The notes under the pieces: model-generated
Seen by the model: the letters and a program-made list of their open reading frames with translations, nothing else
Database searches by the model: none
Told to the model about the DNA's origin: nothing
Shown: positions 1 to 64,000 of the stretch, one piece after another
Position numbering within the stretch: the first letter of the stretch is position 1
Layout: every line of letters begins with the position of its first letter
Program-made: the position numbers and the translations under genes
Sequence record: ON506924
DNA: 64,000 nucleotides
Source of the DNA: Escherichia phage vB_EcoM_SCS4
Reading direction: 5' to 3' (one strand)

Positions 1-1345
1 CAATGCTACTAACATCGCTGCTGGTCAGACTTCTGGCGCAGTAACTCAGATTGGCCCAGCTGTTATGGGTATGGTACGTCGTGCTATTCCTAACCTGATT
101 GCTTTCGATATTTGCGGTGTTCAGCCGATGAACAGCCCGACTGGTCAGGTATTCGCACTGCGCGCAGTATATGGTAAAGACCCAATCGCTGCCGATGCTA
201 AAGAAGCATTCCACCCAATGTATGGTCCAGATGCAATGTTCTCTGGTCAGGGTGCTGCTAAGAAATTCCCAGCTCTGGCTGCTAGCACACAAACCGTTGT
301 AGGTGATATCTATACTCACTTCTTCCAGGAAACTGGTACTGTGTATCTGCAGGCTTCCGCTGTAGTAACAATCGATGCTAGTGCATCTGACGCAGCTAAA
401 TTAGATGCTGAAATTAAGAAACAAATGGAAGCTGGCGTACTGGTAGAAATCGCTGAAGGTATGGCTACTTCTATCGCTGAACTTCAGGAAGGTTTCAACG
501 GTTCTACCGATAACCCATGGAATGAAATGGGCTTCCGTATCGATAAACAAGTTATCGAAGCTAAATCTCGTCAGCTGAAAGCTGCTTACTCTATCGAATT
601 AGCACAAGACCTCCGCGCTGTTCACGGTATGGATGCTGATGCTGAACTGTCTGGTATTCTGGCTACCGAAATCATGCTGGAAATCAACCGTGAAGTTGTT
701 GATTGGATTAACTACTCAGCTCAGGTTGGTAAATCTGGTATGACCCTGACTCCAGGTTCTAAAGCTGGTGTATTTGACTTCCAGGACCCAATCGATATTC
801 GTGGTGCTCGTTGGGCAGGTGAATCCTTTAAAGCTCTGTTGTTCCAGATTGACAAAGAAGCAGTTGAAATTGCTCGCCAGACTGGTCGCGGCGAAGGTAA
901 CTTCATTATCGCTTCCCGTAACGTAGTTAACGTTCTGGCTTCAGTTGATACTGGCATTTCTTATGCTGCACAGGGTCTGGCTACCGGCTTCAACACTGAT
1001 ACTACCAAGTCAGTATTTGCTGGTGTTCTGGGTGGTAAATACCGCGTATATATCGACCAGTATGCTAAACAGGATTATTTCACTGTAGGTTATAAAGGTC
1101 CGAACGAAATGGATGCTGGTATTTACTATGCTCCATATGTAGCTCTGACTCCGCTGCGTGGTTCCGATCCGAAGAACTTCCAACCGGTAATGGGATTCAA
1201 AACTCGTTACGGTATCGGTATCAACCCATTTGCAGAATCCGCTGCTCAGGCTCCGGCTTCTCGCATCCAGAGCGGTATGCCTTCTATTCTGAATAGCCTT
1301 GGTAAAAACGCTTACTTTAGACGTGTATATGTTAAAGGTATCTAA
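1..1345 (+). CDS. 23: Major capsid protein gp23, 5'-truncated by the window edge (C-terminal ~448 codons present)
   Basis: Frame continues in-frame from position 2 (NATNIAAGQTSGAVTQIGPAVMGMVRR...); translation matches T4 gp23; followed by gp24 as in T4. Confidence 0.95.
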   Translation, partial: NATNIAAGQTSGAVTQIGPAVMGMVRRAIPNLIAFDICGVQPMNSPTGQVFALRAVYGKDPIAADAKEAFHPMYGPDAMFSGQGAAKKFPALAASTQTVVGDIYTHFFQETGTVYLQASAVVTIDASASDAAKLDAEIKKQMEAGVLVEIAEGMATSIAELQEGFNGSTDNPWNEMGFRIDKQVIEAKSRQLKAAYSIELAQDLRAVHGMDADAELSGILATEIMLEINREVVDWINYSAQVGKSGMTLTPGSKAGVFDFQDPIDIRGARWAGESFKALLFQIDKEAVEIARQTGRGEGNFIIASRNVVNVLASVDTGISYAAQGLATGFNTDTTKSVFAGVLGGKYRVYIDQYAKQDYFTVGYKGPNEMDAGIYYAPYVALTPLRGSDPKNFQPVMGFKTRYGIGINPFAESAAQAPASRIQSGMPSILNSLGKNAYFRRVYVKGI

Positions 1346-1371
1346 TCTCTAACGATAGAAACACAATTTTA

Positions 1372-1395
1372 GGGAGCCTTCGGGCTCCCTTTTTC
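1372..1395 (+). terminator. Rho-independent terminator after gene 23
   Basis: Stem-loop gggagcc-ttcg-ggctccc followed by TTTTT immediately after the gp23 stop. Confidence 0.6.
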
Positions 1396-2057
1396 TATTT
1401 TATACGATAGCAATCAGGCATATCATCCGCATTTATCCAATTGCGAATAGTTTTAGGACTAACTTTAAAATGCTCCGCTGCGTAATCAGGATTATCAAAT
1501 TTAACGCCCTTTATACATATTGGAATAAATTTTTTAATACCACCAAGTTTTTCAGAAATAGCTTTACGATGTGAAATCGATATAGGTTTATTTTTTCGTG
1601 GATGAACATGTGTTTTATAATATTCATTGCGCCCTTTAACTCGCTTCGCAATAGTTTCATCAGATTGCTTAACGCCTGTTTTTGCCTTTGATATTTTTCG
1701 TTTAGCTTCCACAGTCATTCCTTCTTTTGTTCGTATTGATAACATATTACGATATGAAGGATCTTGCAAATGAACTATAACTGGATTTCCTCTGCCACCA
1801 ATAGCAGCATTATAGGTATCAGTTCTCATAACGAATTCCTCATTGACTAGTAAAGCTTCCATTTTATACATCTCCTCAGATGAGGAGAAAGAATAAAGAA
1901 TTTCTTTTTTAAAGTTATGAATACCATATTTTTTGATGGATTTTTTGATGTTTACGCCAGAACCCATATAACCATCGTTTTCGTCAAGAGTAGCATGAGC
2001 TCCGATGTAAATTTTTCCATTGATGATATTAGTAATTTGATATATTAAATATTTCAT
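1395..2057 (-). CDS. segD: GIY-YIG homing endonuclease SegD-like, free-standing between genes 23 and 24
   Basis: ORF 1395..2096; N-terminal KYLIYQITNIINGKIYIGAH...GYMGSG is a GIY-YIG motif; position matches T4 segD; start placed at the internal ATG (2057) that has a GGAG 11 nt upstream, longest ORF extends to 2096. Confidence 0.8.
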   Translation of the reverse strand: MKYLIYQITNIINGKIYIGAHATLDENDGYMGSGVNIKKSIKKYGIHNFKKEILYSFSSSEEMYKMEALLVNEEFVMRTDTYNAAIGGRGNPVIVHLQDPSYRNMLSIRTKEGMTVEAKRKISKAKTGVKQSDETIAKRVKGRNEYYKTHVHPRKNKPISISHRKAISEKLGGIKKFIPICIKGVKFDNPDYAAEHFKVSPKTIRNWINADDMPDCYRIK

Positions 2058-2121
2058 TTTAAACATCGCTCCGTTTGTATATGAATATAATATCATATTA
2101 CTTTGGTCTTGTAAATAACTT

Positions 2122-2129
2122 TATAAATA
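2122..2129 (+). promoter_or_regulatory. T4-type late promoter (TATAAATA) for gene 24
   Basis: Exact TATAAATA 28 nt upstream of the gp24 ATG. Confidence 0.6.
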
Positions 2130-2156
2130 GTATTATATTTCAACAAGGAAAATACA

Positions 2157-3440
2157 ATGGCTAAAATCAACGAACTTCTGCGCGAATCAACAACAACGAA
2201 TAGCAACTCAATCGGTCGCCCAAATCTCGTTGCTTTGACTCGCGCTACCACTAAATTAATATATTCTGACATTGTAGCAACGCAAAGAACTAATCAACCT
2301 GTTGCTGCTTTTTATGGTATCAAATACCTTAACCCAGACAATGAATTTACATTTAAAACTGGTGCTACTTACGCTGGCGAAGCTGGATATGTAGACCGAG
2401 AACAAATCACAGAATTAACAGAAGAGTCTAAATTAACTCTCAATAAAGGCGATTTATTCAAATATAATAATATCGTTTATAAAGTATTAGAAGATACTCC
2501 ATTTGCTGATATTGAAGAAAGCGATTTAGAATTAGCTCTTCAGATTGCAATTGTTCTTTTAAAGGTTCGTCTATTTTCTGACGCAGCGTCAACAAGCAAA
2601 TTTGAAAGCTCTGATAGCGAAATTGCGGATGCTAGATTCCAGATTAATAAATGGCAAACCGCAGTTAAATCTCGTAAACTTAAAACTGGTATCACAGTTG
2701 AATTAGCACAAGATTTAGAAGCAAATGGATTCGATGCTCCTAATTTCTTGGAAGATTTGCTTGCAACTGAAATGGCGGATGAAATTAATAAAGATATTCT
2801 GCAGTCTTTGATTACAGTATCAAAACGCTATAAAGTTACAGGAATTACTGATAGTGGATTCATCGATTTGAGTTATGCATCTGCTCCTGAAGCTGGTCGT
2901 TCATTATACCGAATGGTATGTGAAATGGTTTCGCATATCCAAAAAGAATCAACTTATACAGCAACGTTCTGTGTTGCTTCAGCTCGTGCTGCTGCGATTC
3001 TTGCTGCATCAGGTTGGTTAAAACATAAACCAGAAGATGATAAATATCTTTCACAAAATGCCTACGGGTTCTTAGCTAATGGTTTACCGCTTTATTGCGA
3101 TACTAACAGCCCATTAGATTATGTAATCGTTGGCGTAGTAGAAAATATCGGTGAAAAAGAAATTGTTGGTTCAATTTTCTATGCTCCGTATACAGAAGGT
3201 CTTGACTTAGATGACCCTGAACATGTGGGTGCATTTAAAGTTGTTGTTGATCCAGAAAGCTTACAACCGTCTATCGGTTTATTAGTTAGATATGCTTTAT
3301 CAGCAAATCCTTATACTGTAGCAAAAGATGAAAAAGAAGCAAGAATAATTGACGGTGGAGACATGGATAAAATGGCAGGTCGTTCAGATTTGTCTGTTTT
3401 ATTAGGTGTTAAATTACCAAAAATTATTATTGATGAATAA
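2157..3440 (+). CDS. 24: Head vertex protein gp24
   Basis: 427-aa ORF, paralogous to the gp23 fold (ELAQDL motif shared with gp23), downstream of 23 as in T4. Confidence 0.93.
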   Translation: MAKINELLRESTTTNSNSIGRPNLVALTRATTKLIYSDIVATQRTNQPVAAFYGIKYLNPDNEFTFKTGATYAGEAGYVDREQITELTEESKLTLNKGDLFKYNNIVYKVLEDTPFADIEESDLELALQIAIVLLKVRLFSDAASTSKFESSDSEIADARFQINKWQTAVKSRKLKTGITVELAQDLEANGFDAPNFLEDLLATEMADEINKDILQSLITVSKRYKVTGITDSGFIDLSYASAPEAGRSLYRMVCEMVSHIQKESTYTATFCVASARAAAILAASGWLKHKPEDDKYLSQNAYGFLANGLPLYCDTNSPLDYVIVGVVENIGEKEIVGSIFYAPYTEGLDLDDPEHVGAFKVVVDPESLQPSIGLLVRYALSANPYTVAKDEKEARIIDGGDMDKMAGRSDLSVLLGVKLPKIIIDE

Positions 3441-3446
3441 AGCAAA

Positions 3447-3468
3447 GGGACCTTTCGGTCCCTTTTTA
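3447..3468 (+). terminator. Rho-independent terminator after gene 24
   Basis: gggacc-tttc-ggtccc stem-loop followed by TTTTT. Confidence 0.55.
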
Positions 3469-3469
3469 T

Positions 3470-4474
3470 TTAACTTACCAATTCAATCCAAGCCGGACGA
3501 AGTACATCTTGTACCATTTTAACTAATTCCTTCTTAATCAAAGAAGGATTATCCGCTTGAGTTAGAATAATACCTTCACGAGAAGTTTCTTCCAAAATAT
3601 CTTGAACAGTTAGTCCCATCACCTTTCCAAAATCTTTAGGACCAATTTCGCCAATTTTAGAAATAACGTTATTTACCCGGTTCAGTGTAACGTAACAAGC
3701 TAAAATCCCCACCAATTTGTTATCAGCTTCTGACAGTTCAACTTTAGCTTTAATAGGCTTATCAGACTTTTTCTTTTCACTAAATTTAGAGTTCTTGCAT
3801 TTAATCGCCACACGATTGCGATTAGGCAGCCAAGAAGGATAACAAGGTTTCAATACATATCCTTCAGCAGTAAATACTTCGCCTTTTGCTTCGGCATTCC
3901 AAATGCATTTATTTGCATCAACTAATCCGGCATGGTCTACTGTAAAATTATAATCTTGGACGACAGAATCTAAATCATTTGGCAATTTAATAAGCTCTTC
4001 AAATTTACCGCGACCTAAAAGTGGAGCCATTTTAAATTTAAACGTATTACAGAATGATTCCATCATATAATCATCGACATAAGTCACATCACCACTTTCT
4101 GTAGTAACAATAATGTCAAATACATAAAAATCTTTATCACCATAATCGACATTCTTCTGAATGCCAGGTCCAGCAAATTCGCCAAAGACTTGATAAGATA
4201 CAACTGCCGAAGTTTCCATAATATCTTGTACTGCTTTAATGGAATCAGCGTAATTCTTTAGAATAATTTCATACCCAAAGAAATCTTCAGCAGGAAGAAT
4301 AGGACCAGTACGTTTAGCGCAAGTCACTTTATCGCGTTCAATAATCAGTGAGAAATTTGTGCCATGAATCTTTTCACGAGCTACCCATTCGCCGCCAGTC
4401 AATCCTAAGCTGTAAAGTTTTTCAATGAATTTAGAATTGTAATGATTTTCAAGACTGCTATACTTTTTAAACAT
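3470..4474 (-). CDS. rnlB: RNA ligase 2 (RnlB)
   Basis: 334-aa ORF with nucleotidyltransferase KxHGxN motif (EKIHGTNFS); T4 rnlB position and length. Confidence 0.9.
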
Positions 4475-4483
4475 AATTAATCC

Positions 4484-4762
4484 TCAAAATGTAATTTCTA
4501 ACCAATCACCATCACGCTGATCGCTATTGACTTTAAAGCTAAATCCTTCTTTTCTCAGCCAATCACCAATTTCTTCAGTAATCAATTTATCGCGAGCAGT
4601 ACAATAATAATTAAAATGTGTTTTACCTTGTTCAGCTGCTTTATTAGCAAGTTCCGAAAAATCTTTAATAAAGCACTCTAGTTTAAACTGTTTACTTTTG
4701 AATGCTTTTTCGCGTAATTGATTAGCAAAAGATTCATTTTCATAAAGATCATACTGTTCCAT
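4484..4762 (-). CDS. Hypothetical protein (T4 24.2 position)
   Basis: 92-aa ORF, compact operon spacing downstream of rnlB. Confidence 0.6.
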   Translation of the reverse strand: MEQYDLYENESFANQLREKAFKSKQFKLECFIKDFSELANKAAEQGKTHFNYYCTARDKLITEEIGDWLRKEGFSFKVNSDQRDGDWLEITF

Positions 4763-4964
4763 TTTTCACCTTTTTATTGATATGTCTTTTTCTATAGACA
4801 ACTTTTTCTCGAGTTTCAAATTTATTCTTAGCAGTCATAGCTCGAGCCCATAATACAGCCACTTCTTTCGCCTGTAAGTTTAATTCACGAGCAATTTCAA
4901 TGAATGACTTTCCAGACTCATGAAGAGTAAACACCACAACCTCAGTTCTCATAATCAATCTCAT
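4749..4964 (-). CDS. Hypothetical protein (T4 24.3 position)
   Basis: 71-aa ORF overlapping the start of the downstream ORF. Confidence 0.55.
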   Translation of the reverse strand: MRLIMRTEVVVFTLHESGKSFIEIARELNLQAKEVAVLWARAMTAKNKFETREKVVYRKRHINKKVKNGTV

Positions 4965-5033
4965 GTTATCGAGTTGGTGCCATTATATACATCATTTTCT
5001 GAGTGTGTTTTGTGTGCTTTTAAAATGAAGAAA

Positions 5034-5047
5034 GGGGCCGAAGCCCC
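5034..5047 (-). terminator. GC hairpin ggggccgaagcccc downstream of hoc
   Basis: Perfect 5-bp GC stem with GAA-containing loop, T-rich on the - strand after the stem; identical hairpin recurs at 23992-24005. Confidence 0.45.
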
Positions 5048-5053
5048 TTATGA

Positions 5054-5251
5054 TTATGGATAGGTATAGATGATACCAGTTTCTAAAGCAGTTTTATGAA
5101 TGATATATCCATTACGTGATTCTTGGACATCAACTTCTGGATAGTCTTTCATCATCTTCTGAAGAGTGTAACGATGCAGGTAGTATTTACTATCTGGATC
5201 TTCAGTTTTCCAATCTTTACCTTCTTCAGTCATTTTTTGGATTTCATCCAT
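5054..5251 (-). CDS. hoc: Hoc C-terminal segment (capsid-binding region), in frame with and downstream of an internal TAG stop
   Basis: 65-aa ORF in the same frame as the 305-codon Hoc N-terminal ORF; 305+1+5+65 = 376 codons, the length of T4 Hoc. Confidence 0.6.
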   Translation of the reverse strand: MDEIQKMTEEGKDWKTEDPDSKYYLHRYTLQKMMKDYPEVDVQESRNGYIIHKTALETGIIYTYP

Positions 5252-5266
5252 AACCCACCAACCGCA

Positions 5267-6184
5267 CTAGATGTAAGCTGAGCTACGGTGTGGAAGAGGA
5301 TGAACATAAGGTAATTCACCTTCTGGTTCTGGAGCAACTTTATCAGTTACCTGAACTTGACCTGTGGCTTTAACTGTTTTACTATCATAGTCAGTTGCTG
5401 TAACGACAGCAGTAACTTCAATAGTTTGACTTCCAATAGATGAGGTATCAACAGTATATACGTTAGTTGACCCTTCCACAGGAGAAGAATCTTTCTTCCA
5501 TGAGTAAGTAATTTGTGCTGCTTCAGGTGCGCCAGTAACATTAGCAGTAAATGTAGCCGAAGTATCTTGCTGAACATTAATAGAAGGAGGAGTCAATGTA
5601 ACCTGTGGATTCATTGTCTTCTTATTAACTGTCAATGATACTTCATTGGAAGTAACTTCTTTTGCATCATAATCTGTCGCGGTTACTTGAGCCACACACT
5701 TAATTGTTTTAACTCCGCTTGTGGTAGGAGTGTAATTGAATGTAGCAGAAGTTGCTTCGCCCACAGGAGAACCGTCAACGTACCATTGATACGTAGCAGA
5801 TGCACCTGGTGGCTGCGAAGCTAAGGCAGCGGTAAATTCAATAGCTGTTCCAATTACTCCAGCGTCAGGGCTATTAGGAGTTACAGCTAGGGTAGTCGTT
5901 TGTGTCTTATTTTGAACTGTGATAGTTGTAGAAGCTTCTGCTGTTTCAGCTTCAGCTTCTGGAACTGGGTTTGTTGCAACTACTTTAATAGTCTTTTGAC
6001 CGGCAGGTCCTTTTAGTACATAGCTAAAAGTTGCTGACGTTTCTTCCTGCGGAGCGTCGTCTACAGTCCAAGCATATGTAATAGGTCCATCTCCAGTTTG
6101 ACCACTGGGTGTAGCAGTAAACTGCTGAGTCTGATCTATAACTCCAGTAGGTGTTTTAGGAGTTATATCAACGGTAAAAGCCAT
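5267..6184 (-). CDS. hoc: Highly immunogenic outer capsid protein Hoc, N-terminal 305 codons with tandem Ig-like domains, ending at an in-frame amber codon
   Basis: Three repeated Ig-like segments (ITYAWTVDD..., ATYQWYVDG..., ITYSWKKDS...); stop at 5267-5269 is TAG and the frame continues into ORF 5054..5251. Confidence 0.85.
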   Translation of the reverse strand: MAFTVDITPKTPTGVIDQTQQFTATPSGQTGDGPITYAWTVDDAPQEETSATFSYVLKGPAGQKTIKVVATNPVPEAEAETAEASTTITVQNKTQTTTLAVTPNSPDAGVIGTAIEFTAALASQPPGASATYQWYVDGSPVGEATSATFNYTPTTSGVKTIKCVAQVTATDYDAKEVTSNEVSLTVNKKTMNPQVTLTPPSINVQQDTSATFTANVTGAPEAAQITYSWKKDSSPVEGSTNVYTVDTSSIGSQTIEVTAVVTATDYDSKTVKATGQVQVTDKVAPEPEGELPYVHPLPHRSSAYI

Positions 6185-6193
6185 AAGTTATCC

Positions 6194-6874
6194 TTATTTT
6201 AATGTTATGAAAGAAGAATTGCGTGTTTCACGAATTAGAACTGATCCGTCACGATTAATGTAGTAAATTAAGCTAAATAAAGTTTGGTGTGCCGACGCGT
6301 GTTCAAAACTAGTTGGGTGAGATTTCCAATCCGGAGTTTCAGCAATCCACTGGTAAATCCACCAAGGAACAGTGCAGAATCCTGGATTTTTTCCAATCAG
6401 CTGAAGATTCGGACTAAAGTTTTCCGGAAGAGTAAATACAGACGGCTTTTCAGATTCAATAATCTCAGCTACAGCCTGTTCGAATTTTTCTTCAACAAAA
6501 GGAGTATCTTCAATCAAAACATCGGTATTTTCAGGAATTTTATCCGTTTCTATGACTTCAATTTTAATGTCAGATTTAACCGGAGAATCAATCAGAAGTG
6601 CTGCTTCTGGATTGACTTCTTCATCGTCATATTTTAATCCCTCTGCAGCATCTGCAGCATCGATTAAGTCTTTAATAGATAACCCATCAGTCTCTGGCAT
6701 AGGTTCACTAGCGAGCTTCTGGAGGGCTTCTTCAATATCAATAACGATATTATCAAAAGATTTATTCTTTTTGACCTTTATACCAAACTGTTCAGCATAT
6801 TCAGCTAATTTAGCTTTAGCTTCTTTATTATCATCAAGAGCCTTCAACTCTGCAATATAATCTTTATCTATCAT
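6194..6874 (-). CDS. inh: Inh, inhibitor of prohead protease
   Basis: 226-aa acidic ORF between hoc and segE as in T4. Confidence 0.8.
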   Translation of the reverse strand: MIDKDYIAELKALDDNKEAKAKLAEYAEQFGIKVKKNKSFDNIVIDIEEALQKLASEPMPETDGLSIKDLIDAADAAEGLKYDDEEVNPEAALLIDSPVKSDIKIEVIETDKIPENTDVLIEDTPFVEEKFEQAVAEIIESEKPSVFTLPENFSPNLQLIGKNPGFCTVPWWIYQWIAETPDWKSHPTSFEHASAHQTLFSLIYYINRDGSVLIRETRNSSFITLK

Positions 6875-6887
6875 AATATTTCCTCAG

Positions 6888-6895
6888 TATAAATA
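6888..6895 (+). promoter_or_regulatory. TATAAATA late-promoter motif upstream of segE
   Basis: Exact TATAAATA 29 nt upstream of the segE ATG. Confidence 0.4.
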
Positions 6896-6923
6896 TAGAT
6901 ATATTTATTACTCGGAAAATAGT

Positions 6924-7541
6924 ATGTACCACTTTGTATATGAAACAACAAATCTAATAAATGGTAAAAAGTATATAGGAAAACACTCTACTGATGACTT
7001 GAATGATGGTTACCTTGGTTCCGGTAAGGCAATTCAGCAGGCTATAAAGAAGTATGGTGAAAACAATTTCTCTAGAACAATACTAAAAGAGTTTAAAACT
7101 TCCGAAGAAGCGTACATGTATGAAGAAGAAATTATAACTCCTGAAATAATAAAAAGCAAAAATTATTATAATATGAAACCTGGTGGAATTGGTGGAATTG
7201 TTATGACTACAGAGGTTATAGCAAAGATGAAAGAATCTTCCGCTAAGAGATTTGAAAACTCACCGGGCACGGTATTAGGTACAACTTGTTACACTAATGG
7301 AACTAAAAATATTTTTATTAAACCTGGAGAACTTGTTCCAGAAGGATTTGTAAAAGGGATGGTTCATCCTAATAGAAAGTCCAGAAAAGGATGTAAAGTC
7401 AAACCGACTACCACAGGAACTTTTTGGGTCAATAATGGCGCAATAAATAAATTAATACAACCAGACGGTATTATTCCCGACGGATTTATTAAAGGTCGTC
7501 TCATGAAAAGAGATTCTAAAGGCAAATTTAGTAAGGCATAA
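6924..7541 (+). CDS. segE: GIY-YIG homing endonuclease SegE-like
   Basis: 205-aa ORF, N-terminal YHFVYETTNLINGKKYIGKH...GYLGSG GIY-YIG motif; T4 segE position upstream of uvsW. Confidence 0.85.
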   Translation: MYHFVYETTNLINGKKYIGKHSTDDLNDGYLGSGKAIQQAIKKYGENNFSRTILKEFKTSEEAYMYEEEIITPEIIKSKNYYNMKPGGIGGIVMTTEVIAKMKESSAKRFENSPGTVLGTTCYTNGTKNIFIKPGELVPEGFVKGMVHPNRKSRKGCKVKPTTTGTFWVNNGAINKLIQPDGIIPDGFIKGRLMKRDSKGKFSKA

Positions 7542-7543
7542 TT

Positions 7544-9052
7544 ATGGACATTAAAGTACATTTTTATGATTTTAGTCACGTGAGAATTGATTGTGAAGAA
7601 AGTACATTTCATGAACTCCGAGATTTCTTTAGCTTTGAAGCTGATGGATATCGTTTTAATCCGAAGTACAGATATGGCCACTGGGATGGACGAATCCGTC
7701 TGTTAGATTATAATCGTCTTCTTCCATTCGGCTTAGTCGGGCAAATTAAAAAATTCTGTGATAACTTTGGCTATAAAGCCTGGATTGACCCGCAAATTAA
7801 CGAAAAAGAAGAATTATCAAGAAAAGATTTTGATGAATGGCTTTCTAAATTAGAAATCTATTCAGGAAATAAAAGAATTGAACCACACTGGTATCAAAAA
7901 GATGCAGTGTTCGAAGGATTAGTTAATCGTCGTAGAATTCTTAATCTTCCAACATCCGCTGGTAAATCATTAATTCAAGCTTTGCTTGCGCGATATTATT
8001 TGGAAAATTATGAAGGTAAAATTCTTATCATTGTTCCAACAACTGCCTTAACAACTCAGATGGCTGATGACTTCGTCGACTATCGTCTATTCAGTCATGC
8101 AATGATAAAGAAAATTGGTGGCGGAGCATCAAAAGATGATAAATATAAAAATGATGCACCAGTCGTTGTTGGTACATGGCAAACTGTAGTAAAACAACCG
8201 AAAGAATGGTTCTCACAATTTGGAATGATGATGAATGATGAATGCCATCTTGCTACAGGAAAAAGTATTTCATCTATCATATCAGGTTTAAATAACTGCA
8301 TGTTCAAATTCGGTTTGTCTGGTTCATTACGTGATGGCAAAGCCAATATCATGCAGTATGTTGGAATGTTTGGCGAAATATTTAAGCCAGTAACGACTTC
8401 TAAGTTAATGGAAGATGGACAAGTAACTGAGCTAAAAATTAATAGTATTTTTCTTCGCTATCCCGATGAGTTCACTACTAAATTAAAGGGAAAAACTTAC
8501 CAAGAAGAAATAAAAATTATTACTGGGCTCAGTAAAAGAAATAAATGGATCGCTAAATTAGCTATTAAGCTTGCGCAAAAAGATGAAAACGCTTTTGTCA
8601 TGTTTAAACATGTATCGCATGGTAAAGCTATTTTCGATTTAATTAAAAATGAATACGATAAAGTTTATTACGTATCAGGGGAAGTTGATACCGAAACACG
8701 CAATATAATGAAAACCTTAGCTGAAAATGGTAAAGGAATAATTATAGTAGCGAGTTATGGCGTATTTTCTACTGGTATTTCAGTTAAAAATCTGCATCAC
8801 GTTGTTTTAGCGCACGGTGTTAAATCAAAAATCATTGTATTACAAACAATCGGTCGTGTATTACGTAAGCATGGTTCTAAGACAATAGCAACAGTCTGGG
8901 ACCTCATAGATGATTGTGGTGTTAAGCCAAAATCTGCTAATACTAAAAAGAAATATGTTCATTTGAACTATCTTTTAAAACACGGCATTGATCGTATTCA
9001 GCGCTACGCAGATGAAAAATTTAATTACGTAATGAAAACAGTTAATTTATAA
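7544..9052 (+). CDS. uvsW: UvsW RNA-DNA and DNA-DNA helicase (SF2)
   Basis: 502-aa ORF with Walker A (PTSAGKS) and DExH-like (MMNDECH) motifs. Confidence 0.92.
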   Translation: MDIKVHFYDFSHVRIDCEESTFHELRDFFSFEADGYRFNPKYRYGHWDGRIRLLDYNRLLPFGLVGQIKKFCDNFGYKAWIDPQINEKEELSRKDFDEWLSKLEIYSGNKRIEPHWYQKDAVFEGLVNRRRILNLPTSAGKSLIQALLARYYLENYEGKILIIVPTTALTTQMADDFVDYRLFSHAMIKKIGGGASKDDKYKNDAPVVVGTWQTVVKQPKEWFSQFGMMMNDECHLATGKSISSIISGLNNCMFKFGLSGSLRDGKANIMQYVGMFGEIFKPVTTSKLMEDGQVTELKINSIFLRYPDEFTTKLKGKTYQEEIKIITGLSKRNKWIAKLAIKLAQKDENAFVMFKHVSHGKAIFDLIKNEYDKVYYVSGEVDTETRNIMKTLAENGKGIIIVASYGVFSTGISVKNLHHVVLAHGVKSKIIVLQTIGRVLRKHGSKTIATVWDLIDDCGVKPKSANTKKKYVHLNYLLKHGIDRIQRYADEKFNYVMKTVNL

Positions 9053-9077
9053 GGGCTTCNGCCCNTTNGANAAAAAG

Positions 9078-9308
9078 ATGTTACTAGAATTTAAACAATT
9101 TCTTTATGAAGCTTCTATTGATGAATTTATGGGTAAAATTGCCTCTTGTCAAACATTAGAAGGTTTAGAAGAACTTGAAGCTTATTATAAGAAAAGAGTC
9201 AAAGAAACTGAATTAAAAGATACTGATGACATCTCTGTGAGAGATGCTTTGGCAGGAAAAAGAGCTGAATTAGAAAATTCAGACGATGAAGTAGAAGAAA
9301 GCTTTTAA
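9078..9308 (+). CDS. uvsW.1: UvsW.1 small acidic protein
   Basis: 76-aa ORF immediately after uvsW, separated by a stop and a hairpin containing ambiguous bases. Confidence 0.75.
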   Translation: MLLEFKQFLYEASIDEFMGKIASCQTLEGLEELEAYYKKRVKETELKDTDDISVRDALAGKRAELENSDDEVEESF

Positions 9309-9363
9309 ATTAAAAAAGGCCCAACCAAAAAGGAAGGGCCAAAACTATAGACTAAAGGTCACA

Positions 9364-9531
9364 CTATAGCAAAAGTTGTGTTTCATTTAATTGTTCTTCC
9401 GAACTTTCTGAAACTGGTAGTTCTTTAATGTAATTATAGCAAGGCCCAGGATGTACAGGACCTTTGTCTGTTTCAACAACCAATGCAGAATCGATTGGAG
9501 TTTTACAGACAACACAAATCTTATCTGACAT
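9364..9531 (-). CDS. Small Cys-containing protein (T4 uvsY.-2 position), 55 aa
   Basis: ATG at 9529-9531, TAG at 9364-9366; MSDKICVVCKTPIDS...HPGPCY; below the ORF-track size cut-off, found by manual translation. Confidence 0.5.
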   Translation of the reverse strand: MSDKICVVCKTPIDSALVVETDKGPVHPGPCYNYIKELPVSESSEEQLNETQLLL

Positions 9532-9559
9532 GATTGTCTCCTCTGAATTATATATCTAT

Positions 9560-9784
9560 TTATACAACTCTCATATGCATATCAATGCCCATATCTTTAG
9601 AATAAAAATATTCATCAAGATATCCGGCAAATTTTCCTTTAATATAAAGGACATCTTCACCACACGGATGGTCGGCCAGGATACGAATATCCTGACGCTT
9701 AAGATTATACTTTTTCATTAAGAATTGAATTTCCGTTTCGAATTCTTCTTCATAATTAAAAGCATCATCAATGCTATATCTCAT
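9560..9784 (-). CDS. Hypothetical protein (T4 uvsY.-1 position)
   Basis: 74-aa ORF whose stop overlaps the uvsY start region. Confidence 0.6.
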   Translation of the reverse strand: MRYSIDDAFNYEEEFETEIQFLMKKYNLKRQDIRILADHPCGEDVLYIKGKFAGYLDEYFYSKDMGIDMHMRVV

Positions 9785-10197
9785 TATTTTCCAGCCTCAA
9801 ATGCTCGCATGTCTTGAATATGCTTAATAGCAAATCCACGTGATTTTATAGCATCAAGAGCTCCGCTACAGAAATCCAATAAAATTCCCCAATATTGTAA
9901 TGAAGTATCAACTTTTAAAACATCCTTATCAGCTGATAGAACTGTCTTCATTTCTGATTTCTCGTAACGGTCCATACTAAATTCATCACCATCTCCTCGT
10001 CCCGAGTAGTAGTCTAATTTAGCTTTAAGAGCAACTTTTTTCTGTGCGTCAATTCTAAGCATTTCCTTTTTAATACTTGAATGCTTATTGAGCCATTTAC
10101 TATATAACATCACATTATTAGCTGCTTCATACTGTAATTTAGTCGAATCTATAAACACATCTTTCTTCAATTCTTCTTGAAGATCTTCTAATCTCAT
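9784..10197 (-). CDS. uvsY: UvsY recombination mediator
   Basis: 137-aa ORF, T4 UvsY length and N-terminal sequence. Confidence 0.9.
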   Translation of the reverse strand: MRLEDLQEELKKDVFIDSTKLQYEAANNVMLYSKWLNKHSSIKKEMLRIDAQKKVALKAKLDYYSGRGDGDEFSMDRYEKSEMKTVLSADKDVLKVDTSLQYWGILLDFCSGALDAIKSRGFAIKHIQDMRAFEAGK

Positions 10198-10263
10198 ATT
10201 GTTCTCTATTCAATTGTTATTGGATGGACTTAGATTCATTATACCACGTTTTAACGTGAAGCA

Positions 10264-10662
10264 TTATACTCTGTTACTGGAAGCCAGTTGCAATTTTATC
10301 TGCTCAATATCATCAGGGTTATCGATGACCGAAAAGCGTATTTCTACTATCAGAGTGTAATCATCATAAACTGGTATTACATTAACTGCTAATTTATCAA
10401 TACGTGGCTCGTAGTTTCTTACTGCGCTTTCAATGTTACGCTCAACAGTATCAGCAGTAAGAGGAGTCATATTCTCAAAAAGCTGATCAGATAAATCACA
10501 TCCAAATTCTGGGTCAAATGGTCTCGACCCTTTTCTGGTTGTAATAATTCCCAAAAGGCTATTTTTAATTGACCTTAATCCAAGAGATCTAGAAACATCT
10601 TTGTCCCAATCCATTTTCATTTCTGGGTCAATGTCAGAATAAAGTTTATTAATATTTGCCAT
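10264..10662 (-). CDS. 25: Baseplate wedge protein gp25
   Basis: 132-aa ORF, lysozyme-like fold family, T4 order uvsY-25-26. Confidence 0.9.
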   Translation of the reverse strand: MANINKLYSDIDPEMKMDWDKDVSRSLGLRSIKNSLLGIITTRKGSRPFDPEFGCDLSDQLFENMTPLTADTVERNIESAVRNYEPRIDKLAVNVIPVYDDYTLIVEIRFSVIDNPDDIEQIKLQLASSNRV

Positions 10663-11288
10663 TACAATAGCTCAAAGAATTCTTTGAGTCCTCTTATTAC
10701 ATGAGCGTGAGATTTTCCACACTCTGGACATTTAATTGGAACAGCCAAATAAACAGTAGGCTTTAAAAGCATATCTTTTATAGCTACAATATCTGACTCT
10801 GTGATGATAGAATATAAATCTTCCAACTCTTTTTCATTTAAGTCTTCAATTGGAATGCTTTCCCCGTTAGCATGAATCGTTTCTATACATGATACTATCA
10901 TGTGGGCTATATTTTTATCATCAAAAATTTTAGGGTATCGGAATTTAATTTTAATGTCACCCAGTGTATACCAGAGGTCTTCTGGTGCATCTATTTGTGT
11001 ATGTAATAGATTTATATGGGTTGGTATTTCAGTTCCACAGGTGCACTTCCAGGAGTTTTCGTGATTAACTTCTCCAAGAGAATGCGCCCATAAATGAATC
11101 AACAATAGCTCTGATTCTTGGCGGTTTAAATCTTTTGCATTTGTGCAGTCTTTGATTAGCTTTTTAACAATTACTTCTACGGAACCATTATTTTTGGCAG
11201 TAATAAGTTCTAGATATTCTTTAAGCGTGAATGCGCGACAATTGATTATTTTAGAACCAACTCTCACATCAAATTTGTATTCATACAT
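10662..11288 (-). CDS. 26: Baseplate hub protein gp26
   Basis: 208-aa ORF, stop overlaps the gp25 start (ATGA-type coupling). Confidence 0.85.
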   Translation of the reverse strand: MYEYKFDVRVGSKIINCRAFTLKEYLELITAKNNGSVEVIVKKLIKDCTNAKDLNRQESELLLIHLWAHSLGEVNHENSWKCTCGTEIPTHINLLHTQIDAPEDLWYTLGDIKIKFRYPKIFDDKNIAHMIVSCIETIHANGESIPIEDLNEKELEDLYSIITESDIVAIKDMLLKPTVYLAVPIKCPECGKSHAHVIRGLKEFFELL

Positions 11289-11309
11289 NTTTAGCTCCTT
11301 TATTTATCA

Positions 11310-11321
11310 TATTTATAAATA
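11310..11321. promoter_or_regulatory. Overlapping divergent late promoters (TATAAATA on both strands) between genes 26 and 51
   Basis: tatttata (11310-11317, - strand TATAAATA) and tataaata (11314-11321, + strand) in the 26/51 intergenic region. Confidence 0.5.
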
Positions 11322-11338
11322 GAATAAAAGGAGCATCT

Positions 11339-12088
11339 ATGGCAAACATTATTCGTTGTAAATTACCAGATGGTGTTCATCGTTTTAAACCATTTACGGT
11401 AGAAGATTATCGAGATTTTTTGTTAGTTCGAAACGATATAGAACATCGGTCACCACAAGAACAAAAAGAAGTAATTGCTGATTTAATTGCTGATTATTTT
11501 GGAGACTATCCAAAGACTTGGCAACCATTTATATTTTTGCAGGTATTTGTAGGGTCTATAGGTAAAACAAAAGTACCCGTCACATTTGTATGTCCAAAAT
11601 GTAAAAAAGAAAAGACAGTTCCATTTGAAATATATCAAAAAGAATTAAAGGAACCTGTTTTTGATGTAGCTAATGTTAAAATTAAATTAAAGTTTCCTTC
11701 TGAGTTTTATGAAAATAAAGCAAAGATGATTACTGAAAATATTCATTCTGTTCAAGTAGATGAAATATGGTACGATTGGAAGGAAATTAGCGAGTCCAGT
11801 CAAATAGAACTAGTTGACGCCATCGAGATAGAAACATTAGAAAAAATTCTCGATGCAATGAATCCTATTAATTTAACTCTACATATGTCATGCTGTAATA
11901 AGTATGTTAAAAAATACACTGATATAGTAGACGTGTTTAAGCTATTAGTTAACCCAGATGAGATATTTACTTTTTATCAAATTAATCACACACTCGTAAA
12001 AAGTAATTATAGCTTAAATTCAATAATGAAAATGATTCCTGCTGAGCGCGGATTCGTATTAAAACTGATTGAGAAGGATAAACAATAA
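11339..12088 (+). CDS. 51: Baseplate hub assembly protein gp51
   Basis: 249-aa ORF, T4 order 51-27-28-29. Confidence 0.85.
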
Positions 12089-13263
12089 TGAGTATGTTGC
12101 AACGCCCAGGATATCCAAATCTCAGCGTTAAATTATTTGATAGCTACGACGCTTGGAGTAATAATAGATTTGTTGAATTAGCTGCTACTATTACCACATT
12201 AACTATGCGGGATTCTCTTTATGGCCGAAATGAAGGAATGCTGCAGTTTTATGATTCTAAAAACATCCATACAAAAATGGATGGAAATGAAATAATTCAG
12301 ATTTCTGTAGCTAATGCAAATGATATTAATAATGTTAAAACACGAATTTATGGATGTAAGCATTTTTCCGTGTCAGTAGATTCAAAAGGTGATAACATCA
12401 TTGCTATTGAATTGGGAACTATTCATTCTATAGAAAATCTTAAATTTGGTAGACCATTTTTCCCTGATGCAGGCGAATCTATAAAAGAAATGCTTGGTGT
12501 CATTTATCAGGATCGCACGTTATTAACTCCAGCAATAAATGCTATAAATGCTTATGTTCCTGATATTCCATGGACTAGCACATTTGAAAACTATTTGTCG
12601 TATGTCAGAGAAGTTGGTCTAGCTGTAGGAAGCGACAAATTTGTATTTGTGTGGCAAGACATCATGGGAGTTAACATGATGGACTATGATATGATGATAA
12701 ATCAAGAACCATATCCAATGATTGTCGGTGAGCCATCTTTAATAGGTCAATTCATCCAAGAATTAAAATATCCATTAGCATATGATTTTGTTTGGTTGAC
12801 TAAATCGAATCCTCACAAACGTGACCCAATGAAAAACGCTACTATCTATGCGCATTCATTTTTAGATTCTTCAATACCAATGATTACTACAGGAAAGGGT
12901 GAAAACTCTATTGTGGTGTCAAGGTCAGGTGCTTATTCTGAAATGACTTATAGGAATGGATATGAAGAAGCTATTCGTCTTCAAACTATGGCACAATATG
13001 ACGGCTATGCTAAATGTTCTACTGTCGGTAATTTTAACTTGACTCCTGGCGTTAAAATTATTTTTAATGATAGTAAAAACCAATTTAAAACAGAATTTTA
13101 CGTTGATGAAGTTATCCATGAATTATCCAATAATAATTCAGTAACTCATCTATATATGTTCACTAATGCAACGAAACTGGAAACAATAGACCCAGTTAAG
13201 GTTAAAAATGAATTTAAATCTGATACTACCACTGAAGAAAGTAGTTCTTCCAATAAGCAATAA
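12088..13263 (+). CDS. 27: Baseplate hub protein gp27
   Basis: 391-aa ORF, start overlaps the gp51 stop. Confidence 0.9.
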
Positions 13264-13741
13264 ANAAGTTTCTATTCCTAAAATGGGTCTTAAACATTAT
13301 AACATTTTAAAAGATGTTAAAGGTCCTGATGAAAATTTAAAACTTCTTATTGATTCTATTTGTCCGAATTTATCACCGGCAGAAGTTGATTTCGTTTNTA
13401 TTCATTTATTGGAATTTAATGGAAAGATTAAATCTCGTAAAGAAATAGATGGCTATACTTATGACATTAATGATGTCTATGTATGCCAAAGATTGGAATT
13501 TCAATACCAAGGAAATACATTTTATTTTAGACCTCCTGGAAAATTTGAACAATTTTTAACGGTGAGCGATATGTTATCTAAATGCTTGCTTAAGGTCAAC
13601 GATGAAGTTAAAGAAATTAATTTTCTTGAGATGCCAGCATTCGTTTTAAAATGGGCAAATGATATTTTTACAACTTTAGCAATTCCTGGCCCTAATGGTC
13701 CAATAACTGGAATTGGCAATATTATTGGATTATTTGAATGA
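13208..13741 (+). CDS. 28: Baseplate hub distal subunit gp28
   Basis: 177-aa ORF overlapping the 3' end of gene 27; contains ambiguous bases. Confidence 0.75.
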
Positions 13742-15510
13742 AAAAGCCACAAGAAATGCAAACGATGCGTAGAAAAGTTATTTCAGATAATAAACCAATA
13801 CAGGAAGCGGCTAAATCCGCTTCCAACACTTTATCTGGACTTAATGACATATCTACGAAATTGGATGATGCTCAAGCTGCTTCTGAATTAATTGCTCAAA
13901 CTGTCGAAGAAAAATCGAATGAAATAATTGGAGCAATTGACAATGTAGAAAGCGCAGTGAGTGATACTACTGCTGGTTCTGAGTTAATTGCTGAAACTGT
14001 CGAAATTGGCAACAATATTAATAAAGAAATCGGTGAATCGCTCGGAAGCAAATTAGATAAATTAACAAGTTTACTGGAGCAAAAAATTCAGACAGCTGGA
14101 ATTCAACAAACAGGAACTAGTTTAGCCACGGTTGAAAGCGCTATTCCTGTTAAAGTTGTTGAGGATGATACAGCTGAATCTGTGGGTCCTTTATTACCAG
14201 CTCCTGAAGCAGTTAATAATGATCCTGATGCTGATTTTTTCCCTACCCCTCAGCCAGTTGAACCTAAACAAGAATCGCCAGAAGAAAAACAGAAAAAAGA
14301 CGCATTTAACTTAAAATTATCTCAAGCTTTAGATAAATTAACAAAGACTGTTGATTTCGGATTTAAGAAATCTATTTCAATTACTGATAAAATATCAAGC
14401 ATGCTATTTAAGTATACCATAAGTNCTGCTATTGAAGCTGCTAAAATGACAGCAATGATATTGGCTGTTGTTGTCGGAATAGACCTTTTGATGGTTCATT
14501 TCAAATATTGGTCAGATAAATTTTCGCAGGCATGGGATTTATTTAGTACTGATTTAACTAAATTCTCTAGTGAAACAGGAACATGGGGTCCTTTATTACA
14601 GAGCATCTTTAGTTCTATTGATGAAATTAAAAAATTCTGGGAAGAGGGAGATTGGGGCGGTTTGACGGTAGCTATTGTAGAAGGGCTTGGAAAGGTTCTT
14701 TATAATTTAGGAGAACTTATTCAGCTTGGAATGGCTAAATTATCTGCTGCAATTCTTCGAGTCATTCCTGGCATGAAGGATACCGCTGATGAAGTAGAAG
14801 GAAGAGCACTAGAAAATTTCCAAAATTCTACTGGAGCATCTCTCAATAAAGAAGACCAGGAAAAAGTTGCAAATTATCAAGATAAACGAATGAACGGAGA
14901 CCTTGGTCCGATAGCAAAAGGATTAGATAAAATTNCTAATTGGAAAACTCGTGCATCTAACTGGATTCGTGGCGTTGATAATAAAGAAGCACTAACTACC
15001 GACGAAGAGCGTGCAGCAGAAGAAGAAAAATTAAAGCAACTTTCACCAGAAGAAAGAAAAAATGCTTTAATGAAGGCTAATGAAGCTCGTGCCGCGATGA
15101 TTCGTTTTGAAAAATATGCCGATTCAGCTGATATGAGTAAAGACTCAACGGTTAAATCAGTTGAAGCTGCCTATGAAGACCTTAAAAAACGGATGGATGA
15201 CCCGGATTTAAATAATTCACCGGCAGTTAAAAAAGAACTTGCTGCTAGATTTTCTAAAATTGATGCTACTTATCAAGAGCTCAAGAAAAATCAGCCTAAT
15301 GCCAAACCTGAAACTTCTGCTAAATCGCCAGAAGCGAAACAGGTCCAGGTTATTGAAAAGAACAAAGCACAGCAAGCTCCTGTTCAACAAGCATCTCCTT
15401 CAATCAATAATACTAATAATGTTATTAAGAAAAATACTGTCGTTCATAATATGACACCTGTAACAAGCACGACTGCTCCTGGTGTATTTGATGCGACTGG
15501 AGTTAATTAA
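13738..15510 (+). CDS. 29: Baseplate hub / tail-length determinator gp29
   Basis: 590-aa ORF, T4 gp29 length; coiled-coil-rich. Confidence 0.9.
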   Translation: MKKPQEMQTMRRKVISDNKPIQEAAKSASNTLSGLNDISTKLDDAQAASELIAQTVEEKSNEIIGAIDNVESAVSDTTAGSELIAETVEIGNNINKEIGESLGSKLDKLTSLLEQKIQTAGIQQTGTSLATVESAIPVKVVEDDTAESVGPLLPAPEAVNNDPDADFFPTPQPVEPKQESPEEKQKKDAFNLKLSQALDKLTKTVDFGFKKSISITDKISSMLFKYTISXAIEAAKMTAMILAVVVGIDLLMVHFKYWSDKFSQAWDLFSTDLTKFSSETGTWGPLLQSIFSSIDEIKKFWEEGDWGGLTVAIVEGLGKVLYNLGELIQLGMAKLSAAILRVIPGMKDTADEVEGRALENFQNSTGASLNKEDQEKVANYQDKRMNGDLGPIAKGLDKIXNWKTRASNWIRGVDNKEALTTDEERAAEEEKLKQLSPEERKNALMKANEARAAMIRFEKYADSADMSKDSTVKSVEAAYEDLKKRMDDPDLNNSPAVKKELAARFSKIDATYQELKKNQPNAKPETSAKSPEAKQVQVIEKNKAQQAPVQQASPSINNTNNVIKKNTVVHNMTPVTSTTAPGVFDATGVN

Positions 15511-15518
15511 GGAATAAT

Positions 15519-16613
15519 ATGGCAATTGTTAAAGAAATAACTGCTGATTTAATTAAAAAGTNCGGTGAGAAAATTTCAGCCGGACAGAGTACTAAATCAG
15601 AAGTAGGAACTAAAACATACACAGCCCAGTTTCCAACTGGGCGTGCTAGTGGTAATGACACTACAGGGGACTTCCAGGTAACAGATCTATATAAGAATGG
15701 ATTATTATTTACTGCATACAATATGTCATCTAGGGATTCTGGAAGTCTTAGATCGATGAGATCTAACTACTCTTCTTCATCTTCGAGTATTTTACGTACA
15801 GCCAGAAACACTATCAGTAATACAGTATCAAAACTATCAAATGGATTAATATCAAATAATAATTCAGGAACAATAAGTAAATCTCCTATCGCAAACATTC
15901 TTTTACCGAGATCTAAATCTGATGTTGATACATCATCACATAGATTTAATGATGTTCAAGAAAGCCTTATCAGTAGAGGCGGAGGTACTGCTACTGGTGT
16001 GCTAAGTAATATTGCTTCAACCGCAGTATTTGGGGCGCTGGAAAGTATAACACAAGGTATAATGGCTGATAATAATGAACAGATTTATACGACAGCCAGA
16101 AGTATGTATGGTGGTGCTGAAAATAGAACTAAAGTGTTTACATGGGATTTGACTCCACGTTCAACAGAAGATTTAATGGCTATTATTAATATCTATCAAT
16201 ATTTTAACTATTTTTCTTATGGTGAAACTGGTAAATCTCAATATGCTGCTGAAATAAAGGGATATTTAGATGATTGGTATCGTTCTACGTTAATTGAACC
16301 TTTATCTCCGGAAGACGCAGCTAAAAATAAAACACTATTTGAGAAAATGACATCGAGTTTAACTAACGTTCTAGTAGTTTCAAACCCGACAGTTTGGATG
16401 GTGAAAAACTTTGGTGCAACATCTAAGTTTGATGGAAAAACGGAAATATTTGGTCCATGTCAAATACAGAGCATTAGATTTGATAAAACACCTAATGGTA
16501 ACTTTAACGGATTAGCTATTGCTCCAAACCTCCCTAGTACATTTACTCTCGAGATTACTATGAGAGAAATTATCACGTTAAACCGTGCTTCTTTATATGC
16601 GGGGACTTTTTAA
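15519..16613 (+). CDS. 48: Baseplate tail-tube cap gp48
   Basis: 364-aa ORF, T4 order 29-48-54. Confidence 0.9.
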   Translation: MAIVKEITADLIKKXGEKISAGQSTKSEVGTKTYTAQFPTGRASGNDTTGDFQVTDLYKNGLLFTAYNMSSRDSGSLRSMRSNYSSSSSSILRTARNTISNTVSKLSNGLISNNNSGTISKSPIANILLPRSKSDVDTSSHRFNDVQESLISRGGGTATGVLSNIASTAVFGALESITQGIMADNNEQIYTTARSMYGGAENRTKVFTWDLTPRSTEDLMAIINIYQYFNYFSYGETGKSQYAAEIKGYLDDWYRSTLIEPLSPEDAAKNKTLFEKMTSSLTNVLVVSNPTVWMVKNFGATSKFDGKTEIFGPCQIQSIRFDKTPNGNFNGLAIAPNLPSTFTLEITMREIITLNRASLYAGTF

Positions 16614-17578
16614 TGTATTCTTTAGAGGAATTTAATAATCAAGCAATAAACGCAGATTTCCAACGTAATAATATGTTTAGCTGCGTTTTTGCAACAACTC
16701 CATCAACTAAAAGCTCTTCGTTGATAAGTTCAATTAGCAACTTTTCNTATAATAACTTGGGCCTAAATTCAGATTGGTTAGGATTAACTCAAGGCGATAT
16801 TAATCAGGGAATTACCACGCTAATTACAGCTGGCACACAAAAACTGATAAGAAAATCAGGAGTTAGTAAATATCTTATTGGTGCCATGAGTCAACGTACA
16901 GTTCAAAGTTTATTAGGATCATTTACAGTTGGTACATATTTAATTGACTTCTTTAACATGGCATATAACTCATCTGGATTGATGATATATTCTGTAAAAA
17001 TGCCAGAGAATAGATTATCCTATGAAACTGACTGGAACTACAACTCTCCTAATATTCGTATAACTGGGAGAGAATTAGACCCTTTGGTTATTTCATTTAG
17101 AATGGATTCAGAAGCTTGTAACTATCGTGCAATGCAAGACTGGGTTAACTCTGTTCAAGACCCAGTAACTGGATTACGTGCTTTGCCGCAAGATGTCGAG
17201 GCAGATATTCAGGTTAATCTTCATTCTCGCAATGGATTACCTCATACTGCGGTGATGTTCACCGGATGCATTCCAATATCAGTGAGCGCTCCTGAGTTAT
17301 CATATGATGGAGATAACCAAATAACTACATTTGATGTTACTTTTGCGTACAGAGTGATGCAGGCTGGAGCAGTTGATAGGCAAGCTGCGCTTGAATGGCT
17401 TGAATCTGCTGCTATAAATGGTATTCAAAGCGTTCTCGGAAATAGTGGAGGTGTTACTGGACTATCTAATTCGCTTTCACGACTTAGTAGATTAGGAGGA
17501 ACTGCAGGAAGCATTTCAAACATTAATACTATGACAGGAATTGTCAATTCGCAGAGTAAAATATTAGGAGCAATATAA
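16613..17578 (+). CDS. 54: Baseplate tail-tube initiator gp54
   Basis: 321-aa ORF, start overlaps the gp48 stop. Confidence 0.9.
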   Translation: MYSLEEFNNQAINADFQRNNMFSCVFATTPSTKSSSLISSISNFXYNNLGLNSDWLGLTQGDINQGITTLITAGTQKLIRKSGVSKYLIGAMSQRTVQSLLGSFTVGTYLIDFFNMAYNSSGLMIYSVKMPENRLSYETDWNYNSPNIRITGRELDPLVISFRMDSEACNYRAMQDWVNSVQDPVTGLRALPQDVEADIQVNLHSRNGLPHTAVMFTGCIPISVSAPELSYDGDNQITTFDVTFAYRVMQAGAVDRQAALEWLESAAINGIQSVLGNSGGVTGLSNSLSRLSRLGGTAGSISNINTMTGIVNSQSKILGAI

Positions 17579-17582
17579 CAAT

Positions 17583-17609
17583 GGGGACCTTTCNNTNCCC
17601 ATATTTTTA
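17583..17609 (+). terminator. Hairpin terminator after gene 54 (contains N)
   Basis: ggggacctttc..ccc stem followed by a T-run. Confidence 0.45.
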
Positions 17610-17897
17610 TTTACGGAATGAAATGAAAGCAGCAACTGAAGCAACTAAACTGTCTTCAATATAAACTTCAATTTTTACCGGAGCTTCTGACTCAAATTTA
17701 CCTGTTACTACACCCTGAAAAATACTTTCAGTCTGTTCTGGCTTTGAAAAATTTTCAGAAGGAAAAATTCCGAACTTTTTATCTGTTCCAAAAATTTTGA
17801 TAAATTCATCATAAACTGCTTCATTAAAAGCATTATCAGCAGGAATAACGCCTTCAACTACAAGTTCTTGACCTAAAAAGCGCAAAGAAGATTTCAT
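17607..17897 (-). CDS. Hypothetical protein upstream-adjacent to alt (T4 alt.-x position)
   Basis: 96-aa ORF with its own GTTTACA-type early promoter. Confidence 0.55.
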   Translation of the reverse strand: MKSSLRFLGQELVVEGVIPADNAFNEAVYDEFIKIFGTDKKFGIFPSENFSKPEQTESIFQGVVTGKFESEAPVKIEVYIEDSLVASVAAFISFRK

Positions 17898-17928
17898 TTT
17901 GTGTTCCTCATGTTATGTCAGTAAGACT

Positions 17929-17958
17929 ACTATAACACAACATAAGGAACTTGTAAAC
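17929..17958 (-). promoter_or_regulatory. T4-type early promoter (GTTTACA -35, TATAGT -10)
   Basis: - strand reads GTTTACA, 17-nt spacer, TATAGT; near-identical copy at 31702-31731. Confidence 0.45.
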
Positions 17959-20018
17959 TACATCTTGAACTTTTTAGACATTCCGTTGATGTTAACCAAA
18001 GAAGCCAAGATTTGAGAAACTTCGTTTTCCTCTTCTTTTGATTCTTCTACAANGAATTGATTAAATCCAGCCATTGGACGAACTTCACCAGTTTCCATTA
18101 AATGGTCGCCATCATATACTGATTCTTCTAATTGTTCAGAAGGAGGAACGATTGTACCTTCGATTAGATACTTGTTATAAGCAGTTTCTTTCATAAAGTA
18201 CGTACTTACTTTATTAATCTTCAGTAAAATTCCACGCGGTAGAATAACTTCAGCTTCTGATGGAAATCCTGATAAATGACCTGGAACGATAACTTTGATT
18301 CGCTCAGCTCCTTTAATTACCATACCCACGCTAGTTTCAGCATCTTCATTGGCATATGTAGAATGACTACCCATATGCATTAAATCTTCTGCATCAACGG
18401 AACCTTCTCCTTCGCCAGAAAATACTGCGCCGGAATCATCTAGAGCCATATAGTTTTTACCATGCTCACCGAAGATATTTGGTTTAAGTGATGTCGATAC
18501 GAAGTTCTTGAAATAGAACATTTTATTTTCAATGTTATGACGCAAAGTTTTAAAGGTAACTTCTTGTCCACGGTAAAGTGTAGTTCCTGGAGGAAGAACT
18601 GATCCTTTGGCAAAGGCAGAATCTAACGTCTCGATGTGCTTAATAGCTCGTTCCATATATTCTTCACGGGTAGAATCTGGTTTACCCAAAAGGAACGAGT
18701 TCATTTCAACATATGAATCTGCACAATAATCTTCAATTACATCAGATTCAGCCTGAGTCAGTCCTTTTGGAGTTACTTCGGTGCTTGCGTATTCATATGC
18801 CTGAGCAGCAGATTCATTAATCAATTTATAAATGCCATTCATTACAAATTGAATAATAGCTGTCTTTTCATCTGACGTAGCTTTAGAACCTTTAACTAAA
18901 TCATTNATAATTTTCTTAATAACATCAAAGCTATTAGAAATATTAATGTCAGCAAGATCGCTTAAAATTTTATCAGTTTTATAATCAAAGAATTCTTTAT
19001 TCTTTAAATATTCTTGAGAACCTTGATATGTTATATCGCTCTGCAACTTGATAGATGGATCACGTAAACGTGCATGGGCTAATGCAATATGATTTCGGAA
19101 GCTTTCTAGTTCATAATCGTTAGATTTAAAACGAGAAGCACTTCTCATACCACCGATAGCTCCTTTGCTAAAGTTTGAACCAATCTGGATAACGCCAGAG
19201 TTCATCGGACCTTCTGCTTTATATACCGGAACTTTAGATTCAAACTCTTGATATTTCTTGGCAGCGAAGCTATCACCCTGAAGTGAAGCATCAACAGTAG
19301 AATATTGAGCTTGTGCTGCTAATCGACGACTAATTTTAGTTTTCTGAATAACAGCTTGATCAGTGCGCTTATCATTTTCTAAAGCAATAGAAGCAGCAAC
19401 AGCGACAGCTTTAGGAACAGCATTACCTGTTTTAACGTCTACATAAACATCACCAACCTTTGATTCAACTTTTGTGAATAACTCAGTTGAAATAGGAGGT
19501 ACACCTGGAATGTCTTCTAAATTGGCATTTTTACGGTAAACCATAATATATGCATACTTTTTATCGTAATCCCAGAGTTCCTTAAGAAGGACGTATCTGC
19601 CACCTGAACGACTACGGATAAGTCTATCAGCAATAACTTGAATTTGTCGAGCTTGGCCAGCAGTTTTAGACTTAAGAATACGAAGCATACAAGCATCAAT
19701 TTTATACTGACGCATTGTTTGCATTGCAACAGTAAAAACTGAATTGATATAATTAATTGGGCTTGGACCAAGACCTTTTAATTTAGCAATTGAACCTTTA
19801 GCAGTTAATGTAAAAGGAACAATATGCATCATTTTATCGCCCATCTTTAAATCGCGATTAGTATCACCTCCAGATGTATAGGTACATAAACGAAATCCTG
19901 GTTGTTCAATTGCATCATCAACGTGAACTGAAAAAATTTGTGGTATTTTCTTCTTTGGATTTAAGTTTGTAATCGGAAGAGTAGTATCTTCGTCAAATAA
20001 TTCTGTAATGAGTTCCAT
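17958..20018 (-). CDS. alt: Alt, virion-packaged ADP-ribosyltransferase
   Basis: Large ORF beginning MELITELFDEDTTLPITNLNPKKK as T4 Alt; start at the second Met. Confidence 0.88.
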   Translation of the reverse strand: MELITELFDEDTTLPITNLNPKKKIPQIFSVHVDDAIEQPGFRLCTYTSGGDTNRDLKMGDKMMHIVPFTLTAKGSIAKLKGLGPSPINYINSVFTVAMQTMRQYKIDACMLRILKSKTAGQARQIQVIADRLIRSRSGGRYVLLKELWDYDKKYAYIMVYRKNANLEDIPGVPPISTELFTKVESKVGDVYVDVKTGNAVPKAVAVAASIALENDKRTDQAVIQKTKISRRLAAQAQYSTVDASLQGDSFAAKKYQEFESKVPVYKAEGPMNSGVIQIGSNFSKGAIGGMRSASRFKSNDYELESFRNHIALAHARLRDPSIKLQSDITYQGSQEYLKNKEFFDYKTDKILSDLADINISNSFDVIKKIXNDLVKGSKATSDEKTAIIQFVMNGIYKLINESAAQAYEYASTEVTPKGLTQAESDVIEDYCADSYVEMNSFLLGKPDSTREEYMERAIKHIETLDSAFAKGSVLPPGTTLYRGQEVTFKTLRHNIENKMFYFKNFVSTSLKPNIFGEHGKNYMALDDSGAVFSGEGEGSVDAEDLMHMGSHSTYANEDAETSVGMVIKGAERIKVIVPGHLSGFPSEAEVILPRGILLKINKVSTYFMKETAYNKYLIEGTIVPPSEQLEESVYDGDHLMETGEVRPMAGFNQFXVEESKEEENEVSQILASLVNINGMSKKFKM

Positions 20019-20056
20019 CATATCCTNTCNAGTGTTTANTCTATTTATAAAATTAA

Positions 20057-20070
20057 AGGCCCGAAGGCCT
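20057..20070 (-). terminator. GC hairpin aggcc-cgaa-ggcct between alt.1 and alt
   Basis: Perfect inverted repeat with GAA-containing loop. Confidence 0.4.
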
Positions 20071-20259
20071 TTAATAATCTATAGGTAAGAGAGTACGATA
20101 TATTTCAAACTTTGGACCTTTTTCATAAGCATCAAATGTTTCTGTGAATTTATTATAAGCGTATGCATCTACAAATTCGAGAATGACTTGTGATACAGAA
20201 GTAGAAACATCTCCACCTTCTTTTTGAGCAATGACAATTGTTTCTAAGTAAGCTTTCAT
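20071..20259 (-). CDS. Hypothetical protein (T4 alt.1 position)
   Basis: 62-aa ORF between the ligase and alt. Confidence 0.55.
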   Translation of the reverse strand: MKAYLETIVIAQKEGGDVSTSVSQVILEFVDAYAYNKFTETFDAYEKGPKFEIYRTLLPIDY

Positions 20260-21719
20260 AAACCAGTTACCTCATGAAAATCACCAAATACATCTTCGAA
20301 CGTATTAGCTTTAGTTTTATCTTCACGTAAACGAATCGCAATCGGAAGAAATAATTTAACGTAATCAGTGCGGCCATCAGATTTTAACCAACCGTTGCAT
20401 TCGCACTCTAGAATTTTTCCAATATAATAANTTTGGTTTTCCATAATGCGAGTACGGTCAAGCTCATGTGATTTTACGCCGGCTTTATCTTTTAAGCCTG
20501 AACCAGCATTTACTTTAATTTTTCCACACTCTGATTCAAGAATAAATCCACCTGCTTTAGTAGGGTCTTTACGGTGAGGATAAATTCCTACAATTTTTAA
20601 ATCAACATCAATTACTTCTTTAAATTTATAGAGATTTTTTGAACGAGCATTTTCCCATAATCCATCGATATTTTTGAGAATAATACCTTCAAGACCTTGG
20701 TCAATATACTTTTTGTAAATTACCTTAGCTTCATCTAGGTTATTTACTATCTGGTTTTCAATTAAAATTACTTTATCATAACCTGATGTCATTTGTTCTA
20801 GTTTAGAAAAACGTACATCATATTTTAAACGAAATGCTGGAAGACCGTATATTTCTACCAACGGAACATAATCCCAGACCTGAAACTTCATGCATTGAGC
20901 TTCTTTTTCTGAAATAGTTCCCTTTAAAGATTTATTAGCGATTCCATTAGAAGTAGTACGTGATTCAGCTACTTCAGCAAACTCTTTAGCTTTACTAATT
21001 TCAGGATAAGCATCAAAAAGAAAATCTAGGCCTTCTGGCTCCTTTTTAACTTGCTCATGGTATACCAATTCGCCATCAATTAACACACCTTCTGGATGAA
21101 TCTGGCGGGCTTCAGCGGTCATTTTGATTAACTCTTCCTTAAGAAGATCTAATCCTAGATATTCATTACCAGCTCGTGATAAAAGACGGACATCATCTAA
21201 TTCATCACCTCTAACTTCGGCAAAGCACCGAGCTCCATCAGCTTTTAACTGGGCAAAGGCTGGAAATTTGATATTCTTATTAATGCCTTTTTCATCATAA
21301 GAACTTGCAAGCATTTGAGGTTGTTCAGGAATTAAACCTGGCCAAACTTTGTTTGCAATAGATACTGAAGCACCACATTCAAGGTCTCGCATCATCACTC
21401 GACGCAAAACTTCAACATCATCTTTTTTACCATCGGTGATATATCCAGATAATTCCTCAATTGCCGCATTTCCGGTCAATTTCCGAGTAGCTAACGTGAA
21501 TTCAATGAAGTCAAGCATATCGGTAAGAGTCAACATTCCAAAACTCTGGGTAGCAATACCAGATTTAGGCCATTTCTTGATATAATACTGCAACCCACGA
21601 GAATAAGTCAGACGATATACTCGTTTAAGCAATTCATTATCTTTATTCTTTTCAAGAATTGCTTGCTTCTGCTTAGTTGAACCAATAGATGCTATTTCGT
21701 TCAGAATTTTAAGAATCAT
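20256..21719 (-). CDS. 30: ATP-dependent DNA ligase gp30
   Basis: 487-aa ORF (T4 ligase length) with adenylation motif region (KADGAR); one ambiguous codon. Confidence 0.93.
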   Translation of the reverse strand: MILKILNEIASIGSTKQKQAILEKNKDNELLKRVYRLTYSRGLQYYIKKWPKSGIATQSFGMLTLTDMLDFIEFTLATRKLTGNAAIEELSGYITDGKKDDVEVLRRVMMRDLECGASVSIANKVWPGLIPEQPQMLASSYDEKGINKNIKFPAFAQLKADGARCFAEVRGDELDDVRLLSRAGNEYLGLDLLKEELIKMTAEARQIHPEGVLIDGELVYHEQVKKEPEGLDFLFDAYPEISKAKEFAEVAESRTTSNGIANKSLKGTISEKEAQCMKFQVWDYVPLVEIYGLPAFRLKYDVRFSKLEQMTSGYDKVILIENQIVNNLDEAKVIYKKYIDQGLEGIILKNIDGLWENARSKNLYKFKEVIDVDLKIVGIYPHRKDPTKAGGFILESECGKIKVNAGSGLKDKAGVKSHELDRTRIMENQXYYIGKILECECNGWLKSDGRTDYVKLFLPIAIRLREDKTKANTFEDVFGDFHEVTGL

Positions 21720-21985
21720 TGTTCATCCTTTAGAGTTTGGTTTACAGCTCTATTATAAATCAATTCATCATTAAGCTCAGTCAAAGACCTATGGTACGTG
21801 GTTCTAACTTTATTTCCTTGCATCCAGTGTTTGACGTAAATGAAACCTTGCTCTACACATTTTTTAAAAATTCGTTCGTCTTTTTGAGCTCGGAATTCTG
21901 GATTGCATCTAAAAAATTGATTTACGTGACCGTAATCACGTGTAGTATTACCTTCATTTTCATAAATAGTGTGAACAACAAACAT
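21716..21985 (-). CDS. Hypothetical protein (30.1 position)
   Basis: 89-aa ORF, operon-coupled. Confidence 0.55.
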   Translation of the reverse strand: MFVVHTIYENEGNTTRDYGHVNQFFRCNPEFRAQKDERIFKKCVEQGFIYVKHWMQGNKVRTTYHRSLTELNDELIYNRAVNQTLKDEQ

Positions 21986-22839
21986 TAGAATGCTCCTTGG
22001 AAAATATTATCACCACTACCACTAGTAAGTCTATTAAAATACCCTGCATCACCAGGCTTAATATAACTCCATGTATGGAATGGATGCATCTGATGTGAGT
22101 GCGTATAATATGGATGATATGGATTATAAGGATTAAATCCAGGAGTTCTCCAGGTAGTGTTCCAACGAAAAGAATCATTTTTAATCATCTTTTCAATTAC
22201 ATCTTTTATAGCTTTTTCACTATCAAAACTTTCTTTATTTTCCTTTGGTGAAAAAAGCTTATTCTCTACATCGTTCCATGTATAAACTCGCTGAGCGGTT
22301 TTTGGAATACTGTCACGTTCCCCTCGAGCCATCCAATACACAGGAACACGTAATATTTCACTTGCATGATCGCAGTGGTGAGCGAGATCGTCAATATAAC
22401 AAATTACATTATATTTCTCTTTTGCCTTTTTGAACAACTCTTCTTTTGAAGAATCATGACCACACATCATTACTTCTGAGAAGGCACCAGGAAAAAGAGC
22501 ATTCAAATTAAATTGACGATTCAACAAAGCGTCAATAGAATCACCCAATGCTGTAACAGCTACAAAATTATAATCTTCTTTTAATTTGTTAATTACACAC
22601 AGAGCATCTTTATATGGAGACAAGTAACGAATAAAATCTGATCGATTGTATTTTTCAATTAACTTGACGCCAAGTTCTTCATCACAGTTAAAGAGTTTAC
22701 CAGGAGAAATAAATTTCTCATCTTGGATCATTTTTAAAATATGTTCTAACGGAAGATTATATTTCTGAGCAAAATAAGGAAGGCCTGATTGCCAGCTTAA
22801 ACATACTCCATCAATATCAGTTAAAATAGTAGGCTTCAT
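21985..22839 (-). CDS. HAD-superfamily phosphatase-like protein (30.2 position) with His/Tyr/Pro-rich C-terminal tail
   Basis: N-terminal ILTDIDGV (HAD motif I, DxDG); C-terminal PGFNPYNPYHPYYTHSHQMHPFHTW low-complexity segment. Confidence 0.65.
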   Translation of the reverse strand: MKPTILTDIDGVCLSWQSGLPYFAQKYNLPLEHILKMIQDEKFISPGKLFNCDEELGVKLIEKYNRSDFIRYLSPYKDALCVINKLKEDYNFVAVTALGDSIDALLNRQFNLNALFPGAFSEVMMCGHDSSKEELFKKAKEKYNVICYIDDLAHHCDHASEILRVPVYWMARGERDSIPKTAQRVYTWNDVENKLFSPKENKESFDSEKAIKDVIEKMIKNDSFRWNTTWRTPGFNPYNPYHPYYTHSHQMHPFHTWSYIKPGDAGYFNRLTSGSGDNIFQGAF

Positions 22840-23300
22840 AGAGAGTCTCTTAATAGGTTTAACACATCAATAAATTCAGCTTCGGTTAGTATTGTATCAT
22901 CTTTTGTTAGACCACTAGCCATGCTGTGCTTCAAAACTTTTCCTTTCGAGGCTTGTAATGCATCACGAAAGCCCTTGTTTTGGATCGCTGCTTCAAAATA
23001 TGCATTTGTGTATAATTCTTTCCACGCTGAGGAGTATCTTGAAAACGGAACTCCAAGCCAGAAGAGGGTCCCACGGTCCTGAGCTCTTGCATAAGACCTT
23101 CCAGCTTGTTGGGCGGCAAGCCCTGATAACCCAAATATACGACGTTGTTGTTCAACATTTTTCACCTTGCACCCTTGAAGGAATCCTTCTAGACCTCCAA
23201 ATTGAATACCATCCATAACGAAAGGCCATTGAGCGAAATTACTTAATGCACATGATGGCCACTTAAAATTGCTTCTAATCTCTAACTCAGACATTTTCAA
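22836..23300 (-). CDS. NADAR-domain (YbiA-like) protein (30.3 position)
   Basis: LSNFAQWPFVMDGIQFGGLEGFLQGCK resembles the NADAR signature FSNFAxWP..DG....EHYFQAxK. Confidence 0.6.
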   Translation of the reverse strand: MKMSELEIRSNFKWPSCALSNFAQWPFVMDGIQFGGLEGFLQGCKVKNVEQQRRIFGLSGLAAQQAGRSYARAQDRGTLFWLGVPFSRYSSAWKELYTNAYFEAAIQNKGFRDALQASKGKVLKHSMASGLTKDDTILTEAEFIDVLNLLRDSL

Positions 23301-23493
23301 TGCTTATAATTTCAACATCAGCCCAATGACCATAGCAAGGAAGACGAAATTCAACTGGCCAGTTAGGGTCCTTTTCTAATATAATAGACTTAACTTGTGG
23401 TTCTTCATGTTCATCAGTATATGGATTTTTATCTGTTACTTTATATGTGACCTTAATGTACTGAATTCCAAAAATCTTATTAATTATATTCAT
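23287..23493 (-). CDS. Hypothetical protein (30.x)
   Basis: 68-aa ORF, overlapping coupling. Confidence 0.5.
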   Translation of the reverse strand: MNIINKIFGIQYIKVTYKVTDKNPYTDEHEEPQVKSIILEKDPNWPVEFRLPCYGHWADVEIISIENV

Positions 23494-23687
23494 ACTAATT
23501 CCTTTAATCCGTAAATAGGAGATAATTCATCACCCATACGAAGGTCTTCATTTCCATCTACCCAGGAAACAATATAAGCCTCTTTTATTTGAATACCACT
23601 CCATTTAAATGGAGGTAGAACCTTAGAAATTAATCCAGGTATACCAACTCCCTTTAATTCAACAGTTTGACCTAAAAAGAATTTCAT
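23490..23687 (-). CDS. Hypothetical protein (30.x)
   Basis: 65-aa ORF. Confidence 0.5.
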   Translation of the reverse strand: MKFFLGQTVELKGVGIPGLISKVLPPFKWSGIQIKEAYIVSWVDGNEDLRMGDELSPIYGLKELV

Positions 23688-23974
23688 TAGAACCTCATCT
23701 GAAAACCGTGCGATTTAACATTACCGCCGCCAATATCAGAAATGTTAATTTCGCGCGCAATTGAAGGGTCAATGTCAATTTCACGATTGAGTTTAGTGAT
23801 AGCTAAAGTATCGCGCCCATTTACAGTACGGAACTCTAAAGGACAAACCACATCAACGTAGTTTTTAATCGATTCACTGGTAGGCTGCAAATGAGCAGGA
23901 AGGTCTTTGGGCGCCTTTGAGAAAACCACTTCACAGAAATTTTTACGGGTATCAAAATAAGTAGTCATAAACAT
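23687..23974 (-). CDS. Hypothetical protein (30.x)
   Basis: 95-aa ORF. Confidence 0.55.
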   Translation of the reverse strand: MFMTTYFDTRKNFCEVVFSKAPKDLPAHLQPTSESIKNYVDVVCPLEFRTVNGRDTLAITKLNREIDIDPSIAREINISDIGGGNVKSHGFQMRF

Positions 23975-24015
23975 GGTATTTTCCTCAGTAAGGGGCCGAA
24001 GCCCCTCATTTTATT

Positions 24016-24381
24016 TTAAATATCAAATTCATTAAGAACTACATCAAAGATTGCTTCGAGATGTTCAGGTTTAGCTCTGTTACTCAGAATATGACGAATC
24101 CAAGTTTTAACCAAAAGCTTGCGATTAGCACCATTCCAACAAGGATGAGTCCCTAAATCGCGTTGACGAAAATCATCATCCAGAGCGATTTTAAAGTTGG
24201 AACCTTCCATTGTGATTGAAACCGTGATGCCATTTTCAAATCGCATATAAACGTAATTAGGAGTCATATACTGTTCAATTTCGCATACTGATCCATTTTG
24301 ATGTTTCCAAAGGCAAATAGTATCAATAGAACCTGCAATACCATTAGAAACATATTTACGTTCAAAGTTGATGTAGTTCAT
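24016..24381 (-). CDS. Hypothetical protein (30.x)
   Basis: 121-aa ORF preceded by an early-promoter-like element. Confidence 0.55.
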   Translation of the reverse strand: MNYINFERKYVSNGIAGSIDTICLWKHQNGSVCEIEQYMTPNYVYMRFENGITVSITMEGSNFKIALDDDFRQRDLGTHPCWNGANRKLLVKTWIRHILSNRAKPEHLEAIFDVVLNEFDI

Positions 24382-24418
24382 TTTTATTCTCCGTGATGTT
24401 TAATTGCGGTACAGGTAT

Positions 24419-24447
24419 ATAATATCATATCCTGTACCAAAGTAAAC
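24419..24447 (-). promoter_or_regulatory. T4-type early promoter (GTTTAC -35, TATTAT -10) flanked by an inverted repeat
   Basis: - strand GTTTAC, 17-nt spacer, TATTAT; ggtacagg/cctgtacc palindrome around the -10. Confidence 0.4.
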
Positions 24448-24449
24448 AA

Positions 24450-24782
24450 TTATTTTACTACTTTCCAATGCTTCATGTCAAGTTTACCAACTTTTTTCAT
24501 CTTCTCAATTAAGCGTTCGGCACGTTGGCGAGCTGTAACATAATACCATTCACCTAATTCATTTTGTTCAATTTTTCCAACGATTACTGTATTCAATTCA
24601 TAAATCCAACCGGTAAAGAAATTATGAACTTGAATTGTAAAGGTGAAATCTGTTCCCATACCTTCTGTTGTTTCTACTTCAATAATATCACCTTCAACTG
24701 CCATTAAGAACCACATAGTTTCATTATATTTACCATTGAAGCATTTAGTTTTAACTGCAGCGTTCAGATTAATCGTTTTCAT
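24450..24782 (-). CDS. Hypothetical protein (30.x)
   Basis: 110-aa ORF. Confidence 0.55.
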   Translation of the reverse strand: MKTINLNAAVKTKCFNGKYNETMWFLMAVEGDIIEVETTEGMGTDFTFTIQVHNFFTGWIYELNTVIVGKIEQNELGEWYYVTARQRAERLIEKMKKVGKLDMKHWKVVK

Positions 24783-24859
24783 TTTATTCTCCTTTGTTTG
24801 TGTAAGATAATACTATCACAAAGGAACCATATTGTAAACAACTTTGTGCAATCTTTGGA

Positions 24860-24887
24860 AAATAAAAAAGGACTCCCGAAGGAGTCC
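24860..24887 (-). terminator. Rho-independent terminator (ggactcc-cgaa-ggagtcc plus T-run on the - strand)
   Basis: 7-bp GC-rich stem with GAA-containing loop followed by a U-run in the - strand transcript. Confidence 0.55.
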
Positions 24888-24892
24888 TCAAC

Positions 24893-25111
24893 TTATGCTT
24901 TCTGCTTACCAAAACGAGAAGCATCATCTCGAAGAACCGCACGTGCTCGGCGCATGATCTTCTCAACAGTTTGATTGATACGAGAGTTCGACCCACGCTT
25001 GTAGCCAGCGCGTTTAGAATCACCAACTTTCTTTTCAACTGCTTTCTTTGCTTTAACTTGTTTTGCCATTATAAATTCTCTTTTAAATGAAAATGCAGGA
25101 CTTATTGGCAT
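24893..25111 (-). CDS. Small highly basic protein (30.x); probable start at internal Met (MAKQVKAKKA...)
   Basis: Lys/Arg-rich 58-72 aa ORF. Confidence 0.45.
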   Translation of the reverse strand: MPISPAFSFKREFIMAKQVKAKKAVEKKVGDSKRAGYKRGSNSRINQTVEKIMRRARAVLRDDASRFGKQKA

Positions 25112-25290
25112 TGCCTGCGCAAGCCCTCAAGGGGGTACTTAGGTTTTGAATATTTACCGACAGGATAACCATAAACCTCGTCATCATACCACCAAGACTT
25201 ACACAGATAACACTTTTCTGACGCATGATAGTAACATTCAAGAGGTACACCGTAAAACTGCCGGGGTCTTAAAACTATAATGATTCGCAA
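25102..25290 (-). CDS. Small Cys/Tyr-rich protein (30.x)
   Basis: 62-aa ORF with CYYHASEKCYLC motif. Confidence 0.45.
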   Translation of the reverse strand: MRIIIVLRPRQFYGVPLECYYHASEKCYLCKSWWYDDEVYGYPVGKYSKPKYPLEGLRRQCQ

Positions 25291-25357
25291 ATCATTAATC
25301 AGACAGTTCGACGGCTCCTCGATTTAGCTCACACTAAGGCAGTGAATCTCCAATAAA

Positions 25358-25606
25358 TTACTTCAATGTTACCACAAAGTGACGAACTGCTTTTCGTGCA
25401 GCAGAAGCCAGAGGCTTAGCATATTTAAGTTCATCTTTTTCCTGAAGCTCAGCAGCTAATGCAGTTTGAGCAGGATTCAGATGTTTGAAATAACGCAGGA
25501 TTTCAAGAGCTTCGGCTTCAACATCAATAGATGCGCCATAGTTTTCGTGACCATTATTCCATGCGTTTCGTTGCAGTTCAAGAGCGTGTTGTAATTGTTT
25601 AATCAT
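25358..25606 (-). CDS. rIII: RIII lysis-inhibition accessory protein
   Basis: 82-aa ORF (T4 RIII length), located between the 30.x block and gene 31. Confidence 0.85.
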   Translation of the reverse strand: MIKQLQHALELQRNAWNNGHENYGASIDVEAEALEILRYFKHLNPAQTALAAELQEKDELKYAKPLASAARKAVRHFVVTLK

Positions 25607-25753
25607 TTAAAAATTCTCGTTAGAGATTAAAACTCGGTAGTCACGTTCTTCTGAATTTCATCTTCTTTCGACAGATCTCTCAGTTGTAGACTACCACGTA
25701 GAATTGTTCGGTTAACATATTATTCCGACACCCAATTCATATTATTATTTATA

Positions 25754-26089
25754 TCACTTATAAAGACATGGAATAGCTTTATAGTGGCAAGTGACGAATT
25801 TTTGTTTAATTTCTTTTGGCTGCTTAAGACCCAGAGCTACAAAAGGATGCGGAACGTTTCGAATTTGACCAACTGGAAGAGAAGTCAAATCACCAACTTC
25901 GCAGAAACCTTCAGGAACATCAGGACCAACAGAGTGAACTACACACAGTTCAGGAACTTCACCTTGAACACGTTTACCGATAATAAGTCCTGATTCTGTA
26001 ACTTCTTCATCACCGGCTTGTGCAGGTTCAGAAACTAAAATAACATATTCACCGACAGCACGAATTGGTAGCTGTTGTACTTCAGACAT
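25754..26089 (-). CDS. 31: Co-chaperonin gp31 (GroES analogue)
   Basis: 111-aa ORF, T4 gp31 length and sequence. Confidence 0.92.
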
Positions 26090-26119
26090 CGTTTTTCCTT
26101 TTTGTTAACAGATGAATTA

Positions 26120-26144
26120 ATAATAACAAATAATTCTTAAAGCA
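26120..26144 (-). promoter_or_regulatory. Candidate MotA-dependent middle promoter for gene 31
   Basis: - strand ATGCTTTAA (MotA-box-like TGCTTtA) followed 12 nt later by TATTAT. Confidence 0.35.
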
Positions 26145-26145
26145 T

Positions 26146-26454
26146 TTATTTACCAATAAATTGGAGTAAATGCTCAACTTTCATACCATTAACGGAAATC
26201 AATTTGTCAATAGAAAAACCTCGCCATGCACCAAGCTCGACATCAAACACTGGAATCATGTCAGTAGATTCTTTCCGAGTAGATTCAGTCAATTTACCAG
26301 TTTGCATGGTTGGCATAAAGTCTGCATCACGAGTACCTTTCATAGTACGAATAGTACCATCAGACTTTTCAAAAACTACGTTTGAAACACCCATGGACAA
26401 TTTAGTTTTCAAAATTTCGCGAATTGCTACTTTCTGCTCAGTTGTCAGTTTCAT
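26146..26454 (-). CDS. Hypothetical protein (31.1 position)
   Basis: 102-aa ORF. Confidence 0.6.
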   Translation of the reverse strand: MKLTTEQKVAIREILKTKLSMGVSNVVFEKSDGTIRTMKGTRDADFMPTMQTGKLTESTRKESTDMIPVFDVELGAWRGFSIDKLISVNGMKVEHLLQFIGK

Positions 26455-26691
26455 TTATTTACCTATCACAGTTTTAATATGAGTTGTTCCACGTTCTTTA
26501 AGGGTGGAAAGTAATTTTTGGCATTTTTCTAAATCAGATTTCCAACTATATGGTCTATCAATACTAGTCCAATCAGTTTTATAATACTGTTTCCATTTAG
26601 AGAAAAAATATTTCTTATACTCTACAGCAAATGAGATGTTCTCGTTAGAATAAGAACTAATTGCTGTAAGCTTTACCAAACGAAATTTCAT
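26455..26691 (-). CDS. Hypothetical protein (31.2 position)
   Basis: 78-aa ORF. Confidence 0.55.
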   Translation of the reverse strand: MKFRLVKLTAISSYSNENISFAVEYKKYFFSKWKQYYKTDWTSIDRPYSWKSDLEKCQKLLSTLKERGTTHIKTVIGK

Positions 26692-27272
26692 TATTCACCA
26701 CAGAATTCGTTGATATTTTCCCAGTTTAACTTATTCAAGTTTTTCTTAGGAACATTAAACACTTCAATACCTGCATTTCGCAGAATATCATCCCAGCCAG
26801 GTTTATTTTTATCGTATGTTTCACAATAAACCAGCTTTTTAATACCAGATTGAGCTATCGCTTTTGCACAATCTGGGCAAGGAGAAAGTGTTACATACAT
26901 AGTAGCACCTTCAATAGAAGAACCATTTCGTGCAGCAAACAAAATTGCATTTAGTTCAGCATGAATTTCATTTTTAGACGACCATTCAGAGTGAGCGCTA
27001 CGATGTTCTTTCGCCAAAACAAAACGATCAGTTGAACCAAATGATACGCATTCAGGCTTATGGCCTTGAATGATAGTGTGTTTAGGCTTATTCAACAACC
27101 AACCTTGCTCAGCAGCATAATCACAACAGTTCACACCCCCTGCGGGTGAACCATTATACCCAGTAGAAATAATACGTCCATTCTTTTCAATTACTGCTCC
27201 TACCTTCCAGGAGCAACATTTTGATTCCTGTGATACTAAATATGCAATTTGAAGTACTGTACTCGCTTTCAT
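26691..27272 (-). CDS. cd: dCMP deaminase
   Basis: 193-aa ORF with cytidine/dCMP deaminase zinc motifs HAELNAI and PCPDCAK. Confidence 0.93.
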   Translation of the reverse strand: MKASTVLQIAYLVSQESKCCSWKVGAVIEKNGRIISTGYNGSPAGGVNCCDYAAEQGWLLNKPKHTIIQGHKPECVSFGSTDRFVLAKEHRSAHSEWSSKNEIHAELNAILFAARNGSSIEGATMYVTLSPCPDCAKAIAQSGIKKLVYCETYDKNKPGWDDILRNAGIEVFNVPKKNLNKLNWENINEFCGE

Positions 27273-27607
27273 TTCATAATCACCAGATAAGCAGATTTAG
27301 CAGTTTCAACACGATAAATTTCGTGACGAAGTTTAGTTATACTTTTAATAACAGAACTAATTATATTCTGCCCATCTTTAAAGCGGTTTTTCTTATCAAT
27401 AAAAATTGCGCCAACCATCTTTTTGTGAAGCTCAACTGGATACTTCGTCACAATAATAGCATCATTCACAGAAGGATGAATACTATTCACCAGAGTATCA
27501 TTCATTAAAGTTATTCTAATGAACTGTGCTGTTTCAGAATCAAGCGCTCTATGATCGCCAGTATCATTTTCAAGACAATTATCAATTATATCAGTTAAAT
27601 TCATCAT
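27269..27607 (-). CDS. Hypothetical protein (cd.x)
   Basis: 112-aa ORF. Confidence 0.55.
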   Translation of the reverse strand: MMNLTDIIDNCLENDTGDHRALDSETAQFIRITLMNDTLVNSIHPSVNDAIIVTKYPVELHKKMVGAIFIDKKNRFKDGQNIISSVIKSITKLRHEIYRVETAKSAYLVIMK

Positions 27608-27843
27608 AGTACGCCATACACCCTTTGTGCTTCAACTAATCCATCAAAATCCAGTTTAAGATGCGATATTTGATCGCCATCACCTGGATTCACAATTACT
27701 AATACTGAACGAGGAGTTTCGGTAATAACACGAACCGATGTTTCAGGAAATCGTTCAGAAACCTTATTTACTAATTCCTGTGCAAATAGTTTAACTTTTT
27801 CTTGGAATTCTTTAACAGTAATTGGTTTTTCACTTAGCAGCAT
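27604..27843 (-). CDS. Hypothetical protein (cd.x)
   Basis: 79-aa ORF. Confidence 0.55.
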   Translation of the reverse strand: MLLSEKPITVKEFQEKVKLFAQELVNKVSERFPETSVRVITETPRSVLVIVNPGDGDQISHLKLDFDGLVEAQRVYGVL

Positions 27844-28364
27844 GTTGATCCCAGCTCCTTACTTTCAACGTTTTTAACTAATTTGACAGAAACTAATTCA
27901 GCATCTTGAGTAATCATTACCGGACCTTCTTCATACTCTTCAAGATATTCTAGTGCTTTCTTTTTAGCTTCTTCCTTCGTATCAGTTTGAGCATAGATAT
28001 AAAACATACAACCAGTAATACCTACTACTTTCCACTTAATTTCTTTATCAGTTTTAATTTCAAATTTACTGACAGAATCATCTTTTTGAACTTCTTCGAA
28101 AAAAGAATATTCTAACATATAAGCAATTGAAAATAGCGGGCTAACTTTATAGGATTCTCCCATTACATCAACAGCTTTATACCAGCAGTCATCAATTTCG
28201 CGTTTAATGCTAATAACATTTTTCGCAGGATCTATTTTTACTTTAAATGAATTTTCCCCAATAAACTGGGCAATTCGTTTATTAGCCCCGCAAGTTTCAT
28301 TAAAAATATCTTTATACCCAGTTTTAAAGCGATAAACCTTATCTTCTTCAAACCATTCGCTCAT
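27834..28364 (-). CDS. Hypothetical protein (cd.x)
   Basis: 176-aa ORF with upstream early promoter. Confidence 0.6.
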   Translation of the reverse strand: MSEWFEEDKVYRFKTGYKDIFNETCGANKRIAQFIGENSFKVKIDPAKNVISIKREIDDCWYKAVDVMGESYKVSPLFSIAYMLEYSFFEEVQKDDSVSKFEIKTDKEIKWKVVGITGCMFYIYAQTDTKEEAKKKALEYLEEYEEGPVMITQDAELVSVKLVKNVESKELGSTCC

Positions 28365-28392
28365 TTCAATTTCCTCATTTGTTTTTGGTAGA

Positions 28393-28425
28393 GCTATAAT
28401 ATCACAACTCTACCGTAAAGTAAAC
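28393..28425 (-). promoter_or_regulatory. T4-type early promoter (GTTTAC -35, TATTAT -10)
   Basis: - strand GTTTAC ... TATTAT with ggtagag/ctctacc inverted repeat. Confidence 0.4.
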
Positions 28426-28427
28426 CA

Positions 28428-28733
28428 TTAAATCGCTTTGAATTCCGCAGTTTGAGATTCAAAGCGAATGTCGCCTTTGATAACTAGCTCAGCATCAAGA
28501 CCGAATACAACAATGATATGCGCGGAACCTGGATACAACGTAATGGCAATAGAATCCACCTGGTCTGGAAGCAAAGTGTTCAATACATGAGTCACTTGAG
28601 CATGGATTCGAAGCTCAGCTGCGTTATCAAGTTTTTCAAACATATTATTAGCGATAATTTGGCTAAACACTACTTCTACGATTTTAGAGTAAGTCGGAAA
28701 CATATTTACCTCACATAATTTTCTTCGAGCCAA
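28428..28733 (-). CDS. Hypothetical protein (cd.x)
   Basis: 101-aa ORF. Confidence 0.55.
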   Translation of the reverse strand: MARRKLCEVNMFPTYSKIVEVVFSQIIANNMFEKLDNAAELRIHAQVTHVLNTLLPDQVDSIAITLYPGSAHIIVVFGLDAELVIKGDIRFESQTAEFKAI

Positions 28734-28898
28734 TCAATAACATCCAAAGCGTTATCAAAAGTTTCGCCATCTACTTTGTCTTCTGTTTCATAATCAAGAA
28801 CATCTAGGCCTACTCTTCCGTCAACAATAGGCCATAGACAAAATAGATATTTCTTTTCTTTTTCAATTTTATCACAAAGACGATAAATCTTTTCTAGG

Positions 28899-28906
<8 letters not shown>
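28706..28906 (-). CDS. Hypothetical acidic protein (cd.x)
   Basis: 66-aa ORF. Confidence 0.5.
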
Positions 28907-30299
<1,393 letters not shown>

Positions 30300-30303
<4 letters not shown>

Positions 30304-30530
30304 TTATTTTTCTCAACCAATGATTGAATATAATCATGCAGGTCTTTAGATGCTTTACCCCACTTATTTTGATATTCATTTTTAAGATTAGCACGTGATT
30401 GAGCTAATAAAACATCATTAGTTGGAGGTAAAGATTCTAATCGCTGAATCTGGCGTCCATAAATCATTGCAGCCATCTCGGATTCATAAATCAATCCTTT
30501 GAGATGCTCAAATTGATGCCATGAAATCAT
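30300..30530 (-). CDS. Hypothetical protein (pseT.x)
   Basis: 76-aa ORF. Confidence 0.55.
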
Positions 30531-30826
30531 TTACATTTATCCTCTTTTAACTCTTGACGATAATAACATATCATAGTTTTCTGGTCATGTACATATCGTT
30601 TTACGTCATTAAGCCAAATACGAAATTCCTGAGAATCTTCAAATGGCATACCGACCCAAGCTTTACCATCGATAACTTTAACTTGCCAAGATAGTTTAGC
30701 TTCATCATATGACTTTATCTGCACAGGCCAATTAGGATGAACTGTTTCTTTCTTTACTTCTAGAGGCTTTGTCGAACAACCAACTAGAAGACCAATAGAT
30801 AATATTACTGCTGATAGTTTAATCAT
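30527..30826 (-). CDS. Outer-membrane lipoprotein, candidate o-spanin
   Basis: N-terminal lipobox MIKLSAVILSIGLLVGC; immediately downstream of and overlapping the candidate i-spanin. Confidence 0.55.
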   Translation of the reverse strand: MIKLSAVILSIGLLVGCSTKPLEVKKETVHPNWPVQIKSYDEAKLSWQVKVIDGKAWVGMPFEDSQEFRIWLNDVKRYVHDQKTMICYYRQELKEDKCK

Positions 30827-31176
30827 TTAGAAAGGTCCTGGATGTCTTCTGCNAANTTNTTGAAGGAGTTGTTGATTTGTTTTTCAACCAATCCTGGCTT
30901 ATGAGCCACCACATCCGCCTTCTTTGCATCTTTGCGCAGTTTTTCATTTTCACGCTCAATAGCAGCAATTGCCTCACGATTTTTATTATTCATCGCATCA
31001 ATATAATTATACTGAATTCGCAAATTATTTAATGCTAAAGCGTTTTCATTGGCTGTTTTTGTAATTTCTGCAACAGACGTTTCTAATCTTTCTACCTTAT
31101 TTTTTAAAATAATAGATGTTCCGCCAAATGCTATTACAAGTAATAGCAATCCAGCTGTAAAATTACTTACATGCAT
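30823..31176 (-). CDS. N-terminally membrane-anchored coiled-coil protein, candidate i-spanin
   Basis: N-terminal TM segment (AGLLLLVIAFGG) then coiled-coil periplasmic domain; three ambiguous codons. Confidence 0.5.
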   Translation of the reverse strand: MHVSNFTAGLLLLVIAFGGTSIILKNKVERLETSVAEITKTANENALALNNLRIQYNYIDAMNNKNREAIAAIERENEKLRKDAKKADVVAHKPGLVEKQINNSFXXXAEDIQDLSK

Positions 31177-31670
31177 AAAGTTTTAATAACCTCTATAATA
31201 TCGTCTTGAGAAAGACCGTTAATTAAAATATGATGTTCAGCTGGAGATTTAGAAATTTTAAAGCATGCCTCAACATCTTCTGCCATATCCGATGCACTAC
31301 GATTTGGATTACTAATCCCAAGGCGGTGTTTTCCCGTCAAAGGATTAACGATGATATAGCATTTGCAGCTATTGATATGAACATTGGGTTGAGTCTGATT
31401 AATGAATACTTCGCACTCATACTTAGCGAGTTGATTTTCTAAAAAGACTTTCATCTCTTCAACCGCATCAGGAAGCATATCACGGGCTTGCTCAAGACGA
31501 CGATTTCGATATTCTTTAATGGTCGTTTTCCGCTTGACTTGCTTAGCTAAATCTTTCTTAAGATCAGTGATATATCCAACTCGACGATTTCCTTTGAATA
31601 CAGAAATCCCATCTGTGGTATCACCGTATGCTTCAACGACCATTTCAGTAGTAATAAGCTGCAAATCCAT
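31167..31670 (-). CDS. alc: Alc, host transcription shut-off protein
   Basis: 167-168 aa ORF directly downstream of rnlA as in T4. Confidence 0.75.
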   Translation of the reverse strand: MDLQLITTEMVVEAYGDTTDGISVFKGNRRVGYITDLKKDLAKQVKRKTTIKEYRNRRLEQARDMLPDAVEEMKVFLENQLAKYECEVFINQTQPNVHINSCKCYIIVNPLTGKHRLGISNPNRSASDMAEDVEACFKISKSPAEHHILINGLSQDDIIEVIKTLCM

Positions 31671-31701
31671 CATAAAGTCCTCATGTTATGTCAGTAAGAC
31701 T

Positions 31702-31731
31702 ACTATAACACAACACGAGGGACTTGTAAAC
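31702..31731 (-). promoter_or_regulatory. T4-type early promoter for alc (GTTTACA, TATAGT)
   Basis: Near-identical to the element at 17929-17958, including the shared leader. Confidence 0.45.
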
Positions 31732-31734
31732 AGC

Positions 31735-33322
<1,588 letters not shown>

Positions 33323-33330
33323 AATAAAAT

Positions 33331-33344
33331 GGGCCTTGCGGCCC
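33331..33344 (-). terminator. GC hairpin gggcc-ttgc-ggccc between nrdB and denA
   Basis: Perfect 5-bp GC stem directly after the nrdB stop. Confidence 0.45.
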
Positions 33345-33349
33345 ACTCC

Positions 33350-34528
33350 TTAAAAGTATTTTTTAAAACTCATCATAACTTTATCATCAACATCATTATC
33401 AATCTGTGCAACAAGGTAAGATGACAGTTCTACTTCTTGTGGCGCGGATTGAACATTATCAGAATTAAGATATTCACGAATCCAAGGATATGGATGTTTA
33501 ACCGNAGCATCGGTAATTGGGCATGGAAGACCGCACTGTTTCATACGAGATACAGTTAAGTAATCAATAAAGCTCCACATGCTATTTGTATTTAATCCAG
33601 GAACATCGCCATCTTTNAATAAATGAACTGCCCAATCTTTTTCTTGGCGGTTAACTTCCATGAAAATATCAACTGCTTCTTGTTCACACTCTTGAGCAAT
33701 TTTAACCCATTGATCGCCATCAGTACCAGATTGAAGTTGACGAATAATATATTGGGTGCCTTTAAGGTGAAGCTGTTCATCGCGTGCAATGAACTTCATA
33801 ATCTTGGCATTACCTTCCATGATTTCCATGTTCTTATGGAAGTTAAAGGTACATGCGAAAGATACATAAAAACGAATAGCTTCCAATGCGTTGATTACAT
33901 GCAAACAGAGGTAAAGAGATTTCATTAGCTCACGCTTCCAATATGTCTCATGCTCAATAGTTCGGTTTAATCGAACGTCTTCGTCAGCATATTCTTTAGG
34001 TAGTTCGATATCAGCTTTAGCGTTTTCCCAATAACGAGTTTTAATCAGAACATCATCATAATAACGTCCAATGGATTCAGCACGTTTCATAATAGCTTCA
34101 TCTAATACAATTTCATCAAATACCTTTGACGGATCAGTATAAAGATTTCGCATGATATGTGTATATGAACGGCTGTGAATAGTTTCACTAAAAGTCCATG
34201 TAGCAACCCATGTATCAAGGCTTGGGTCTGAAATTAATGACATAAGTACAGCAGATGGCGCGCGACCCTGAATGCTATCTAAAAGTGATTGATACTTCAG
34301 ATTATTAGTAAAAATATTTTGCTGATACTGAGGAAGCTTATTAAACTGTGCAGCATCCATCATCAAGTTTACTTCTTCAGGACGCCAAAAAAATGATAAA
34401 TGATTTTCAATAAGTTCTTCAAATACTCTATGTCGTTGAATATCATNTCGAGCTAAACCCAATCCAGAACCAAAAAACATAGGTTCTTTTAAAACATCAA
34501 CTGGATTTGTGTTAAAAATTGTGCTCAT
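33350..34528 (-). CDS. nrdB: Ribonucleotide reductase small subunit NrdB, uninterrupted (no intron)
   Basis: Continuous 392-aa ORF spanning the N- and C-terminal regions of an R2 protein; three ambiguous codons. Confidence 0.92.
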
Positions 34529-34579
34529 AAATTTTCCGCTTAGTTAATAGTTGGTGACTCGTCCGTGAGTCAAATTATA

Positions 34580-36844
34580 TCATAAATTACAGGATGAACA
34601 ATCTTCAGCTTTTGGAGTTTCTATTTCATAATCATCAGTACCAGAACCATCGCGGGTATTATGATAATAGAAATTTTTTCCGCCAAAATACCAAAAATAC
34701 AAAAGGTCATCAATCATTATTGACATTGGAACCTTTCCTTTTGGAAAAATCTGCGGGTCATAGTATGTATTCGCCGAAGCTGATTGACAAACCCATTTCA
34801 GCATAATAGCTACCTGCGTAAGATAAGGTTTATTACCTTTCTTAGCTAATTTCCACGTATAATCATATAGGTCTATGTTATGCTCAATATTGGGCACGAC
34901 TTGATTAAAGGAACCCTCTTTTGATTCTTTAACAGAGACTGGTCCACGTGGAGGCTCGATACCGTTTGTACTGTTAGAAACTTGGGAAGATGACTCACAT
35001 GGCATAAGTGCTGATAATGTGCTATTACGGATGCCAAAGAGCTTAAGGTCTTCCCGCAGCGACGACCAGTCACAAACGTATTTTGGAGCTGCGATTTGGT
35101 CAATCTTTTTATTGTACCAGTCGATAGGTAATTCGCCTCGAGACCAACGAGTGTCTGAATAATATTCGCAAGGTCCTTTTTCTTTGGCGAGATTAATGGA
35201 TGCTTTAATGAGTCCATACTGTAATCTCTCAAATAGTTCATGTGTTAAATCGTTGGCATCTTCATAAGAAGCAAAGTTACTTGCCAGCCAAGCTGCATAG
35301 TTTGTAACACCTACACCGAGGTTACGACGCTTTTTAGCTTTTTCTGCTTCAGGAACTGGATATCCTTGGTAATCCAAAAGATTATCAAGAGCACGAACTT
35401 GAACTTCTGCCAATTCATTAATTTTATCTTGGTCTTGCCAATCAAAATTATCTAGTACGAATGCAGAGAGAGTACACAATCCAATTTCAGCATCAGGACT
35501 ATTCACATCATTTGTTGGAATAGCAATTTCACAGCACAAGTTACTCTGACGAATAGGTGCCTTTTCACGAATAAACGGAGTATAGTTATTCGTATTATCA
35601 ATGAACTGTACATAAATCCTTGCTGTTCCTGAACGTTCAGTCATGAGCAATTCAAACAGTTCACGGGCTTTAATACGCTTTTTACGAATATTAGGGTCTT
35701 TTTCTGCCGCTTCGTATAATTCACGGAAACGGTCTTGGTCTTTAAAATAAGAATAATAAAGCTCTCCACCCATTTCATGGGGACTGAACAAAGTAATGTA
35801 ATCGTTCTTTCCAAAACGTTCCATCATCAAATCATTCAGTTGAACACCATAATCCATATGACGAATGCGGTTTTCTTCTACGCCTTTGTTATTTTTCAAA
35901 ACGAGAAGATTTTCAACTTCCAAATGCCAAATAGGATAATAAGCAGTAGCAGCGCCGCCACGAATTCCACCCTGTGAACATGATTTAACTGCAGTCTGAA
36001 AATGTTTCCAAAAAGGAATAACACCGGTATGGCGTACTTCACCCATGCCAATCTTAGAACCTTCGGCACGAATCATACCAACGTTAATACCAATTCCAGC
36101 ACGTTTGGAGATATATTCAACAATTGAAGCGGAAGCCTTATTGATAGACTTCAATGAATCTCCTGCCTCAATAACAACACATGAACTAAACTGTCGAGTC
36201 GGAGTACGACAACCAGCCATAATAGGAGTTGGCAATGAAATCTGTCGAGTAGATACTGCTTCATAAAAACGGATAACATGTTTTAATCTATCAACAGGTT
36301 CGTCTTGATGCAATGCCATTCCAATAGCCATAAATGCAAACTGTGGAGTTTCATAAATTTGACCAGTGGTTTTATCTTTAACTAAATATTTTTCTTTTAA
36401 TTGCATCGCCCCGGAATAAGTAAATTCCATATCCCGTTCGTGCTTAATTTTTGATTCTAAAAATGTAATTTCTTCTGCTGAATATTTTGACAATAATTCA
36501 GGGTCATATTTACCTTCATTTACACAGTAAGAAATATGGTCAATAAATGAACGTGGTTCATACTGCCCATAAACATGCTTACGAAGAGCAAACATTAAAC
36601 AGCGTGCAGCTACATATTGATAATCAGGTTCTTCAACCGAAATAGAATTCGCAGCAGCCTTAATGACAATAGTCTGAATATCATCAGTTGTCATTCCATC
36701 ACGGAGATAAGATTTAATATTTTCATATAATTCATAAGGATCTACTGATGTTCCCTCAGCTGCCCAAGATAAAACTTTAATAATTTTTTGTGGGTCAAAG
36801 CTCTGAGAAACACCACTACTTTTGATAACATTAATTAATTGCAT
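34580..36844 (-). CDS. nrdA: Ribonucleotide reductase large subunit NrdA
   Basis: 754-aa ORF with ATP-cone N-terminus and C-terminal CxxC tail. Confidence 0.95.
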   Translation of the reverse strand: MQLINVIKSSGVSQSFDPQKIIKVLSWAAEGTSVDPYELYENIKSYLRDGMTTDDIQTIVIKAAANSISVEEPDYQYVAARCLMFALRKHVYGQYEPRSFIDHISYCVNEGKYDPELLSKYSAEEITFLESKIKHERDMEFTYSGAMQLKEKYLVKDKTTGQIYETPQFAFMAIGMALHQDEPVDRLKHVIRFYEAVSTRQISLPTPIMAGCRTPTRQFSSCVVIEAGDSLKSINKASASIVEYISKRAGIGINVGMIRAEGSKIGMGEVRHTGVIPFWKHFQTAVKSCSQGGIRGGAATAYYPIWHLEVENLLVLKNNKGVEENRIRHMDYGVQLNDLMMERFGKNDYITLFSPHEMGGELYYSYFKDQDRFRELYEAAEKDPNIRKKRIKARELFELLMTERSGTARIYVQFIDNTNNYTPFIREKAPIRQSNLCCEIAIPTNDVNSPDAEIGLCTLSAFVLDNFDWQDQDKINELAEVQVRALDNLLDYQGYPVPEAEKAKKRRNLGVGVTNYAAWLASNFASYEDANDLTHELFERLQYGLIKASINLAKEKGPCEYYSDTRWSRGELPIDWYNKKIDQIAAPKYVCDWSSLREDLKLFGIRNSTLSALMPCESSSQVSNSTNGIEPPRGPVSVKESKEGSFNQVVPNIEHNIDLYDYTWKLAKKGNKPYLTQVAIMLKWVCQSASANTYYDPQIFPKGKVPMSIMIDDLLYFWYFGGKNFYYHNTRDGSGTDDYEIETPKAEDCSSCNL

Positions 36845-37161
36845 AAGTCCTCAACTTGAAAATCGTCTTTAAACAATCGGTTAACTATATGAGCTATTAT
36901 ATCACCATGACACGGCTTTGGTTTACATGTGCATCCTAGCCTCATTCCACGTAAAGGCTCTAAATGTGCTTTAGTTATTTCTCCGGATTTAATTCGACGT
37001 ATAAAATCTTTTTTGAATAATTCAATGGCAGCCTCCCGGCTGCCAGCATCTTTACCGACGTAATTTCCCCAAAATGTACCACGGTGAATATTAACATCAA
37101 AGTCGGATTTATATTTATTCACTACCCGGCATAGACGGCCCGCGCGGTGATAATTCAGCAT
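36835..37161 (-). CDS. Hypothetical protein with CxC...CHxD motif (nrdA.1 position)
   Basis: 108-aa ORF; [13 protein letters not shown] suggests a metal-binding site. Confidence 0.55.
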
Positions 37162-37390
37162 ATTGTTTTTCCGTCAAAACAGTAATATCGTAGTAACAGT
37201 CAGAAGAAGTTTTAACTGTGGAAATTTTATTATCAAAATACTCACGGGTCATTTTATGAGTATAATATTTTTTACCATAAATGATAATAGGCTGATTTGG
37301 TCCTGGAACTTCTAACTCGCTTGGGTTAGGAAGTGTAAAAAGAATGGCACCAGAAATATCTTTAAATCGTAAAATCATATATCCTCTCAA
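37115..37390 (-). CDS. Hypothetical protein (nrdA.2 position)
   Basis: 91-aa ORF overlapping the next ORF by 47 nt in another frame. Confidence 0.5.
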
Positions 37391-37401
37391 TTAAATTAAA
37401 A

Positions 37402-37713
37402 TTATACCGCCATCTTTCCTTTAATTGGCGGGTGAGATACATAGTTGTTAAGAACGAAATTATGCGGCTTTGCGAATTGACTCAACCAAAATACCTGCGA
37501 TTCTGTGTTCCATTCATCAAATTCATCTGGAAATTTTAATTGTAATTCGCATAAATCCATAGGTTCACGACGCAAAATTTCTTTACATTGTTCTACGTGA
37601 TTCATATAGATATGAGTATTACCGCCAGAAAATATCAAATCTCCAGGAATAAGATTACACATCTTAGCTACAATATGAACTAACGCAGCATATGATGCAA
37701 TATTAAACGGTAG
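37402..37713 (-). CDS. td: Thymidylate synthase, exon 2
   Basis: Exon begins CTACCG (LPFNIASYA...) right after the intron terminal G; exon 1 + exon 2 = 286 codons. Confidence 0.9.
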   Translation of the reverse strand, partial: LPFNIASYAALVHIVAKMCNLIPGDLIFSGGNTHIYMNHVEQCKEILRREPMDLCELQLKFPDEFDEWNTESQVFWLSQFAKPHNFVLNNYVSHPPIKGKMAV

Positions 37714-38729
37714 CATTATGTTCAGATAAGGTCGTTAATCTTACCCCGGAATTATATCCAGCTGCATGTCACCATGCAGAGCAGACTATATCTCCAACTT
37801 GTTAAAGCAAGTTGTCTATCGTTTCGAGTCACTTGACCCTACTCCCCAAAGGGATAGTCGTTAGGCATTTATGTAGAACCAATTCCATTTATCAGATTTT
37901 ACACGATAAGTAACTAATCCAGACGAAATTTTAAAATGTCTAGCTGCATCTGCTGCACATTCAAAAATAACCCCATCACATGAAATCTTTTTAATATTAC
38001 TAGGCTTTTTACCTTTCATCTTTTCTGATATTTTAGATTTAGTTATGTCTGAATGCTTATGATTAAAGAATGAATTATTTTCACCTGAACGATTTCTGCA
38101 TTTACTACAAGTATAAGCAGAAGTTTGTATGCGAACACCACACTTACAAAACTTATGGGTTTCTGGATTCCAACGCCCATTTTCACTTCCATATTTACCA
38201 TAAAGAGCTTTTCGGCCTTTTACGCCGAGTTTAAGCATATTTACTTTAACAGTTTCAGAGCGTTTCTTGATAATTTCTTCTTTTAATGGATGTGTAGAAC
38301 ATGTATCACCAAACGTTGCATCAGCAATATTGTATCCATTAATTTTAGAATTAAGCTCTTTAATCCAAAAATTTTCTCGTTCAATAATCAAATCTTTCTC
38401 ATATGGAATTTCTTCCAAAATAGAACATTCAAACACATTACCATGTTTGTTAAAAGACCTCTGAAGTTTTATAGAAGAATGGCATCCTTTTTCTAAATCT
38501 TTAAAATGCCTCTTCCATCTCTTTTCAAAATCTTTAGCACTTCCTACATATACTTTATTGTTTAAAGTATTTTTAATCTGATAAATTCCACTTTTCATAA
38601 ATACCTCTTTAAATATAGAAGTATTTATTAAAGGGCAGTCCTACAATTTAGCACGGGATTGTCTACTAGAGAGGTTCCCCGTTTAGATAGATTACAAGTA
38701 TAAGTCACCTTATACTCAGGCCTCAATTA
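37714..38729 (-). mobile_element. Group I self-splicing intron in td (1016 nt) carrying the I-TevI gene
   Basis: 5' splice site after GGU of exon 1; intron 5' region reads UAAUUGAGGCCUGAGUAUAAGGUGACUUAUACUUGUAAUCUAUCUAAACGGGGAACC; ends in G before exon 2. Confidence 0.88.
37861..38598 (-). CDS. I-TevI: Intron-encoded GIY-YIG homing endonuclease I-TevI
   Basis: 245-aa ORF with GIYQIKN...KVYVGSA GIY-YIG domain and C-terminal zinc finger/DNA-binding region, inside the td intron. Confidence 0.92.
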   Translation of the reverse strand: MKSGIYQIKNTLNNKVYVGSAKDFEKRWKRHFKDLEKGCHSSIKLQRSFNKHGNVFECSILEEIPYEKDLIIERENFWIKELNSKINGYNIADATFGDTCSTHPLKEEIIKKRSETVKVNMLKLGVKGRKALYGKYGSENGRWNPETHKFCKCGVRIQTSAYTCSKCRNRSGENNSFFNHKHSDITKSKISEKMKGKKPSNIKKISCDGVIFECAADAARHFKISSGLVTYRVKSDKWNWFYINA

Positions 38730-39278
38730 ACCCAAGAAAACATCTACTGAGCGTTGATACCATTGAAGGTCAAGGTATCCATTACGCACATTAAACTGAT
38801 AGAACATATGACAAGGCGGTAATGCCATATATTTAAGTTCAGCTGGATTCCATGCAGAAACAATTTGACGCCTATCATTTGGCAATTTTTTAATACGATC
38901 AACAACTTCTATAATTTGGTCTACACCGCCAAAATCGCGCCATTGTTTTCCATAAATTGGACCAAGTTCACCGCTATGGTATCCTAAATCTTTTGCTTGA
39001 TTTTCGTAATTTTCATCCCAGACTGTTTTGCCTTGAATTAATGAATCATGTTGAATTAATCGTAAATCATTGACATTTGTGCTTCCCGATAAAAACCATA
39101 TTAGCTCAGCAATGCAAGCTTTCCAGGCGAGCTTCTTAGTTGTTACTGCAGGAAAACCTTTAGTTAAATCCCAGCGTAATTTAGTACCGAACAAAGCAAT
39201 TGTTCCTGTGCCCGTTCTGTCATCGGTTTCATAGCCATTTTCAAAAATGTCTTTAATTAAATCTTGGTATTGTTTCAT
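38730..39278 (-). CDS. td: Thymidylate synthase, exon 1
   Basis: 183 codons ending ...DVFLG, with an in-frame TAA directly after the 5' splice site. Confidence 0.9.
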
Positions 39279-39323
39279 TTAGTACCTTATATAAATTATA
39301 ATACATTTTATGAAGCTAAATAA

Positions 39324-39671
39324 TCAATACGGTTTAGCATCAAATTTTCTCTCAATTTCAGGCGTGAAATATAATTCTTTACCGCGTTTGGAAAAGCGAC
39401 CAATAATATGATAATTATTCTCATCAAACGTAATATTACCAATATCCATAGCTTTCAACCAAATATCGATATTTCTATCCAGCTTTATGTCAAAATTCCA
39501 ATACGGAGAACTATTACCGAAAATACTGCAAGCGGATTCAGTGAAACAACTACTATAAATCTTGTCTTTAGGAACTACTAATTGATAGACGCCTTTAATA
39601 AACTGAGGACCCTGCCATTTTGGTTGTTTCACGTCTTTTTCTAATAGAATAGGGTAATAATTAAAATTCAT
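39324..39671 (-). CDS. Hypothetical protein inserted between frd and td
   Basis: 115-aa ORF with ATG start; no recognisable motif; occupies a position where T4 has overlapping frd/td. Confidence 0.6.
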   Translation of the reverse strand: MNFNYYPILLEKDVKQPKWQGPQFIKGVYQLVVPKDKIYSSCFTESACSIFGNSSPYWNFDIKLDRNIDIWLKAMDIGNITFDENNYHIIGRFSKRGKELYFTPEIERKFDAKPY

Positions 39672-39691
39672 ATTTTCCGCNACGTGTTATT

Positions 39692-40518
<827 letters not shown>

Positions 40519-40528
40519 ATTATTTTCC

Positions 40529-40771
40529 TTAAACAGACTTTTTCACAATTTTCCAATCAGCTTTAAACTGTTCAACGTCAGAATGGTAAATCCAGAATCC
40601 TGCGCTTTCTCCGTCTTCATAAAGAGGACATCCATCGCATTCATCTTCCCATCCCATATCACGTAAAAGATGTTCAGCTTTTTCAACAAGTTCAGAATCT
40701 TTACCGATGATATTAAAATACCATTTACCTCTAACTTCCGAATCTTTGATGCTCTGACGTTGTAATCTCAT
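40529..40771 (-). CDS. Hypothetical protein (frd.x)
   Basis: 80-aa ORF. Confidence 0.55.
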   Translation of the reverse strand: MRLQRQSIKDSEVRGKWYFNIIGKDSELVEKAEHLLRDMGWEDECDGCPLYEDGESAGFWIYHSDVEQFKADWKIVKKSV

Positions 40772-40880
40772 TTTATTCTCCTTAGCAAGCTTTAATCAAA
40801 AGATATAAACAAACCAACATAACTGCTGCCATAATATAAGGTGCGAACATTTTCTTTTCTCCATTAGTTTTGATAGGGTA

Positions 40881-40910
40881 ATAGTATCACACTACTACCC
40901 TGTTGTAAAC
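40881..40910 (-). promoter_or_regulatory. T4-type early promoter (GTTTACA, TACTAT)
   Basis: - strand GTTTACA, 17-nt spacer, TACTAT; agggta/taccct inverted repeat. Confidence 0.4.
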
Positions 40911-41296
40911 TACTTTTTGAAAGTTTTTCGCAAAAGTTCAATGATTTCATCTACATTGTTTTCATCTACAATGCAGTGAATTTTTGTTACACCAGAAACC
41001 TTGTCTTTAACTTCATCCTCTTCAGAAGTCGGTTCTTTATATTCGCGGAAACAATAAAACTCTTCTTCACTAAGTTCAAAATAATCATCACCCATACCAT
41101 CATCATTATAGATTTCACCATTAGCACAAATGATTTCGGTTACATAATCAAATCCATCTAAACTTGATATTGATTTAACTTCAAACCAACCACCATTTTC
41201 TTGAATGATGCCGACCATATTAGCATTTGATGAACTAATATCAATGAAAGATTTAATACGGTGTGGATTTAACTCGTATTTTTTGCCGATTTCCAT
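40910..41296 (-). CDS. Hypothetical acidic protein (frd.x); start at the internal ATG with RBS
   Basis: ORF 40910..41353 begins at TTG; GAGGAAAA RBS precedes the ATG at 41294-41296; a hairpin (41320-41335) lies upstream. Confidence 0.5.
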   Translation of the reverse strand: MEIGKKYELNPHRIKSFIDISSSNANMVGIIQENGGWFEVKSISSLDGFDYVTEIICANGEIYNDDGMGDDYFELSEEEFYCFREYKEPTSEEDEVKDKVSGVTKIHCIVDENNVDEIIELLRKTFKK

Positions 41297-41342
41297 TTTG
41301 ATTTTCCTCATTTTTAATAGGGGCTTAATAGCCCCTTGATAA

Positions 41343-41570
41343 TTATTGTTCAATCAGTCCCATGTAAAATTCTGCGTCTTCAGAATCCATACCATCACAA
41401 TATTCATTAGCCATAAAGCGGGTAAGGTCTTCAAGAGGACCTTCAATAACGATTTGAATACTCCAAAACTTAGAATCTTGTACGCTTGTGATACTAAGTT
41501 CAGGATAACGATTACGAATAATCTCTTCAATATATTCAAAATCAACGATGTCAATATCAACTTTAGCCAT
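41343..41570 (-). CDS. Hypothetical protein upstream-adjacent to gene 32 in map order
   Basis: ORF-track start is TTG inside a promoter; AAAGAGGAAA RBS precedes the ATG at 41568-41570 (MAKVDIDIV...). Confidence 0.45.
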
Positions 41571-41613
41571 ATTATTTTCCTCTTTAATCATCAGCAGTAT
41601 TGCCGATAGTTGT

Positions 41614-41643
41614 ATAGTACCNTNGAAGGACAAGGATGTAAAC
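41614..41643 (-). promoter_or_regulatory. T4-type early promoter (GTTTACA, TACTAT)
   Basis: - strand GTTTACA, 17-nt spacer (contains N), TACTAT. Confidence 0.4.
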
Positions 41644-41662
41644 TGTTTTGTGAAAAATTTTT

Positions 41663-41692
41663 GAAATAAAAAAGGGGACCTCTAGGGTCCCC
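41663..41692 (-). terminator. Rho-independent terminator of gene 32
   Basis: ggggacc-tcta-gggtcccc stem followed by a U-run on the - strand, directly after the gp32 stop. Confidence 0.65.
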
Positions 41693-41714
41693 AATTAATT
41701 AGTAATATAATCTA

Positions 41715-42623
41715 TTAAAGGTCATTCAAAAGGTCATCCAGGTCCGTGTCATCAGCACTAGATGAACTGCCAGAGCTTGAGCTCATAAAATCATCTTCAG
41801 TTTTTGTATTGAAGTCATCAACATTGAATGCATCCAAATCATCAGCAACTTTATCAGCTTTCTTAGCAGCAGTTGCAGCGGCACCGCCCATCACAGCAGT
41901 TCCCATAACTTGACCAAATTTAGTGCTCAGTTCTTCAAACGATTTGAATTTATCTTTAGAAGTCATTTCAGAAAGGTCAACCATTTGTTCGAACAGTTCT
42001 TTCTGGAAAGATTCATCATCAATGTTTGGAATCGCAGATTGATTCAGGAATTTAGATTCGTCGTAGTTACTAAATCCAGAAACCTGTTTAACTTTCAGTA
42101 CAAAGTTAGCACCTTCCCACGGACAAGTTACATCAACTGGAGTTTCACCCATTTCAACATCAACCGCAATCATTGCATTGATTTTATCCCAGATTTTCTT
42201 ACCGAAACGGTATTTAAATACTTTACCTTCATTTTCTGGAGCAGCTGGGTCTTTTACAACAAGAATGTTAGCCCAGTAAGAAGTTTTACGTTTAACAAGG
42301 CTGTACTCTTTATTATCAGTGTTGTACAGATCATTTTTACTGATGTATTGACATACTGGACAAGAATCGTAATCACCGTGGGTAGATGAACAGTTTTCAA
42401 TATACCATTTACCATTTTTCTTGAAACCGTGATTTACAAGAATTGCGAACGGTGCTTGTTCATCATTTTTAGACGGAAGAAAACGAATTACTGCTTGACC
42501 GTTACCCGCATTGTCGAGTTTCAGTTTCCACTCGCCTTTATCTTCAGAAGAAAAACCACCTTTATTTCCAGCCAGTTTAGCCATTTGTGCAGCGAGTTCA
42601 GCAGTAGATTTACGTTTAAACAT
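41715..42623 (-). CDS. 32: Single-stranded DNA-binding protein gp32
   Basis: Begins [50 protein letters not shown]; zinc-binding Cys/His residues; acidic C-terminal tail. Confidence 0.95.
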
Positions 42624-42690
42624 TTTTATTTCCTTTTTAATTTAATTAACAGTTGGTGCTATGACNATGTATGACCTCATAGCTGGTCAG
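42624..42690 (-). promoter_or_regulatory. Gene 32 translational operator: leader pseudoknot plus A/U-rich unstructured region
   Basis: - strand leader contains UGACC...GCUAUGA...GGUCA...UCAUAGC (H-type pseudoknot arrangement) followed by an A/U-rich tract before the AUG. Confidence 0.55.
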
Positions 42691-42722
42691 TGAGATAATT
42701 ATAATCTNTTTATAATANNCAA

Positions 42723-43376
42723 TTAATACTTGCAAGATTTCACAGTTTCAATGAAAACATTTTTAGCTTTCTGTGAATCAATATTTAAAATTTTTCTATA
42801 AGCCTTTAACTTTATAGAATAATTATTCCAGACTAAATTATCAGTCTGTTCATCGTGTTTATCAATTATATTTAAAAACGAATCAAGCAAGATAAACGTC
42901 TCAAACGAAATTATGTTCGATTGAAGTAGTTTAAAAATATAACTTGATTGAACCTTTGGATTATACTCAAAGATTTCTTTAAAAGCAGAAACTTCAACTT
43001 TTTTACTAAAATAATAAATGTTGCGAATATCTTCTTCAAACTTAAATTTAATTTGCTTTAAGCGTCCGATATATTCACGATAAAACACAAGTGCATCAGC
43101 GTCAGAGATGTCACCAATCCAAGCATCTTGGTTAGCAACCAAATTACTTATAAAGATTAAAGCAAGTTCCTTTAATTTATATTTTTCTGATAACTTCTGG
43201 AAAAAATACTTATCCCTTCGCTTTTGATAAGCGGCATCAGACACCCGCATGCACCAATTATACTTAATAACATCATACTTTCCATTCATATGTTGTTTTA
43301 TCATTAAGTATAATTTATAAACTGATTTACCATCAATATATCTTTCACCACCAGCAGGCATGCGGAGTTTAATCAT
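42723..43376 (-). CDS. 59: Helicase-loading protein gp59
   Basis: 217-aa ORF, T4 gp59 length, downstream of gene 33. Confidence 0.92.
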   Translation of the reverse strand: MIKLRMPAGGERYIDGKSVYKLYLMIKQHMNGKYDVIKYNWCMRVSDAAYQKRRDKYFFQKLSEKYKLKELALIFISNLVANQDAWIGDISDADALVFYREYIGRLKQIKFKFEEDIRNIYYFSKKVEVSAFKEIFEYNPKVQSSYIFKLLQSNIISFETFILLDSFLNIIDKHDEQTDNLVWNNYSIKLKAYRKILNIDSQKAKNVFIETVKSCKY

Positions 43377-43711
43377 AGCAGAAAGTCTAACGTATTCGTT
43401 TTTTCACATCTAACAACAGAAGGACGTAAAAGATTTTCGTCAATGGCTTCTGACTGAATTTTTTCAATTATACCTGAAGGAATAAATTTAGCAAATTGAG
43501 TTTCAGGAATAGAATTTTCTTCCAAGAATGCTGTTGTAGCTTCAAGATAACTCATTCCAAACTCTTCTACCATTTTTTCAATAATAAATCCATTTTCTTG
43601 ACGATCAAGAAGCTTTGCTATTTCATCCTTTTCTTTCTTGATTGAAAGTTCTTTTTCTGAAAGACCGGTCTCATCGACCGGACGAATATCATTTAGAGAA
43701 AACTGTGTCAT
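43373..43711 (-). CDS. 33: Late transcription co-activator gp33
   Basis: 112 aa from the ATG at 43709-43711 (ORF-track start is TTG); stop overlaps the gp59 start. Confidence 0.85.
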   Translation of the reverse strand: MTQFSLNDIRPVDETGLSEKELSIKKEKDEIAKLLDRQENGFIIEKMVEEFGMSYLEATTAFLEENSIPETQFAKFIPSGIIEKIQSEAIDENLLRPSVVRCEKTNTLDFLL

Positions 43712-43958
43712 AAAGTTCAACTACCTCTTCAGTTTCAGCTTCAAACACATCACGATTATCTTTATGATACAAAGCTAACAGACGATTAAACATCTTACCA
43801 TCAACGCCAAGTTCATCTTTAGCACGAATTCGAATATCTTTAATCAGTTCATTATAACCGGAAATTTTCAGTTTATGATCAGATGCTTCTTTAATAAATT
43901 TAGCCAAGTCTTCGCCATGGATAGCTTCATCAAATTCAACCATTTCTTTTTTAGCCAT
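43689..43958 (-). CDS. dsbA: DsbA double-stranded DNA-binding protein
   Basis: 89-aa ORF overlapping the gene 33 start by 23 nt. Confidence 0.85.
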   Translation of the reverse strand: MAKKEMVEFDEAIHGEDLAKFIKEASDHKLKISGYNELIKDIRIRAKDELGVDGKMFNRLLALYHKDNRDVFEAETEEVVELYDTVFSK

Positions 43959-43966
43959 TATTCACC

Positions 43967-44884
43967 TCAAAATTCATTAATGCTGTTAGTTAATTTAGAA
44001 AGACCAGATTTTACAAAATAAGAATAAATTTTGCCACGCGGTGGTAATTTATATGAATTATAGTAATTCACAATGTTTGAAGCAATATTATCAGGAATAT
44101 AATCAAAATCAATTAGAACTAAATTTTCTTTATAACGATTATATTCAGATTCTGTGAGAAGCACCTTAGCTTGTTCACGGTCATTAGCAATAGCTTCAAC
44201 GATTGAAGTTTTCATTGAAGGAGTTCGTTCACCTTCAACTTTGGTAAACCAAAAGTCAGATCGTACTTTAACTGAAGCAACGTTATCCTTTTTGTCACCT
44301 TTAAGGATTTTAGTCATACAGTCAATTTCAGCAGAACCGCTTTTAATTTTAACCCATTTCTTATGCATCGGTGACCATTGCTTAACATTTGGGTATTTGT
44401 GAAGCTGTGTAAAGTCACCATCCGACGAAATGATTAAAATCTTATGTCCTTCTAAAGAGAACTTTTTAACAAGAACAGCAATATGGTCATCTGCTTCATA
44501 CTTATCAATATCCATAACAATGTATGGCATATAAGCTTTCAATTCATCTATAACTTTATGGCTGGATTCAAAATAACCTTCCCAGTCCCAAGTTGATTCT
44601 TCTCGTGCTTTTCCACGGTTTTTCTTATAATAATACGCGAAATCACGACGCCAGTATCCAGATTTCGCATTATCAATACACAGTACAATTTTAGTGTATC
44701 CAAGAGTTTTTGCTTTTTTGACATTAAACTTAATTGAGTTCAATATCAAATGACGAACCATTGATAAATTAATTTTTTCTTTATCTGGAAAGTTTACCAA
44801 AGCAGTTGAAAGCGCAATTTGACTAAAGTCAATAAAGCAAATTCCTTCTTTGTAATCTTCATCCAGCATCATTTCTAAATCCAT
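43967..44884 (-). CDS. rnh: RNase H (5'-3' exonuclease / flap endonuclease)
   Basis: 305 aa from the ATG at 44882-44884 (MDLEMMLDEDYKEG...); ORF-track start is an upstream TTG. Confidence 0.9.
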   Translation of the reverse strand: MDLEMMLDEDYKEGICFIDFSQIALSTALVNFPDKEKINLSMVRHLILNSIKFNVKKAKTLGYTKIVLCIDNAKSGYWRRDFAYYYKKNRGKAREESTWDWEGYFESSHKVIDELKAYMPYIVMDIDKYEADDHIAVLVKKFSLEGHKILIISSDGDFTQLHKYPNVKQWSPMHKKWVKIKSGSAEIDCMTKILKGDKKDNVASVKVRSDFWFTKVEGERTPSMKTSIVEAIANDREQAKVLLTESEYNRYKENLVLIDFDYIPDNIASNIVNYYNSYKLPPRGKIYSYFVKSGLSKLTNSINEF

Positions 44885-44946
44885 ATGAACCTCGTTCAAT
44901 TAGTGAGATTTCTATTATATACTATCNAAATCTTAAAGTAAACANG

Positions 44947-44954
44947 TATAAATA
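44947..44954 (+). promoter_or_regulatory. T4-type late promoter (TATAAATA) for gene 34
   Basis: Exact TATAAATA 35 nt upstream of the gp34 ATG. Confidence 0.6.
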
Positions 44955-44988
44955 CTTATTATTGAAAACANAATAGGAGCCNGNGAGA

Positions 44989-47900
44989 ATGGCCGAGATT
45001 AAAAGAAAGTTCAGAGCAGAAGATGGTCTGGACGCAGGTGGCGATAAAATAATCAACGTAGCTTTAGCTGATCGTGCCGTAGGAACTGACGGTGTTAACG
45101 TTGATTACTTAATTCAAGAAAACACAGTTCAACAATATGATCCAACTCGTGGATATTTAAAAGATTTTGTAATCATTTATGATAACCGCTTTTGGGCTGC
45201 TATAAATGATATTCCAAAACCAGCAGGAGCTTTTAATAGCGTACGCTGGAGAGCATTACGTACTGATGCCGTAATTACAACTGTTTCATCAGGACCTTAT
45301 CAATTAAAATCAGGCGAATCAATTTCAGTTGATACATCAGCTGGTAATGACATTAAATTTACTTTACCACCTTCTCCAATTGATGGAGATACTATCGTTC
45401 TCCAAGACATTGGAGGAAAACCTGGTGTTAACCAAGTTTTAATTACAGCTCCGGTGCAGAGCATTGTAAATTTTAGAGGTCAGCAAGTACGATCAGTACT
45501 AATGACTCATCCAAAATCGCAAATAGTTTTAATTTTTAGTAATCGTCTGTGGCAAATGTATGTTGCTGATTATAGCAGAGAAGCTGTAGTTGTAACACCG
45601 GCAAGTCTTTATCAGGCGCAATCTAACGATTTTATCGTGCGCAGATTTACTTCAGCCGAGACGATTAATATTAAACTTCCGAGATTTGCTAATCATGGCG
45701 ATATTATTAATTTCGTCGATTTGGACAAATTAAATCCACTTTATCATACAATTGTTACTACATACGACGAAACTACTTCAATACAAGAAGATGGAACTCA
45801 TTCCATTGAAGGTCGTACATCGATTGATGGTTTCTTGATGTATGATGATAATGAAAAATTGTGGAGATTGTTTGACGGGGATAGTAAAGCACGTTTACGT
45901 ATTATAACAACTAATTCTAGTATTCGTCCAAATGAAGAAGTTATGGTATTTGGCGCGAATAACGGAACAACCCAAACAATTGAACTTCAGCTTCCAACCG
46001 ATATTTCTATTGGTGATACTGTTAAAATTTCCATGAATTACATGAGAAAAGGCCAAACAGTTAAAATCAAAGCTGCCGGTGAAGATAAAATTGCTTCTTC
46101 AGTTCAATTGCTGCAATTCCCAAAACGCTCAGAGTATCCGCCTGAAACTAAATGGGTGACTGTTCAAGAATTAGTTTTTAACGGCGAAACTAATTATGTT
46201 CCAGTTTTACAGCTTGCTTACATAGAAGATTCTGACGGAAAATACTGGGTTGTACAACAAAACGTTCCAACAGTTGAAAGAGTTGATTCTTTAAATGATT
46301 CTACTAGAGCAAGATTAGGCGTAATAGCTTTAGCTACACAAGCTCAAGCAAATGCTGATTTAGAAAATTCTCCGCAAAAAGAATTAGCAATTACACCAGA
46401 AACATTAGCTAATCGTACTGCTACAGAAACTCGTAGAGGTATCGCAAGAATAGCAACTACTGCTCAAGTGAACCAGGACACTACATTCTCTTTTGCTGAT
46501 GATATTATCATCACTCCTAAAAAGCTGAATGAAAGAACTGCTACAGAAACTCGTAGAGGTGTTGCTGAAATTGCTACACAGCAAGAAACTAATGCAGGTA
46601 CTGATGATGCTACAATCATCACTCCTAAAAAGCTTCAAGCTCGACAAGGTTCTGAATCATTATCTGGTATTGTAACTTTTGTATCTACTGCAGGTGCTAC
46701 TCCAGCTTCTAGCCGTGAATTAAATGGTACGAATGTTTATAATAAAAACACTAATAATTTAGTTGTTTCACCTAAAGCTTTGGATCAGTATAAAGCTACT
46801 CCAACGCAGCAAGGTGCAGTAATTTTAGCAGTTGAAAGTGAAGTAATTGCTGGACAGAGTCAAGAAGGATGGGCAAATGCGGTTGTAACGCCAGAAACGT
46901 TACATAAAAAGACATCAACTGATGGAAGAATTGGTTTAATTGAAATTGCTACACAAAGTGAAGTTAATACAGGAACTGATTATACTCGTGCAGTCACTCC
47001 TAAAACTTTAAATGACCGTAGAGCAACTGAAAGTTTAAGTGGTATAGCTGAAATTGCTACGCAAGTTGAATTCGACGCAGGCGTCGACGATACTCGTATC
47101 TCTACACCATTAAAAATTAAAACCAGATTTAATAGTACTGATCGTACTTCTGTTGCTGCTCTATCTGGATTAGTTGAATCAGGAACTCTCTGGGACCATT
47201 ATACCCTTAATATTCTTGAAGCAAATGAGACACAGCGTGGTACACTTCGTGTAGCTACACAAGTTGAAGCTGCTGCAGGAACATTAGATAATGTTTTAAT
47301 AACTCCTAAAAAGCTTTTAGGTACTAAATCTACCGAATCGCAAGAAGGTGTTATTAAAGTTGCAACTCAGTCTGAAACTGTGACTGGAACGTCAGCAAAT
47401 ACTGCTGTATCTCCAAAAAATTTAAAATGGATTGTGCAGAGTGAACCTACTTGGGCAGCAACTACTCTGATAAGAGGTTTTGTTAAAACTTCGTCTGGTT
47501 CAATTACATTCGTTGGTAATGATACAGCCGGTTCTACCCAAGATTTAGAACTGTATGAGAAAAATAACTATGCAGTATCACCATATGAATTAAACCGCGT
47601 ATTAGCAAATTATTTGCCGTTAAAAGCAAAAGCGGTAGATAGTAATTTATTGGATGGTCTAGATTCACTCCAGTTCATTCGTAGGGATATTGCACAGACT
47701 GTTAATGGTTCACTAACCTTAACCCAACAAACGAATCTGAGTGCCCCTCTTGTATCATCTAGTACTGCTACGTTTGGTGGTTCAGTTTCGGCAAATAGTA
47801 CATTAATTATTTCTAATACTGGTACGGCAACTCGTCTGATTTTTGAGAAAGGACCTCAAACTGGAACAAACCCGGCTCAAACGATGACAGTCAGAGTGTG

Positions 47901-48858
47901 GGGAAATCAATTTAGTGGGGAATCAGACACAACACGTTCTACCGTATTTGAAGTTAGTGATGAAACGTCTAGTCATTTTTATTCTCAGCGTAATAAAGCT
48001 GGAAATATAACATTTAATATCAACGGTACAGTAACACCGATAAATGTTAATGCTTCAGGAACATTGAATGCAAATGGCGTAGCAACATTTGGTAATTCAG
48101 TCACTGCAACTGGTGAAATTATTTCTCGAAGCGCAAATGCCTTTAGAGCGATAAACGGTGATTATGGATTCTTTATCAGGAATGGTGGGTCAGCATCAAA
48201 TTTTATGCTCACTGAATCTGGCGACCAGACCGGTGGATTTAATGGATTACGTCCTTTATCTATTAATAATGCATCTGGTCAAGTAACGATTGGTGAAAGC
48301 TTAATCATTGCCAAAGGTGCTACTATAAGTTCAGGCGGTTTAACTGTCAACTCGAGAATTTGTTCTCAAGGTACTAAAACCTCTGATTTATATACCCGTG
48401 CGCCAACATCTGATACCGTAGGATTCTGGTCAATCGATATTAATGATTCAGCCACTTATAACCAGTTCCCGGGTTATTTTAAAATGGTTGAAAAAACTAA
48501 TGAAGTGACTGGACTTCCATATTTAGAACGCGGCGAAGAGGTTAAATCTCCTGGTACGCTGACTCAGTTTGGTAACACACTCGATTCGCTTTATCAAGAT
48601 TGGATTACTTATCCAACGACTCCAGAAGCACGCACCACTCGCTGGACACGCACATGGCAGAAAACCAAAAACTCTTGGTCAAGTTTTGTTCAGGTATTTG
48701 ATGGGGGTAACCCTCCTCAGCCGTCTGATATCGGTGCTTTACCATCTGATAATGCTATAATGGGGAATCTTACTATTCGTGATTTCTTACGAATTGGTAA
48801 TGTTCGCATTATTCCTGACCCAGTGAATAAAACGGTTAAATTTGAATGGGTTGAATAA
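44989..48858 (+). CDS. 34: Long tail fiber proximal subunit gp34
   Basis: 1289-aa ORF (T4 gp34 length) with internal tandem repeats. Confidence 0.95.
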   Translation: MAEIKRKFRAEDGLDAGGDKIINVALADRAVGTDGVNVDYLIQENTVQQYDPTRGYLKDFVIIYDNRFWAAINDIPKPAGAFNSVRWRALRTDAVITTVSSGPYQLKSGESISVDTSAGNDIKFTLPPSPIDGDTIVLQDIGGKPGVNQVLITAPVQSIVNFRGQQVRSVLMTHPKSQIVLIFSNRLWQMYVADYSREAVVVTPASLYQAQSNDFIVRRFTSAETINIKLPRFANHGDIINFVDLDKLNPLYHTIVTTYDETTSIQEDGTHSIEGRTSIDGFLMYDDNEKLWRLFDGDSKARLRIITTNSSIRPNEEVMVFGANNGTTQTIELQLPTDISIGDTVKISMNYMRKGQTVKIKAAGEDKIASSVQLLQFPKRSEYPPETKWVTVQELVFNGETNYVPVLQLAYIEDSDGKYWVVQQNVPTVERVDSLNDSTRARLGVIALATQAQANADLENSPQKELAITPETLANRTATETRRGIARIATTAQVNQDTTFSFADDIIITPKKLNERTATETRRGVAEIATQQETNAGTDDATIITPKKLQARQGSESLSGIVTFVSTAGATPASSRELNGTNVYNKNTNNLVVSPKALDQYKATPTQQGAVILAVESEVIAGQSQEGWANAVVTPETLHKKTSTDGRIGLIEIATQSEVNTGTDYTRAVTPKTLNDRRATESLSGIAEIATQVEFDAGVDDTRISTPLKIKTRFNSTDRTSVAALSGLVESGTLWDHYTLNILEANETQRGTLRVATQVEAAAGTLDNVLITPKKLLGTKSTESQEGVIKVATQSETVTGTSANTAVSPKNLKWIVQSEPTWAATTLIRGFVKTSSGSITFVGNDTAGSTQDLELYEKNNYAVSPYELNRVLANYLPLKAKAVDSNLLDGLDSLQFIRRDIAQTVNGSLTLTQQTNLSAPLVSSSTATFGGSVSANSTLIISNTGTATRLIFEKGPQTGTNPAQTMTVRVWGNQFSGESDTTRSTVFEVSDETSSHFYSQRNKAGNITFNINGTVTPINVNASGTLNANGVATFGNSVTATGEIISRSANAFRAINGDYGFFIRNGGSASNFMLTESGDQTGGFNGLRPLSINNASGQVTIGESLIIAKGATISSGGLTVNSRICSQGTKTSDLYTRAPTSDTVGFWSIDINDSATYNQFPGYFKMVEKTNEVTGLPYLERGEEVKSPGTLTQFGNTLDSLYQDWITYPTTPEARTTRWTRTWQKTKNSWSSFVQVFDGGNPPQPSDIGALPSDNAIMGNLTIRDFLRIGNVRIIPDPVNKTVKFEWVE
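46381..47420 (+). repeat. Imperfect tandem coding repeats (~120-nt period) inside gene 34
   Basis: ctgctacagaaactcgtagaggt at 46419-46441 and 46539-46561; protein repeats of the form TAxExRRGxAxIATQ...TPKKL. Confidence 0.5.
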
Positions 48859-48866
48859 GAGGTATT

Positions 48867-49982
48867 ATGGAAAAATTTATGGCAGAGTTTGGACAAGGAT
48901 ATGTCCAAACGCCATTTTTATCGGAAAGCAATTCAGTAAGATATAAAATAAGTATAGCGGGTTCTTGCCCGCTTTCTACTGCGGGACCATATGTTAAATT
49001 TCAGGATAATCCTATCGGAAGTCAAACATTTAACGCAGGTCTTCATTTAAGAGTTTTTGACCCTTCTACAGGAGCATTAGTTGATAGTAAGTCATATGCT
49101 TTTTCGACTTCAAATGATACTACATCAGCTGCTTTTGTTAGTTTCATGAATTCTTTTTCAAACAACAGACTTGTTGCTATATTAACCAGTGGAAAGGTTA
49201 ATTTTCCTCCTGAGGTAGTGTCTTGGCTAAGAGCCGCGGGAACGTCTGCCTTTCCATCTGATTCTATATTGTCAAGATTTGACGTATCATATGCTGCTTT
49301 TTACACTTCTTCTAAAAGAGCTATCGCATTAGAGCATGTTAAACTAAGTAATAGAAAAAGCACAGATGACTATCAAACTATTTTAGATGTTGTATTTGAC
49401 AGTTTAGAAGACGTCGGAGCTACGGGATTTCCTAAAAGAACTTATGAAAGCGTTGAGCAATTTATGTCAGCGGTTGGTGGAAATAATAACGAAATTGCAC
49501 GTTTACCAACTTCATCCGCGATAAGTAAACTCTCTGATTATAATTTAATTCCTGGCGATGTTCTTTATCTTAAAGCACAGCTATATGCTGATGCCGATTT
49601 ACTTGCGCTTGGAACTACAAATATATCTATCCGTTTTTATGATGAATCGAATGGATATATTTCTTCAACACATGCTGAGTTTACTGGACAAGCTGAGTCA
49701 TGGGAATTAAAGGAAGATTATGTAGTTATTCCAGAAAATGCAGTAGGATTTACGATATATGCACAAAGAACTGCCCAAGCAGGTCAAGGTGGCATGAGAA
49801 ATTTAAGCTTTTCTGAAGTATCAAGAAACGGCGGAATTTCAAAACCTGCTGAATTTGGCGTCAATGGTATTCGAGTTAATTACGTCTGTGAATCTGCTTC
49901 ACCTCCGGATATAATGGTACTTCCTACGCAAGCATCGTCTAAAACTGGTAAAGTGTTTGGGCAAGAATTTAGAGAAGTTTAA
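48867..49982 (+). CDS. 35: Long tail fiber hinge protein gp35
   Basis: 371-aa ORF between 34 and 36. Confidence 0.9.
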   Translation: MEKFMAEFGQGYVQTPFLSESNSVRYKISIAGSCPLSTAGPYVKFQDNPIGSQTFNAGLHLRVFDPSTGALVDSKSYAFSTSNDTTSAAFVSFMNSFSNNRLVAILTSGKVNFPPEVVSWLRAAGTSAFPSDSILSRFDVSYAAFYTSSKRAIALEHVKLSNRKSTDDYQTILDVVFDSLEDVGATGFPKRTYESVEQFMSAVGGNNNEIARLPTSSAISKLSDYNLIPGDVLYLKAQLYADADLLALGTTNISIRFYDESNGYISSTHAEFTGQAESWELKEDYVVIPENAVGFTIYAQRTAQAGQGGMRNLSFSEVSRNGGISKPAEFGVNGIRVNYVCESASPPDIMVLPTQASSKTGKVFGQEFREV

Positions 49983-49987
49983 ATTGA

Positions 49988-50011
49988 GGGAGCCTTCGGG
50001 TTCCCTTTTTC
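49988..50011 (+). terminator. Rho-independent terminator after gene 35
   Basis: gggagcc-ttcg-ggttccc stem followed by TTTTT. Confidence 0.55.
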
Positions 50012-50013
50012 TT

Positions 50014-50021
50014 TATAAATA
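50014..50021 (+). promoter_or_regulatory. T4-type late promoter (TATAAATA) for genes 36-37-38
   Basis: Exact TATAAATA 24 nt upstream of the gp36 ATG. Confidence 0.6.
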
Positions 50022-50044
50022 CTATTAAAATAAAGGGGCATACA

Positions 50045-50734
50045 ATGGCTGATTTAAAAGTAGGTTCAACAACTGGAGGCTCTGTCATTTGGCATCAAGG
50101 AAATTTTCCATTGAATCCAGCCGGTGACGATGTACTCTATAAATCATTTAAAATATATTCAGAATATAATAAACCACAGGCAGCTGATAATGATTTCGTT
50201 TCTAAAGCTAATGGTGGCACAAAGTCTAGAGGTTTCCAAAAAGAAGTAGAATTTAAAGAAGGCGTTAAGATTTCTGCGACGTTTTCTGGTGGTTCAGACC
50301 TGAATGGGTTATATTCTGGCAATGGAGATGGAGCTTCCAGAGAAAAAGCTAACATGGATTTACATTCATGGTACGGCATTGGTATTTGGAATACATGCAC
50401 AGGTGATGGGGTCCAGGGACGCACAATCTGGTTTAATGCCAGGCGTGGTACAATTGAAACAGTTGGCGATATTGTTTCAGGCCGACAAGTTATTTCTAAT
50501 GCTTCAGTACCGACCGGCCCAGCACACTTAACTCGCAAAGATTATGTCGATGGAGCAATAAATACTGTTACGACAAATGCAAACTCTAGAGTGTTACGAT
50601 CTGGTGACACTATGACAGGTAATTTAACAGCACCAAACTTTTTCTCGCAGAATCCTGCATCTCAACCCTCACATGTTCCACGATTTGACCAAATCGTGAT
50701 TAAGGATTCTGTTCAAGATTTCGGCTATTATTAA
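50045..50734 (+). CDS. 36: Long tail fiber distal connector gp36
   Basis: 229-aa ORF beginning [21 protein letters not shown]. Confidence 0.9.
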
Positions 50735-50742
50735 GAGGACTT

Positions 50743-53700
50743 ATGGCTACTTTAAAACAAATACAATTTAAAAGAAGCAAAACTGCAGGTCAACTTCCTG
50801 CTGCTTCAGTATTAGCCGAAGGTGAATTGGCTATTAATTTAAAAGATAAAACAATTTTCACAAAAGATGACTCAGGCAATGTTATAGAATTAGGTTTAAA
50901 ATATGGAGGAACAATTGATGGTTCTTTAACTGTTAATGGAAATATAATTGGAAATTTAACAGGTAACGCTGCAACTGCAACGAAATTAAAAACAGCACGA
51001 AAAATTAATGGTATATCCTTTGATGGGTCAAAAGATATCACGCTAACTCCATCTGACATAAATGTCAATAGCACAACGTTTATAAAAAATAACGGCGAAT
51101 TACCTGTTGACGCTAATTTAGATGAATATGGGCCCACTGAAGAGTATCTTGGCGTTTGGTCGAAATCTACTTCAACAAATGCGCAACCGGCAAATAAATT
51201 CCCAGAAGAAAATGCCGTAGGTGTACTAGAAGTATTTGTGGCCGGTCAATTTGCTGGTACTCAGAGATATACTGTAAGATCTGGTAACGTATATGTTCGA
51301 TCTTTGTCTGCTAAATGGAACGGTGTTAACGGTCCGTGGGGAGTTTGGCGTAATGTTCAAGCGTCAACTCGTCCACTTTCACAAACGATTGACCTTGATA
51401 GCTTGGGAGAATTAGAACATTGCGGCTTATGGCGAAATAGTTCAAGTTCTATCGCATCGTTTGACCGTCATTATCCAGAAGAAGGAGCAGCCGCACAAGG
51501 ATTTTTGGAAATTTTTGAGGGTGGTTTATACACAAGAACTCAACGTTATACAACTAGATTTGGTGTTGTTTATACTCGCTGTCTTGCTGCTGCATGGGAT
51601 GCATCTGCGCCTAAATGGGGACCGTGGCAACAAGTCGGTAATGTCACACCGGCGACTTTCTATGACGGAGACCTGAATGATTTTAAAGCTCCTGGGTTAT
51701 ATAACATTTTAGGCACTGATGCCGTTATTAACTGTCCTACAGGTGAAGGTTTGCCGACTGTTATTGTTGGTTTGCTGGAAGTTAAACAGCGTGCTTCTGG
51801 CGGTGCTATTTTCCAAAAATTTACTACTGCCGGAACGGCTTCAACTACTCGCGATCGTATTTTTGAGCGTGCATATACTGGTGGTGCGTGGGGTGCATGG
51901 AACGAAGTATATACATCTTATTCTCTGCCAATTACTTTGGGTATGGGTGGTATTAAAGCTCAATTAGCGGAGTTAGATTGGCAAACCTTTGATTTTGTCC
52001 CTGGTAGTATGTTTAGTGTTCCTTTGAACAAAATAAAGAATATGCCAGCAAATATGGATTGGGGCACGATTGATGGAAACCTGGTTATGTTTTCCGTTGG
52101 TCCTAGCGAACGCACTAGCACAGGACGTACTGTTCAGATTTGGCGCGGCACCGTATCCCAGACAAACTACCGTTATTTTGTCGTTCGTGTGTTCGGTAAT
52201 TCTGGAAATAGAACTTGCACAGTTCGTCGTGTTGTTCTTGAAGATGGTCGCCACACATGGACAGCTCAACAAGATTTTAATGGCGCAGTTAACTTTAACT
52301 CTACTGTTAACCTTAATAACACTACCACATTTAAAACAGAAGTTAAATTTCGCTCATTGAATGCATTCCGTATGTATGGCGGAAAATTTGGTACATTTTT
52401 ACGTAATGATGGAGAGAGTCTTTATATTCTTTCCACCGACGAAGATGATCAACATGGAAACTTTAATACAAATAGACCTTTCCGTTATGAATTAAGAACT
52501 GGTGATGTTACTTTGGGTGGTGCTAGTGGTGCTAACGTTTTAAAATTAAAACGTGATTCTCTCACCGCATTTTTTGGTGGTGATATTAACATGAAAGGCA
52601 CGATGACTTTTGACGCCGGACGTTTAGGATCACGAGATTATTTTAAATTTAACCATTGGGGTGATAGTAATAATGCTCGTGATAACATTATTCAGTTAGA
52701 AGATAGCAAAGGCGTTCATTTTTCCACTGAACGTACTTTAGCGACTGGTGCAATTAAAACTAGATTCTTTGGCGAAACATTCACTGACGGGACATTATAC
52801 CTAAATCAGATGAATAATAGTTCTGAACGATTCTCTATCAACAATTGGGGAAGTTCAGAAGTTGGTCGCGCGGCAGTATTGGAAGTCGGCGATTCCAAAG
52901 GTTATCACTTCTATACGGAACGTAGAACAGATGACACCGTTTTATTTTCTGTAGCTGGTGCTTTGACCGTGCGTGGACCTAACGGAATAACCATCAAAAA
53001 CTCAACTGGTGCACGCCATATCTGGTTTAGAGATGACAGCGAATCGGAAAAGGCTGTTATTTGGGCGACCGATGAGGGTATTTTACATATTCGCAATAAC
53101 AACGGTGGACAATTTAGTCATCACTTCCAGGGCGCAATGATTAAACTGGAAGGGCGTGTTCCTTATGATGCAACAAAGGGGATTATCCGTGGTGAAGTTG
53201 ATGGTGGTGCATATGTTGCATGGAGAGACCGCCCTGCTGGTTTGTTGGTTGACTGCCAGAAAAGTATTGACAGTGCTCATGCTGTTTGGAAAGCGGTTGA
53301 TTGGGGGCGTCAATATATCGCTGCTATGGACGTTCACTGTCCGGGTGATGGTAATAATACTGCGACAGCGATTCTTCATGTTCAGGCTGCTGATTATCAA
53401 TTCCACGCAAGCGGAGAATTCGTTACCAGTGGTAACGGAAACTTTAACGATGTGTATATTCGTTCTGACCGTCGTCTGAAAATTAATGTTGAAGATTATA
53501 CCGGAAATGCGTTAAGTTTGATTGGTAAGCTGAAAGTGAAAACTTACGATAAAGTTAAATCTCTTAAGGACCGTGAAATTATCGGTCATGAGATTGGCAT
53601 TATCGCACAGGATTTACAAGAAATATTACCGGAAGCGGTGAAATCTTCAAAAGTTGGCAATCTTGATAATCCAGACGATGTTCTGACAATTTCTAACTCG

Positions 53701-53817
53701 GCAGTGAATGCTCTTTTAATTAAGGCTATTCAGGAAATGAGTGAAGAAATTAAAGAATTGAAAACTCCTTTCTTTACTAAAATTGCTCGCAAAATTAGTA
53801 AATATTTTAAATTCTAA
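50743..53817 (+). CDS. 37: Long tail fiber distal subunit gp37 (T2-type, with C-terminal chaperone-like domain)
   Basis: 1024-aa ORF; N-terminus conserved with gp36/gp34-type repeats; C-terminal ~117 aa resemble an intramolecular chaperone domain. Confidence 0.93.
53464..53814 (+). other. Candidate autoproteolytic intramolecular chaperone domain at the gp37 C-terminus
   Basis: Segment begins [14 protein letters not shown]... and ends in a helical [21 protein letters not shown] tail; resembles S74-type chaperone domains of other fibers; assignment by motif recall only. Confidence 0.4.
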
Positions 53818-53823
53818 CAACAA

Positions 53824-53839
53824 GGGGGCAACGCCCCCC
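53824..53839 (+). terminator. GC hairpin after gene 37
   Basis: gggggc-aac-gccccc stem-loop, weak T-run. Confidence 0.4.
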
Positions 53840-53854
53840 TTTGGAGTATAAATT

Positions 53855-54655
53855 ATGGCAGTAGTTGGTGTTCCTGGTTGGATTGGAAGTTCAGCCGCAA
53901 ATGAAACAGGACAAAGATGGATGAGTCAAGCGGCTGGACAATTAAGATTGGGTGTTCCTTGCTGGATGAGTCAATTTGCAGGTCGCTCGCGAGAAATTAT
54001 TCATACTGTAGGAGCAAACCACAATTTTAATGGTCAGTGGTTCCGTGATAGATGCTTTGAAGCTGGCGGTGCACCTATTGTATTCAATATTGTTGGTGAT
54101 ATCGTTTCTTATTCTAAAGATGTACCGCTTTTCTTTATGTATGGTGACACTCCTAACGAATACGTTGTCCTTAATATTCATGGTGGTGTCCATATGTGGG
54201 GTCGAGGTGGTAATGGTGGATACACTCACTCAGGTGGAGATGGTAACGGTACACAAGGCGGTCATGTTATTCAAAATGATATCGGTGGACGGCTTCGTAT
54301 TTGGAACTACGGTGTTATAGCTGCTGGCGGTGGTGGCGGTGGTGGTATTGCATATCGTCCACACTCAGGGGCAAACTGGCAAGATATCGGTGGCGGTGGC
54401 GGTCGACCTTTCGGTGGTGCTGGCGGTGGCGGTTATTCCGGTGGTGCTGCTTCTTATGAAGGTCCGGGTGGTGGTTACAACTATGGTAACGCACACTCCG
54501 GCGCGGGTGGTAATGCTGGCGCTGCTGGTCAGAATGCATGGTCTGATGGCGGTAAAGTTCTTAAAGTTGGTGTTGGTGGTGCTTCTGGTCATGCCGTGTT
54601 TGGATCAGCTCCAACATGGCAGAATGTTGGAGCAATATATGGTTCAAGAGTATAA
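53855..54655 (+). CDS. 38: gp38 receptor-recognising adhesin, T2-type, with glycine-rich motifs
   Basis: 266-aa ORF with poly-Gly islands ([31 protein letters not shown]) separated by variable segments and a conserved C-terminus; unlike the short Gly-poor T4 gp38 chaperone. Confidence 0.88.
54197..54604 (+). repeat. Glycine-rich motif repeats and intervening variable segments within gene 38
   Basis: Runs of GGN codons (ggtggtggcggtggtgg) recurring about 5 times. Confidence 0.55.
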
Positions 54656-54685
54656 TTTGAATAAATATCCTTAAAAGGAGGGTCT

Positions 54686-55342
54686 ATGGCAGCACCTAGA
54701 ATATCATTTTCGCCCTCTGATATTCTGTTGGGTGTTCTAGATCGCTTGTTCAAAGATAACGCTACCGGGAAAGTTCTTGCTTCCCGAGTAGCTGTCGTAA
54801 TTCTTTTATTTATGATGGCGATTGTTTGGTATAGGGGAGATAGTTTCTTTGAGTACTATAAGCAATCAAAGTATGAAACATACCGTGAAATTATTGAAAA
54901 GGAAAGAAATGCACGCTTTGAATCTGTCGCCCTGGAACAACTCCAGATAGTTCATATATCATCTGAGGCAGACTTTAGTGCGGTGTATTCTTTCCGCCCT
55001 AAAAACTTAAACTATTTTGTTGATATTATAGCATATGAAGGAAAATTACCTTCAACAATAAGTGAAAAATCACTTGGAGGATATCCTGTTGATAAAACTA
55101 TGGATGAATATACAGTTCATTTAAATGGACGTCATTATTATTCCAACTCAAAATTTGCTTTTTTACCAACTAAAAAGCCTACTCCCGAGATAAACTACAT
55201 GTACAGTTGTCCATATTTTAATTTGGATAATATCTATGCTGGAACGATAACCATGTACTGGTATAGAAATGATCATATAAGTAATGACCGCCTTGAATCA
55301 ATATGTGCTCAGGCGGCCAGAATATTAGGAAGGGCTAAATAA
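54686..55342 (+). CDS. t: Holin T
   Basis: 218-aa ORF with a single N-terminal TM (VAVVILLFMMAIVWY) and large periplasmic domain; directly after gene 38. Confidence 0.9.
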   Translation: MAAPRISFSPSDILLGVLDRLFKDNATGKVLASRVAVVILLFMMAIVWYRGDSFFEYYKQSKYETYREIIEKERNARFESVALEQLQIVHISSEADFSAVYSFRPKNLNYFVDIIAYEGKLPSTISEKSLGGYPVDKTMDEYTVHLNGRHYYSNSKFAFLPTKKPTPEINYMYSCPYFNLDNIYAGTITMYWYRNDHISNDRLESICAQAARILGRAK

Positions 55343-55615
55343 TTATTTGTTCGTATACATCTCTAGATATCGATATACACCCTCAAAACCCTCGTTGAAT
55401 TCGTCGATGAGGGTTTTCTTATCTTCTTGAGTTAATTCAGAAACAATTTTACGGAATGAATTCTGATTTAATTTTCTACCTTCATGCGTTACTCCAATCT
55501 CATTTAGAAATGCAATAAAATTAGCACGATTCTCAACAATATCTTCTCTGGAAAATTTAATCAAAATAGACGCAACAGTAATAATTTCACGAACTGTATC
55601 AATGTTTTTATTCAT
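55343..55615 (-). CDS. asiA: Anti-sigma-70 factor AsiA
   Basis: 90-aa ORF, T4 AsiA length and sequence. Confidence 0.9.
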   Translation of the reverse strand: MNKNIDTVREIITVASILIKFSREDIVENRANFIAFLNEIGVTHEGRKLNQNSFRKIVSELTQEDKKTLIDEFNEGFEGVYRYLEMYTNK

Positions 55616-55627
55616 TAACTATACCAC

Positions 55628-55780
55628 TCAATTAGTTGACTTTGTTATAATATCATCAGACGCTTGATTTGTAAACTGGTCTGTGTTATTTTCTTCAAAA
55701 ATTTTTTCTACGAATTCCTTGAACGACTCGCGTTCCTGAGCTGCATTATGCTCGATTACCTTTTCAAGATTATGACTCAT
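55628..55780 (-). CDS. Small acidic ORF between arn and asiA (50 aa)
   Basis: ATG overlaps the arn stop (ATGA); manual translation MSHNLEKVIEHNAAQERESFKEFVEKIFEENNTDQFTNQASDDIITKSTN; overlaps the asiA promoter. Confidence 0.4.
   Translation of the reverse strand: MSHNLEKVIEHNAAQERESFKEFVEKIFEENNTDQFTNQASDDIITKSTN
55647..55676 (-). promoter_or_regulatory. T4-type early promoter for asiA (GTTTACA, TATTAT)
   Basis: - strand GTTTACA, 17-nt spacer, TATTAT, about 30 nt upstream of the asiA start. Confidence 0.45.
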
Positions 55781-56055
55781 TCGAAATAATCTTCAATTTC
55801 ATAATCATGGACATAAATCATTATAGTTTTTAATACATCATCAATACTTTTTCCTGGAGCTGGAATTACATAAAAATATCCTGCTTTTGAGAGGTCTTTA
55901 TAAGTTCCAATCAAGAAATCATTATTCTCAAGATGTAGTTCTTCAACTAATTCATTAACAATTGAATGGTATAGGTTTGGTAGAAACTTATATAGCTTTT
56001 CTAGAATATCAATTTTGATTGTGTATTGAACCACAGACTGAGAATCAATAATCAT
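55777..56055 (-). CDS. arn: Arn, anti-restriction nuclease protein (candidate McrBC inhibitor)
   Basis: 92-aa acidic ORF at the T4 arn position between motA and asiA. Confidence 0.75.
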   Translation of the reverse strand: MIIDSQSVVQYTIKIDILEKLYKFLPNLYHSIVNELVEELHLENNDFLIGTYKDLSKAGYFYVIPAPGKSIDDVLKTIMIYVHDYEIEDYFE

Positions 56056-56138
56056 AGACCTTCCCCTTATGTTTCTGTTTGCGATTAGATTCTTTAAACG
56101 CTTTCTTCTTATCTTTATGGACAGAAGCTTTATTAAAA

Positions 56139-56357
56139 TTATGCTTTGCGACTAAATTGTTCATAGTGCTGAATTACCTCTCTTAAACATTTGCATGTGA
56201 ATGAAAACTTTTTAGCTACACCACATTCAAATATATGTTCTCTTAAATCACGTGTATCGGTATATCCCATCTCAACAATAAAATGCCGTATTAAATTTTT
56301 ANCTTNNTCATTGAGAGAATTAAAATAATCGGATTTTGAATTAATTTCCCTGGCCAA
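56139..56357 (-). CDS. Hypothetical protein (arn.x); contains ambiguous codons
   Basis: 72-aa ORF. Confidence 0.5.
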   Translation of the reverse strand: MAREINSKSDYFNSLNXXXKNLIRHFIVEMGYTDTRDLREHIFECGVAKKFSFTCKCLREVIQHYEQFSRKA

Positions 56358-56637
56358 ATTGAATCACCTTCAGTTGACGTTTTAACTCTTTTATCATTTC
56401 TTCGTTCATCGCAATATAAAGATCGCGTAAAGCGGGTTTTAACATTCCATTTACTGGAGAACTAAATGGACATACATAATCTTTTCCTACAAGCTTTTTA
56501 GTGAATTCCATATCACAGAACTGAAATGCCGGTTCATTGGCATAAATTCCCCAATTAGTTGACATCATTTTATTAGCATATTCCAATGCCTTAATTTGAT
56601 TCGTAATTCCATCAATTTGAAACTCTTTGATATTCAT
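56341..56637 (-). CDS. Hypothetical protein (arn.x)
   Basis: 98-aa ORF. Confidence 0.55.
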   Translation of the reverse strand: MNIKEFQIDGITNQIKALEYANKMMSTNWGIYANEPAFQFCDMEFTKKLVGKDYVCPFSSPVNGMLKPALRDLYIAMNEEMIKELKRQLKVIQFGQGN

Positions 56638-57098
56638 TAGTAAAGGTCCTCAGAGTAAAGTTCTTTTTCACTACCACCACGTTCAATACGTACTTGCCCA
56701 GCATAAGTTGCAATAATCATTGCTTCTTCACGTGTCCAATAATTACTATATTGGTCAATAAACCCTTGGTCATCATCACAAACTTGCTGAGTAACTAATT
56801 GAGGTTTAACTACATCTAAAACTTCTGCCATATCTTTAGAATAATGACGAGCACCTGGAATAATAAGAGTTCGTCCATCTTTTAATTTAAAACGATTAGC
56901 TGCACAGACAATTCGTCGTTGATACTTTTGGTTTTCATCCCAATATGCAGTCTGCCAACAGATTTCAGGAACTTCTTTCAGAATATCTTCTTCTGTGCAT
57001 TTATAACCATGCGCTTTAAATTTTTCAACAAGACTTTCTGGAGTTTCACGAGATAAAGGAACATTCAGCATTTTTAAACGATTAATAAATGGGTTCAT
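56637..57098 (-). CDS. Hypothetical protein (arn.x)
   Basis: 153-aa ORF. Confidence 0.55.
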
Positions 57099-57424
57099 TT
57101 AAACCATCCTTTAATACGCTGCCACAAAGTTTTCTGCTGAGCTTTGTTAACACCAATTGAACGAATAACCGGTTGAGATTCCTGGAATTCTTTATAATCG
57201 GCAAGGTAAATTTCGTAAGCTGCATCTGTAAATGAACTTATTGCTGCCATAAAATTATTGCGAATACCTATTGGAGCATCTTTACTTTCACGAATAATCA
57301 TGTATTTACCAGTCTTAATCTTTACTATAGTTCCAAGATAAGCTCCATGATACCAGATGTCCCAACCCTCTTGAGTAGGTTCTGCGCAACGACGAAGTTC
57401 ATTAACAATTTCTAACTTGTTCAT
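57095..57424 (-). CDS. Hypothetical protein (arn.x)
   Basis: 109-aa ORF. Confidence 0.55.
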
Positions 57425-57434
57425 TATTTATTCC

Positions 57435-58070
57435 TCACAGTTCAGATGCTACAGTGATTACAGCTTCAATGTTTTCTTCCGAGCGTTTAATGTCAAGATA
57501 CACATTACCGTTTTTAGCGATTTTACATGACATTCCGATATCAGTAAATTTCTGAATATGATGTTCCATCATTTTGTATCCAAAAATTCGCATATTTCCA
57601 TTGTTGTTAATTTCAAAATTGCGAATTCCATGAGTACGTTTTTCTAAAATGGCAAGATAATTACTACGATAAGTTTCAACCTTTTTAAGAACAAATCCAT
57701 TTTCATCTAGCAGTTTTAACATGAGGTCTTTATCTTCTTCCATATCAGAAGTAATCTCACGAGCTTTACGAGTAGCACGTTTTTTCAGCAGTTCCGGAGC
57801 ATTTTCCTGTGCATATAAAGTTGCTGCATTTGAAATAATATCCTGAGCTTCACCAGTAATGATTAATCCATCACCAGATTTCTCCACCAGGCCTTTTTTA
57901 ATCAATACCCCAATATTACTATTAACTACTGCGTTACCTAAATCTGGATGCACCTCACGAACTTCTGCAGCTGTAATGAAATCTTTCTTAGCAATAGTAA
58001 TTAAAATCGCAGCAGTTTTTTCATTCAGAACATCGTTAGAAGCTTTGATGATGTAAGTTACTTTAGACAT
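57435..58070 (-). CDS. motA: MotA, activator of middle transcription
   Basis: 211-aa ORF, T4 MotA length and sequence. Confidence 0.92.
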   Translation of the reverse strand: MSKVTYIIKASNDVLNEKTAAILITIAKKDFITAAEVREVHPDLGNAVVNSNIGVLIKKGLVEKSGDGLIITGEAQDIISNAATLYAQENAPELLKKRATRKAREITSDMEEDKDLMLKLLDENGFVLKKVETYRSNYLAILEKRTHGIRNFEINNNGNMRIFGYKMMEHHIQKFTDIGMSCKIAKNGNVYLDIKRSEENIEAVITVASEL

Positions 58071-58111
58071 TTTCTAATCTCCGTAATTCTGTATCAGTAG
58101 TTGATAGTTGT

Positions 58112-58141
58112 ATAGTACCACAGTATGCTTTGGTTGTAAAC
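58112..58141 (-). promoter_or_regulatory. T4-type early promoter for motA (GTTTACA, TACTAT)
   Basis: - strand GTTTACA, 17-nt spacer, TACTAT, about 45 nt upstream of the motA start. Confidence 0.45.
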
Positions 58142-58197
58142 CGTTTTGTGAAAAAAATTTTAAAATAAAAAAGGGNGNGCCAAGGCTCTCCCTAAAA

Positions 58198-58347
58198 TTA
58201 CTGCATGACTGTGATAACTGTCATGATAACACGTTGAATTCCGAACGCAAGAAGACCTCCTGCTACGGCTGGAACAACGCCTAAACCCGCCAGTAAAATG
58301 CTACCAGATACTAATGCCGCGCTTGTAATACCTATGAATGGACTCAT
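58198..58347 (-). CDS. Small hydrophobic membrane peptide (49 aa) between gene 52 and motA
   Basis: Manual translation MSPFIGITSAALVSGSILLAGLGVVPAVAGGLLAFGIQRVIMTVITVMQ; ATG overlaps the gp52 stop. Confidence 0.45.
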   Translation of the reverse strand: MSPFIGITSAALVSGSILLAGLGVVPAVAGGLLAFGIQRVIMTVITVMQ

Positions 58348-59672
58348 TTGATTTCCTCTAAATCTTTGGTGTATTCTGTAACTACATCAGTAGTTTTCCA
58401 ATATTCGTTTTCTTCTTTCTTAGCTTTAGCTTCTTCAGCAAGTTTCTTTGCTTCATCGGAAGTCATATGAAAAATATTCATTCCGACTAGTTTATCAACA
58501 TAAGAAGAATACATATCAATTTTAGAAAGTTCTTCGGTCAGTTCTTTACGAGTTTTACCTTGAACAACAATTTCACCTGAAATTACTTTCTTAATGAAAT
58601 GTGCCTTGGCAAAGGCTAAACGAAAAGCTGACTCAGTTTCTTTGATTTTGTTATCAATTCGTTTTTGGACATAAGTTTTACGAACTTCAACAAAGTCTTT
58701 AATTAAATCGACTACGTTATCGTAAACTTGTAGCTTTCCTTTCTCATTAATAACGGTAATATTTTGGGAACGACGCTCAATCAACCCAAAGTCTTTCATA
58801 ATTTTTGCATGGCGTTCTTCTTCATTATCGCTCAAAGAATATTCTTTACGGAATTTAACTTTAAAGCCAAAACCATGCTCACCACAAGCATCATCCCATG
58901 TAATGAAGCCTTTATCTTCAAGTGGGTCTAAGATTTTACTCACATAAGTTTCACGATCATACTTATACGGAATCTCAGTGATGTGCATTTGAGTTCGTGA
59001 AGTAAACTTATATGTTCCACGAATTTCATATTGTCCATCAATTTCAACGACTTCACCACGAAATTCTGGGAATTCTACCTTCGGTTTAGTTACTTTCTTT
59101 CCTTGAAGAGCTTGTAGTACAGCTTTCTTGACAGAAGAAACACTATGAGGAAGAATGTAAGTTGCATAACCAGTTGCAATACCGGAAACGCCATTAAGAA
59201 GAACAGTAGGAATAATAGGCAAATAGAAAGCAGGCGGAATGTGTTCTTTATCTTGATGTACCGGAGCATACTCAGTATCTTTATATACGTTATAGAAATT
59301 TTTACTTACACGAGCAAAAATATAACGACTTGCTGCTGCCTTTTGGACAGTACGAGAACCAAAGTTTCCTTGACCATCTAATAGAGGAAAGTTATTATTC
59401 CAAGTATTAGCCATCAAAGCGCCCGCATCTTGTGCAGAGTTTTCGCCATGATGATATCCAAGGTCCGCTACACCACCTGCAATAGAAGCGAGTTTGTGAA
59501 ACTTATCTTTATTTCCTCGCGCCAAATCAAGAGCTCGAGCAATAACAAATCGTTGAACTGGCTTAAATCCATCAATCATATTTGGAATAGCACGATTTTC
59601 AACCGTGTACATAGCATAAGCCAATGCTTCATTATCAATGATACTTTTTAAATCGCGATTATTCAGTTGCAT
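58344..59672 (-). CDS. 52: DNA topoisomerase II medium subunit gp52 (GyrA-like)
   Basis: 442-aa ORF with GyrA N-terminal DNA breakage-reunion motifs (RAIPNMIDGFKPVQRFV). Confidence 0.93.
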   Translation of the reverse strand: MQLNNRDLKSIIDNEALAYAMYTVENRAIPNMIDGFKPVQRFVIARALDLARGNKDKFHKLASIAGGVADLGYHHGENSAQDAGALMANTWNNNFPLLDGQGNFGSRTVQKAAASRYIFARVSKNFYNVYKDTEYAPVHQDKEHIPPAFYLPIIPTVLLNGVSGIATGYATYILPHSVSSVKKAVLQALQGKKVTKPKVEFPEFRGEVVEIDGQYEIRGTYKFTSRTQMHITEIPYKYDRETYVSKILDPLEDKGFITWDDACGEHGFGFKVKFRKEYSLSDNEEERHAKIMKDFGLIERRSQNITVINEKGKLQVYDNVVDLIKDFVEVRKTYVQKRIDNKIKETESAFRLAFAKAHFIKKVISGEIVVQGKTRKELTEELSKIDMYSSYVDKLVGMNIFHMTSDEAKKLAEEAKAKKEENEYWKTTDVVTEYTKDLEEIK

Positions 59673-59676
59673 AAAT

Positions 59677-59817
59677 TTACCATACTAGTGAATGTAGTGC
59701 CATAATAACATCAGAAATGAAAAGCACGACTTGAATTAATCCGAACATTATTCCGTAATATAATGCTATCAATAAAATAGCAAGGGCTAATGAATAGCCC
59801 AAGATTTTCTTAATCAT
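59677..59817 (-). CDS. Small hydrophobic peptide (46 aa)
   Basis: Manual translation MIKKILGYSLALAILLIALYYGIMFGLIQVVLFISDVIMALHSLVW; start overlaps the upstream stop. Confidence 0.4.
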   Translation of the reverse strand: MIKKILGYSLALAILLIALYYGIMFGLIQVVLFISDVIMALHSLVW

Positions 59818-59968
59818 TAGTAGATAACAACACAAATGTTAAATATGCACACATACCCTGGGCTAAAGCTTGCGAAAACACACTGCTAGCATCAATACAA
59901 ATAGTTAAAACACATGCTACTATCCAACAAATAAATGAAATAACTCCTAATAATTTTGCGATATTCAT
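59810..59968 (-). CDS. ac: ac-like small membrane protein (52 aa)
   Basis: Start at the internal ATG preceded by GAGGAGAA RBS; hydrophobic with a conserved FCW...ASSVF.QA.AQG pattern. Confidence 0.55.
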   Translation of the reverse strand: MNIAKLLGVISFICWIVACVLTICIDASSVFSQALAQGMCAYLTFVLLSTND

Positions 59969-59978
59969 AATATTCTCC

Positions 59979-60134
59979 TCAACTATTTTTAGAACCAATG
60001 TACGCGAATAATGATAAAATCGCTAATACGCCCTGAGCTGATGCTTGCAAAAATACTGAAGTTTCTCCAGTTATTACTGTTCCGATGCATAAAAAGAACC
60101 AACAGAAAAAGGCTATACCGTGAACAAATTTCAT
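59979..60134 (-). CDS. Second ac-like small membrane protein (51 aa), tandem paralogue
   Basis: Manual translation MKFVHGIAFFCWFFLCIGTVITGETSVFLQASAQGVLAILSLFAYIGSKNS aligns with the adjacent ac-like ORF. Confidence 0.5.
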   Translation of the reverse strand: MKFVHGIAFFCWFFLCIGTVITGETSVFLQASAQGVLAILSLFAYIGSKNS

Positions 60135-60141
60135 NTTTTCC

Positions 60142-60222
60142 TCACTNGTGTCCGAAGNCGCCNTTGNTTTTAANNTTNTTACGATANAANTNNNTCANNN
60201 NNTNNTTGTGGAANTTACTCAT
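60142..60222 (-). CDS. stp: Stp peptide (26 aa), activator of the host anticodon nuclease system
   Basis: Translation MSNFHN...FYRNNLKTKGVFGHQ; ATG overlaps the ndd stop; lies in an N-dense stretch so several residues are undetermined. Confidence 0.65.
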   Translation of the reverse strand: MSXFHXXXXXXXYRXXXKXXGXFGHX

Positions 60223-60680
60223 TAATATGCCTGCAAAACAAATTTAAAGTTATCAGCCAACATACGGTTCATTTCTTCAAGTGTTTGATACTCAGAATGA
60301 TGATTACGAGTAAACGCTAAAGCTAACTGTCCTTTTCCAAATCCCGTCGTCAGAGGTTTCATCTTAGAAGCAGGCAGATAAAATACTGTGTATGGAACAT
60401 TGTTATTTGCAATAGTACGTGCAAGTTGAGACCGACGCTGGCGAATATGACTTAGAACCGCACTGAATCCTTGCTTAGAACGCTGATTACCTACATAAAA
60501 TCGTGCAGACACACATGGATTACTAAATGGACGACCATCTAATTTACTTACTAAAAAGTAAAATCCAGGTTTAGATAAAATATCTTTATGCGGAGTTCCT
60601 AAAAACCACTCACCGCCCTTGATTGTACCAATAACAGTAGCGCCTGCATTGTTCAGATCAGTAACAGTCATGTATTTCAT
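60222..60680 (-). CDS. ndd: Ndd nucleoid disruption protein
   Basis: 152-aa ORF beginning [28 protein letters not shown] as T4 Ndd. Confidence 0.88.
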
Positions 60681-60740
60681 ATTAATTTCCTCNAAATTAT
60701 TTTCTACTCCAAGGCCGCATGAATACGCACGGCCATNNAA

Positions 60741-60956
60741 TTAATCGTCGCAGTCGACGCTCAATTCCCAAAACTCTTCTACAGTATAAGTTTCAGTATA
60801 ATTTTCAATACAGAAACGTTCATTACTGTTATTTGCTAAAGTAGCATTAACTGTCGGTTTCTCGCTAGTGCTCTTAAGAGGTGAAATACGAATTAACTGA
60901 TCACCGTTATCTAAACAGAAAATTTCACCAACTTTTACATCTTTAAAACTTTTCAT
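60741..60956 (-). CDS. Hypothetical acidic protein (ndd.x)
   Basis: 71-aa ORF. Confidence 0.5.
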   Translation of the reverse strand: MKSFKDVKVGEIFCLDNGDQLIRISPLKSTSEKPTVNATLANNSNERFCIENYTETYTVEEFWELSVDCDD

Positions 60957-61071
60957 AATTCACCTCAAGGAGTATAAAATCCAAATGCAGTTGTTGACCA
61001 TCCCATCCAATACGGGAAATTTGCGCCAATGTAAAACATGAGAATATAAAACCAACCGCTCAGCAAATTCA

Positions 61072-61290
61072 TCATTTTACACCATTCCAAATTGTTTCAA
61101 CTACGGATTTTAAACCATTTTGATGAATATCCATTCCGACTACCGCCATCAAATAGATTCCAACTACAACTGAACCTAAGGCAAAAATCAGCATGAAAAT
61201 GAATAAAGCCGGAAAAATATTATCGAAAAACCATTCAATAAATGTAAAAGCACTACGTTTACGCTTCATATTTTCCTCACATAAATCCAA
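61072..61290 (-). CDS. Small membrane protein (ndd.x)
   Basis: 72-aa ORF with a central TM helix. Confidence 0.45.
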   Translation of the reverse strand: MDLCEENMKRKRSAFTFIEWFFDNIFPALFIFMLIFALGSVVVGIYLMAVVGMDIHQNGLKSVVETIWNGVK

Positions 61291-61390
61291 AGTAAACGTT
61301 TAATACATCAATCATTAAAACGATTGGGAATATACTCAAAACTATTAGTATTATAACTACATTCCATATAGCTTTAACAATCTTTTTCAT
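61277..61390 (-). CDS. Small membrane peptide (37 aa, ndd.x)
   Basis: Internal ATG at 61388-61390 downstream of an early promoter; MKKIVKAIWNVVIILIVLSIFPIVLMIDVLNVYFGFM. Confidence 0.4.
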   Translation of the reverse strand: MKKIVKAIWNVVIILIVLSIFPIVLMIDVLNVYFGFM

Positions 61391-61418
61391 TTTCTGTTCC
61401 TCCGTAGTTGATAGGGTA

Positions 61419-61448
61419 ATAATACCACGGAAGAACAGTCCTGTAAAC
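61419..61448 (-). promoter_or_regulatory. T4-type early promoter (GTTTACA, TATTAT)
   Basis: - strand GTTTACA, 17-nt spacer ending CCGTGG, TATTAT. Confidence 0.4.
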
Positions 61449-61633
61449 AACTTTTTTAAAAATATTCGTAATAAATGTGAATACCAACTACTACCGCTGA
61501 AACCTGTGCAACCCACCACGCACAAGCAATAAGTACAGAATTCATAATTTTCATAATAACCTCATTACAAAAGTAAATGTTAAACAAATTACTGGAATAC
61601 TAATTAACCAAACAAAACACCACCATAATGAAC

Positions 61634-61897
61634 TCATAGTTCAATCTCAGCGATTTTCATTTCATTACTATTAATAGCCTCTTTAAGACTATCTGAAAGA
61701 ATTACATTCCAGTGGTCATTCATATGACCATTAACTAAGCGTGTAATTTCTTCAGGAGTTGAAAAATAAGGCTGATCAGACTCCCAATGCGATAATCCTA
61801 AGCGAGTATAAATCATGCCTTCATCGTCGCTAGAATATTCAACTGACACAAACTCATCAGTTATTTTATGTTTAGCGTAATAAAATTTAAATTTCAT
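61634..61897 (-). CDS. Hypothetical protein (ndd.x)
   Basis: 87-aa ORF with upstream early promoter. Confidence 0.5.
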   Translation of the reverse strand: MKFKFYYAKHKITDEFVSVEYSSDDEGMIYTRLGLSHWESDQPYFSTPEEITRLVNGHMNDHWNVILSDSLKEAINSNEMKIAEIEL

Positions 61898-61930
61898 TTA
61901 TTCTCCAAATCCGTATCAGTCGATAGTTGT

Positions 61931-61960
61931 ATAATACCACGGTCCTTGTGGTATGTAAAC
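61931..61960 (-). promoter_or_regulatory. T4-type early promoter (GTTTACA, TATTAT)
   Basis: - strand GTTTACA, 17-nt spacer ending CCGTGG, TATTAT. Confidence 0.4.
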
Positions 61961-61976
61961 TAGTTTATGAAAATTT

Positions 61977-62534
61977 TTAGATGGAAAGATACCAGCCGTT
62001 GTAGTTGCTTTTTCTTACAACCTTACGAAGGTCTTCTCTATCACCGATGAACTTCGGAGTGTACTGGATGACACCTGGATGAATTTCTTTAGTGTTGAAT
62101 ATAATTATACAGTCAGCGACTTGGTGATTCAGAATGGGCCCTAGATTTATTCCAGAACCGTATGGATACTCTCCGCTGCATCCTGTTGTTACCGAAATCC
62201 AACGTGAGTCAGTTTGATGTGTCTTAACTTCTACACGAAGCCCACAGTATTTTGGATGTGCTAAAACATCCCATGCATACGTGTACGGATCATCGACATC
62301 TTCTTGACCTTTATTAACATACCCGCTTAGCCAATCTGCTACAAAAAACTCTGCGTATACAGCGATACGGCATCTTTCGATAACTTCTGCCTTATCCTGA
62401 TTTGGGTTCTGTTTTAAAGAGTATCTTGCAGTATCAGCAATTTTGACCTTCATTTCACTAGTCAAGTCACTGTTCGATAGGGTAAATGTCGGAATCTGAA
62501 ATAGTCTCTGTAAACCCGGATTCGTTTTCTGCAT
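61977..62534 (-). CDS. denB: Endonuclease IV (dC-specific ssDNA endonuclease) DenB-like
   Basis: 185-aa ORF at the T4 denB position between ndd and rIIB. Confidence 0.75.
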   Translation of the reverse strand: MQKTNPGLQRLFQIPTFTLSNSDLTSEMKVKIADTARYSLKQNPNQDKAEVIERCRIAVYAEFFVADWLSGYVNKGQEDVDDPYTYAWDVLAHPKYCGLRVEVKTHQTDSRWISVTTGCSGEYPYGSGINLGPILNHQVADCIIIFNTKEIHPGVIQYTPKFIGDREDLRKVVRKSNYNGWYLSI

Positions 62535-62796
62535 TTAGACTTTCCTTTTTACCACTGAGATAAGCGTTATACACTTTAAGAGTACCATAGTAAATTCGAT
62601 CATTTTCATCTAAAGAATTACGATCAAGTTCATCGAGATTCTTTTTGTCCATGACTATAACATCATTGCAGTAAAGAACTCCAAGTTTTTCATGCCCAAA
62701 CTCGAATTTATTGCAGTACACAATATTAGCGTAATGATTACCGTGTAGAGAAATTTCTTTTATGTCGGTGTCACCGATATTCATACAATAAATCAT
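62467..62796 (-). CDS. Hypothetical protein upstream of denB
   Basis: 109-aa ORF overlapping the denB 5' end by 68 nt in another frame; start uncertain. Confidence 0.45.
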   Translation of the reverse strand: MIYCMNIGDTDIKEISLHGNHYANIVYCNKFEFGHEKLGVLYCNDVIVMDKKNLDELDRNSLDENDRIYYGTLKVYNAYLSGKKESLNAENESGFTETISDSDIYPIEQ

Positions 62797-62816
62797 AATT
62801 TTTCCTTAAAACAAAA

Positions 62817-62828
62817 GGGCCGAAGCCC
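62817..62828 (-). terminator. GC hairpin gggcc-gaa-gccc
   Basis: Same hairpin family as 5034-5047 and 23992-24005. Confidence 0.35.
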
Positions 62829-62834
62829 TTTATT

Positions 62835-63062
62835 TTACTTGAATTGTGCAATTCTTTTCTCTAGACATTCAGCATAAGATTTCATTGAGATGAACTGTGA
62901 AAGTAGCAGTTCTTGCTCAACTGCGCTAACTGTTAGAAACTTTGCGCTTTCTAAAAATTTGCTCAGTGCATTAATTTTGAGCATTAATTGATCGTATTCT
63001 TCTTTTACTCGTGCTTGATAACCTAACATAATTTTCCTTAATATGATAAGGGCCGAAGCCAT
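62835..63062 (-). CDS. Hypothetical protein downstream of rIIB
   Basis: 75-aa ORF, stop/start coupled to rIIB. Confidence 0.5.
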   Translation of the reverse strand: MASALIILRKIMLGYQARVKEEYDQLMLKINALSKFLESAKFLTVSAVEQELLLSQFISMKSYAECLEKRIAQFK

Positions 63063-64000
63063 TATTTAAATTGTTCAGTAACGTCTTCAACTACTTCGTA
63101 TTGGCAGGTACGCATTTTAGCATCGTTGTAATCAATCGGAATTGATACTACATCACGCGGATGTACTTTAACTTTTACAACTCGGCTAGTTGAACTACCA
63201 AAGTGACGAATATAAGATTTAGAACACACATGCAGACCGCGAGAACAAGTCTGTGTATCATCGTCATTCACACGAGTACGCGGCATTTTAACTACTTTAC
63301 CCGGACTGTTATCAAAGGTATTTGAGTGACAGTCAAAGTAATTACTACGAACTACTTTCCAAGCATAGAAGTAACCGTCTTCTGTAATTTCAATATCGTT
63401 TGCTACCAAGAAATCAAAAAGTCGAGATACCGCTTTCTGGCTTGGGTTTTCCAGCAGATTTTCCAAGAACGGAAAATAAAATTCAAAGTTTTCGCCTTTT
63501 TCCATCGAGTCAAGAATACGATCAACTAAACCGGACCGCAATTCGATATTTTGATAGAACAAGCTTCCACCTTCAATTCGAACATCGCCGGAAATATATT
63601 TTTCAACAGCGCGACGAACATTAATTTTTTGTGCCGCTTCTTCCAACTTATCCGCTACAAGCAGATTAAGAATTTCCTGGAAGTTTGAATGAGTATTAGG
63701 AGTTGCGTTATAAGTTACGCCGTCAACGGTAATTGAAATGAATTTTTTAGATGCATTCCAAATAATGTCAGATTTAGCAACTGGAGCAATAACTGCATCG
63801 CTATTAACTTTAACTGTAATATCGCCGCTAATAGTAACTTTAGGTCGTTTAGCTTCTTCAGCATTTTTCAAAACACGACGGATTGTGTCCACCGATACAC
63901 CTTGCCAATCAGCCAATTCCTGTTGGGTGTAATTACCACTTGAATACAGTTTGACAATTTCAGCTTGTTCGTTTTTGGTCAGGCATTTAATATTGTACAT
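63062..64000 (-). CDS. rIIB: RIIB rapid-lysis / membrane integrity protein
   Basis: 312-aa ORF whose ATG is the last three bases of the window; T4 rIIB length. Confidence 0.9.
   Translation of the reverse strand: MYNIKCLTKNEQAEIVKLYSSGNYTQQELADWQGVSVDTIRRVLKNAEEAKRPKVTISGDITVKVNSDAVIAPVAKSDIIWNASKKFISITVDGVTYNATPNTHSNFQEILNLLVADKLEEAAQKINVRRAVEKYISGDVRIEGGSLFYQNIELRSGLVDRILDSMEKGENFEFYFPFLENLLENPSQKAVSRLFDFLVANDIEITEDGYFYAWKVVRSNYFDCHSNTFDNSPGKVVKMPRTRVNDDDTQTCSRGLHVCSKSYIRHFGSSTSRVVKVKVHPRDVVSIPIDYNDAKMRTCQYEVVEDVTEQFK

Follow-up and report, generated by a model that had tools for sequence, protein, structure and literature searches.

On the mature phage head, one copy of Hoc occupies the centre of each gp23* hexamer. 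The capsid-binding domain of this protein was assigned by Fokine et al. to residues 281–376, and it consists of a four-stranded beta-sheet lying under a three-helix bundle, which docks on six gp23* subunits (PMC10385173). Trp306 is one of the bulky side chains of the beta-sheet that touch gp23*, the highly conserved Trp309 and Trp310 contact it as well, and so does the region Val353–Tyr360 (PMC10385173). Hoc is the most immunogenic protein of the capsid and mediates Ig-domain adherence and aggregation behaviour (PMC10385173). The viability of the phage is unaffected by amber or deletion nulls of hoc, and for the amber or deletion nulls of hoc and soc in T4 the same holds for production, viability and infectivity (PMC3012670). 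A spontaneous mutant of T4, HAP1, carries the substitution C496T, which creates an ochre stop at codon 166, and its capsid has no Hoc (PMC10580926).

The hoc gene analysed here is interrupted by a single in-frame amber codon. It lies in a stretch of 64,000 nucleotides, referred to below as the window, which corresponds to the final 64 kb of the record of Escherichia phage ECML-134 (JX128259.1 / NC_025449.1, 166,783 bp). The 1.5 kb around the amber codon are 100% identical to this phage, and any position x of the window is converted to the position in NC_025449.1 by adding 102,783. ECML-134 is a Tequatrovirus isolated from water with E. coli O157:H7 as the isolation host. In the public record, the two pieces of hoc are annotated as adjacent "Hoc-like head decoration" CDSs, ECML134_177 and ECML134_176. 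The coordinates of the features of the locus are collected in Table 1.

Table 1. Features of the hoc locus of ECML-134, given in positions of the window.
Feature	Position	Strand	Description
inh (prohead protease inhibitor)	6194..6874	-	Upstream neighbour of hoc
hoc codons 1–305	5270..6184	-	ECML134_177, 305 aa; three Ig-like domains and residues 281–305, i.e. the first 25 of the capsid-binding domain; Pfam hits and alignment to T4 Hoc
Amber TAG in place of TGG (Trp306)	5267..5269	-	TGG in four relatives
hoc codons 307–376	5057..5266	-	In frame and undecayed; domain limits from PMC10385173
65-aa ORF, ECML134_176	5054..5251	-	Starts at Met311 inside Hoc, 15 nt past the TAG; ends at the natural TAA (5054-5056)
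Hairpin AAGGGGC-TTCG-GCCCCTT with T-run	5032..5049	-	Intrinsic-terminator-like; directly after the hoc TAA

The 5' open reading frame (6184..5267, minus strand) comprises an ATG and 304 further codons, ends with ...LPHRSSAYI and is closed by the TAG. Beyond it, the same frame reads CGWWVMDEIQ (CGWWVMDEIQKM)...GIIYTYP over 70 codons until the natural TAA (5056..5054). They supply the rest of the capsid-binding domain, 70 residues that form its three-helix bundle and later beta-strands. The sum of 305, 1 and 70 codons gives 376, the length of T4 Hoc. When Trp306 was restored, the 376-residue protein aligned with T4 Hoc (PDB 5vf3_Z) without gaps over residues 1–376 (E = 4.8e-211), and the Pfam models Ig_3, PKD and I-set matched residues 99–278, which shows that the N-terminal string of Ig-like domains is present. 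As each piece is part of Hoc, a chance pattern of open reading frames is ruled out. The earlier note, made from the letters alone, had described one in-frame amber in a gene of full T4 Hoc length; its coordinates proved exact and its codon count is borne out by the gapless alignment.

The uninterrupted 376-codon hoc genes of T4, T4_ev240, SHFML-26 and GiZh all have TGG at codon 306 (context SAYIWCGWWVMDE). This settles which sense codon was replaced, for which the earlier note had considered CAG, TGG and TAC: it was TGG (Trp). The lesion is thus one G>A transition on the coding strand at position 5268 of the window (108051 in NC_025449.1), and its context, CATCT[G>A]GTGCGG, is not a homopolymer. 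As hoc is a single uninterrupted gene in all four relatives, the view that a nonsense codon splits one gene, and that these are not two genes, was upheld; no relative was found in which Hoc ends here and an unrelated gene follows. An intact C-terminal capsid-binding domain is not encoded in ECML-134, where the TAG at codon 306 splits the conserved coding sequence. Read from its sequence, the locus is best described as a hoc gene with a null allele and not as an intact hoc.

The surroundings of the gene are those of T4, with the order inh-hoc-24.3-24.2-rnlB common to both phages. The hairpin 3' of hoc matches the position of an annotated terminator in phage GiZh and marks the conserved end of the gene. 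The T4 late-promoter consensus (TATAAATA) has no match on the minus strand just upstream of inh-hoc. Two genes for homing endonucleases of the GIY-YIG / Seg type were also seen in the window, both in T4-like placement: a segE-like one between inh and uvsW (6924-7541, plus strand) and a segD-like one between genes 23 and 24 (1395-2066, minus strand).

Because the alignment with T4 Hoc is gapless, the residue numbering of the structural work (PMC10385173) can be transferred directly to the protein of ECML-134. Of the 96 residues that make up the capsid-binding domain, the amber product keeps 25 and loses the other 71. In a non-suppressing host, translation would stop after residue 305 and the product would be a soluble fragment of three Ig-like domains, unable to dock at the centres of the gp23* hexamers. 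The virions of ECML-134 would then have no Hoc fibres, and its heads most likely lack Hoc altogether. Growth of the phage should be normal, because Hoc is dispensable, and the consequences would be confined to traits that depend on Hoc, such as antigenicity, adherence to mucus or surfaces and aggregation behaviour.

To see how widespread the TAG allele is, an 81-nt query centred on the stop was used. It matched 995 phage records, and identity of 100% was found only in the two records of ECML-134, while about 20 records differed from it by exactly one base. Exact-pattern scans of the IMG/VR viral contigs, of 185,579 species-representative genomes and of the JGI metagenome contigs each gave 0 copies of the allele. 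At the protein level, the exact look-up of the 305-aa product returned ECML-134 only. Other contigs with an identical call of the 65-aa ORF either have the TGG or are cut at the contig end, and the 65-aa piece, used in a homology search, brought up just 9 short fragments without any full-length Hoc, too little for a survey of how often Hoc is truncated. Exactly the 305-aa and 65-aa products of ECML-134 also stand under a third NCBI accession pair, URQ05371.1 / URQ05370.1, which may come from a second deposition or from independent sequencing of this stock; no nucleotide record behind it was found in the phage collection.

One further record drew attention at this codon. In OQ031495.1, an UNVERIFIED partial genome, a run of 8 N (locus 1668-1675) lies exactly over hoc codons 305–307, and another run of 62 N lies 200 nt upstream of it. 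We rejected it as informative for codon 306, as this is a low-quality assembly with genuine N-runs and the overlap is an apparent coincidence.

The state of the codons downstream of the stop bears on its age. Over codons 307–376, ECML-134 shows 6 synonymous substitutions relative to SHFML-26 and 4 relative to GiZh, with 0 non-synonymous ones in either comparison, and codons 281–305 are the same in all three phages. Purifying selection has thus acted on the 3' part of hoc until practically the present day. With all 70 amino acids behind it unchanged, the stop either arose very recently or is not real. The suggestion of a long-standing natural lineage deficient in Hoc is therefore not supported, the allele being a singleton and the codons behind it free of decay. 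The best-fitting origin is a spontaneous mutation that arose recently in the sequenced stock.

A "spread" sample of 59 further records with a match to the gene was surveyed for disruptions of hoc. The frame was broken in 4 of them (~7%), namely vB_EcoM-172859UKE1, UPWr_E2, ECCR664 and the laboratory mutant T4_7t1, and further breaks were seen beyond this sample in IME537 and FriedrichZschokke (Bas41). Disrupted hoc genes are thus not rare in the databases. In IME537 (1185-1208), 172859UKE1 (1053-1074) and UPWr_E2 (765-786), a change of +/-1 nt hits one shared A7 run (GTTAAAAAAATT, ...GVKKIKC...), which lies in an Ig-domain repeat; in three unrelated genomes these changes could be slippage mutations at a hot spot or recurrent homopolymer sequencing errors. 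At the same spot, ECML-134 reads AAAACA and has no A7 run. The 305-aa piece as a query found 5 IMG/VR loci; hoc is complete in 4 of them and intact in all 4, too few for an estimate of frequency.

Some of the records are of interest in their own right. In FriedrichZschokke / Bas41 of the BASEL collection (MZ501067.1; hoc at locus 326-1456), 1 nt is deleted near hoc codon 277 (CAAGTT > CAGTT), and only a 278-aa "capsid whiskers protein Hoc" is annotated there, the C-terminal domain being left without annotation. In many relatives hoc measures ~1.41–1.42 kb and includes a fourth Ig-like repeat, and at one IMG/VR locus the gene runs to 472 codons; close relatives of T4 thus do not all have the same number of Ig domains.

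Whether the stop can be bypassed depends on tRNAs and on starts downstream of it. ARAGORN found nine tRNA genes in the whole genome of ECML-134 (Arg-tct, Asn-gtt, Tyr-gta, Met-cat, Thr-tgt, Ser-tga, Gly-tcc, Leu-taa and Gln-ttg). None of them has the CUA anticodon, and a suppressor tRNA encoded by the phage was rejected on this ground. Suppression by the host was surveyed for supE only: of 5,424 complete E. coli genomes, 155 carry the supE-type tRNA-Gln(CUA) allele, and among the matches listed all carriers (40/40) are laboratory derivatives of K-12. A supE, supF or supD host would insert Gln, Tyr or Ser, respectively, and not Trp at residue 306, which contacts gp23*.

In both E. coli and T4, translation is known to restart behind nonsense codons, and some re-initiation at Met311 is conceivable. 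The split could be functional, either with programmed read-through yielding some full-length Hoc or with the piece started at Met311 binding to capsids or complementing the 305-aa piece. In favour of it, an ATG follows 15 nt past the TAG with a moderate anti-SD match in the 20 nt upstream (-5.4 kcal/mol; the median of 73 annotated genes is -5.8). However, this pairing lies only 2-3 nt from the ATG, the same sequence is present in wild-type hoc, and the flanks are identical to those of wild-type genes, so there is no dedicated signal. Programmed read-through is excluded, as the stop is not conserved; a stop absent from all other records is also not one that was selected for, and the phage has no suppressor tRNA. 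Neither fragment has a complete beta-sheet and helix bundle, and residues 306–310, with the gp23*-contacting Trp306, Trp309 and Trp310, are missing from both. A role for the re-initiated 65-aa fragment seems unlikely, because it would be without the first two strands, all three of these tryptophans and the Ig domains. We consider a functional split highly improbable.

The choice then lies mainly between a real mutation and an error. We think it very probable that TGG>TAG is a genuine, recent allele of the sequenced ECML-134 stock, and G:C>A:T transitions are the commonest spontaneous substitutions. If, instead, the consensus base call or the assembly were wrong, the real phage would have TGG and an intact hoc. 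The singleton state of the allele (995 phage records and three contig collections) would fit such an error, the total lack of downstream decay would be equally expected, and the frame breaks in the A7 homopolymer of other T4-like genomes could well be sequencing errors themselves. The paper on the ECML-134 genome has no mention of hoc, amber codons, the sequencing platform or coverage. On the other side, the lesion is a substitution and not an indel, it lies outside any homopolymer, and the whole-genome annotation shows the essential genes to be intact. The pair of signs that would mark an artefact, a homopolymer context and other broken conserved genes in the assembly, was not found. The only other broken gene, modB, has a 7-bp tandem duplication, which is a real type of mutation. 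An error at codon 306 appears unlikely to us. Still less probable, and hardly credible to us, is a laboratory amber allele, an origin that the earlier note had listed, whether brought in by recombination with a T4 amber stock or kept on a suppressor host. It is true that the 80 nt around the codon equal T4 except for the amber and that supE-type tRNA-Gln(CUA) is common in laboratory K-12 strains. But about 20 wild isolates share these 80 nt just as fully. Between ECML-134 and T4, 151 of the 1131 nt of hoc differ, and the 70 codons after the stop contribute 6 synonymous differences. The phage comes from the environment, isolated from water on E. coli O157:H7, and the 81-nt query found no hoc amW306 in any T4 record among its 995 matches.

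Other split genes of ECML-134 were inspected alongside hoc. Within the window, hoc is the only gene that is abnormally split; the uvsW/uvsW.1 and Rz/Rz1 pairs and the td intron are normal. The pieces of thymidylate synthase flank a homing-endonuclease gene (37402-39278 in the window, 140185..142061 in the record, minus strand), and this is the group I intron arrangement of T4 and, unlike the hoc lesion, a normal one. Outside the window, modB, the gene of an RNA polymerase ADP-ribosylase (NC_025449.1 11786..12416, minus strand), is split into CDSs of 59 aa and 161 aa. The break is the tandem duplication TCGGCAG-TCGGCAG, which makes the gene 631 nt long versus 624 nt in ~500 relatives, and the duplication is absent from all of these. 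Such a change is not a typical sequencing artefact. It adds a second loss-of-function lesion to that in hoc, again in a dispensable gene, and shows that the stock does harbour lesions of this kind.

Taken as a genuine allele, the amber is a simple null (Trp306>TAG) of a dispensable decoration gene: the allele is new, the kind is well known. Its value is practical and not conceptual, as nonsense nulls of hoc are textbook cases and harmless to growth. ECML-134 is one of the three phages of EcoShield, a commercial, FDA-cleared biocontrol cocktail, and a production strain without Hoc would differ from T4 in immunogenicity, adherence and aggregation. It is also the RefSeq exemplar of its species with hoc annotated as two genes, and ECML134_176 and ECML134_177 should be treated as one disrupted gene. 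It could further be imagined that the loss of Hoc is a recurrent outcome of "domestication" in cultured T4-like phages, Hoc being of no use, or a slight burden, when phages are propagated and purified on a large scale outside the gut, and that both the amber of ECML-134 and the other frame breaks were fixed in this way. If this were true, a food-safety phage on the market would lack Hoc by nature, with reduced antigenicity and no adherence to mucus; we regard this explanation as doubtful.

Given the other deposited hoc frameshifts and the break in modB, the hoc of ECML-134 is an ordinary case. As in IME537, 172859UKE1, UPWr_E2, ECCR664 and FriedrichZschokke/Bas41, the gene is interrupted while its flanking genes are intact. 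In those five phages, however, the change is a +/-1 frameshift, whereas ECML-134 has a nonsense substitution, the only one seen, all other breaks of hoc being frameshifts or deletions. A close parallel is HAP1 (T4 delta-Hoc), in which one transition likewise creates a premature stop in the hoc of a T4-type phage and which is viable with a Hoc-less capsid. The stop of HAP1 (C496T, Gln166>ochre) arose in T4 itself under laboratory selection and falls at 44% of the protein. In contrast, that of ECML-134 (G>A, Trp306>amber) falls at 81%, within the capsid-binding domain, and belongs to an O157:H7 phage from the environment that is in commercial use and for which the loss of Hoc is predicted from the sequence. 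Like the classical hoc/soc nulls of T4 used in phage display, it is a null allele of a dispensable decoration gene; unlike those, which were deliberately made or selected, it sits in a deposited wild-type reference genome.

Follow-up and report, generated by a model that had tools for sequence, protein, structure and literature searches.

Within the 64,000 nucleotides of Escherichia phage vB_EcoM_SCS4 analysed here (record ON506924, hereafter the window), a minus-strand ORF at 22836..23300 raises the question of whether this phage encodes a NADAR protein and what such a protein would do during infection. The original prediction, read from the sequence alone, proposed a NADAR-like (YbiA-family) protein with a counter-defence role against DarT-type toxins. 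Both the observation and its interpretation are essentially correct, and the finding is not new, as the experiments it suggested are already published. The window carries, intact, the T4-type gene 30.3, renamed adfN, whose function is already published. It very probably encodes a bare NADAR core of 152 residues that counters DarTG1 by removing ADP-ribose from DNA.

The window is a Tequatrovirus (T4-like) genome. Between 22000 and 24500 its DNA shares 97.9% identity with Escherichia phage ECML-134, and the same region has matches in 689 phage records, nearly all Tequatrovirus and relatives. Gene order follows T4, with baseplate genes, alt, gene 30, 30.1, 30.2, 30.3, 30.4, 30.5, 30.6, 30.7, 30.8, rIII and 31. 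The DNA ligase gene 30 lies at 20256..21719, 30.1 corresponds to DUF3045, 30.7 to PF06919 and 30.8 to PF06019. The direct neighbours of adfN are 30.2 (phrog_420) and 30.4 (phrog_2042), arranged as in T4.

Some features of the wider region were also recorded. A single alt copy lies upstream of the ligase in the window, two tandem paralogues are found in the very similar teqhad genome (L001 853..5007), and T4 carries alt plus the remnants alt.-1 and alt.-2. Across the window there are 67 non-ACGT characters (e.g. 9060-9071, 17594-17597, 20027-20039 and 60135-60214), so that DNA ligase, Alt, gp29 and other proteins are translated with X residues. None of the 67 falls within adfN.

In terms of identity, the protein matches the Pfam family PF08010, “Bacteriophage protein GP30.3”, over the full model of 138 positions (E 1.5e-69), with 232.6 bits where the curated cut-off is 36, and also matches phrog_652. 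When compared to T4 gp30.3 (NP_049816), 149 of 152 residues are identical (98%). The three differences are K11, S89 and M125, where T4 has R, P and I, with a few synonymous changes in the DNA. All three fall at variable or consensus-matching columns of the 54-member family alignment, and no functional difference from T4 AdfN is expected from them.

The ORF listing of the window counts 154 aa from a TTG at 23300. Translation almost certainly begins at the ATG at 23294, since the T4 and teqhad annotations and the cloning primers of PMC11257639 all use it. This gives a minus-strand CDS at 22836..23294 of 152 codons and a TGA stop, which corresponds to the 459 nt gene annotated in T4 (NP_049816) and in teqhad and encodes a single-domain NADAR-superfamily DNA ADP-ribosylglycohydrolase. 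The published T4 adfN primers, ATGTCTGAGTTAGAGATTAGAAGCAAT... and ...TCATAGAGAGTCTCTTAATAGGTTTAACAC, match both ends of the window gene exactly (PMC11257639).

Reading the sequence directly, the stop of 30.4 and the start of adfN overlap in ATGTCTGA (23287..23294, minus strand), the same 8-nt overlap annotated in T4. At the other end, the adfN stop and the start of gene 30.2 share an ATGA (22836..22839, minus strand), also present in T4 and teqhad. There is no strong Shine-Dalgarno sequence upstream of the adfN start, and the overlap with 30.4 fits translational coupling. A promoter and terminator scan of 21500..26500 returned counts no higher than shuffled controls and gave nothing firm on adfN transcription. 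Two individual sites from this region, both on the minus strand, are recorded here as observations. One, at 24868..24889 just upstream of 30.8, is a strong hairpin resembling a terminator, with a stem of 9 bp and a T-run after it. The other is a promoter-like site, TTGACA-18-TAAAAT, matching 11/12 positions near consensus at 24452..24481, at the end of 30.8 and ahead of 30.7.

Another frame inside adfN holds a 75-aa ORF (22931..23158, minus strand), the counterpart of the T4-annotated gene 30.3'. The window, T4, teqhad and PSD2002 all keep this frame open, RB69 has a stop codon in it, and Acj61 lacks it. Since only close T-evens keep it open, we rejected the idea of a conserved overlapping gene; the open frame is apparently restricted to this lineage.

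As for the distribution of the family, tblastn located the gene in 1510 phage records. The main hosts, all for Straboviridae, are Escherichia, Klebsiella, Shigella, Aeromonas, Acinetobacter and Vibrio. Outside Straboviridae there were a few matches: a Brevundimonas siphophage, a Rhizobium phage of the Pootjesviridae and a Ralstonia phage of the Ackermannviridae. Protein databases contributed 107 relatives, all with PF08010, and together these numbers place the ORF far from a chance reading frame. Several relatives in JGI records are named “YbiA (DUF1768 family)”, and the relative P0084 matches both Pfam models. No ADP-ribosyltransferase toxin was found beside the metagenomic relatives P0043 and P0106, whose contexts resemble large phage genomes. 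Such toxin-free contexts fit the description of an “orphan antitoxin”.

We then consider NADAR membership itself. The peptide on which the original prediction was based is present exactly, as LSNFAQWPFVMDGIQFGGLEGFLQGCK (residues 17-43, codons checked at 23166..23246 on the minus strand), and its likeness to the NADAR signature is real. It aligns to YbiA F29-K55, where the YbiA sequence reads FSNFAAWPIKVDGKTWPTSEHYFQAQK. Single-sequence searches with the window protein returned no NADAR match in Pfam (PF08719), NCBIfam, PDB sequences or PADLOC. These negatives were not counted against the assignment, because the link appears only through family members, profiles or structure, and for the same reason a naive Pfam run would misfire as a test of it. 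With the family as query the picture is different. PF08719 is matched by 24/54 family members (best E 1.5e-7), a search with the family profile retrieves E. coli YbiA (2b3w) over the motif (E 0.0074), and hhalign of the family against K-12 YbiA gives a probability of 94% (E 1.5e-7, YbiA residues 27-124). A motif-level reading of the raw sequence had therefore recovered a relationship that the single-sequence Pfam scan misses.

The structure agrees. An AlphaFold2 model built with the family alignment as input has a pLDDT of 93.2 and a pTM of 0.89, and the top three Foldseek matches in the PDB (2b3w, 8bau and 8bat) are exactly the three solved NADARs. In the signature stretch, L17, S18, N19, F20, F25, E36, G37, F38, Q40 and K43 are invariant in the 54 members. 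They include the catalytic Glu and Lys of the E-x-x-(F/Y)-Q-x-x-K motif, both within LSNFAQWPFVMDGIQFGGLEGFLQGCK and encoded on the minus strand. E36 (23187..23189) aligns with YbiA E48 and K43 (23166..23168) with YbiA K55.

A further position places the protein within the superfamily. H123 is also invariant in the 54 relatives. It closes the last beta-strand (VLKH; model strand 120-123; codon 22926..22928, minus strand), and hhalign pairs VLK with YbiA KLV, which puts H123 on the next YbiA Glu. The residue in this last strand is known to split the superfamily, being Glu in YbiA, Asp in the NADARs linked to DarT1 and His in phage gp30.3 (PMC11125620, PMC12945103). The protein is a member of the NADAR superfamily, in the phage gp30.3 branch that His123 marks. 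Profile, fold and catalytic residues bear out the name “NADAR-like”, but the YbiA family in the strict sense was rejected, as His123 replaces Glu here and in all 54 relatives. The DarG1/BC4488 family was rejected as well, on the basis of His rather than Asp, a core of only 152 aa, the lack of an adjacent ADP-ribosyltransferase and the lack of a PADLOC DarG match.

A separate observation came from PADLOC, where the candidate defence component PDC-M42C is weakly matched by 35/54 members of the gp30.3 family (best E 3.4e-5) and not by the window protein. It is possible that PDC-M42C is itself of NADAR type and belongs to a bacterial system not yet characterised.

Everything on gene identity, NADAR fold, intact catalytic residues and full length comes from the present analysis. 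The enzymatic activity, guanine specificity and anti-DarTG1 phenotype are taken from published work on the 98%-identical T4 protein. In that literature, T4 gp30.3 is AdfN, a guanine-specific DNA ADP-ribosylglycohydrolase both necessary and sufficient against DarTG1 (Nat Commun 2025; Toxins 2024 and 2026; HIDEN-SEQ preprint). The counter-defence role proposed for the ORF has in this way been shown experimentally for the T4 orthologue (PMC11257639, PMC11825919, PMC11125620).

Johannesman, Awasthi, Carlson and LeRoux (bioRxiv 2024, PMC11257639; Nat Commun 2025;16:1598, PMC11825919) crossed resistant T-evens with the sensitive RB69, mapped DarTG1 resistance to 30.3 and renamed the gene adfN. In the same two reports, deletion of adfN in T4 and T2 lowered plaquing by ~4 logs on DarTG1 hosts, ectopic AdfN rescued RB69, AdfN did not bind DarT1, and purified AdfN took ADP-ribose off DarT1-modified DNA. 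The rescue of RB69 was impaired by E36A, K43A and C-terminal truncation of T4 AdfN (PMC11825919). An independent group found in vitro that T4 gp30.3 de-ADP-ribosylates guanine and not thymine (PMC11125620). Later work again found it active on G-ADPr, with the phage NADAR absent from the listed families that remove C-ADPr (PMC12945103). Finally, a transposon screen found insertions in 30.3/adfN depleted on DarTG1 hosts only (bioRxiv 10.1101/2025.11.20.689424), and the gene is dispensable on E. coli K-12 and essential only with DarTG1 (PMC11257639; bioRxiv 10.1101/2025.11.20.689424).

Put together, these data make the following mechanism very probable. In a DarTG1 host infected by a T-even phage, DarT1 places ADP-ribose on guanines of the phage DNA and blocks its replication. 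AdfN, produced from the 30.x transcription unit, cleaves the bond between base and ribose, freeing the ADP-ribose, leaving the guanine unmodified again and allowing replication to go on. The protein acts as an “orphan antitoxin”, mending the DNA without binding DarT1. The ADP-ribose is held and activated by Glu36 and Lys43, and His123 stands in for the acidic residue of other NADAR branches. Full activity requires the C-terminal helix, EAEFIDVLNLLRDSL. It covers residues 138-152 (22839..22883, minus strand; model helix 138-151) and is intact here. Nothing else in the window speaks against this mechanism. By every sequence criterion the window copy is an active allele, and we infer that, with its K11, S89 and M125, it behaves like T4 AdfN.

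The picture of a free-standing repair enzyme is incomplete, because T4 AdfN fails to detoxify DarT1 in uninfected E. coli and rescues non-T-even phages only weakly (PMC11825919). This dependence on T-even infection is not due to phage DNA modifications, and the same authors suggest an additional T-even factor (PMC11825919). It is conceivable, though we consider it improbable, that the helper is encoded in the same coupled block, with gp30.2 as one candidate. The gp30.2 gene (21985..22839, minus strand; 284 aa, phrog_420, no Pfam match) has the start that overlaps the adfN stop in the ATGA. It is found in 1444 records, compared to 1510 for gp30.3, with a near-equal distribution in Straboviridae. 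This co-occurrence can be explained by shared ancestry alone. No 30.2-like gene was detected within 4 kb on either side of the gp30.3 homologues in the Brevundimonas, Rhizobium and Ralstonia phages. As the pairing is not kept outside Straboviridae, gp30.2 stays a low-probability lead. An established gp30.2-gp30.3 module was likewise rejected, the two genes being adjacent in Straboviridae and the pairing absent from these three phages.

As for gp30.2 itself, its N-terminus carries a HAD-superfamily motif I, MKPTILTDIDGV (ILTDIDGV, with the “DIDG” motif). Its similarity to the 5'(3')-deoxyribonucleotidase 2jao is weak (E 1.5), and in some records it is named a nucleotidase or HAD hydrolase. Its C-terminal tail (about aa 235-284) is rich in His, Tyr and Pro and is uncovered in diverged homologues.

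The original prediction also drew attention to Alt, a few kb away, and this is accurate. The alt gene lies at 17958..20021 on the minus strand (687 aa; PF03496, E 4.9e-20), 2.8 kb from the adfN gene end, with DNA ligase (gene 30), 30.1 and 30.2 between. No ADP-ribosyltransferase gene directly adjoins adfN in the window; Alt is four genes off and belongs to the exoenzyme-type ART family. The hinted connection between the two is not supported. Alt is an arginine-specific protein ADP-ribosyltransferase, whereas the target of AdfN is ADP-ribosylated guanine in DNA. ADP-ribosylated arginine in proteins is not a known NADAR substrate. The proximity comes from conserved Straboviridae gene order, and alt-30-30.2-30.3 is also the order in T4, RB69 and Acinetobacter phage Acj61. 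A functional link between Alt and adfN was rejected given the differing substrates, the conserved synteny and the absence of an adfN phenotype without DarTG1.

A related possibility is that AdfN clears stray ADP-ribose left on nucleic acids by Alt, ModA and ModB. The recurrence of this neighbourhood in T4, RB69 and Acj61, with Alt 2.8 kb off in the window, would be in its favour, as would the ability of NADARs to clear G-ADPr from RNA as well (PMC12945103). We regard it as very unlikely, since Alt modifies protein arginine, adfN is needed only when DarTG1 is present, and no annotated alt was found within 4 kb on either side of the gp30.3-family genes in the Brevundimonas, Rhizobium and Ralstonia phages.

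Still less probable is a metabolic role, with the protein acting like YbiA as an N-glycosidase on reactive riboflavin-pathway intermediates and not in DNA repair. Fold and N-terminal motif are indeed common to YbiA, whose RefSeq name in E. coli is “N-glycosidase YbiA”. However, the Glu that defines that family is His in this protein and throughout its 54 relatives, riboflavin housekeeping is of no evident use to a lytic phage, and for the T4 orthologue there is a clear phenotype at the DNA level as well as activity in vitro on DNA carrying ADP-ribose.

Equally remote is a decayed, non-functional allele, for which RB69 (137 aa) and the fusions or frame switches P0014, P0015, P0017, P0051 and P0102 offer precedents, but the window gene is full length with zero ambiguous bases, keeps the invariant residues and the C-terminal helix, and is 98% identical to the active T4 protein.

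The public data do hold a number of chimeric or truncated gp30.3 relatives (P0014, P0015, P0017, P0051, P0102, P0007, P0013 and P0016). Three chimeras join an N-terminus from gp30.7, gp30.8 or gp30.4 to the C-terminal half of gp30.3, and others switch between the 30.3 and 30.3' frames. E36 and K43 are missing in chimeras and N-terminally truncated forms; P0013 and P0014 keep both residues, without H123 and the C-terminal helix. These forms could be natural deletion alleles of the hyperplastic region that give DarTG1 sensitivity like that of RB69, or errors of assembly or gene calling.

In practical terms, an intact adfN predicts that this phage would plaque on E. coli carrying DarTG1, a prediction of use in choosing therapeutic T-even phages. 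Truncated or chimeric alleles would predict sensitivity. For the window itself the gene matters little: its copy is ordinary and intact, and its counter-defence function is already characterised. The value is mostly in annotation, as nearly all of the >1500 records with the gene still say “hypothetical protein” and some of its neighbours are mislabelled as baseplate genes. In teqhad (MN895434.1, L001) 6705..9364 and related records, several 30.x genes are named “putative baseplate hub” or “baseplate tail tube cap”. These baseplate labels on the small early genes 30.1, 30.4 and 30.7 appear to be propagated mis-annotations.

Among known systems, T4 AdfN is the closest, and the window protein shares its length (152 aa), its neighbours, the overlapping starts and stops, E36, K43, H123 and the C-terminal helix. 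RB69 gp30.3 (NP_861905) is a natural loss-of-function allele at the same locus, 96% identical to the window protein over residues 1-137. In RB69 an insertion of one base shifts the frame, so that the 15 residues that make up the C-terminal helix are lost, whereas the window allele is intact. We checked this published claim directly in the sequence; RB69 gp30.3 stops at residue 137, and its +1 frame still reads as the missing helix.

Further away is DarG1 of Geobacter/Trichlorobacter lovleyi (PDB 8bat), a NADAR antitoxin associated with DarT1, which has an N-terminal extension and 219 aa, 133 of them aligned. It has Asp at the position of the AdfN His, and its gene lies next to that of its toxin. 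AdfN, in contrast, is an orphan, has only the core and gives uninfected cells no protection against DarT1. E. coli YbiA (PDB 2b3w) is ~20% identical to the window protein and has Glu in place of His in the last strand. Its gene belongs to the host, where it lies in the rhlE-ybiA-dinG-ybiB region, and the protein is reported to act as an N-glycosidase in metabolism.

[quoted passage not shown] Like the T4 type they are orphan, anti-DarTG1 and guanine-specific, but they belong to other NADAR branches and were acquired independently. Both also neutralise DarT1 when no phage has infected the cell, whereas an enzyme of the T4 type works fully during T-even infection only.

Follow-up and report, generated by a model that had tools for sequence, protein, structure and literature searches.

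Our analyses identify gene 38 of the window (the whole stretch of 64,000 nucleotides that was analysed), located at 53855..54655 on the + strand and encoding 266 amino acids (aa) plus a stop codon, as the gene of a receptor-recognising adhesin of a kind that is already known: judged by its sequence, it is an Ox2-type member of the well-characterised T2-type gp38 adhesin family. [quoted passage not shown] Publications from 1987 to 2026 already cover the family, the alternation of Gly-rich and hypervariable parts in its members, their structure and modular recombination, and the prediction of the receptor from sequence, and no new biology is involved. A near-identical RefSeq genome already annotates gene 38 as a host-specificity tail fiber protein. 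Recognition of the gene as Ox2-type corrects labels given to close homologues (viz. "distal long tail fiber assembly catalyst", "hypothetical protein" and "tail protein and peptidase"), and it provides a testable receptor prediction for a close relative of ECML-134, one of the phages in EcoShield, a commercial anti-O157:H7 cocktail.

The ATG of gene 38 is preceded at a distance of 8 nt by a Shine-Dalgarno sequence (GGAG; 53843..53846, + strand), and its right-hand conserved neighbour is the holin gene t (54686..55342, + strand; Pfam Phage_holin_T, 7.6e-117); the gene order g36-g37-g38-t in the window is that of T2, T6 and Ox2. Membership of the family was judged by a full-length match above the curated Pfam thresholds, and gp38 shows such matches to PF05268 (GP38; 8.6e-67, 225.6 bits against a cut-off of 25), where residues 47-266 cover positions 1-218 of the 218 in the profile, and to PF21721 (Gp38_N; 1.5e-19, 70.1 bits), where residues 1-42 cover positions 1-40 of 40. 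The protein also matches phrog_2056 ("tail fiber protein; host specificity") from residue 1 to 266 on positions 1-267 of 267 (6e-109), and a tblastn search has detected an adhesin of the gp38 type in 813 phage records, the top match being ECML-134 (98.9%). Glycine makes up 69 of the 266 aa (26%), its share being 34% in residues 101-266 vs 13% in residues 1-100, and seven, five and four Gly residues in a row occur at G158-164, G179-183 and G190-193, respectively. The original prediction allowed that these tracts might prove to be assembly artefacts. They are not, since their codons are a mix of GGT, GGC and GGA and the tracts are kept in hundreds of independent genomes, in the Sanger-sequenced Ox2 gene and in two crystal structures. 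The window contains 67 N bases, none of which lies in g37 or g38. Overlapping ORFs in the other frames of g38 were regarded as by-products of its GGN-rich sequence.

A gp38 layout of five Gly-rich motifs (GRMs) and four hypervariable segments (HVSs) with a conserved C-terminal end was defined by Trojet et al. (2011; PMC3157838) and adopted by Lutz et al. (2025; PMC12032242), and the protein encoded in the window conforms to it. Residues 1-46 (53855..53992, + strand), delimited by the PF21721 match and by segment identities, make up the N-terminal attachment domain that would dock on the gp37 tip, and they are identical to their counterparts in M1 at 46/46 positions and in T6 and Ox2 at 44/46 positions each. 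They are followed by a conserved beta-helix part (residues 47-115; 53993..54199, + strand), recognised from segment identities and the structural model described below, and by the specificity domain (residues 116-250; 54200..54604, + strand), which the conservation profile, the model and its structural match indicate to be a polyglycine-II sandwich. The conserved C-terminal 16 residues (54605..54652, + strand) are T6/PP01-like, and the identity to ECML-134 ends near their beginning, at 54607. Within the specificity domain, GRM1 (residues 116-121), GRM2 (135-164), GRM3 (179-187), GRM4 (216-222) and GRM5 (241-250) are separated by HVS1 (residues 122-134; 54218..54256), HVS2 (165-178; 54347..54388), HVS3 (188-215; 54416..54499) and HVS4 (223-240; 54521..54574), all on the + strand; these approximate boundaries were set here on the basis of conservation. 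Among 58 diverse gp38 homologues aligned with one another, with identities down to ~48%, the residue present in the window is common to 0.67-0.98 of the sequences in the five Gly-rich motifs vs 0.36-0.51 in the four variable segments, and the conservation of the C-terminal 16 residues is 0.72. Past residue 115, internal indels are confined to the variable segments (after residues 130, 172, 190-199, 210 and 230). Both the ORF and this conservation profile bear out the earlier description of a 266 aa protein with about five poly-glycine islands, variable segments between them and a C-terminus that is conserved.

An AlphaFold2 model built on the same alignment, with gp38 modelled alone, has a mean pLDDT of 85.9 and a pTM of 0.77. 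The pLDDT is >90 over most of the stretch from residue 50 to residue 266; over residues 1-45 it is low, as would be the case for a part of the protein that takes its fold against gp37. In a Foldseek search of the PDB, the model matches the gp38 receptor-binding domain of PP01 (9v85; E 1.3e-25, TM 0.88 by target, rmsd 2.8 A) and that of the S16 gp38-gp37 complex (6f45_D; E 3.7e-21, TM 0.76 by target), and the next match beyond these two has E>1. Because the model matches solely gp38 adhesins, the predicted fold of the protein is their rare combination of a beta-helix and a polyglycine-II sandwich. Homology to the same two solved structures is detected at the sequence level (PP01 9V85, 8e-67; S16 6F45_D, 1.7e-44; PMC12892980). 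The predicted fold and the Gly-rich motifs are alike in the three proteins, but PP01 and S16, both of which bind OmpC, have other loops, and their identity over the aligned structure is 61% and 42%, respectively.

The partner of gp38 is encoded by gene 37 (50743..53817, + strand), whose product of 1024 aa is a distal half-fibre subunit of the T2/T6 type (phrog_1699, 5e-233), and upstream of it lies gene 36 (50045..50734, + strand; 229 aa; Pfam Phage_T4_gp36, 1.5e-24) for the distal-fibre hinge connector. The identity of gp37 to its T6 counterpart is 74% over the full length, and that to T4 gp37 is 79% over residues 1-66 only. Residues 908-1024 (53464..53814, + strand) constitute a C-terminal intramolecular chaperone (Peptidase_S74) domain (PF13884, 3.2e-14 at residues 908-967), which matches the gp37 of PDB 6f45 and starts with the motif YIR|SDRRLK, the form YIRSDxRLK being common to the gp37 of Ox2, T6 and T2. 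By analogy with these homologues, auto-cleavage at YIR|SD is predicted to give a mature protein of 907 aa with the release of 117 residues. The proteolytic processing of T2 gp37 has been reported (Drexler et al., 1986, as cited in a passage of PMC3157838), and the predicted cleavage agrees with it. The tip of the mature gp37 would be identical to that of Ox2 at 25/60 positions over the last 60 residues.

Taken with what is described for homologues, these features suggest the following course of fibre assembly. Genes 36, 37 and 38 would probably be co-transcribed from a late promoter at 50014, and the trimerisation of gp37 would be aided by its own C-terminal chaperone domain, which would then cleave itself off at about Ser908. 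One gp38 would dock by its N-terminal ~46 residues on the exposed tip of the gp37 trimer, a stoichiometry of 1:3, and its C-terminal domain would form a polyglycine-II sandwich from the five conserved Gly-rich motifs, from which the four hypervariable segments would project as loops and contact the extracellular loops of an outer-membrane protein.

Among the characterised adhesins closest to the gp38 of the window is the OmpA-specific gp38 of Ox2 (X05675, CAA29158), which was sequenced in 1987, lies between g37 and t as in the window, and likewise consists of 266 aa, of which 251 are identical (251/266, 94%) with 0 gaps. Seven of the 15 substitutions are located in the N-terminal half (at 6/7 of which the window has the residue of T6), 5 in the last 16 residues, and 3 in the specificity domain (viz. 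N174 for K, G193 for R and N209 for D). All four hypervariable segments are very similar to those of Ox2 (70/73 identical; HVS1 13/13, HVS2 13/14, HVS3 26/28, where G193 and N209 are the differences, and HVS4 18/18), and they are also similar to those of FL08 (61/73; 11/13, 12/14, 23/28 and 15/18) and AV119 (62/73; 11/13, 13/14, 23/28 and 15/18). The segments of M1, FL18 ("type 2" OmpA), T6 (Tsx) and T2 (FadL/OmpF), on the other hand, are identical at no more than 17/73 positions overall and no more than 8 in any segment. FL08 and AV119 carry the same set of hypervariable segments, including the stretch R-x-H-S-G-A in HVS2, but their N-terminal attachment domain is of another type (24-26/46 identical).

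Both FL08 and AV119 need ompA for plaquing and are placed in the "type 1" OmpA group, whose host range is broad (Lutz et al., 2025; PMC12032242); Ox2 binds OmpA loops (PMC12032242), and OmpA is required by RB32 (PMC3157838), whose gp38 is 88% identical to that of the window (tblastn). The R-x-H-S-G-A stretch is reported to be the main OmpA contact in type-1 adhesins, and the key contacts reported for FL08 are R165-V-H-S-G-A170, R181 and R262 (PMC12032242); their counterparts in the window are R168-P-H-S-G-A173, R184 and R265 (FL08 numbering + 3). The change from V to P in this stretch (P169) is shared with Ox2, whereas FL08 and AV119 have V. Alignment with the adhesins of other T-even phages, the course proposed in the original prediction, hence places the variable segments nearest to the Ox2/FL08/AV119 set, and since all of these bind OmpA, we predict OmpA as the receptor and consider it probable, by analogy, that gp38 is a "type 1" adhesin. 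The accompanying proposal that host range is set by the variable segments would hold by analogy with close relatives, in which it is backed by published swaps and mutants (PMC3157838; bioRxiv 10.64898/2026.04.02.716166): a Tsx-to-OmpA switch has been engineered by swapping only gp38 from HVS2 onwards, and the substitution Q206L in a variable segment of RB68 gp38 changes the receptor from OmpF to OmpW (bioRxiv 10.64898/2026.04.02.716166).

At the DNA level, g38 has a composite character. T6-like DNA is found in codons 61-100 and in the last ~20 codons (92-98% identity vs 78-81% to Ox2), and codons 121-240, which comprise all four hypervariable segments, are Ox2-like (93-98% vs ~50% to T6). As read from the sequence, this pattern fits the recombination at conserved motifs that Trojet et al. 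(2011; PMC3157838) have described. We also note that it fits the engineered switch from HVS2 onwards (bioRxiv 10.64898/2026.04.02.716166). In ECML-134, g37 is 100% identical to that of the window, and the gene for gp38 (YP_009102722, "tail fiber protein; host specificity") has identical DNA from the start codon to codon 251, after which the two proteins differ by A252/S, A260/I and S264/P, which result from 8 differing nucleotides among the last 49 nt. The region of complete identity extends over 50192-54606 (4,416 nt; g36 from ~codon 50, all of g37, and g38 to codon 251), the left junction (50192) falling within g36 and the right one (54607) within the conserved 3' end of g38, and the divergence from ECML-134 in the flanks of the fibre locus is 3-7%. 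More broadly, window positions 14217-64000 align with ECML-134 over 49,784 nt; there are 1,103 substitutions and 0 indels, and mismatch-free blocks of about 1-4.4 kb, of which the fibre-tip block 50192-54606 is the longest, alternate with stretches of ~1 mismatch per 25 nt. The substitutions are biased towards synonymous changes (180:71 in g34 and 20:1 in motA) and 55% of them carry the T4 allele; on both grounds we regard the differences as natural alleles and have rejected random noise as their source. When the database was searched for another known phage from which the flanks might derive, the best matches were 95.8% (left) and 97.6% (right), so that no such parent was identified, and a look-up of the exact gp38 sequence of the window found none on record.

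Two other accounts of gp38 itself have to be weighed against an OmpA-binding adhesin. The GenBank label "distal long tail fiber assembly catalyst" on close homologues (H17, P0028 and P0043) would make gp38 a T4-style assembly chaperone outside the virion and leave receptor binding to gp37, as in T4, where the receptor-binding tip is carried by gp37 itself (PMC3157838). The label's probable origin is the annotation of T4 gp38, and we consider the account extremely improbable. T4 gp38 (NP_049864; lambda Tfa-like) has the same gene name, the same place between g37 and t, and a GC-rich hairpin ahead of it, but its sequence is unrelated: the best BLASTP alignment spans 7 residues (E=3.2), in place of the alignment along the length of T4 gp38 that would have spoken for the chaperone. 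At 183 aa and 5.5% Gly, and assigned to PHROG 105 ("tail fiber assembly"), it is the short, Gly-poor assembly protein that the original prediction took it for, and not a virion adhesin. It is found in none of the PHROG families matched by the gp38 of the window; a hidden homology through phrog_1121 (181 positions; gp38 residues 1-61) was considered and rejected, as T4 gp38 maps to phrog_105. The gp37 of the window, moreover, carries the self-chaperoning S74 domain (PF13884) and has no T4-type needle with its receptor domain, whereas T4 gp37 lacks Peptidase_S74 and has PF07484 (Collar) and PF03335 (fibre repeats) instead; and the fold predicted for gp38 equals that of adhesins crystallised on the gp37 tip. 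The Pfam and PHROG families, the fold, the chaperone domain of gp37 and the lack of alignment with T4 gp38 all agree with the initial reading of a separate T2-type adhesin in place of the T4 arrangement. For an adhesin, the primary receptor might still be OmpC, Tsx, OmpF or LPS, if the few residues that distinguish it from Ox2 gp38 have shifted its specificity. One exchanged residue in a variable segment can be enough to switch or broaden the receptor, which is our reservation about OmpA: besides the RB68 mutant, Ox2 host-range mutants with altered receptor specificity are cited in a passage of PMC12892980, and gp38 departs from Ox2 at three positions of the specificity domain and has P169 where FL08 and AV119 have V. 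The isolation host of ECML-134, the closest relative, was E. coli O157:H7, in which OmpA and LPS are possibly not the same as in K-12, and the O157 phage PP01 uses OmpC (PMC12892980). A receptor other than OmpA nevertheless appears quite unlikely to us, given that all four hypervariable segments fall in the Ox2/type-1 OmpA set and are very unlike those of T6, T2, M1 and FL18, that the OmpC-binding PP01 adhesin is just 61% identical over the aligned structure, that every characterised adhesin of the set (Ox2, FL08, AV119 and RB32) is OmpA-dependent, and that the position of a gp38 in the phylogeny is predictive of its receptor (Lutz et al., 2025; PMC12032242).

The exact identity to ECML-134 bears on the history of the locus and on the record itself. 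If the sequence is real, it could mean that a complete distal-fibre/adhesin cassette passed very recently, by lateral transfer, between two lineages of Tequatrovirus, its adhesin being a T6-like/Ox2-like chimera whose three specificity-domain differences from Ox2 are perhaps tuned to O157:H7-type OmpA variants; we give this history somewhat less than an even chance. It could otherwise be that g36'-g37-g38 is the ECML-134 reference carried into a reference-guided, SNP-only consensus, the reads of another fibre tip having been left unmapped. The 49,784 nt aligned with ECML-134 contain no indel despite the 1,103 substitutions, whereas other T-even pairs of similar divergence have indels in the same genes (e.g. 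FL08, 5205 vs 5202 nt), and scattered single N bases cluster at hypervariable spots; the lack of indels and these clusters suggest a reference-guided consensus on ECML-134. The mismatch-free 50192-54606 also coincides with the region that is most variable among T-even phages, no record matches the flanks above 95.8-97.6%, and the exact gp38 is not on record. We nonetheless find such a carry-over rather doubtful. The blocks 23886-30320 and 37457-39533, which are likewise mismatch-free, cover conserved genes to which the reads of any T-even phage would map, so that the identity there is real and the genome a genuine patchwork. The identical block includes an island of 367 nt (50531-50897) whose identity is 91% even to T4 and which shows 0 mismatches to ECML-134; foreign reads would map to it, and ~8-15 mismatches would therefore be expected under a carry-over at the rates of the flanks (~1 per 45 to 1 per 25 nt). 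The synonymous bias of the substitutions and the 55% that carry the T4 allele are also as in natural variation. The classification of gp38 is unchanged under either the carry-over or the cassette exchange.

The original prediction also described the fibre tip as a mosaic module in a window that is otherwise T4-like in gene order and homing-endonuclease content. The mosaic holds insofar as there is a block lacking DNA similarity to T4, which is lost over 50220-50531 (the middle of g36) and over 50897-54661 (g37 from ~codon 52 to just past the g38 stop); the identity to T4 is 93-99% on either side of these stretches, and similarity resumes at 54661. The extent of this loss indicates a T4-divergent cassette of ~4 kb that includes nearly all of g37 together with g38. 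The description falls short in two ways, as the divergence takes in the middle of g36 and most of g37 as well as the tip, and as T4 is the exception. The 3' part of T4 g37 and its g38 have been replaced by lambda-derived sequence, and the T2/T6-type adhesin is predominant (Trojet et al., 2011; PMC3157838). Our own counts agree, with adhesin-type gp38 in 813 phage records vs T4-type gp38 in 297, and the arrangement in the window is the common form. The gene order is indeed T4-like, window positions 14860-64000 being collinear with T4, but the homing-endonuclease content is not: the comparison, which covers four genes in T4 120-169 kb (viz. I-TevIII, mobE, I-TevI and SegG), found I-TevI alone (37864-38598, - strand), I-TevIII, mobE and SegG being absent from the compared region of the window.

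Some observations were also made on the signals around these genes. The late-promoter consensus TATAAATA is present at 50014, before g36, and a search for an exact copy ahead of g37 and g38 found none. The sequence TATAAATT at 53847-53854 was considered as a g38-specific promoter and rejected because it abuts the ATG and is therefore too close to it, and the sigma-70-like matches in the promoter scan were no commoner than in shuffled sequence. Between the g37 stop codon and the g38 ribosome-binding site is a GC-rich stem-loop (GGGGGC-AAC-GCCCCC; 53822..53841, + strand), seen in the sequence and its fold, with a folding energy of -13.3 kcal/mol (z only -0.97 vs shuffles). An intrinsic terminator at this place was rejected, as the terminator scan was negative and the energy is not significant; with no T run behind the hairpin, the stem-loop is not a canonical terminator. 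A hairpin is also present at the g37-g38 junction of Ox2, T6, T2 and T4, with other stem and loop sequences.

The window sequence of vB_EcoM_SCS4 aligns without gaps, over positions 14217-64000, to positions 117000-166783 of its closest relative, Escherichia phage ECML-134 (NC_025449); 1,103 bases are substituted, 60 positions are N, and indels are absent. The two phages share identical blocks (viz. window 50192-54606, 26669-30320, 23886-26667, 37457-39533, 16416-17882, and 61818-62924), between which lie stretches that diverge from ECML-134 by 3-20%, and the substitutions are biased toward synonymous changes and carry the T4 allele in 55% of cases. This ungapped patchwork of identical and divergent blocks, together with the synonymous bias and the share of T4 alleles, suggests that the window phage is a recombinant relative of ECML-134. 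The sequence is possibly a reference-guided consensus assembly. Single N bases are found in clusters at 9060-9071, 17594-17597, 20027-20039, 30853-30859, 42708-42719, 44927-44984, and 60135-60214 (about 20 in 80 nt at the last site), one of which gives rise to the 'XXX' in the ORF at 56139-56357. These are tight clusters of single bases rather than gaps, a pattern commonly produced by ambiguous consensus calling where a site is hypervariable or misaligned.

Compared with T4, the window lacks the nrdB intron carrying I-TevIII, mobE along with nrdB.1, and segG (loci 33852-34584 and 42686-42722). The td intron endonuclease I-TevI is present (37864-38598; protein 96.7% identical), and its gene is located within a block that is identical to ECML-134. 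No DNA of T4 120-169 kb matches window segments 17977-19332, 27847-28362, 39281-39684, and 40292-40496; compared with T4, these represent insertions or replacements, and one of the four (27847-28362, within 27834-28364) corresponds to the hypothetical protein ECML134_213.

The largest identical block covers part of g36, all of g37, and g38 to codon 251. Within gp37, the last 60 residues of the predicted mature protein (residues 848-907, window 53284-53463) share only 24-25 of 60 identities with T6 and Ox2, in contrast to the attachment domains of gp38, which are identical at 44-46 of 46 positions. Conservation of the gp37 tip is limited to its final ~12 residues; hence, the published 'lock and key' co-variation between this tip and gp38 may depend on a very short stretch. 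Residues 58-123 of the hinge protein gp35 (gene 35, 48867-49982) match the Pfam family PF15711, known as ILEI or interleukin-like EMT inducer (1.1e-07; 32.6 bits, cut-off 27).

Exact matches to the T4 late-promoter consensus TATAAATA are located just 5' of g34 (44947-44954) and g36 (50014-50021) and are absent 5' of g35, g37, and g38, an arrangement consistent with transcription units g34-g35 and g36-g37-g38. The motif shows no excess in the window as a whole (10 occurrences vs. 8.8 by chance). In the space separating the g37 stop from the g38 ribosome-binding site, a GC-rich hairpin is present in the window (53822-53841) and in the comparison loci of Ox2 (L001, ~762-777), T6 (L006, ~8696-8710), T2 (L005, ~9055-9072), and T4 (L002, ~9626-9645), even though the flanking T4 genes are unrelated to the T2-type genes. 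Its stems and loops (AAC, UUU, UUCG) differ among phages; the T4 (z=-3.9) and T2 (z=-2.3) hairpins are significantly stable, and that of the window (z=-1.0) is not. The hairpin may represent an RNA stability or translation-tuning element.

Among the database homologues of gp38, a 303-aa protein (P0077), in which part of a Peptidase_S74 domain is joined to an entire GP38 adhesin, is probably a gp37-gp38 read-through or mis-call, and a gp38 cluster of 155 member sequences (P0045) bears an NCBI name assigning it to Bacillus cereus, presumably due to contamination.
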